Assembly (NCBI GenBank): GCA_048941265.1
Contig: JBHLNT010000080.1
Coordinates: forward strand, 1-17,399
Source of the DNA: Promethearchaeota archaeon
GTDB lineage: Archaea > Asgardarchaeota > Lokiarchaeia > Sigyniarchaeales > SOKP01
Direction of reading: 5' to 3'
Length of the DNA stretch: 17,399 nucleotides
Every line of letters starts with the position of its first letter. The stretch's first letter is position 1. Positions 1 through 17,399 of the stretch are shown one piece after another. The position numbers and the translations under genes are program-made. The notes under the pieces were generated by a model. It worked only from the letters and a program-made list of their open reading frames with translations, made no database searches and was not told the DNA's origin.

Positions 1-159
1 GCTTTTGCTGCACATGAGCGTATAGAAGAAGCAAAAGAGACAACTGCTGAGGCAATTGTTTCATGTTGTCCTTTCTGTTTAAATCAATTTAAAGCAAATA
101 TTAAAAATAACGAAATCCAAGCTCTTGATCTTTCAGAAATAGTTCAGAAAATAATTTAA
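1..159 (+). CDS. 3' end of a CCG-domain Fe-S oxidoreductase (HdrD/GlpC-like), partial
   Basis: Manual translation of frame 1 gives AFAAHERIEEAKETTAEAIVSCCPFCLNQFKANIKNNEIQALDLSEIVQKII*, with TAA at 157-159. The R-I-E-E-A...A-I-V-S-x-C-P-F-C...DL-x-E-I pattern is the typical C-terminus of cysteine-rich CCG domains. Not in the ORF track because the start lies outside the window. Confidence 0.85.
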   Translation, partial: AFAAHERIEEAKETTAEAIVSCCPFCLNQFKANIKNNEIQALDLSEIVQKII

Positions 160-181
160 TGAAAATTTCATATTTACCAAC

Positions 182-191
182 TTTTTTTTTT
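182..191 (+). terminator. Oligo-T tract, possible archaeal-type terminator
   Basis: T10 run starting 23 bp after the TAA at 159. The AT-rich background limits specificity. Confidence 0.4.
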
Positions 192-236
192 ATTTATTAA
201 TTTTTTAATCTATAATTTTTAATAAGTTCATGTTTG

Positions 237-1301
237 ATGAGTGAAAGTATTCAATTTCCTATTATTCATGTAAGTGGAAGCCATTATGACATAGGATTTC
301 AAGTTGGAAGCCAATTCAAAAAGCTTATAGGAAAAGCTATGCTCAAAAGTCCATTTTATATTGGTCTAAAGTTGATGGATTCGATGAAACCGGAATGGTT
401 TAACGAAATACAGACCTTTGCTGATAAATTATATCCACAATACGTCGATGAGATGAAAGGGATCGCAGATGGTGCCAGAATGAAGTACCGCGAAATTGCA
501 ATAGTTAATTTTCGACATTCAATTAAGTTGGAAATTCCCAAAACAGAGTGTTCGACCTTAATATTTAAAGAAGATAATAAAATTATTCTGGGGCATAATG
601 AAGATCACGTACAGACGATAAGAGAATACTCATATATACTATTTGCAAAGTATGAGAAAGGTCCAACCATCTTTACCTATTGTTATCCTGGCTGTCTTCC
701 CGGTAATTCGGTCTCTTTCAGCTCTGATGGTATCATCATGACCGGTAATGCTTTACAAGATCCAGATTTAAAACAAGGTCTTCCAAAAGGATTGTTAGAC
801 CATGCGATGGTAGAAGCAAAAACAATTGATGATGCTGTTAAAATATGCCAGACTTCCGGGAGATCTGGGGGATATAGTTATAATTTAGCATCACAACATG
901 AACAAAAAGCAGTAAATTTAGAAACGACATCTACCAGATCTGGATTAACACTCGTAAATGACAAATATTATCGTACTAATCATTATATCTCAAATGATTT
1001 AAAGGATATTTACACAGATAATGAAACTAACTATCGTTCTTTAGAACGTTATAAAAGGGGAATAGAACTTCTTCCGCAAGTGGAGAAAACCACTGAAGGA
1101 GCGTTCAAAATTTTATCAGATGACAAGGTATTTGTTGCGATGTCTAAAATGACAGATTCCCCATTAGGCGAAGTTTTTGGCGGGACTCATTTCACTTCAA
1201 TGTTTGAAATCTCAAAAAAGGATATTAAACTTCAATTCTATCCTAATATAAAAAATAGAGAGAATTTCATTGAACTAACCTTAAAAGATTTGAAAGTTTA
1301 G
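237..1301 (+). CDS. Peptidase C45 family Ntn-hydrolase / acyl-CoA:6-aminopenicillanic acid acyltransferase-like protein
   Basis: N-terminal GSHYDIGFQVG and P.YVDEMKGIADGA motifs, autoproteolytic nucleophile in E|CST (Cys codon 549-551) and GHNED motif. ATG at 237; the ORF track uses TTG at 234. Confidence 0.85.
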   Translation: MSESIQFPIIHVSGSHYDIGFQVGSQFKKLIGKAMLKSPFYIGLKLMDSMKPEWFNEIQTFADKLYPQYVDEMKGIADGARMKYREIAIVNFRHSIKLEIPKTECSTLIFKEDNKIILGHNEDHVQTIREYSYILFAKYEKGPTIFTYCYPGCLPGNSVSFSSDGIIMTGNALQDPDLKQGLPKGLLDHAMVEAKTIDDAVKICQTSGRSGGYSYNLASQHEQKAVNLETTSTRSGLTLVNDKYYRTNHYISNDLKDIYTDNETNYRSLERYKRGIELLPQVEKTTEGAFKILSDDKVFVAMSKMTDSPLGEVFGGTHFTSMFEISKKDIKLQFYPNIKNRENFIELTLKDLKV

Positions 1302-1338
1302 ATAAAAAAATGAAAAATAGCTGAGTAAATAAAAAAAA

Positions 1339-2121
1339 TTACTGAGATTCGGCTTTCTTTTGCGCTGTTAAAGCAGCTCCTAAAGCACCCATTAGTTGAG
1401 GATCAACTGGTAATTTCTTAGCCTGGACACCTAACTTTTTTTCTAGGAATGCCACAACTCCAATGTTTTTAGCTACTCCCCCAGTTATAGTTAAATCTTC
1501 TTCAAGTCCTACTCTATATACTAAAGACATAATCCTCGAAGCGATAGCATCATGTATTCCAGCTACTATATCTGGAACTTCAACTCCATCAGCCATTAAA
1601 CTTACAACCTCTGTTTCAGCGAACACGCTACATTGGGCTGTTATTTTAGCCTGATTTTTTGATTGAAGTGAAATTGGACCGAGTTCTTCAAGTTTTAACT
1701 CAAGTGTTCTGGCCATGACTTCTAAAAATCTGCCCGTTCCTGCAGCACATTTATCGTTCATTGCAAAATCAAGAATTTTGCCGTCTTTACTAACTTTTAT
1801 AACTTTACAATCTTGACCGCCCACATCAATTATGGTTCGAATTGATGGAATAAAAGAATGGGCTCCCTTGCCATGGCATGATAATTCAGAAATTTCTGAA
1901 TTAGCAAAAGGGATCTTCACCCTTCCATATCCGGTTCCGACAATATACTCTATTTCATCTAAAGTTAAATTAGCATTTTCAAGTGCTTCATCCATCGCAT
2001 TTTTCGCTGTTCTCTCGGGTTTAGGAGTTGTCGGAACGATGCTAGTTGATATGATTTCTCCATTCTTTAATATAACTGCTTTGCCGGTTAAAGAACCGAC
2101 ATCACATCCCGCCACAATCAT
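1339..2121 (-). CDS. ATP-dependent activator of 2-hydroxyacyl-CoA dehydratase (HgdC/HadI-like, BcrAD/BadFG ASKHA ATPase family)
   Basis: Motifs GCDVGSLTGKAV, TGYGR, ELSCHGKGA, IIDVGGQDCK, MNDKCAAGTGRFLE, CSVFAETE and TGGVAKN. Single 260-aa domain. A T8 tract follows the stop on the minus strand (1331-1338). Confidence 0.93.
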   Translation of the reverse strand: MIVAGCDVGSLTGKAVILKNGEIISTSIVPTTPKPERTAKNAMDEALENANLTLDEIEYIVGTGYGRVKIPFANSEISELSCHGKGAHSFIPSIRTIIDVGGQDCKVIKVSKDGKILDFAMNDKCAAGTGRFLEVMARTLELKLEELGPISLQSKNQAKITAQCSVFAETEVVSLMADGVEVPDIVAGIHDAIASRIMSLVYRVGLEEDLTITGGVAKNIGVVAFLEKKLGVQAKKLPVDPQLMGALGAALTAQKKAESQ

Positions 2122-2140
2122 AATTCTCTACAATTTATTT

Positions 2141-2148
2141 ATTTATAA
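2141..2148 (-). promoter_or_regulatory. Putative TATA box for the activator gene (near-leaderless transcript)
   Basis: Minus-strand TTATAAAT begins 27 bp upstream of the ATG at 2121, matching archaeal TATA spacing. Confidence 0.4.
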
Positions 2149-2242
2149 TAAGACTATTGTTTATTTCTTTATATCTTTTTATAATGGAAATGAGAAATAT
2201 TCTACAAATTTGTATTCAATTTGGATTCTCTTTATTGATTAA

Positions 2243-3562
2243 TCATAATACAACTTGAGTTAAAAACTCAGTAATCTTTGATCTGATCTCTTCCGCGGTT
2301 ACTTCTCTTGAGTCATATGGGTCACAGCCAAATACTAGAGAAGGAATTCCTAATTCTTCTCGAACCGCTTCAACAGCTATTCGAGTTATTGAATAGGCAT
2401 GTTTGCAAGCAAACTGCATGGGCATAATAACACAGTCAATTTTATAATCCTTCACATATTTTAGGACAAATTCTGTATAATATTCAGCAGGACCTCTACA
2501 GGTACCAATCATAGAGAAGTCTAATACTCCCATGGCTAGACTTTCATAGCACTTTTCGATTGTTGATACATCATGGGGCAAAACAGGATAATATCCTAAT
2601 ATGTCCATGATAACCACCGCTTGAAATGTTTTTTCTATCCACGGTAAGAGCTCCATATCAAAAAATACATGGGTATAAGGCCACGCAATTCTGATTTTTT
2701 CATCCGGTACTCCAGCTACTCCGTTTTTAACGTTTTCAGCCGCTTGATCACGAATCCATTTAGTTGTTTTTACTGCTTCAGGAGTTCCACTGGAAGTTGC
2801 CATAGTAGCAAAATTAAGATAACCTGTTATACTCGGCATGGGGCAGGGTACATTCTTCAAAAGTTCATTAAATTCAGCTATATATTCACGTGCCTCATTT
2901 GCCAATTTCATAGTTTGCTGGAATTTCTCCTCATCAAGTTTTTGATTTGTTTGTTTTTCTAACCAAGATACTAGCTCTTTGTTTTGTGTAACCATATAAT
3001 CCATGATTTTTTCGTCATAAAACTCATTTGATTGGTCATAAGCCCAGTATGGAATATCCATATTAAAACAAGGTACTTTAATTAATTGTTGAAAGACTTG
3101 ATAACTCATTGCTAAAGCATTACAGGGTGTTGAAGTAAAGAACATCATATCTGGGATAGGGGCAACCCCTTTCGTATAAGCGCCAACTATAGGCCTCTGA
3201 GCATTGCACAATGTTGGAGTGTCGCCATAACCCAGTTCATTTGTAATATCGATATAGGTTTCATTAATGTGAAAAGGGGCCAAAACAACACTAAAACTTT
3301 CTTGCATAATGGGAGCTAAGTTCATAGCAAAGAATAGCGCAGGTTCATAGTTGAATGGATACATAATAACGGGTTTTCCTTCCTTTCGTGCTTCTGGTAT
3401 TCTCACAAACATATTAAGAAACATTTCCATAAATGGATTAAATTCTTCTTCATTTTTAATCAAAGTAAGAATCGAATTATACATAGTCTTCCAAAGAGAT
3501 AAATCCTTTCCCCAACTTCCTCTTCCAAGCTTTCTATATTTATTGTATATTTCCTCGTCCAT
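2243..3562 (-). CDS. 2-hydroxyacyl-CoA dehydratase alpha-type subunit (HgdA/HadB/BcrB family), paralog A1
   Basis: Three candidate [4Fe-4S] ligands (TLCNAQR, TPCN, FACKH), Glu in MQE and EKIRIAW. ATG at 3562 lies 5 nt after GAGGTGA; the ORF track starts at GTG 3571, inside that SD. Confidence 0.88.
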   Translation of the reverse strand: MDEEIYNKYRKLGRGSWGKDLSLWKTMYNSILTLIKNEEEFNPFMEMFLNMFVRIPEARKEGKPVIMYPFNYEPALFFAMNLAPIMQESFSVVLAPFHINETYIDITNELGYGDTPTLCNAQRPIVGAYTKGVAPIPDMMFFTSTPCNALAMSYQVFQQLIKVPCFNMDIPYWAYDQSNEFYDEKIMDYMVTQNKELVSWLEKQTNQKLDEEKFQQTMKLANEAREYIAEFNELLKNVPCPMPSITGYLNFATMATSSGTPEAVKTTKWIRDQAAENVKNGVAGVPDEKIRIAWPYTHVFFDMELLPWIEKTFQAVVIMDILGYYPVLPHDVSTIEKCYESLAMGVLDFSMIGTCRGPAEYYTEFVLKYVKDYKIDCVIMPMQFACKHAYSITRIAVEAVREELGIPSLVFGCDPYDSREVTAEEIRSKITEFLTQVVL

Positions 3563-3598
3563 TCTTCTCACCTCTTTTTAAATATTTCCATAAAAGTA

Positions 3599-3632
3599 TG
3601 TACTCGAGCAGAGTACAAGCACATTTTATAAA
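3599..3632 (-). promoter_or_regulatory. Putative internal promoter for A1: TATA box plus palindromic operator
   Basis: Minus strand reads TAA(stop of A2)-AGTAAG-TTTATAAA (3632-3625), followed by the inverted repeat TGTACTC-N5-GAGTACA (3599-3617). Confidence 0.55.
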
Positions 3633-3638
3633 CTTACT

Positions 3639-4964
3639 TTACATTACTACTTGAGTTAAAAACTCTGAAATTCTCTCTCTTATAGTTTCAGATGAAACCT
3701 CTCTTGAATCATACGGATCACATCCAAATATTAAAGTGGGAATTCCCAATTGTTCTCGAACTGCTTCAGCAGCCACACGGGTTATGGCATAGGCATGCTT
3801 ACAAGCAAATTGCATTGGAATTATGACAGCATCAATCTTATATTCCTTGACATAATTTAATACAAAATCTACATAGAATTCAACAGGGCCTCTGCAAGTT
3901 CCGACCATAGAGAAATCTAAAGCTCCTAAAGCTAAGCTTTCATAGCATTTTTCGATTGTAGATACATCATGGGGCATAACAGGGTAATATCCTAATAAGT
4001 CCATGATTACAACTGCCTGAAATGTTTCTTCTATCCACGGTAAGAGATCCTGATCAAAAAATACATGGGTATAGGGCCAGGCAATTCTGATTTTTTCATC
4101 CGGTACTCCTGCCACCCCATTCTTAACATTTGCAGCTGCTTCATCGCGAATATATTTGGTGACTTTAACAGCATCGTGAGTTCCTCCCCGAGTTACCATG
4201 GTAATATAGTTTCCAAAACCCGTTATACTTGGCACAGGGCAGGGTACATTCTTTAGAAGTTCATTAAATTCTACTACATTTTCCCGTGCCTCATTTACCA
4301 ATCTCATAGTCTGTTGGAATTTCTCTGAATCTAACGTTTGGTTAGTTTGCTTTTCTATCCAAGAAATTAGGTCCTTAGTTTGTTGGACCATATATTCCAT
4401 CGTTCTCTCATCATAAAATTCATTAACTTTATCATAAGCCCAATATGGGATATCCAAATTGAAAGTTGGAACATCGATTAATTGCTGATATACTTGGTAA
4501 GTCATTGCAATAGCATTGCAGGGTGTAGAAGTAAAGAAAAGAAGGTTCGGAACAGGTGCGGCTCCTTGCATATGAGCACCGATTAAAGGTCTTTGAGCAT
4601 TGCATAATGTTGGTGTGTCACCATAGCCTATTTCATTTGTAATATCGATATACGGTTCATTAAAATGGAATGGGGCCAAACCTACACTAAATACCTCTTG
4701 CATCAGGGGAGCTAAATTCATGGCATAAAATACCTCCGGACCATAATTGAACGGATGCATTATAATGGGCCTGCCCTCTTTTCGGGCATTTGGTAATTCT
4801 AAAAACATATTTAGCATCATCTCAACGAAAGGAGTATAATCTTCTTCTTTAAATTGATTTAAAAAGCCCATATACATCGTTTTCCAAAGAGATAAATCCT
4901 TACCCCAACCACCTCTTCCCAATTTCTTATATTTCTGGAAAGTTTCTACGTCCAATAGTTTCAC
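3639..4964 (-). CDS. 2-hydroxyacyl-CoA dehydratase alpha-type subunit, paralog A2
   Basis: Same motifs as A1 (LCNAQR, PCN, ACKH). The GTG at 4964 overlaps the TGA of the beta gene (GTGA). Alternative start TTG at 4955, 5 nt after AGGTGA. Confidence 0.88.
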   Translation of the reverse strand: MKLLDVETFQKYKKLGRGGWGKDLSLWKTMYMGFLNQFKEEDYTPFVEMMLNMFLELPNARKEGRPIIMHPFNYGPEVFYAMNLAPLMQEVFSVGLAPFHFNEPYIDITNEIGYGDTPTLCNAQRPLIGAHMQGAAPVPNLLFFTSTPCNAIAMTYQVYQQLIDVPTFNLDIPYWAYDKVNEFYDERTMEYMVQQTKDLISWIEKQTNQTLDSEKFQQTMRLVNEARENVVEFNELLKNVPCPVPSITGFGNYITMVTRGGTHDAVKVTKYIRDEAAANVKNGVAGVPDEKIRIAWPYTHVFFDQDLLPWIEETFQAVVIMDLLGYYPVMPHDVSTIEKCYESLALGALDFSMVGTCRGPVEFYVDFVLNYVKEYKIDAVIIPMQFACKHAYAITRVAAEAVREQLGIPTLIFGCDPYDSREVSSETIRERISEFLTQVVM

Positions 4965-6088
4965 CTAGCTTCCAAAATTTCCATAAAAGTTTGGACTCGG
5001 GTTTTCATAGCTCCCGCTCCGCTCAACACGTATTCTCTTTCTAATTCAAGATATGGGATACCCTCTTCCTTTAATTTATTACGGAGTAAAAAAATTTCGG
5101 CCCACCAAAGAATACAGAATTTCATTCTTTGAAAAATAATCCCATCAACATTAAATTCTTTAATGAGCTTCATCATGAACTCTTCTCTTTCGGGATATTT
5201 CCCTGTCATACGAGGACAAGATATTTTTGAAAGGTATCGCTCTTCAATTGCATCAATAGGATTTTTATTTTCATCAATTAAATCCCAAAAATATCTCGTT
5301 CCAAGACATTGCGAGTCGGTTACAACTAATCCCCCTAGATCTTCTATGATTTTCATATAATCAGGTTCATCAAGCATACTTCCTATAATCATTATCCTTG
5401 CTCTATAATCAGATATGCCCTCTTTTTCTTTAAGCTCTTGAAGTTGTTGGGCCAAAAGGTCATTAAATTGATCTCTTGGCATGGATATTCCTGCAGAAAT
5501 AATATTTAATACTTCGGTCCCGGTAATAGGAGGATTATCGAGTTTTCTAAGTTCGTAGAGTTCTTTAAGTAGTGTTCGGGATTTATTATAAACTTTTATA
5601 GCATTTTTAAGCTTATCATCGGAAATAATAACGTCAAAATTCTTTTCTAAGTTTTCCTTAAATTTGGTAATTTCATGACCGAACCATTCATGTGTAGTTT
5701 CACTAACACAACCAGGAACTCCCATGATATAATGATAAGGAAAGGGAGCCTTGTATCTTATGTTGTCATAAAGACGTCGAATTTGGTCACAGCTATTGCA
5801 GGAAACTATACCGTCAAGAAAGTCATATTGATGTTGATTTGCTAACTCTAAACAACATCTGGTATAGCTACATGATGTTGGAGTCATATATGCATCACCC
5901 ATAGGAGTATCACCTGCGGCACACGTTCTAGCCCTCACTCTCACGGGTAAAATATCAGCAGCATAGATAATTTCTTCAGGGATATAGGTACAAAAATATC
6001 CCAAAACCTTTTTTCCCTCATTTTTCCAGCTTTCAATCCAAGGATTTGCAAGCGGAAGAGCTTGAGAGATTTTTTCCATAACAGTCAT
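4961..6088 (-). CDS. 2-hydroxyacyl-CoA dehydratase beta-type subunit (HgdB/HadC/BcrC family)
   Basis: Motifs GKKVLGYFCTYIPEEIIYAA, SCSY, NSCDQIRR, GGLVVTD..C.GTRYF, MKFC and KTRVQTFME. ATG at 6088 chosen; TTG at 6094 and a downstream ATG are alternatives. Confidence 0.9.
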   Translation of the reverse strand: MTVMEKISQALPLANPWIESWKNEGKKVLGYFCTYIPEEIIYAADILPVRVRARTCAAGDTPMGDAYMTPTSCSYTRCCLELANQHQYDFLDGIVSCNSCDQIRRLYDNIRYKAPFPYHYIMGVPGCVSETTHEWFGHEITKFKENLEKNFDVIISDDKLKNAIKVYNKSRTLLKELYELRKLDNPPITGTEVLNIISAGISMPRDQFNDLLAQQLQELKEKEGISDYRARIMIIGSMLDEPDYMKIIEDLGGLVVTDSQCLGTRYFWDLIDENKNPIDAIEERYLSKISCPRMTGKYPEREEFMMKLIKEFNVDGIIFQRMKFCILWWAEIFLLRNKLKEEGIPYLELEREYVLSGAGAMKTRVQTFMEILEAR

Positions 6089-6282
6089 ATACAATTCTCT
6101 TTTCTAATTTACGTATGAATCCAAATCATCTTCATATTTTAGAATTCATTGGACTCTTTTATGTTTGGAATATTAATAATTATTTATACCATTTGACTTT
6201 AAATAAATATCTATTATACTATTTTGGAAAAAATTCTTAAAAAGATAAAATAGATAGGTTGTTAGTTCAATATGAATTGGTA

Positions 6283-7608
6283 TTATAACACAACTTGAGT
6301 TAAAAATTCCTCAATTTTTGACCTAATTGTTTCTGAAGGTACATCCCTCGCGTCGTAAGGATCACAGCCAAATAATAGAGTTGGAATCCCCGTTTCTTCT
6401 CGAACTGCTTCCAAAGCGACTCTTGCTATGGAGAATGCGTGTTTACACGCAAATTGACATGGGAGAATCACACAATCTAACTTATACTCTTTAACGTAAT
6501 TTATGATATAATCTGTAAGATATTCAAGAGGTCCTCTACAGGTACTAATCATTGAATAGTCCAAAGTTCCCATAGCTAAGCTTTCATAACATTTTTCTTC
6601 TGTAGAAATATCGTGGGGTAAAACTTGATAATATCCTAATATATCCATAATAATAGAAGCTTTAAACTTCTGCTCTAACCATGGAAATAATTCTGCATCG
6701 AAGAAGATATGTGTATACGGCCATCCAATCCTGATTTTCTCATTAGGTATCCCAGCGATCCCATTTTTTACATTTTCCGCAGCTAGGTCACGCAAATATT
6801 TAGTACACTTTACTGCATCTTCAGTGCCTCCACGTAGCGTCATAATAAAAAAATTTAGACCTGTTCTCATGCTTTCTAAAGGACATGGCACTGTCTTTAG
6901 AAGTTCATTGAATTCTAAAATATATTCTCTTGCCTCATTTACCAATTTCAATGTTTTATGTAATTTTTCAAACTCCAGTTTTTGTTGAGTTTTCGTTTCC
7001 AGCCATTTTACTAAATCTTTTGTTTGATTAGCCATGTAATCAATTGTTTTTTCATCATAAAACTCACTGACTTGGTCGTACGCCCAATATGGGACGTCCA
7101 TCGAGAAGGTGGGAACTCCAGTTAAATTTTGAAATACTTGATAGGTCATAGCGAGAGAATTACAAGGTGTTGAGAGAAAGAATAAGTAGTCTGGCACTGG
7201 AGCTGCACCCTGTAAATAGGACCCGATTAATGGCCTTTGGGCATTACAAAGAGTAGGATTATCTCCATAACCTATTTGATTAGTAAAATCAAGATAGGGT
7301 TGATTGAGTTGAGCTGGAGCTAAGCCTACGCTAAAAACTTCCTGCATTAGCGGAATTAGATTCATAGCATAGAATAATTGGGGTTCATAGTTAAAAGGGT
7401 ACATAATAATAGGAGTATCATTACTCCGAGCTCGGGGAATGCTAAGGAAAACATCCAATAACATTTCTGCGATTGGTGTAAACTCTTCATCCTTCAAGTT
7501 ATTGATAGCCCCCATATATAACATTTTCCATAATCTAAGGTCTTTACCCCAGTTTCCCCTTCCAAGTTTTTTATATTTATTAAAAAGTTCAATATCCAGC
7601 TTTTTCAC
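6283..7608 (-). CDS. 2-hydroxyacyl-CoA dehydratase alpha-type subunit, paralog A3
   Basis: Same three Cys motifs and colinear with A1/A2. Start is GTG at 7608 or CTG at 7599 (5 nt after AGGTGA). Confidence 0.88.
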   Translation of the reverse strand: MKKLDIELFNKYKKLGRGNWGKDLRLWKMLYMGAINNLKDEEFTPIAEMLLDVFLSIPRARSNDTPIIMYPFNYEPQLFYAMNLIPLMQEVFSVGLAPAQLNQPYLDFTNQIGYGDNPTLCNAQRPLIGSYLQGAAPVPDYLFFLSTPCNSLAMTYQVFQNLTGVPTFSMDVPYWAYDQVSEFYDEKTIDYMANQTKDLVKWLETKTQQKLEFEKLHKTLKLVNEAREYILEFNELLKTVPCPLESMRTGLNFFIMTLRGGTEDAVKCTKYLRDLAAENVKNGIAGIPNEKIRIGWPYTHIFFDAELFPWLEQKFKASIIMDILGYYQVLPHDISTEEKCYESLAMGTLDYSMISTCRGPLEYLTDYIINYVKEYKLDCVILPCQFACKHAFSIARVALEAVREETGIPTLLFGCDPYDARDVPSETIRSKIEEFLTQVVL

Positions 7609-7696
7609 CTAAAACATATTAAGGATTGGATCTACTTAAAATCTTGAAGTTAAGTATCTATTGGGATTTATTTCCTTAAAAATCTGATGTTAATTT

Positions 7697-7728
7697 AAAA
7701 AAAATGGTTATAAGGATTTGAAGATCCT
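7697..7728 (-). terminator. Possible terminator after the relic gene end and paralog A4
   Basis: Minus strand has a short inverted repeat AGGAT-N6-ATCCT (7713-7728) followed by a T8 tract (7704-7697). Confidence 0.35.
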
Positions 7729-7743
7729 AGTTTATTCCTTATC

Positions 7744-7785
7744 TTACATTACAACTTGAGTTAGAAAGTCGGAAATTTTACCCTT
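7744..7785 (-). pseudogene. Relic 3' end of a further alpha-subunit paralog
   Basis: Minus strand AAG GGT AAA ATT TCC GAC TTT CTA ACT CAA GTT GTA ATG TAA = KGKISDFLTQVVM*. Compare the paralog C-termini RSKITEFLTQVVL, RERISEFLTQVVM, RSKIEEFLTQVVL and RGQISEFLTQIVL. It has no start of its own and is out of frame with A4. Confidence 0.85.
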
Positions 7786-7802
7786 TCTATTCCGAAATAA
7801 TT

Positions 7803-9137
7803 TTAGAGAACAATTTGAGTTAAAAATTCGGAGATTTGCCCCCTGATCGCTTCTGAAGTGACTTCTCGGGAATCATAAGAGTCACATCCAAAAATTAAGG
7901 TTGGTATTCCTATTTCTTCTTTTATAGCTTCCGAAGCTACCTGTGCCATGGCAAAAACATGTTTACAAGCAAAGTGTACGGGGAATATTACAGCATCTAT
8001 CTTATAATCTTTCATATAATTTACTAGGTAATCAATATAGTATTCTATTGGTCCTCTTAGCGTACCAACCATTGATGCATCCAACATTCCCTTAGCTAAA
8101 CTTTGAAAACAGTTATCAGTGGTAGATACATCATGGGGAAGTACCTTATAATGACCTAGAAGGTCCATTATGACTACAGCGTTATATGTCTGTTCCATCC
8201 AAGGAAGTAGTTCTTGATCGAAAAAAACGTGAGTATAAGGCCATGCAATTCTTATTTTTTCATTCGGGACACCAGCTATACCGTTTTTTACATTCTGAGC
8301 GGCAGTATCACGAAACCATTTAGTTGTATTGACTGCTTCAGTGCTTCCACCACGGGTCACCATAGTAAAAAAGCTTCCTAAAAATCCAGCTTGGCTTGGC
8401 ATCGGGCAGGGTACATTTTTTAGGAGTTCGTTGAATTCCAATACATTTTCCCGGGCTTGATTAACCATACCCATTGTGTGCATAAATCTTTCTTCATCAA
8501 ATTCATGCTTTGTCTTATTCTCTAACCATGCAATCAGATTTTTTGATTGATTAATAATATAGTCTATGGTTTTCTCATCAAAATACTCATTTTCTTGATT
8601 ATAAGCCCAATAGGGGATATCTACGTAAAAAGATGGGATATTCGCGAGATTTTGCATAACTTGGTAAGACATTGTGAGAGAATTGCAAGGTGCAGTTGAA
8701 TACACGAGATAATCAGGGATAGGTGCTGCACCCTGTAACATCAGCGAAACGAAAGGTCTCTGGGCATTACAAAGAGTAGGATTGTCACCGTATCCCACTT
8801 GTTTTGCATAATCAATATAAGGTTCATTTAAGTGAAAGGGTGCCAATCCAACACTAATTACTTCCTGCATCAACGGTGTCAAATTCATCGCAAAAATTAA
8901 TGCAGGTTCATAGTTAAAAGGATGCATAACAATAGGATTTTCTTCCTTTCGCGCTTTGGGAATACTTAAAAAAATATCCAAGAACATTTCAATTACAGGA
9001 TTAAAATCTTGTTCTTTTGAAGCGTTGAGGAAAGCGTTATACATGGTCTTCCATATTTTTAAATCTTTCCCCCAACTTCCTCGGCCCTTTTTCTTATATT
9101 CATCAAATAATTCTTTATCCAACCTTTTCAACTCCAT
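7803..9137 (-). CDS. 2-hydroxyacyl-CoA dehydratase alpha-type subunit, paralog A4
   Basis: LCNAQR, APCN and FACKH motifs; colinear with A1-A3. Start is ATG at 9137 or TTG at 9122 (5 nt after GGAGTTGA). Confidence 0.88.
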   Translation of the reverse strand: MELKRLDKELFDEYKKKGRGSWGKDLKIWKTMYNAFLNASKEQDFNPVIEMFLDIFLSIPKARKEENPIVMHPFNYEPALIFAMNLTPLMQEVISVGLAPFHLNEPYIDYAKQVGYGDNPTLCNAQRPFVSLMLQGAAPIPDYLVYSTAPCNSLTMSYQVMQNLANIPSFYVDIPYWAYNQENEYFDEKTIDYIINQSKNLIAWLENKTKHEFDEERFMHTMGMVNQARENVLEFNELLKNVPCPMPSQAGFLGSFFTMVTRGGSTEAVNTTKWFRDTAAQNVKNGIAGVPNEKIRIAWPYTHVFFDQELLPWMEQTYNAVVIMDLLGHYKVLPHDVSTTDNCFQSLAKGMLDASMVGTLRGPIEYYIDYLVNYMKDYKIDAVIFPVHFACKHVFAMAQVASEAIKEEIGIPTLIFGCDSYDSREVTSEAIRGQISEFLTQIVL

Positions 9138-9332
9138 TTAAACCGAATAATAACTATTTAGGCTTTCAAATTTAAAAAGCTATCTATGATTAGATATTAA
9201 AGATTTTTAGAAGCTCATAATATCTTGTTTTATATAGAAAAAATAAAATAGAGATCGTTAATTTATAAAGAAACATTATACTGATCAACAAAGAAACTTA
9301 CATAAAAAGTATATTAAATAAAAGTGAAAAAA

Positions 9333-10115
9333 ATGGATTGGGGAATGAATAATCGATTATCGAGGATAATCAAGCCTAAATCTGGAAAATGTGTAATGTT
9401 AGCTATTGATCATGGATATTTTGGAAATATTCCTGGGCAATTAAAATGTTTTGGAGATTTAAATCCATTATTTCAATATGCAGATGCGCTAATGCTAACA
9501 CGAGGTATGTTAAGAAGCTGTGTTTCTCCCGGCTTAGATATACCAATTGTACTTAGAGTTTCAGCAGGAGCTAGCATGCTGAAAGAACTCTCAAATGAAG
9601 AGATTAACGTCACGATAGAGGATGCGATTAGACTAAATGTATCTGCTATAACATGTTCCATTTTTGTAGGGGGAGAATATGAAAAGCAGAGTTTAATGAA
9701 TTTATCTAAATTAGTCAACTGGGGACAAGAATATGGTATTCCTACTTTAGCGGTTACGGCCGTTGGAAGAGAAATGGTAAGAGATGATCGCTATCTTGGA
9801 ATGGCTAGTCGTATGGCAGCTGAAATGGGAGCAACATTCGTTAAAACTTATTATTGCGAAAACTTTGAAAACGTTACTAGTATTTGTCCAGTACCAATAG
9901 TGATTGCTGGAGGGAAAAAAGTAGAGGAAAGAGATGCCTTACAGATGGCAAAGGATGCGGTTGATAAAGGCGCCGTAGGTGTCGATATGGGGCGGAATAT
10001 CTTTCAAAGCGACAGTCCTATTGGGATGATACAAGCCGTCAGAGCAATAGTTCATGAAAATGCAACTGTGGATGAGGCTTTTGAGATTTATCGAAATGGT
10101 CCAAAAGGACTATAA
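9333..10115 (+). CDS. lsrF: LsrF-like 3-hydroxy-5-phosphonooxypentane-2,4-dione thiolase (DhnA-type class I aldolase fold)
   Basis: MDWGM.NRLSRI..PK.GK.VMLA.DHGYF, ELSNE, R.AAEMGA...KTYY (Schiff-base Lys), CPVPIVIAGGKK and GVDMGRNIFQSD closely follow E. coli LsrF as I recall it. ATG at 9333 lies 5 nt after AGTGA; the ORF track uses GTG at 9324. Confidence 0.9.
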   Translation: MDWGMNNRLSRIIKPKSGKCVMLAIDHGYFGNIPGQLKCFGDLNPLFQYADALMLTRGMLRSCVSPGLDIPIVLRVSAGASMLKELSNEEINVTIEDAIRLNVSAITCSIFVGGEYEKQSLMNLSKLVNWGQEYGIPTLAVTAVGREMVRDDRYLGMASRMAAEMGATFVKTYYCENFENVTSICPVPIVIAGGKKVEERDALQMAKDAVDKGAVGVDMGRNIFQSDSPIGMIQAVRAIVHENATVDEAFEIYRNGPKGL

Positions 10116-10157
10116 TTTTAACTAAATTAAATTTTGTTTAAGTTAATTTATTAAATC

Positions 10158-10172
10158 TTTTTTTATTTTTTT
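10158..10172 (+). terminator. Double oligo-T tract, possible terminator of lsrF
   Basis: TTTTTTT-A-TTTTTTT starting about 43 bp after the lsrF stop. Confidence 0.35.
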
Positions 10173-10211
10173 CAACAAATATCAATTATTTTCAGCCAGT
10201 ATAGTATTTTT

Positions 10212-11171
10212 ATGTATATACCTAAAATAGATAATCTTCAAATTCAAAAAGTTACTGAAGATGTTTTACTTTTACATCAAATTAAACCACCTTCTGTATT
10301 TTCTTGTTGCGATGGGCTTCTTATATTACCCAAAGAAGGTAGAAATCAAAAAGCTATCATTCTTGATGCCAATATTGAACCGAATTTAGTCGAGGAAATT
10401 AATTACCTATATGGGCCAATTACGGATTATGTTTGTACTCATGGGCATATGGATCATATCACACATGTTCATGCATGGGAACAAGTCGGAGCAAAAATAC
10501 ATGCACCTGCTCCTGAAGCAAATTATTTAGTTGATTTACATAATTTTTACGAAGGATATGGATTCAATGAATCTTTGGGATACTCTACTATTGAAAAGTT
10601 CGGAAGATTAAATAAATTTCAAAGTTGTAAGAGTATAAGTAATTTTGAGCCCGGTGATACTATTAAATTTGAACAATTTGAAATAGAAACCATTCCATTT
10701 ACAGGACATTCAAAATCTCACATAGGAATTTTATTGAAGAGAGAAAAAATCCTTCATGTTAGCTGTTTAGGTTTTGATCAACCAAAACCAGGAGTGGATG
10801 GATTTGGTCCTTGGTATGGTTTTAAAGAATGTTCAATATCACAATATTTAAAAGATATTGATATAGCAGAAATGATTTATCGTAATTTAGAATATTTAAC
10901 ATCTAGTCATTCTTACATTGCTAAAAATCCAGATATAAGACCTTTTGTATATATGAGAAAAAAGATCAAAGACAACCAGAAAAAGGTTGATATTGGATTA
11001 ATGAAAATAAAATTTACTCCGAATTTTGAAGAGAAGGTAAAAAAATTACTTAAATTAGACCTTTTCTTCCCTAAAAAAAGAATGAGAGGATTTTTGCGAG
11101 AAATTTATACACATTGGGAATCTTGGATTATAACAAAGCACCTACAAAAAAGTAAATTATTAAAATACTAA
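10212..11171 (+). CDS. Metallo-beta-lactamase-fold metallohydrolase
   Basis: IILDA, THGHMDH (HxHxDH, residues 77-82), GHS (H166), FGPWYG and SSH (H233). Confidence 0.85.
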   Translation: MYIPKIDNLQIQKVTEDVLLLHQIKPPSVFSCCDGLLILPKEGRNQKAIILDANIEPNLVEEINYLYGPITDYVCTHGHMDHITHVHAWEQVGAKIHAPAPEANYLVDLHNFYEGYGFNESLGYSTIEKFGRLNKFQSCKSISNFEPGDTIKFEQFEIETIPFTGHSKSHIGILLKREKILHVSCLGFDQPKPGVDGFGPWYGFKECSISQYLKDIDIAEMIYRNLEYLTSSHSYIAKNPDIRPFVYMRKKIKDNQKKVDIGLMKIKFTPNFEEKVKKLLKLDLFFPKKRMRGFLREIYTHWESWIITKHLQKSKLLKY

Positions 11172-11182
11172 TCTCTTTAATT

Positions 11183-12232
11183 TTACTCCTTATTTGGCTC
11201 AAGAATTACTTTTAGTGATTTATCAGCTTCACAGACAGTTTTGAAAGCCTCCCCAACTTTATTGAGAGGAAATCGATGAGAAATCAAATCAACAACGTTA
11301 ACTTTTTTGGATTTGATTCTGTTATAAGCCTCATCTAAATCTTGAGGCGCTGCTCCATACGATGTCATGATAGTGACTTCATTTCTCCAATAGTCATTAA
11401 TAGGGATTTCAATATTAACCCCCGGTTTTGGTACCGCGAAAAAAATAATAGTACAGCCCGGACCAGCACATTGAATGGCTTGTTTCGCCGCAGATAGAGC
11501 CCCCGTACATACAATAATGCAGTCGGGAGTCTTGTTATTATTCAATTTTTTTACTATTGATAAAACATCTTCACCCACCTTTATCGTTGCTATTGCTCCG
11601 TATTTTCTTGCCATATTTAGTCTATATTCACTAATATCAGTTGTAATGATTTTTTCTACTCCTTTTGCTTTTGCGAGTATAAGATGCAACAAACCTGAAA
11701 CTCCGCTTCCTAATATAAGAATTGTCTGCCCTTTTTTAATGTCTGCCAATCTTTGAGCTCGACAAACGCAGCCTAATGGCTCTATAAAGACTCCCTCTTC
11801 ATAAGAGACTTCGTCGTCCAGGACATATACACCTTTTTTTTCAATATTAATATTTGGAACTCTGAGATATTCAGCAAATCCCCCCGGATCGTAATTAGTA
11901 TTATGAAGTAAATTGCATGCAGTATGGTGACCAAGCTGGCAATAATGACATTCAAAACAAGGAACATGGTGGGAAACAAACACTCTATCTCCCACTTTAA
12001 GATTTTTTACATTCTCACCTAATTCAACAATATCACCCGTAATTTCATGACCTAAGACCAAGTTATCTACTCCCAATTTTTTCATTTTAGCGATTCGATA
12101 ATATTCCAAAATATCAGAACCACAGATTCCTGATTTTTTCACTTTAACTAAAAATTCTCCAGATCCTATCTCTGGTTTAGGTATCTGATCTTCTATAACT
12201 TTTTTGTTATTATAATATCTTGCGATTTTCAT
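11183..12232 (-). CDS. Zn-dependent medium-chain alcohol/polyol dehydrogenase (sorbitol/L-iditol dehydrogenase-like)
   Basis: GICGSD, GHE..G...E.G..V, structural Zn site CFECHYCQLGHHTAC, EPLGC, Rossmann GSGVSG and the Asp of TDIS (suggests NAD preference). Substrate unknown. Confidence 0.9.
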   Translation of the reverse strand: MKIARYYNNKKVIEDQIPKPEIGSGEFLVKVKKSGICGSDILEYYRIAKMKKLGVDNLVLGHEITGDIVELGENVKNLKVGDRVFVSHHVPCFECHYCQLGHHTACNLLHNTNYDPGGFAEYLRVPNINIEKKGVYVLDDEVSYEEGVFIEPLGCVCRAQRLADIKKGQTILILGSGVSGLLHLILAKAKGVEKIITTDISEYRLNMARKYGAIATIKVGEDVLSIVKKLNNNKTPDCIIVCTGALSAAKQAIQCAGPGCTIIFFAVPKPGVNIEIPINDYWRNEVTIMTSYGAAPQDLDEAYNRIKSKKVNVVDLISHRFPLNKVGEAFKTVCEADKSLKVILEPNKE

Positions 12233-12252
12233 AACAGGATTTAAATTATTAC

Positions 12253-12262
12253 TTTTATAAAA
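12253..12262 (-). promoter_or_regulatory. Putative TATA box for the dehydrogenase gene (leaderless-type spacing)
   Basis: TTTTATAAAA; the minus-strand TTTATAAA starts 29 bp before the ATG at 12232 and no SD precedes that ATG. Confidence 0.45.
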
Positions 12263-12389
12263 TTAAAGATGGAATTAAATTTAATATCATTTATTTATGA
12301 TTTTTTAGATAAATTTTTATTAATTTCTTTTTTATTTAGTATAATTGCCACTCTATCCTTGTTTTTAATAATAATAATGACTATTAATC

Positions 12390-12410
12390 ATATCTATGAC
12401 TCATAGATAT
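12390..12410. promoter_or_regulatory. Perfect 21-bp palindrome, candidate PadR operator
   Basis: ATATCTATGA-C-TCATAGATAT (10-bp arms) in the divergent dehydrogenase/padR intergenic region, directly beside a TATA-like TTTTTATAT (12412-12420). Confidence 0.7.
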
Positions 12411-12556
12411 CTTTTTATATTATTCTTATTTTTACATTTTAACCATAATTTACTAAAACTTTTTTTAATTAAAATTGGTCTACAGATAGATTTTAATTGA
12501 AAAAAGACTAAATATTAGAAAAAAATTTACTAAAAAAACAAAAAAGTTTTGAAAAT

Positions 12557-13195
12557 ATGACGGAAAAAGACAACGATAATAAAATAAAGGATATCGTTGA
12601 TTCTTTCGAAGTTGCAATGAAAAAAGGATTCATGAGTGGATTAATTTTATTGGTACTGCAGAATGAACCGTGTCATGGTTATAAGATTTTGAAAGAAATT
12701 GAAAAACGCACTTTAGGAGTTTGGCAGCCAAGTTCATCAAACATTTATCCATTATTAGAATCATTAAGCGAAAAAGGTCTTATTGAATGTGTTGAGATGG
12801 ATGGCGCTGGACGCCAAAAGAAAGTATATGCGATTACCTCCAAAGGAGAAAATGCTATAAAAATCTTAATCCAAAAACATTCCATGATGGTCGATTCAAT
12901 AAGATCAATAATCTTATCCACGTTAGGGATTACAGATGTGCATGATCCGTCATTTTTAGAAGATTTGGAGAAATTAATTTCTTATCCAGGAATGGAATTG
13001 ATAATGAAAGATTCCATTGATTCCAAAGTGGAAATCTTAAAATATAACAAAGAATTGATAAAACAACGAATCAAAATTATGAACAAGAATCTCCAAATCA
13101 TCGAAAATTTTCTTTCAAAACTCGAAAGTGAGAAAAAAAATGAAAATATTAATCAAAAACCACAACAAATTGCTAGCCATCAATCACAAAAATAA
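12557..13195 (+). CDS. PadR-family transcriptional regulator
   Basis: Winged-helix pattern KKGFMSGLILLVLQNEPCHGYKILKEI...PSSSNIYPLLESLSEKGLI...GRQKKVYAITSKG, plus a helical/coiled-coil-like C-terminus. Confidence 0.9.
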   Translation: MTEKDNDNKIKDIVDSFEVAMKKGFMSGLILLVLQNEPCHGYKILKEIEKRTLGVWQPSSSNIYPLLESLSEKGLIECVEMDGAGRQKKVYAITSKGENAIKILIQKHSMMVDSIRSIILSTLGITDVHDPSFLEDLEKLISYPGMELIMKDSIDSKVEILKYNKELIKQRIKIMNKNLQIIENFLSKLESEKKNENINQKPQQIASHQSQK

Positions 13196-13210
13196 TTCGG
13201 AGATACTAAA

Positions 13211-16200
13211 ATGGGAGTTATATTAAAGTTAGCAATAAGGAATATGAAACGGCGTAAAGCAAGATATATTCTTACTTCTCTTACCCTTGTAATAGGAGTT
13301 GCGTTATTTGGTGGTATTTTAATTGCAAACGATTCCTTTCAAGTAACATTTGTAAATGATATTGATAGACGTATGGGTACAGCTGATATTCTTCTTCGTG
13401 ATACTGAAAATGCGGACGGTTGGTTTAATCCCAACGATTTAAAAGATGTTAAAGATTTGGATCACGTTACAGATATTGCATATCGAATTTCAGGATTTAA
13501 TATACAAGTAACTGCCGTAGAAGGAGGCTCACTAGACGACAATAGTACTTCATCAGCCATATATGGAATTGATCCTGATTCAAAAGGTGAGCAACATTTA
13601 GGTGGTCCTCCTACAATATTAGATTCTAAGGTCGATGGAAATAGTTTGGAGGATTTGCTAAAGGATGCTTCTTCCGATGAAATCGTAATAACAGAATCAT
13701 TAAAAATAAAATTAGGTAAGGATTTTGAAGCTGGGGATACAATTTATATTTTCCCAATTGATTATGAAAAAACCTTTCCAACAGGCGAACAAGAATTAGT
13801 CAAAACGGATTCAAGTTTATGGCCAAAATATAAAGTACTTGCTATAATTCGAGATAATGGTGAAGCACGTGATTTTGATCCTGACACACCTGAACAATTC
13901 TCATCGCCTTCTCGAGGGCCTTGTATTTTTACAACCCTTGGTACTGCACACGATCTTGTTGATGGACTAAACGATTATGATGATAAAGTCACACTTGCTG
14001 CGATTGGAGTAGATGATCTCAATTTAATTAAGGATGTTATTAAGGAAATTGACCATGATCTTGACAATGACAAATGGGTTGCTGCTGATCTTAAATCTGA
14101 TAGCGTTGATCAAATTAATAGTTCTATGACAATGCTGAGGACAATGTTTTTGATGTTTGCTCTCGTAGCTTTAATATTATCGATTATTCTTATTATGAAC
14201 ATTTTCAATATAATCAAGGAAGAACAGGAATATGAAACGGGAATGCTTCAAGCAATTGGATCGTCGAAATCTGAGACATTTAAGATGTTTTTATATCAAG
14301 GAATAATAATGGGGATAATAGGAGCAATAATAGGAACAATTGGTTCTTATTTCATGTCATATTTCATTTTTTGGTTGACAATAGAGTCTCTAAGAAATCT
14401 TCCAGGAGGAGTCGGTGAATACTTTCAAGGCTTTGAATTTGGTATTGTATTATATCCACAAACTATAATTGTTACGTTAGCAGTAGGAATTATCTCTTGC
14501 ATATTAGCTTCTATATATCCAAGCTGGAAAGCGAGTCGTAAGCCAATAATAGAGTGTTTAAATCCCCTTGCTCAAAAAGCCGAACGCGAAAAAAAGCATT
14601 TTAAAAGAAAAATATTAGTAGGTATAATGGCATTGTTGCTTATAGCAATTGGGTCATACCTTTTGTTTACTCTTTCCCGTTTTGGACCCGAAAGATCCGA
14701 AGAAGCTTCTACCATATCAATGATTGCGCCAACCATGATCCTATTGGGTATTATTGGGCTTATGAATCTCTTTGTAAGTCCGCTTACAAGAGTGTTCGTT
14801 AAAATTTTCTCCCCATACCTTAAACATACAACATTATTAACTGGAAAAAATGTTTTAAGACATAGAAAGAGAACAGTTCTCACATTTTCAATGATATCGT
14901 TAACGACGAGTTATCTTATCGGTCTGAGTGTTTTTTTGGGTTCCATAGAAGCTGGAGTACAAACAACAGTAAATGATGTAATGGGTTGCGATGTACGAAT
15001 CATTTGTTATGGTACACCATTAGAATTTGGAAACAAATTAGAAGATCGGAAAGGTGTTGATGAGGTTATGGGAGTAACCTACGAAAATATTCAAATATGG
15101 GATGGGCATAAATGGGTCGGACATCGTCAATTAGAAAAAGAATGGGATGTTTCTATCACTGCGAATGTTGTAGAGCCAAAAATGATGAAAAAGCATATGA
15201 ATGAAACCGTTGTTTTAGATCCTAGCAGTAAGCCTTTTGAAAAGCTGATAACTGACTTATCCGATGAGAATACTGTAATGATTCCTAAAGAAACTGCTGA
15301 CAAGTTTGATTTAAAAAAAGGAGATACAGTATTGGTTCGATTTTCCCTCGGAGTTGATTATCCTTCGGCAACAGCACTTAGAGATCATGATGTAGACAAT
15401 GCTGTTGAAATTACATGCAATGTTAAATTAAAAGTTATCGCAATCGTTGATGATGTTCAAGGGTTTGGTTTTTCAAACCTTATAGGACAAGATGTTGAAA
15501 GCTATAGTATTTTTATTTCATGGAACACATGGGATTCTATATCTCTTAATAATTTGAATGGTGGTGGAACCGATCTTATGTTTAGACATAAGTCTCAATC
15601 AGGAGAGCCCGGTATTGATAATTTTCAATCTAAATGGTTCAATTTCTCTGAAGTTATCGGTGCTATAGAAAATGTCTCTAATATCGACTATTACACTACA
15701 AGGATGGATTATTTCAGTCCTACTTATGGGGCTGAAGTACTTTTCAATCCTTTTGATCCTGCGATAAATTTTGAATCTTCAGTTGTAGGGATAAGAACTA
15801 ATTCAAGTGGAAAATTAGTTGATGATTCATATTTTGGTCAAAACACACTAATTGACAAGTCTGATGAGTATTCAGGTTCAACTATGGAACAACTACTAAA
15901 TAATACTAAAATGGTATGTGTAGTGGATGAAAGTTATGCTAATCTTATGAAAGAGAGTGATTCATCATTTGGTATCGGTTCGAATATTACTATTTTCCCT
16001 CAAGAATTTCAATCTATGCAATATCAGATTTTTGCAAATAGTCTCTATACAAGTGTTACAACCACAAATGGTTCTAGTACAGGTCTAGTAGATTTCTTAA
16101 CTCTTCCCGCACCAATAGAACCGAATAACATGACTTTTACTAGCAATAAAACATCAATGGAAGTCATTATAGATTTCGATATGACATATTTTATGACACA

Positions 16201-17399
16201 TTATATAAATCCACATAATATTTCTATTACTTCTTTTCTCAATGCCTCAGTGGACAACCTTGAATTAGATGTATTAAATTATTATACTGGAAAGTACGAT
16301 AAGTTAGGTGATCTTAATAATACTGACTATTTACCCTACGATTTTGAATTTAATCAAGAAATGCCAGCATTTTCTTATATAAATTTATCGAATTTCATAA
16401 TGAGATTAAGAATAAAAGGCTATAATTCAACTTATGGATCAGACTATAGATTAGACCTTGATTATTTGAACCTTTTAGTAGACAATTCAACATATACTTT
16501 ATATGCACCTTCATGGCCTAAATATCAAGTGATAGGGATAATCAAAGACCCATCATTAGCCAAATCTGAAAGAGCTTTTTGGAGTTCTGCATCTGAGAGA
16601 TATTACGATGTTGAGCAAACAACCAATACTGTGTATATCAATTATGAGAACGCTAGAAATTATGTATATCTTATGAATCGAGGTTCATTACCTAATGGTA
16701 CTTACGATAAAATTACTTCAGTTCTCATCCATAGTAATAGTATTGAAGATATAAATAGCGTACATACCCAATTAAAACAAGAGCTTAATAATGTTGAAGC
16801 AAATGTTTGGACTGTTCTTGATTTAAAAACTCAAACTTTAGAAAGCAGAAGATACGCCTTTGATTGGTATATCTGGATTAAAAATGGTTATGACGACGAG
16901 CAAGTTTTGGAAGATTTAACTCAATACATACAAGATCAAGGATATCTTGTTTTATTTGGATTTACCAGATCATTTGTCGAAGATATGTTCACTGGTATGA
17001 TAAATCTCATAACAATGATCACTACTGGAGTCTTAACCTTTGCTATAATTATCGCTATGATTGGATTAGCCTTGCATAGCCTTCTTTCTACAATGTCTCG
17101 GAGAAGAGAAATCGGAATGCTTAGATCAATTGGACTAAATAAAAAAGGGGTAATTAGGACTGTTTCTGGAGAAACGATCATCATATCACTACTTGGTGCT
17201 GCTATTGGCATTCTAGCAGGGCTTTTACAGGGTTTTCTTATGGTATCTGCTGTTCCTGACACGGGACTACTTACAGTAACATTTACAATACCCTGGCTTA
17301 CAATTGGTATATTAGTGGGGGTCACCATTGCAACTGCGATTATTAGTTCTCGATATCCTTCCAGATGGGCAGCAAATATAAACATCATTGATGCAGTTA
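13211..17399 (+). CDS. Very large FtsX/MacB-type ABC transporter permease, 3' end just outside the window
   Basis: Manual translation from ATG 13211 is open for 1396 codons to the window end. It begins MGVILKLAIRNMKRRKARYILTSLTLVIGVALF, has a first FtsX block (EYETGMLQAIGSSK...YPSWKASR), a second start-like segment (KNVLRHRKRTVLTFSMISL) and a second FtsX block (RRREIGMLRSIGLNK...YPSRWAANINIIDAV). It starts 15 bp after the padR stop. Missed by the ORF track because it has no stop in the window. Confidence 0.93.
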   Translation, partial: MGVILKLAIRNMKRRKARYILTSLTLVIGVALFGGILIANDSFQVTFVNDIDRRMGTADILLRDTENADGWFNPNDLKDVKDLDHVTDIAYRISGFNIQVTAVEGGSLDDNSTSSAIYGIDPDSKGEQHLGGPPTILDSKVDGNSLEDLLKDASSDEIVITESLKIKLGKDFEAGDTIYIFPIDYEKTFPTGEQELVKTDSSLWPKYKVLAIIRDNGEARDFDPDTPEQFSSPSRGPCIFTTLGTAHDLVDGLNDYDDKVTLAAIGVDDLNLIKDVIKEIDHDLDNDKWVAADLKSDSVDQINSSMTMLRTMFLMFALVALILSIILIMNIFNIIKEEQEYETGMLQAIGSSKSETFKMFLYQGIIMGIIGAIIGTIGSYFMSYFIFWLTIESLRNLPGGVGEYFQGFEFGIVLYPQTIIVTLAVGIISCILASIYPSWKASRKPIIECLNPLAQKAEREKKHFKRKILVGIMALLLIAIGSYLLFTLSRFGPERSEEASTISMIAPTMILLGIIGLMNLFVSPLTRVFVKIFSPYLKHTTLLTGKNVLRHRKRTVLTFSMISLTTSYLIGLSVFLGSIEAGVQTTVNDVMGCDVRIICYGTPLEFGNKLEDRKGVDEVMGVTYENIQIWDGHKWVGHRQLEKEWDVSITANVVEPKMMKKHMNETVVLDPSSKPFEKLITDLSDENTVMIPKETADKFDLKKGDTVLVRFSLGVDYPSATALRDHDVDNAVEITCNVKLKVIAIVDDVQGFGFSNLIGQDVESYSIFISWNTWDSISLNNLNGGGTDLMFRHKSQSGEPGIDNFQSKWFNFSEVIGAIENVSNIDYYTTRMDYFSPTYGAEVLFNPFDPAINFESSVVGIRTNSSGKLVDDSYFGQNTLIDKSDEYSGSTMEQLLNNTKMVCVVDESYANLMKESDSSFGIGSNITIFPQEFQSMQYQIFANSLYTSVTTTNGSSTGLVDFLTLPAPIEPNNMTFTSNKTSMEVIIDFDMTYFMTHYINPHNISITSFLNASVDNLELDVLNYYTGKYDKLGDLNNTDYLPYDFEFNQEMPAFSYINLSNFIMRLRIKGYNSTYGSDYRLDLDYLNLLVDNSTYTLYAPSWPKYQVIGIIKDPSLAKSERAFWSSASERYYDVEQTTNTVYINYENARNYVYLMNRGSLPNGTYDKITSVLIHSNSIEDINSVHTQLKQELNNVEANVWTVLDLKTQTLESRRYAFDWYIWIKNGYDDEQVLEDLTQYIQDQGYLVLFGFTRSFVEDMFTGMINLITMITTGVLTFAIIIAMIGLALHSLLSTMSRRREIGMLRSIGLNKKGVIRTVSGETIIISLLGAAIGILAGLLQGFLMVSAVPDTGLLTVTFTIPWLTIGILVGVTIATAIISSRYPSRWAANINIIDAV

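Follow-up and report, generated by a model that had tools for sequence, protein, structure and literature searches.

The 17,399-nt stretch of DNA analysed here (the window), from an Asgard archaeon, carries a locus encoding an ATP-activated iron–sulfur radical enzyme system of the benzoyl-CoA reductase/2-hydroxyacyl-CoA dehydratase (BCR/HAD, PF06050) family, in which four genes for catalytic subunits (alpha; A1 to A4) accompany a single beta gene (B) and a single activase gene, a ratio of 4:1:1. The reading that we favor, at about an even chance, is that these are shared-beta isoenzymes, with one B and one activase serving several alphas. An earlier note on this DNA had described four intact alpha paralogs of ~440 aa that keep three Cys ligands and the Glu of an MQE motif, together with one beta gene and one HgdC-type activator gene; all of these were recovered, with open reading frames at exactly the coordinates it gave. 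On the minus strand the genes run in the order A4, A3, B, A2, A1 and activase, and the features of the window are as follows:

7803–9137, minus strand: A4, catalytic HadB/BzdO-like subunit paralog, 444 aa (PF06050, 163.8 bits)
6283–7608, minus strand: A3, catalytic subunit paralog, 441 aa (PF06050, 156.5 bits)
4961–6094, minus strand: B, sole BzdN-like subunit, 377 aa (PF06050, 334 bits)
3639–4964, minus strand: A2, catalytic subunit paralog, 441 aa (PF06050, 165.7 bits)
2243–3571, minus strand: A1, catalytic subunit paralog, 442 aa (PF06050, 167.8 bits)
1339–2121, minus strand: activase, single HgdC/HadI-type ATPase, 260 aa (TIGR00241, 273 bits)
7738–7777, minus strand: orphan alpha 3′ end, last ~11 codons and stop, in the A4–A3 spacer (repeat family D6)
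3572–3608, minus strand: remnant of a B 3′ end, ~12 codons and an AGGTGA stop/start overlap, directly before A1 (repeat family D4)
1–156, plus strand: 3′ end of a CCG/Fer4 iron–sulfur subunit gene, truncated by the contig end (tblastn)

The stop codon of B overlaps the start codon of A2 by 4 nt; A4 and A3 are set off by AT-rich spacers of 188–194 nt, with oligo-T runs past their stops. The layout suggests three transcription units, with A4 alone, A3 alone, and B, A2, A1 and the activase together. Every gene junction is spanned by contigs of public runs from two studies: in study P1, X1 provides contigs over 1–4268 (record 1) and 5961–8557 (record 3), and X2 over 3070–5975 (record 11), 5948–6531 (record 12) and 6614–9862 (record 13); in study P2, X3 provides contigs over 3267–4285 (record 20) and 7315–7859 (record 22). 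Because these contigs bridge all junctions, the gene arrangement is not a chimera or artefact of assembly, although X1 may itself be the sample from which the window came.

The four alphas (441–444 aa) matched PF06050 (HGD-D) at 156–168 bits each against a cut-off of 28.4, had HadB, BzdO and BcrB as their best profile models, and share 61–74% pairwise identity. In A1 numbering, the HadB cluster ligands have their counterparts in C122, C150 and C389, the last two of which also align with Cys128 and Cys380, two of the three BzdO ligands, and the counterpart of the HadB Glu is E91 in the MQE motif; the three Cys and the Glu are invariant in 40 of 40 aligned members of the alpha family. Directly behind the third Cys the alphas and HadB both have Lys, where BzdO has Glu. 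The alphas are thus predicted to be three-Cys [4Fe-4S] catalytic subunits with one open iron and a conserved Glu. All four are intact, and their overall dN/dS of 0.09–0.15 indicates purifying selection.

For B, the best models were those of BzdN, HadC, BcrC and double-cubane proteins, with a PF06050 score of 334 bits (cut-off 28.4) and a phmmer E-value of 1.6e-48 against BzdN (8s02_B). The six Cys ligands of the BzdN [8Fe-9S] cluster (36, 73, 100, 263, 293 and 327; positions from PMC11971306) all align with Cys in B, and across 27 betas these six are invariant or at least 90% conserved. From this alignment B is predicted to hold an [8Fe-9S] double cubane of BzdN/DCCP type, and it is not HadC-like. 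The top NCBIfam match of B was the double-cubane model (NF040772), at 232 bits, under the family cut-off of 350. The activase matched the TIGR00241 ‘acyl-CoA dehydratase activase’ model at 273 bits (cut-off 125) and PF01869 at 212 bits, with phmmer E-values of 1.3e-71 to MbdQ, 2.8e-70 to HadI and 5.8e-66 to HgdC. Both of its cluster-binding Cys motifs align with those of HadI and MbdQ, consistent with an ASKHA-type ATPase that has two Cys per monomer for a predicted bridging [4Fe-4S] cluster. Genome-wide there are three BcrAD_BadFG matches on three separate contigs, one of them in the locus.

The system as a whole conforms neither to benzoyl-CoA reductase nor to a classical dehydratase. It resembles BzdNO (Aromatoleum sp. 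CIB; PDB 8S02; PMC11971306) in the order of a beta-like gene followed by an alpha-like gene, in the six double-cubane Cys of B, and in the match of the alphas to BzdO. In BzdO, however, Glu65 and His131 form the acid–base pair beside the aqua ligand (PMC11971306), and although this Glu is present in the alphas, the position of His131 is occupied by Leu, Ile, Leu and Leu in A1, A2, A3 and A4. The locus also differs from bzd in having four alphas per beta and a lone HgdC-like activase gene in place of the two-gene ATPase pair BzdPQ (BcrAD), and its scores lie under the Bzd equivalog cut-offs (BzdO, 54–56 against 448.6; BzdN, 175.5 against 453.8; BzdQ, 218 against 380). Aryl-CoA reduction, which the earlier note had entertained, is in its Bzd form disfavored by the replaced His131, the single activase gene and equivalog scores far under the cut-offs.

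The resemblance to HadBC/HadI lies in the near full-length alignment of the alphas with HadB, including the three Cys, the Glu and the Cys-Lys motif, and in the single activator gene. The had operon has the alpha gene first and the beta gene second. Characterised systems have 1:1 subunit genes, whereas the window has 4:1; no CoA-transferase gene is present in the window locus, and Had equivalog scores are likewise under the cut-offs (HadB, 45–59 against 750; HadC, 150.5 against 700). B has six Cys where HadC has three, which carry a [4Fe-5S] cluster according to passages of PMC11971306 and PMC7317905. A third comparison is with DCCP/DCCP-R of Carboxydothermus hydrogenoformans (PDB 6ENO, 7YYL), in which B matches DCCP (E = 1.2e-37) and the reductase is likewise a single-gene ATPase. 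DCCP is described in passages of PMC7317905 as a homodimer with the double cubane as its active site, whereas B falls under the NF040772 cut-off and, like BzdN, is translationally coupled to a three-Cys alpha.

The earlier note knew of no described example of a 4:1:1 arrangement, but comparison with relatives shows that the ratio is not an isolated design. We compared 22 related loci (labelled L001, L002 and so on), with tree support given as paired values. Alphas outnumber betas in nine of these loci, relatives with longer contigs have 2:1:1 and 3:1:1 arrangements, and a plain 1:1 B–A arrangement of the same subfamily is found in 12. The core unit is conserved, and the order A4-type, B, A2-type, activase recurs in L004, L007, L012, L015 and L017. 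A B–A–A′ layout is also found in more distant subfamilies, in contig C258 of the same genome, the second cluster of L019, and L021, and both alphas of each pair retain three Cys. Dedicated betas do exist in the genus, since L003, where a second B–A pair fills the space between the A4-type gene and B, and L001 each hold two B–A pairs.

Within the genome itself (91% complete, 361 contigs, 4.8% contamination) no second close B was found. The next-best beta, on contig C24, is only 37% identical to B and has its own adjacent alpha, and a third, on C258, shares 26% identity with B and comes with two alphas; two HGD-D genes are truncated at contig ends (C323 and C359), and the assembly could have missed a further beta.

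A4 belongs to a clade of nine members with 100/100 support, and its dN/dS against other members is 0.10–0.12. Clade members lie immediately upstream of B in L003, L004, L007, L012, L015 and L017; in the degenerate locus L016 the member precedes a fragment of B, and in L006 the order is reversed, with the alpha immediately downstream of B and overlapping it. The clade is old, conserved and mostly placed just upstream of B. A3 has no orthologue among the loci sampled and forms a single branch without firm placement in the tree; its nearest relatives, at 71%, are the B-coupled alpha of L005 and an alpha of L006, and its dN/dS is 0.09–0.14. A2 groups as sister with the L002 alpha that is coupled to B (100/98; dN/dS 0.085), and in both the window and L002 a B orthologue immediately precedes the A2-type alpha with a 4-nt overlap. 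A1 is sister to an L001 alpha (98/96), with dN/dS of 0.11–0.15, and of 0.13 for the window and L002 lineages since their split.

In L001 and L003, an intact B, 87–88% identical to that of the window, is followed after 10 nt by an A1-type alpha. In the window the place of this B is taken by a remnant of the B 3′ end of ~37 nt, AGGTGA junction included, which aligned at the DNA level with the B-end/A2-start junction, is found in the same form in L002, and matched B residues 366–375 by tblastn (70% identity, E = 0.023). Because this remnant stands before A1 in both, A1 has lost, or never had, its own B, and no beta gene of its own was found in this genome at 91% completeness. A second relic, the orphan alpha end in the A4–A3 spacer, counts as the fifth copy in family D6 and matches the 3′ end of A2 at 85% identity (tblastn against a very small database aligned it with A2 residues 431–441, 82% identity, E = 0.003); it is the scar of an earlier duplication or deletion. 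Across genomes, then, the alpha immediately behind a B orthologue is A1-type, A2-type, A4-type or, in the case of the canonical L005 alpha nearest A3, A3-like.

We also considered a modelled complex of B and A3. Its ipSAE was 0.92 against 0.00 for the best control, a mark attained by 58 of 80 solved complexes and two of 110 mismatched pairs, although the model may pass through likeness to the solved HadBC, BzdNO and MbdNO and cannot separate cognate from non-cognate paralogs. Runs shared at least 96% of contacts, with partner pLDDT of at least 90. In the model A3 docks on the one pseudo-twofold face of B, the face used in solved heterodimers, and nine A3 residues found in the lowest-error contacts (Y114, T119, N150, M154, Q157, V158, D171, Y191 and Q195) are identical in all four paralogs. 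The modelled interface as a whole was not significantly more conserved among the paralogs than the remainder (identical at 24 of its 42 positions and at 186 of 399 elsewhere; Fisher p = 0.20). A and B dock in the model through segments that are homologous to each other and surround the cluster-ligand loops and helices, and A–A or A–A′ dimers are for this reason structurally conceivable.

Several other scenarios may be postulated. One may suppose that all alphas use B and act on the same substrate, as dosage or regulatory isoenzymes under different promoters. This agrees with the surroundings of the cluster ligands, which are the same in all four (CNAQRP, PCN, FACKH, MQE and WPYTH), and with the low number of sites, only six, whose fixed differences set the A4 clade apart from the remaining alphas; we nevertheless consider it unlikely, given that the A4 clade has stayed distinct across several Asgard lineages with full support and that A3 has reached saturation at synonymous sites against both A2 and A4 (pS 0.76–0.80), since distinct paralogs are not usually kept this long for dosage alone. 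Two of the six, Q385H and A391V, moreover stand on either side of the third Cys ligand, the latter at a position aligned with BzdO Leu383, a residue in the lining of the benzoyl pocket (PMC11971306). The alphas are also highly variable in the helix that aligns with the CoA-channel helix of BzdO. This helix and the substitutions beside the third Cys are hints only, by which the four alphas may differ in substrate specificity.

A scenario that we regard as quite unlikely is that A2 alone uses B and the other alphas either form activase-reduced A–A or A–A′ dimers or use the distant C24 and C258 betas. A2 is indeed the sole alpha translationally coupled to B, the homology of the modelled docking surfaces would allow alpha–alpha pairing, and DCCP, the presumed ancestor, is a homodimer in the passages cited above (PMC7317905). 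Each alpha type, however, lies directly behind a B orthologue in some relative (for A3, an A3-like alpha only), all seven A4-clade members outside the window adjoin B once the degenerate L016 is set aside, and the other betas of the genome are distant from B (26–37%) and have adjacent alphas of their own. We know of no alpha-only enzyme in the BCR/HAD family.

An obligate assembly in which A4-type and A2-type subunits join B together, as an A4–B–A2 trimer or a mixed tetramer, would agree with the conserved A4-type, B, A2-type order in at least five other loci and with the recurrence of B–A–A′ in three more distant subfamilies; it is very unlikely, as the 12 plain 1:1 loci indicate that one alpha is enough, and the modelled interface takes the single pseudo-twofold face of B, a second docking face not being known. 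That the excess is only apparent, through further close betas in the unassembled genome or a contig foreign to the bin, draws on the completeness, contamination and fragmentation given above and on the window being an entire 17.4-kb contig, but is extremely improbable in view of the contigs from several samples of two studies that bridge the local 4:1:1, the remnant before A1 that shows B missing in cis, and the 2:1:1 and 3:1:1 relatives with longer contigs.

The flanking genes bear on the substrate. The CCG fragment at 1–156 is 96% identical over 52 aa to the L002 CCG protein (tblastn), and the start of the window overlaps the end of the reverse-complemented contig C155, which carries two FAD+CCG pairs in tandem, by exactly 77 nt. 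CCG neighbors were found in 16 of the 22 loci and FAD neighbors in 15, besides the window and C155. This type of CCG gene pairs with a GlcD-like FAD subunit, and is a conserved neighbor of the cluster. Two PF02515 CoA-transferase genes are on other contigs. Because the GlcD-like FAD dehydrogenase and HdrD/GlcF-like CCG subunit are conserved neighbors, our best guess for the substrate is a CoA thioester from 2-hydroxy or 2-oxo acid metabolism.

The shared-beta reading, with one beta and activator for several alphas, had been put forward in the earlier note; it is partly supported, by comparative genomics. The analysis shows which genes are present, which cluster ligands they keep, how they are conserved and selected, and how the arrangement evolved, whereas we infer that each alpha binds B, along which path the electron moves and whether substrates differ. 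By analogy with HadBC/HadI and BzdNO, an activase homodimer would take up a low-potential electron, and ATP hydrolysis would drive it into B; B would store it on the predicted [8Fe-9S] double cubane and hand it on to a HadB-like alpha docked on its pseudo-twofold face, where the [4Fe-4S] cluster that binds substrate would receive it. A1 to A4 would compete for this one face, giving up to four alternative A–B heterodimers from one storage subunit and one activase. Relatives' genomes point to several alphas alternating on a shared B, and the 4:1:1 arrangement of the window is the extreme of an alpha excess that recurs in Asgard archaea.

The window carries four genes for HadB/BzdO-like catalytic (alpha) subunits, A1 to A4, a single gene for a BzdN-like storage (beta) subunit, B, and a single gene for an HgdC/HadI-like ATPase, the activase, arranged as follows:

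7803-9137, minus strand, A4, alpha subunit of 444 aa, intact
6283-7608, minus strand, A3, alpha subunit of 441 aa, intact
4961-6094, minus strand, B, beta subunit of 377 aa, intact
3639-4964, minus strand, A2, alpha subunit of 441 aa, intact
2243-3571, minus strand, A1, alpha subunit of 442 aa, intact
1339-2121, minus strand, activase of 260 aa, intact

The stop codon of B and the start codon of A2 overlap by 4 nt. All five large proteins (A1-A4 and B) contain the HGD-D domain (PF06050); the best-scoring models are HadB/BzdO/BcrB for all four alphas and BzdN/HadC/BcrC/double-cubane for B, and the activase matches TIGR00241 ('acyl-CoA dehydratase activase') with 273 bits (cut-off 125). Pairwise identity among the alphas is 61-74%, and homologues in the protein database match them in length (438-442 aa). 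Given these ORF coordinates, domain and model matches and identities, the observation of the earlier note, four intact alphas with one beta and one activase, was correct in full.

The window is one complete 17,399-bp contig of a 5.0-Mb draft genome (361 contigs, 91% completeness, 4.8% contamination). An assembly artefact can be ruled out as the source of the array because its gene junctions are bridged by contigs of several samples from two studies. Contigs of public run X1, which may be the source sample, match positions 1-4268 and 5961-8557; the independent assembly of run X2, from the same study, covers 3070-5975, 5948-6531 and 6614-9862, and that of run X3, belonging to another study, spans the A1/A2 junction with 3267-4285 and the A3/A4 junction with 7315-7859.

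We compared the cofactor sites with those of characterised enzymes. Aligned as a profile, the four alphas match HadB across residues 46-434 and BzdO in two blocks. The three [4Fe-4S] ligand positions of HadB are occupied by C122, C150 and C389 (A1 numbering), the latter two of which also coincide with BzdO Cys128 and Cys380, and E91 of 'MQE' lies at the HadB Glu position. These four residues are invariant in 40/40 aligned family members. The position of the BzdO acid/base residue His131 is Leu or Ile in all four alphas, HadB being described as likewise non-polar there (PMC11971306), and Lys follows the third Cys, as in HadB. B aligns with BzdN over residues 19-375 and has Cys at 6/6 of the positions reported to bind the [8Fe-9S] double cubane (BzdN Cys36/73/100/263/293/327), the same source giving the HadC cluster as [4Fe-5S] on three Cys (PMC11971306); because all six positions are Cys, B is BzdN/DCCP-like, unlike HadC. 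The activase aligns with MbdQ, HadI and HgdC (E 1e-66 to 1e-72), including both cluster Cys motifs, and is the only activase-type gene in the locus. Combined, these comparisons indicate a hybrid system, made up of a BzdN-type storage subunit, HadB-like catalytic subunits and an HgdC-type single-gene ATPase. All equivalog models score far under their cut-offs, and the locus proteins form an unnamed subfamily. By analogy the locus would work like HadBC/HadI and BzdNO, yet it is a member of neither: it differs from Bzd-type reductases at His131, in their two-gene ATPase and by model cut-offs, and from 2-hydroxyacyl-CoA dehydratases in their three-Cys beta, by cut-offs and in their 1:1 ratio. B also scores under the cut-off for DCCP and, in contrast to it, is coupled to an alpha.

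Across the whole genome, PF06050 gave 12 matches above cut-off, five of them in the window. The others are a B-A pair on contig C24, a B-A-A' set on C258 accompanied by its own activase and by an SDR gene, and two genes truncated at contig ends (C323 and C359). Betas from C24, C258 and C323 (a fragment) are 37%, 26% and 27% identical to B, respectively, and alphas outside the window are at most 27% identical to A1-A4; BcrAD_BadFG has three matches in the genome. A second close B was not found by the PF06050 search of these 361 contigs, which we do not equate with absence because the genome is incomplete. Among 41 related genomes, including the window's own, subfamily alphas (E <= 1e-60) occur in six, in 4 (own genome), 3, 2, 2, 1 and 1 copies, alongside 1, 2, 2, 1, 1 and 1 close betas. 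The subfamily was present at E <= 1e-120 in 9 of 301 genomes sampled evenly from the phylum, none exceeding the window's four, although these copy numbers may be too low because five candidates per genome were scored.

We then considered 22 related loci from a scan of species-representative genomes, annotated by blastp against the window's six proteins. The layout is plain B-A, usually followed by the activase, in 12; alphas outnumber betas in nine (L002, L003, L004, L006, L007, L012, L015, L017 and L019); and in L016 the alpha adjoins only a B fragment. All are lower bounds because several loci are cut at contig ends. The order A4-type alpha, B, A2-type alpha, activase is repeated in L004, L007, L012, L015 and L017, and one beta with two alphas is also seen in distant subfamilies (C258 of the same genome, a second L019 cluster and L021), where both alphas of each pair keep the three Cys. 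From the locus counts and these distant sets, alpha excess is a recurrent trait of such clusters in Asgard genomes, with the window as its extreme. Gene counting thus agreed with the earlier note's idea of one shared beta insofar as no second close B emerged, and took away the apparent singularity of the arrangement, since alpha excess recurs in 9/22 loci. Nearly all of the closest protein relatives and related loci belong to MAGs labelled Promethearchaeota, Hodarchaeota, Helarchaeota or Hermodarchaeota (Asgard archaea). Two loci are unusual in other respects. The 21-kb L003 has three alphas and two betas in the order A4-type, B', A', B, A1-type, and no activase gene lies within it, which implies a shared activase encoded outside the locus. 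L016 (8895-11933), from a record labelled Thermoplasmatales, has an A4-clade alpha (72% identical) ahead of only an 83-residue N-terminal fragment of B; decay of the copy, its transfer or a binning error may explain this.

To place the four alphas among their relatives, we used a maximum-likelihood tree of 44 alphas built with a careful search (support as ultrafast bootstrap / SH-aLRT). A4 belongs to a 9-row clade (100/100). Among its other members, the alpha immediately precedes B in six cases and a B fragment in L016; in L006 it follows B directly, with an overlap. A1 and A2 fall within a 6-row clade limited to the closest relatives (100/98), A1 as sister to the L001 alpha (98/96) and A2 as sister to the B-coupled L002 alpha (100/98). 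A3 stands on a single branch whose position is unresolved; closest to it, at 71%, are the alphas of L005 (B-coupled) and L006. Between the paralogs, synonymous sites are saturated or nearly so. Every one of the 14 comparisons with estimable dS gave a dN/dS of 0.09-0.15, so selection has kept all four alpha genes.

Two spacers hold scars recording the origin of the array. The final ~37 nt of the 67-nt A2-A1 spacer correspond to the B 3' end, AGGTGA stop/start overlap included; L002 has the same remnant, and in L001 and L003 an A1-type alpha stands behind an intact B. Within the A4-A3 spacer, at 7738-7777, an alpha-gene 3' end (the last ~11 codons plus the stop) is present as a fifth, orphan copy, 85% identical to that of A2. 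These were the only remnants that tblastn (E up to 10) recovered from the spacers; neither the A3-B and A1-activase spacers nor the region upstream of A4 yielded any of B or the activase. A 6-bp inverted repeat (GTACTC, 5-nt loop, GAGTAC) at 3609-3625 (minus) stands exactly where the A2-A1 spacer becomes the B remnant and is conserved in L002 at about 2930-2950; it may mark a recombination junction or, as an RNA hairpin, influence A1 expression. In L006, the first 34 codons of an activase gene (1767-1868, 85% identical) are stranded between two alpha genes, a scar of tandem duplication of an alpha-activase unit.

Does one B serve several alphas? Orthologues of B in the closest relatives are 87-89% identical, and their immediate downstream partner is an A2-type alpha in some genomes and an A1-type in others; for more distant orthologues the coupled alpha is of A4 type or close to A3. 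A1 has a B remnant in place of its own B, yet purifying selection on it persists. The simplest reading of these genomic patterns would be that B pairs with whichever alpha is present and is shared where several are present. We put the chances that B is shared by at least two alphas at about even, and those that it serves all four with distinct substrates, as the earlier note envisaged, lower than that.

Structure prediction was applied to B with A3, the alpha least supported by genomic patterns. Over three runs the pair scored an ipSAE of 0.92, and the best of three controls scored 0.00; the mark set for the method was reached by 58/80 solved complexes and 2/110 mismatched pairs. At least 96% of contacts recur between the runs, and partner pLDDT is at least 90. 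This pass may mirror likeness, because homologous complexes have been solved (HadBC, BzdNO, MbdNO), and the model cannot tell cognate from non-cognate paralogs. The predicted interface is formed by loops and helices around the cluster ligands of both proteins, and nine A3 residues in the lowest-error contacts are identical across all four paralogs. Interface conservation, the other half of the comparison proposed in the earlier note, was not discriminating: 24/42 interface residues are identical among the paralogs versus 186/399 elsewhere (p = 0.20, not significant). By analogy with related systems, a reduced activase dimer would bind across the A-B dimer, ATP hydrolysis would drive its electron to the accessory cluster, and the electron would then pass to the substrate-binding cluster (as outlined in PMC8473912, PMC7317905, PMC9351452).

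Some sites hint at divergence among the alphas. Six fixed differences separate the A4 clade from the other 29 alphas (G129S, L211F, Q385H, A391V, V402I and P417S); two of these flank the third Cys ligand, and position 391 aligns with BzdO Leu383, described as one of the residues around the benzoyl ring (PMC11971306). Residues 241-255, among the most variable stretches of the four paralogs, correspond in the alignment to BzdO helix 220-234 beside the phosphopantetheine, and the N-terminal helices 31-60 are also highly variable. We regard these sites as suggestions of different substrates, not evidence. Archaeal transcription often terminates at oligo-T tracts. The spacers after A4 and A3 (194 and 188 nt) are AT-rich with T5-T8 runs, and behind the activase there are runs of T8, T5 and T7; on this reading A4 and A3 would each be transcribed alone, and B-A2-A1-activase together.

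The neighbouring genes bear on possible function. A GlcD-like FAD subunit gene lies near the cluster in 15/22 loci and a CCG/Fer4 subunit gene (TfrB/HdrD/GlcF-like) in 16/22, both convergent with the activase. The window opens inside a CCG gene of this type, whose last 52 codons occupy 1-156, and the first 77 nt of the window are an exact overlap with the end of contig C155 taken in reverse complement (L023 1-5402). As C155 carries two tandem FAD+CCG pairs and C202 a third close pair, the dehydrogenase module is multiplied, like the alphas. Genome-wide, CCG and GlcD-like FAD genes are highly multiplied, tblastn with one pair matching ~20 contigs. Arginase-family and radical SAM/SPASM genes each occur in nine loci. 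Compared with NCBIfam, the conserved neighbours name no specific substrate: the arginase-family protein has no match, the radical SAM/SPASM protein is under every cut-off, and the GlcD-like and TfrB/HdrD-like subunits are under theirs. The locus has no CoA-transferase gene; the genome carries two of family III at other sites.

The window's own further neighbours (C45 hydrolase, LsrF-like aldolase, MBL-fold protein, Zn-dehydrogenase, PadR regulator with permease) occur in at most three loci. The C45-family autoproteolytic acyltransferase/hydrolase gene (234-1301, plus strand; NF040521, 175 bits, cut-off 85) sits between the CCG and activase genes, which adjoin directly in related loci. The DhnA/LsrF-type aldolase gene (9324-10115, plus strand), divergent from A4 and not conserved beside the cluster in other loci, exceeds the NCBIfam equivalog cut-off for 3-hydroxy-5-phosphonooxypentane-2,4-dione thiolase (393.7 versus 297 bits), unexpected in an archaeon. 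At 12557-17398 (plus strand), a PadR-family regulator gene precedes an FtsX/MacB-type duplicated permease (ADOP-like) of more than 1396 aa that runs off the contig end.

Because the FAD/CCG pair shares its domain composition with D-2-hydroxyacid dehydrogenases such as YdiJ (the NCBIfam match is weak), we lean towards a role in 2-hydroxy/2-oxo acid metabolism. A stoichiometric reductase function instead of dehydration stays a live alternative, since the six-Cys double cubane of BzdN is thought to hold at least two electrons (PMC11971306). We can also entertain, as a tentative proposal, an Asgard plug-in platform for radical enzymes, in which a double-cubane subunit and ATPase act as hub for interchangeable, separately transcribed catalytic subunits, and substrate range would widen by duplicating just the catalytic gene. 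As a BzdN-type [8Fe-9S] cluster is combined with HadB-like active sites that have no reductase His, the chemistry could be of a third type, an ATP-driven reduction of non-aromatic substrates that is neither dehydration nor arene reduction.

To our knowledge, all characterised BCR/HAD enzymes are described as fixed 1:1 catalytic/accessory pairs. Two precedents come near: the Fusobacterium nucleatum dehydratase has a third subunit, which is small and unrelated, and HgdC is able to activate dehydratases from other species. We found no description of multi-alpha clusters or of this Asgard subfamily in the literature searched; Asgard papers label such genes Bcr or Hgd, and the relevant part of PMC8163825 deals with bcrABCD clusters, not a multi-alpha arrangement. 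The four alphas and single B form a set directly testable by co-expression. If one accessory subunit does serve several catalytic subunits, this would be a new organisational principle for very low-potential radical enzymes and an economical route to a wider substrate range, because the eight-iron-cluster storage subunit and the ATPase need no duplication. Such labels are taken at face value when the metabolism of the closest archaeal relatives of eukaryotes is reconstructed, for example for aromatic degradation (as in PMC8163825). The subfamily falls within the definition of neither benzoyl-CoA reductase nor HgdAB, and, if the shared arrangement is true, annotations under both names in Asgard genomes would read differently.

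Follow-up and report, generated by a model that had tools for sequence, protein, structure and literature searches.

Evidence for a three-level nested ectodomain in a fused type VII ABC permease of Asgard archaea

Introduction

Can one complete extracellular domain of an ABC permease be housed inside another? The question is raised by an open reading frame of a Promethearchaeota archaeon (assembly GCA_048941265.1, contig JBHLNT010000080.1), in which a preliminary description had proposed a third ectodomain, homologous to the first and nested in the second. Type VII systems perform mechanical work outside the membrane, the kind of work being set by their ectodomains. To our knowledge, known type VII layouts have one or two ectodomains. 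Here we describe the domains of this permease, its family and its gene neighborhood, based on a window that comprises the whole stretch of 17,399 nucleotides analyzed.

Results

Layout of the permease

The features, given with nucleotide positions in the window, strand and, for parts of the permease, residues in brackets, were as follows:

12557..13195, + strand: PadR-family transcriptional regulator, 212 aa, first gene of the module (Pfam PadR, E 3e-19)
13211..17398, + strand: fused, duplicated type VII ABC (MacB/FtsX) permease (ORF; Pfam FtsX; Pfam MacB_PCD)
13343..14125 (45-305), + strand: ECD1, ordinary MacB-type ectodomain between TM1 and TM2 (Pfam MacB_PCD; hydropathy)
14126..14983, + strand: TM2-TM4 of the first FtsX unit, linking TM helices (~464-531), TM7 and stalk (552-591) (hydropathy; Pfam FtsX; helix at model residues 8-47)
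14984..15556 (592-782), + strand: ECD2N, first Porter beta-alpha-beta unit and Sabre (hhalign; model secondary structure; start of outer VIA range)
15557..16852 (783-1214), + strand: ECD3, predicted complete MacB-type domain inside ECD2 (hhalign; own model; VIA)
16013..16486 (935-1092), + strand: predicted innermost CBM-like beta-sandwich, in the Sabre part of ECD3 (models; VIA; absence in relatives)
16853..16966 (1215-1252), + strand: ECD2C, predicted second Porter beta-alpha-beta unit, completing ECD2 (model; ECD3-less relatives)
16967..17398, + strand: stalk and TM8-TM10, second FtsX unit, cut by the window end (model A helices; Pfam FtsX; NCBIfam)

The permease frame runs off the 3' end of the window after 1396 codons, and an overlapping contig of the same assembly (C6) supplies RTR and the stop, giving a full length of 1399 aa. 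Pfam FtsX (PF02687) matched two stretches (E 4.9e-32), the first at residues 315-446 and the second, together with NCBIfam matches, at the C-terminal ~1262-1393, while Pfam MacB_PCD matched residues 20-181 (ECD1; E 3e-8). Ten TM helices were predicted. Hydrophobic segments at 18-44 and 304-339 flanked ECD1, and two linking helices between the FtsX units were placed, by hydropathy only, at 464-493 and 499-531; the preliminary description had overlooked these linking helices.

Type VII membership is supported by these features. FtsX-type 4-TM units were recognized by Pfam FtsX and VIA, and a Porter-bearing ectodomain lay between the first two helices of each unit, as indicated by Pfam for ECD1 and by structure matches for ECD2 and ECD3. 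The two units in one chain, the linking helices and the ectodomains after TM1 and TM7 correspond to the 10-TM arrangement of YbbP. The available portion of PMC5985334 defines type VII permeases with large ectodomains, describes Porter as two beta-alpha-beta units, and treats Porter, Sabre, mechanotransmission and the fused forms of these systems.

Homology of ECD1 and ECD3

Every landmark string quoted in the preliminary description occurs in the 13211-17398 (+) translation where it had been placed, including GTADILLR at residue 56 (nt 13376), MGCDVRI at residue 591 (nt 14981), GGTDLMFR at residue 785 (nt 15563), WTVLDLK at residues 1200-1206 and FDWYIWIKNGYDDEQVLEDL from residue 1216 (nt 16856). 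When ECD1 was compared with 561-1260 by BLASTP, single sequence to single sequence, ECD1 204-300 aligned with 1102-1211 (E 3e-6). Profile alignment had been set beforehand as the test that could refute the repeat. Using slices of the 63-sequence family alignment, hhalign aligned ECD1 56-301 with 785-1212 over 239 columns (probability 98.3%, E 1.7e-14), with each landmark pair falling in register, against E 0.21 for a reversed ECD1 profile. The proposal that ECD3 repeats ECD1 is therefore upheld, and the similarity, judged from sequence profiles, supports homology of the two domains beyond chance. ECD3 probably arose by copying of an ECD1-like segment.

ECD1 was far more weakly similar to the first part of ECD2 (hhalign E 4.4e-5 to 6.7e-4), and the ECD3 profile matched ECD1 of a single family member at E 6.8e-6. 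Two other duplicated permeases from the same genome have ectodomains that this profile did not match (E 0.1-0.3). When sub-regions were searched as single sequences, Pfam returned no family up to E 10 for ECD3, ECD2C or the sandwich, and chance-level matches only for ECD2N. As to the three MacB_PCD-like folds that had been expected, structure matches were obtained for ECD2 and ECD3, and the Pfam scan recognizes only ECD1 in the query.

ECD3 is nested in a discontinuous ECD2

An AlphaFold2 model of residues 545-1396 (model A; pLDDT 85.7, pTM 0.72) ended in two successive beta-alpha-beta units. One (1170-1204) closes ECD3, and the other is ECD2C, with a strand at 1215-1223, a helix at 1229-1242 and a strand at 1247-1252 that continues directly into the stalk/TM helix. 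ECD3 is accordingly placed between the Sabre part of ECD2 and its last beta-alpha-beta unit, and the AlphaFold check favors a nested over a tandem arrangement. ECD3 folded alone (model B; pLDDT 91.8, pTM 0.88) resembled LolE, MacB and YknZ domains at VIA Z 13.4-15.7, among them LolE 9xro_E (Z 15.7, 187 aligned), MacB 3ftj (Z 14.5, 200/214 aligned) and 5udf_D (Z 14.2, 191/203 aligned).

In model A, VIA placed isolated solved periplasmic domains on two kinds of range, each of which gives the first and last aligned residues only. The outer range matched 5udf_D (Z 15.5, 193 aligned, protein 580-1256, model 36-712) and 5f9q (Z 14.6, protein 593-1252), and the inner range matched 3ftj (Z 14.4, 209 aligned, 773-1218) and 5lj8_B (Z 12.2, 788-1205). 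Relatives that lack ECD3 link ECD2N to ECD2C via ~12-20 residues, and in one of them (P0085) ECD2 matched Pfam MacB_PCD across the junction, over profile positions 1-204 of 207, at E 3.2e-5 and 24.8 bits against a 27-bit cut-off. In a search of the ESM Atlas with residues 585-1262, the best scores (0.88-0.89) stayed under the useful level, and the family profile matched, among PDB sequences, only the FtsX TM part of YtrF, MacB, LolF and LolC.

A tandem arrangement, with ECD2 truncated near residue 782 and 783-1262 forming a single larger domain that includes an additional beta-alpha-beta unit, would fit the end-point nature of the VIA ranges. It would also fit the failure to detect any Porter segment resembling ECD2C in sequence; the ECD2C profile (50 aa) gave E 0.05-0.08 against the C-terminal parts of ECD1 and ECD3. 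We nevertheless regard it as very improbable, since the ECD3-less relatives keep the fusion of ECD2N and ECD2C that matches MacB_PCD almost end to end, ECD3 folds confidently without ECD2C and covers most of 3ftj, and the 193 residues aligned to 5udf_D are more than ECD2N alone holds. Nesting of ECD3 in ECD2 is hence supported by four independent lines, namely model A, the two VIA ranges, the ECD3-less relatives and the P0085 match.

The innermost beta-sandwich

Residues 935-1092 form a fourth domain that the preliminary description overlooked. The segment was all-beta in models A and B and had the beta-sandwich fold of a CBM29-like module, with VIA matches to CBM29 1wcu (Z 12.2-12.4, rmsd 2.5-2.6, 125/149 residues aligned) and to the baseplate of phage phi812 (9eui_D, Z 14.2-14.3). 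The resemblance to CBMs is one of fold only (identity 7-10%), and region 16025-16500 had no match in Pfam. Taken together, the models support a three-level nest within ECD2, in which ECD3 lies inside ECD2 and the CBM-like sandwich inside ECD3.

The sandwich of the query contains nine N-X-S/T sequons (family mean 5.8 per 100 aa), and sequon density climbs outward, from ~0 in the TM parts to ~1.4/100 aa in ECD1 and ECD2N, 3.8 in ECD3a and 5.8 in the sandwich. Sequon density is weak evidence of glycosylation, since the available part of a study of the Asgard glycoproteome reports that one solute-binding protein alone was found highly glycosylated (PMC11284389). The same sandwich module also occurs as an insert of a CD36-family (lipid-tunnel) protein, and CD36-family proteins are encoded by the same Asgard family.

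Family, natural variants and conservation

The architecture is not an isolated oddity but is shared by an entire Asgard family, another point that had been overlooked. Outside Asgard archaea the family is almost absent; within them it was found in 47/400 genomes of the phylum. That the metagenome-type contig ends inside the permease gene might suggest an artefact of assembly or gene calling, be it a chimeric contig or a fusion of genes. This can be practically dismissed, given that the same domain order is found in 64 family proteins (1201-1438 aa) drawn from many assemblies and sources, and that ECD3 has matches in 46 further genomes of the phylum, most of them in stop-free open frames of ~1230-1430 aa. 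In addition, contigs of two runs, possibly of the source samples, bridge 14900-16593 and 14900-16729 and so cross the ECD2N/ECD3 and sandwich junctions at the DNA level. Among the nine runs listed for this sequence, none was of RNA.

The homolog survey, which had been suggested as a check, recovered versions with and without the insert. ECD3 was present in 64/67 family rows and absent from P0085 and P0097 (983 and 985 aa, two sources) and from P0088, which sits on a long branch, has an odd composition, has lost ECD1 as well and looks like decay. In an AU test, a tree that kept the three rows lacking ECD3 together with the outgroup was worse by 37.9 log-likelihood units (p-AU 0.0526), the group having been chosen after the tree was seen. 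For both reasons, secondary loss of ECD3 is favored by the sequence data, not formally established. The sandwich was missing from 8/64 rows and therefore cannot be essential to the core function; the tree requires at least six changes in its presence.

Mean identity to the query was highest, among ectodomain segments, in ECD3a (53.9%), followed by ECD1 (46.8%) and ECD2N (41.6%), and the sandwich was the least conserved part (34.4%). A nest in which ECD3 and the sandwich are a passive glycosylated spacer or shield, for instance against viruses or proteases, with ECD1 and ECD2 doing the ATP-driven work, could account for the low conservation, sequon richness and repeated changes of the sandwich and for the natural ECD3-less forms. 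It accords poorly with the conservation of ECD3a, the near-constant presence of ECD3 and the decayed appearance of P0088, and we consider it rather unlikely.

The gene module

Two ABC_tran genes lie directly 3' of the permease (E 1e-31 and 3e-32). Their products are 48% identical to each other, and both have Walker A, signature, Walker B-Glu and H-loop in the alignment. A PadR homologue was found directly 5' of the permease in 6/6 related loci with upstream DNA, all of which kept the order PadR, permease, ATPase 1, ATPase 2; the ATPases were kept in 7/7 loci. PadR-family regulators can be a sign of detoxification. The PadR operator consensus ATGT-N8-ACAT had no match in the window. A palindrome upstream of PadR had no comparable counterpart in the six related loci, one of which (L021) has two unrelated palindromes.

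The seven loci had no conserved gene for a secreted or membrane partner adjoining the module, the flanks consisting of varied metabolic genes. This speaks against a permease that activates or positions an extracellular partner with ECD3 as docking platform, as in FtsEX-EnvC/PcsB and YbbAP-TesA, although such a partner might be encoded elsewhere. Docking would find a precedent in the hairpin hook of LolC that binds LolA, as described in the available part of PMC11671585, and the sandwich, mapped by rough proportion only, lies in a similar Sabre loop of ECD3. This partner reading seems to us a minor possibility.

Discussion

Proposed mechanism and role

We propose that the permease is the membrane component of a four-gene Asgard type VII ABC system consisting of PadR, a 10-TM permease and two different ATPases. 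ATP binding and hydrolysis by heterodimeric ATPases would move the stalk helices and, through them, ECD1 and ECD2; by analogy with other type VII systems, the work would be mechanotransmission rather than transport across the membrane. ECD3 is attached at the Sabre/Porter junction of ECD2 and would for this reason follow the movement as a distal arm that is probably glycosylated. We speculate that the optional sandwich at its tip serves to bind or shield a partner or a glycan of the surface. In our judgement, the system most likely extracts or expels amphiphilic compounds at the cell surface under the control of PadR, the lipid-like nature of the substrate being speculative. Taken jointly, the four-gene system, the three-level nest, mechanotransmission and the amphiphile job make up the reading that we favor by a modest degree.

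A bolder version, which we consider improbable, is that the nested arm acts as an ATP-powered extracellular manipulator to which ECD2 would pass on the motions of the stalk helices, the sandwich at the tip of ECD3 gripping a glycan of a syntrophic partner or of the cell's own surface while lipid-like molecules are extracted or handed over at cell-cell contacts. If so, the occurrence of the sandwich in a CD36-family protein would suggest that, in the closest archaeal relatives of eukaryotes, surface lipid traffic relies on a shared targeting module.

Full-text literature searches found no description of a three-level nested ectodomain in type VII transporters. A whole ectodomain that was copied into another and then given a binding-type module would imply that the Porter/Sabre domain is insertable as a unit; Porter brings both ends of this domain together. 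The family also offers a natural deletion series for the relay of motion (the full-length form and forms lacking the sandwich, ECD3, or ECD1 together with ECD3). It represents a large, conserved and probably exposed surface machine of Asgard cells, which the available part of PMC11284389 reports to be without a detectable S-layer.

Comparison with known systems

The sandwich shares its fold with CBM29, other beta-sandwich CBMs and phi812 baseplate domains (Z 11.5-14.3, rmsd 2.5-3.0, 121-146 residues aligned) at an identity of only 7-14%. ADOP (TIGR03434), like the permease, has a duplicated FtsX and was its best NCBIfam match (E 2.1e-21). The permease is not an ADOP member, because it scored 75.8 bits against a cut-off of 622.3 with a profile of 803 positions and two ectodomains. 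Scores were likewise far below the cut-offs for LolC/LolE (TIGR02212; 58.3 against 362.45 bits) and MacB (NF007826; 52.7 against 966 bits).

The top Foldseek and VIA matches to the second half of the permease were LolCDE, Spr0694-0695, MacB, YtrEF, HrtBA and YbbAP (Z 16-23), those to LolE, LolC, MacB and Spr0695 extending over TM part and ectodomain. LolCDE, MacB and Spr0694-0695, the best structural matches, share the 4-TM FtsX fold and the stalk-borne Porter/Sabre domain with the permease. Sequence similarity to them is confined to the TM part, and, unlike the permease, they are neither fused nor equipped with a nested domain.

Escherichia coli YbbP (YbbAP-TesA, 9ge6) has, like the permease, two FtsX-type units and two linking TM helices in one chain, and 362 residues were aligned between them (VIA Z 16.5). 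The YbbP system has one ATPase gene. The permease differs in having two different ATPase genes on its 3' side, a PadR gene on its 5' side and an archaeal host. In both proteins the ectodomains, each with Porter and Sabre, lie between TM1-2 and TM7-8, according to the available parts of PMC12646458, which also deals with the topology of YbbP and with how type VII systems extract lipids, and PMC5985334. YbbP is ~800 aa long with two simple ectodomains, whereas ECD2 of the permease is predicted to hold an extra complete domain and a beta-sandwich.

Gene Organization and Genomic Context

The permease, a fused MacB/FtsX (type VII ABC) protein, was encoded in the window (G+C content 33%) by a single long ORF that was open at the window's end. 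Contig C6 of the same genome shared its last 76 codons at 100% identity and supplied three more residues and a stop. The two contigs are adjacent, because their ends share 228 identical bases (window 17171-17398 and C6 3899-4126), and the assembly break falls within the permease gene. With this extension the protein reached 1399 aa, in line with the ~1400 aa of the preliminary description. The module consisted of the following genes:

12557-13195, PadR-family regulator, upstream of the permease
13211-17398, + strand, permease
Contig C6, directly after the permease, two ABC ATPases of 276 and 260 aa (Pfam ABC_tran, E 1e-31 and 3e-32)

The ATPases were 48% identical to each other, with Walker A, signature, Walker B-Glu and H-loop visible in both by alignment, and a convergent decarboxylase-like gene closed the module downstream. 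The order PadR, permease, ATPase1, ATPase2 was kept in all six related loci for which upstream DNA was fetched, and both ATPases were kept in seven of seven. A perfect 10+10 palindrome, ATATCTATGA-C-TCATAGATAT, lay at 12390-12410, 168 bp upstream of the PadR start; a script scan upstream of PadR in six related loci found none comparable, with two unrelated palindromes at one of them (L021). Elsewhere in the window, five paralogous 2-hydroxyglutaryl-CoA dehydratase D-component (HGD-D) genes formed a row (2243-9137, - strand), adjoined by a BcrAD/BadFG-type activator ATPase gene (1339-2121, - strand).

Family Assignment and Membrane Layout

Pfam recognized two FtsX units and one MacB_PCD domain. 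The MacB_PCD HMM matched the first ectodomain (ECD1), and no other stretch of the permease. The best NCBIfam matches were ADOP duplicated permease, lolCE and MacB, every score being far under the cut-off. Hydropathy placed the membrane helices as follows:

Residues 18-44, TM1
Residues 304-440, TM2-4
Residues 464-531, two linking helices
Residues 561-580, TM7
Residues 1262-1382, TM8-10

Homology of ECD1 and ECD3

A third ectodomain homologous to ECD1 had been proposed from landmark strings, all of which were present in the translation at the coordinates quoted, and the homology was borne out by profile comparison. BLASTP of ECD1 against residues 561-1260 matched the C-terminal halves (E 3e-6). 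In slices of a family alignment (63 proteins, the query among them, each 1190 aa or longer, with shorter fragments excluded), ECD1 (56-301) aligned with residues 785-1212 over 239 columns with a probability of 98.3% and an E of 1.7e-14, against 0.21 for a reversed ECD1 profile, and with a single gap of ~160 residues on the ECD1 side. The ECD3 profile also matched ECD1 of one single family member (E 6.8e-6). The match of ECD1 to the first part of ECD2 was far weaker, with E from 4.4e-5 (probability 69%) to 6.7e-4, and in two further duplicated permeases encoded by this genome the ectodomains gave no match to the ECD3 profile (E 0.1-0.3). Because the ECD1 match is strong, the ECD2 match weaker and the paralogue ectodomains unmatched, these profiles indicate that ECD3 is specifically an ECD1-like copy, beyond the generic likeness of any two such domains.

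Nested Versus Tandem Arrangement

In excerpts from a review of the superfamily, the Porter subdomain comprises two beta-alpha-beta motifs flanking a contiguous Sabre subdomain (PMC5985334). Model A (AlphaFold2, residues 545-1396, 58-row alignment; pLDDT 85.7, pTM 0.72) predicted a beta-alpha-beta unit after the TM7/stalk helix, followed by an alpha/beta region to residue 778. A second full set of such elements, broken by an all-beta block, spanned 789-1204, and a last beta-alpha-beta unit (1215-1223, 1229-1242, 1247-1252) led straight into the TM8 stalk helix. The model thus holds four predicted beta-alpha-beta units, the number needed for two Porter subdomains. In VIA-align, isolated solved ectodomains fell on two ranges of model A, the inner within the outer.

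Solved ectodomains aligned to model A; ranges are first and last aligned residues (end points) only
Outer range: LolE domain 5udf_D, Z 15.5, 193 aligned, 580-1256
Outer range: YknZ 5f9q, Z 14.6, 168 aligned, 593-1252
Outer range: MacB 9qgy_N, Z 13.3, 183 aligned, 583-1251
Inner range: MacB 3ftj, Z 14.4, 209 aligned, 773-1218
Inner range: 5lj8_B, Z 12.2, 188 aligned, 788-1205
Inner range: 5c59_A, Z 11.7, 177 aligned, 787-1205

Model B (ECD3 alone, 783-1215; pLDDT 91.8, pTM 0.88) matched such domains over its whole length, namely LolE (Z 15.7, 187 aligned), MacB 3ftj (Z 14.5, 200/214), 5udf_D (Z 14.2, 191/203) and 5f9q (Z 13.4, 180/187). Taken by itself, the half of ECD2 that follows ECD3 (ECD2C) did not resemble other Porter segments in sequence by profile comparison.

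Homologues with and without the insert, the survey of which had been suggested at the outset, occur naturally. In P0085, a full-length relative of 983 aa reading ...YDIYVSWTTFEEIVSENLPDGITFLQSFTLMDWFIWVEKG..., the first half of ECD2 (ECD2N) was fused to ECD2C via about a dozen residues, and this ECD2 aligned with positions 1-204 of the 207 of Pfam MacB_PCD, spanning the junction (E 3.2e-5; 24.8 bits, slightly under the 27-bit cut-off). Its 90% cluster had a second member, P0097 (985 aa), which came from a different source and a different contig, and P0088 (719 aa, on three contigs) was without both ECD1 and ECD3. Taken together, both models, the VIA ranges and the natural variants support a discontinuous ECD2 with ECD3 nested inside it, in agreement with the nesting first claimed, and we consider this predicted architecture very probable.

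In P0088 the two homologous domains were both lost in frame, with ECD2 and all TM units retained; its branch was long and its composition unusual. Their joint loss could be a hint that the two domains cooperate, or else a sign of a decaying copy.

Distribution and Evolution

A HMMER search with residues 585-1262 against 1.84 billion representatives returned only 20 proteins at E <=1e-3, P0085 and P0088 among them. A word-indexed search yielded 77 proteins, 21 of them with an organism label, of which 19 were Asgard (Promethearchaeota, Lokiarchaeota, Hodarchaeota, Thorarchaeota and Hermodarchaeota) and two, both partial, Neomarinimicrobiota. Among 400 surveyed genomes of the window's phylum, ECD3 was matched (E <=1e-5) in 47, belonging to families f1 (42/134), f3 (2/14), f16 (1/22) and f18 (1/12) and none elsewhere, and in 10 of the 90 high-quality genomes.

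A tree of 69 rows (64 family proteins, the three ECD3-less forms and two same-genome paralogues as outgroup) was built from 976 columns with ECD3 removed, by a quick IQ-TREE search under LG+G4. Secondary loss of ECD3 is favoured, because the ECD3-less forms nest with ECD3-bearing proteins in a six-row clade (100% support) and their linkers are still alignable to the end of ECD3. The alternative of a single gain gave an AU p of 0.0526, with long outgroup branches, and loss is therefore likely, not proven.

The Inner Beta-Sandwich and a CD36-Family Protein

Residues ~935-1092 (window 16013-16486), the gap in the ECD1/ECD3 alignment, were predicted to form an all-beta domain between strands GSNITIFP and KYQVIGIIKD, the ECD1 equivalents of which are linked by a short loop. 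Structural matches of this sandwich, at 7-14% identity, included a phage phi812 baseplate domain (Z 14.2-14.3), a family 29 CBM (1wcu; 125 residues aligned at Z 12.2-12.4 and rmsd 2.5-2.6) and numerous beta-sandwich CBMs of other kinds (Z 9-11). The sandwich was missing from eight of the 64 family rows, proteins of 1201-1237 aa skipping query residues ~932-1100, and the family tree requires at least six changes in its presence. Several genomes of genus g11 (G206, G216, G198, G220, G181, G183) carried a long form together with a sandwich-less form of ~1230-1260 aa. The sandwich profile also matched an insertion at residues 202-333 of P0093 (hhalign E 1e-20), a CD36-family (PF01130) protein (Pfam E 1.1e-84), and found no match in three further CD36-like proteins from related genomes. 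Because of its patchy presence in the family and the copy inside P0093, the sandwich appears to be a shuffled, mobile surface module.

The CD36 body of P0093 was matched in about two dozen of 135 f1 genomes (E <1e-90, frames of ~780-905 aa), including that of the window:

Contig C171, 6999-9242 (locus L030), and also contig C153, CD36-family (PF01130) protein

These are possible eukaryote-type lipid-tunnel proteins in Asgard archaea, judging from sequence; a full-text literature search for CD36 and Asgard archaea gave nothing on the topic by title.

Constraint and Probable Surface Exposure

Conservation and sequon density differed along the chain.

Mean identity to the query and N-X-S/T sequons per 100 aa, over family rows (ECD3a and ECD3b, the parts of ECD3 around the sandwich)
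TM units: identity 61-71%, sequons 0.0-0.1
ECD1: identity 46.8%, sequons 1.4
ECD2N: identity 41.6%, sequons 1.4
ECD3a: identity 53.9%, sequons 3.8
Beta-sandwich: identity 34.4%, sequons 5.8 (minimum 4.0)
ECD3b: identity 43.6%, sequons 1.9

ECD3 held 15 of the permease's 19 sequons. Because they concentrate there, the pattern fits nested domains that face outward, the sequons being potential glycosylation sites. Excerpts of an Asgard glycoproteome study report high glycosylation for a single protein only, and no S-layer protein was detected there (PMC11284389). As a rival to the mechanism proposed below, the nested domains might form a passive glycosylated shield.

Proposed Mechanism and Comparison With Known Systems

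The two different ATPases, catalytically complete by sequence motifs, would dimerize upon ATP binding and push the coupling helices; the stalk helices would then zip together and move ECD1 and ECD2, as suggested by the family (excerpts of PMC5985334 and PMC12646458). Such mechanotransmission is likely for the permease. ECD3 should ride on ECD2 as an extra lobe, because two adjacent chain crossings attach it at the ECD2 Sabre/Porter junction, and the sandwich would supply a possible glycan- or partner-binding tip. Alternatively, the nested domains might serve as the docking site of a partner encoded elsewhere. Outside the four-gene module lay assorted metabolic genes. PadR regulators commonly govern detoxification or efflux genes, and these usual targets, together with type VII lipid extraction, allow the tentative guess that the permease might extract or expel amphiphilic compounds at the cell surface in a regulated manner. 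Several type VII systems pull lipid-like molecules from the outer leaflet, according to excerpts of PMC12646458.

Full-text literature searches returned, in the text retrieved, no description of the family or of a periplasmic-domain-within-domain layout. The permease shares the fused 10-helix layout of YbbP, in which one ectodomain separates helices 1 and 2 and the other helices 7 and 8 (excerpts of PMC5985334 and PMC12646458), and every fused type VII form listed in the excerpted 2018 review has one ectodomain or two (PMC5985334). Compared with these systems, the permease is clearly novel in architecture, in a way that can be checked, and belongs to a class of mechanistic interest.
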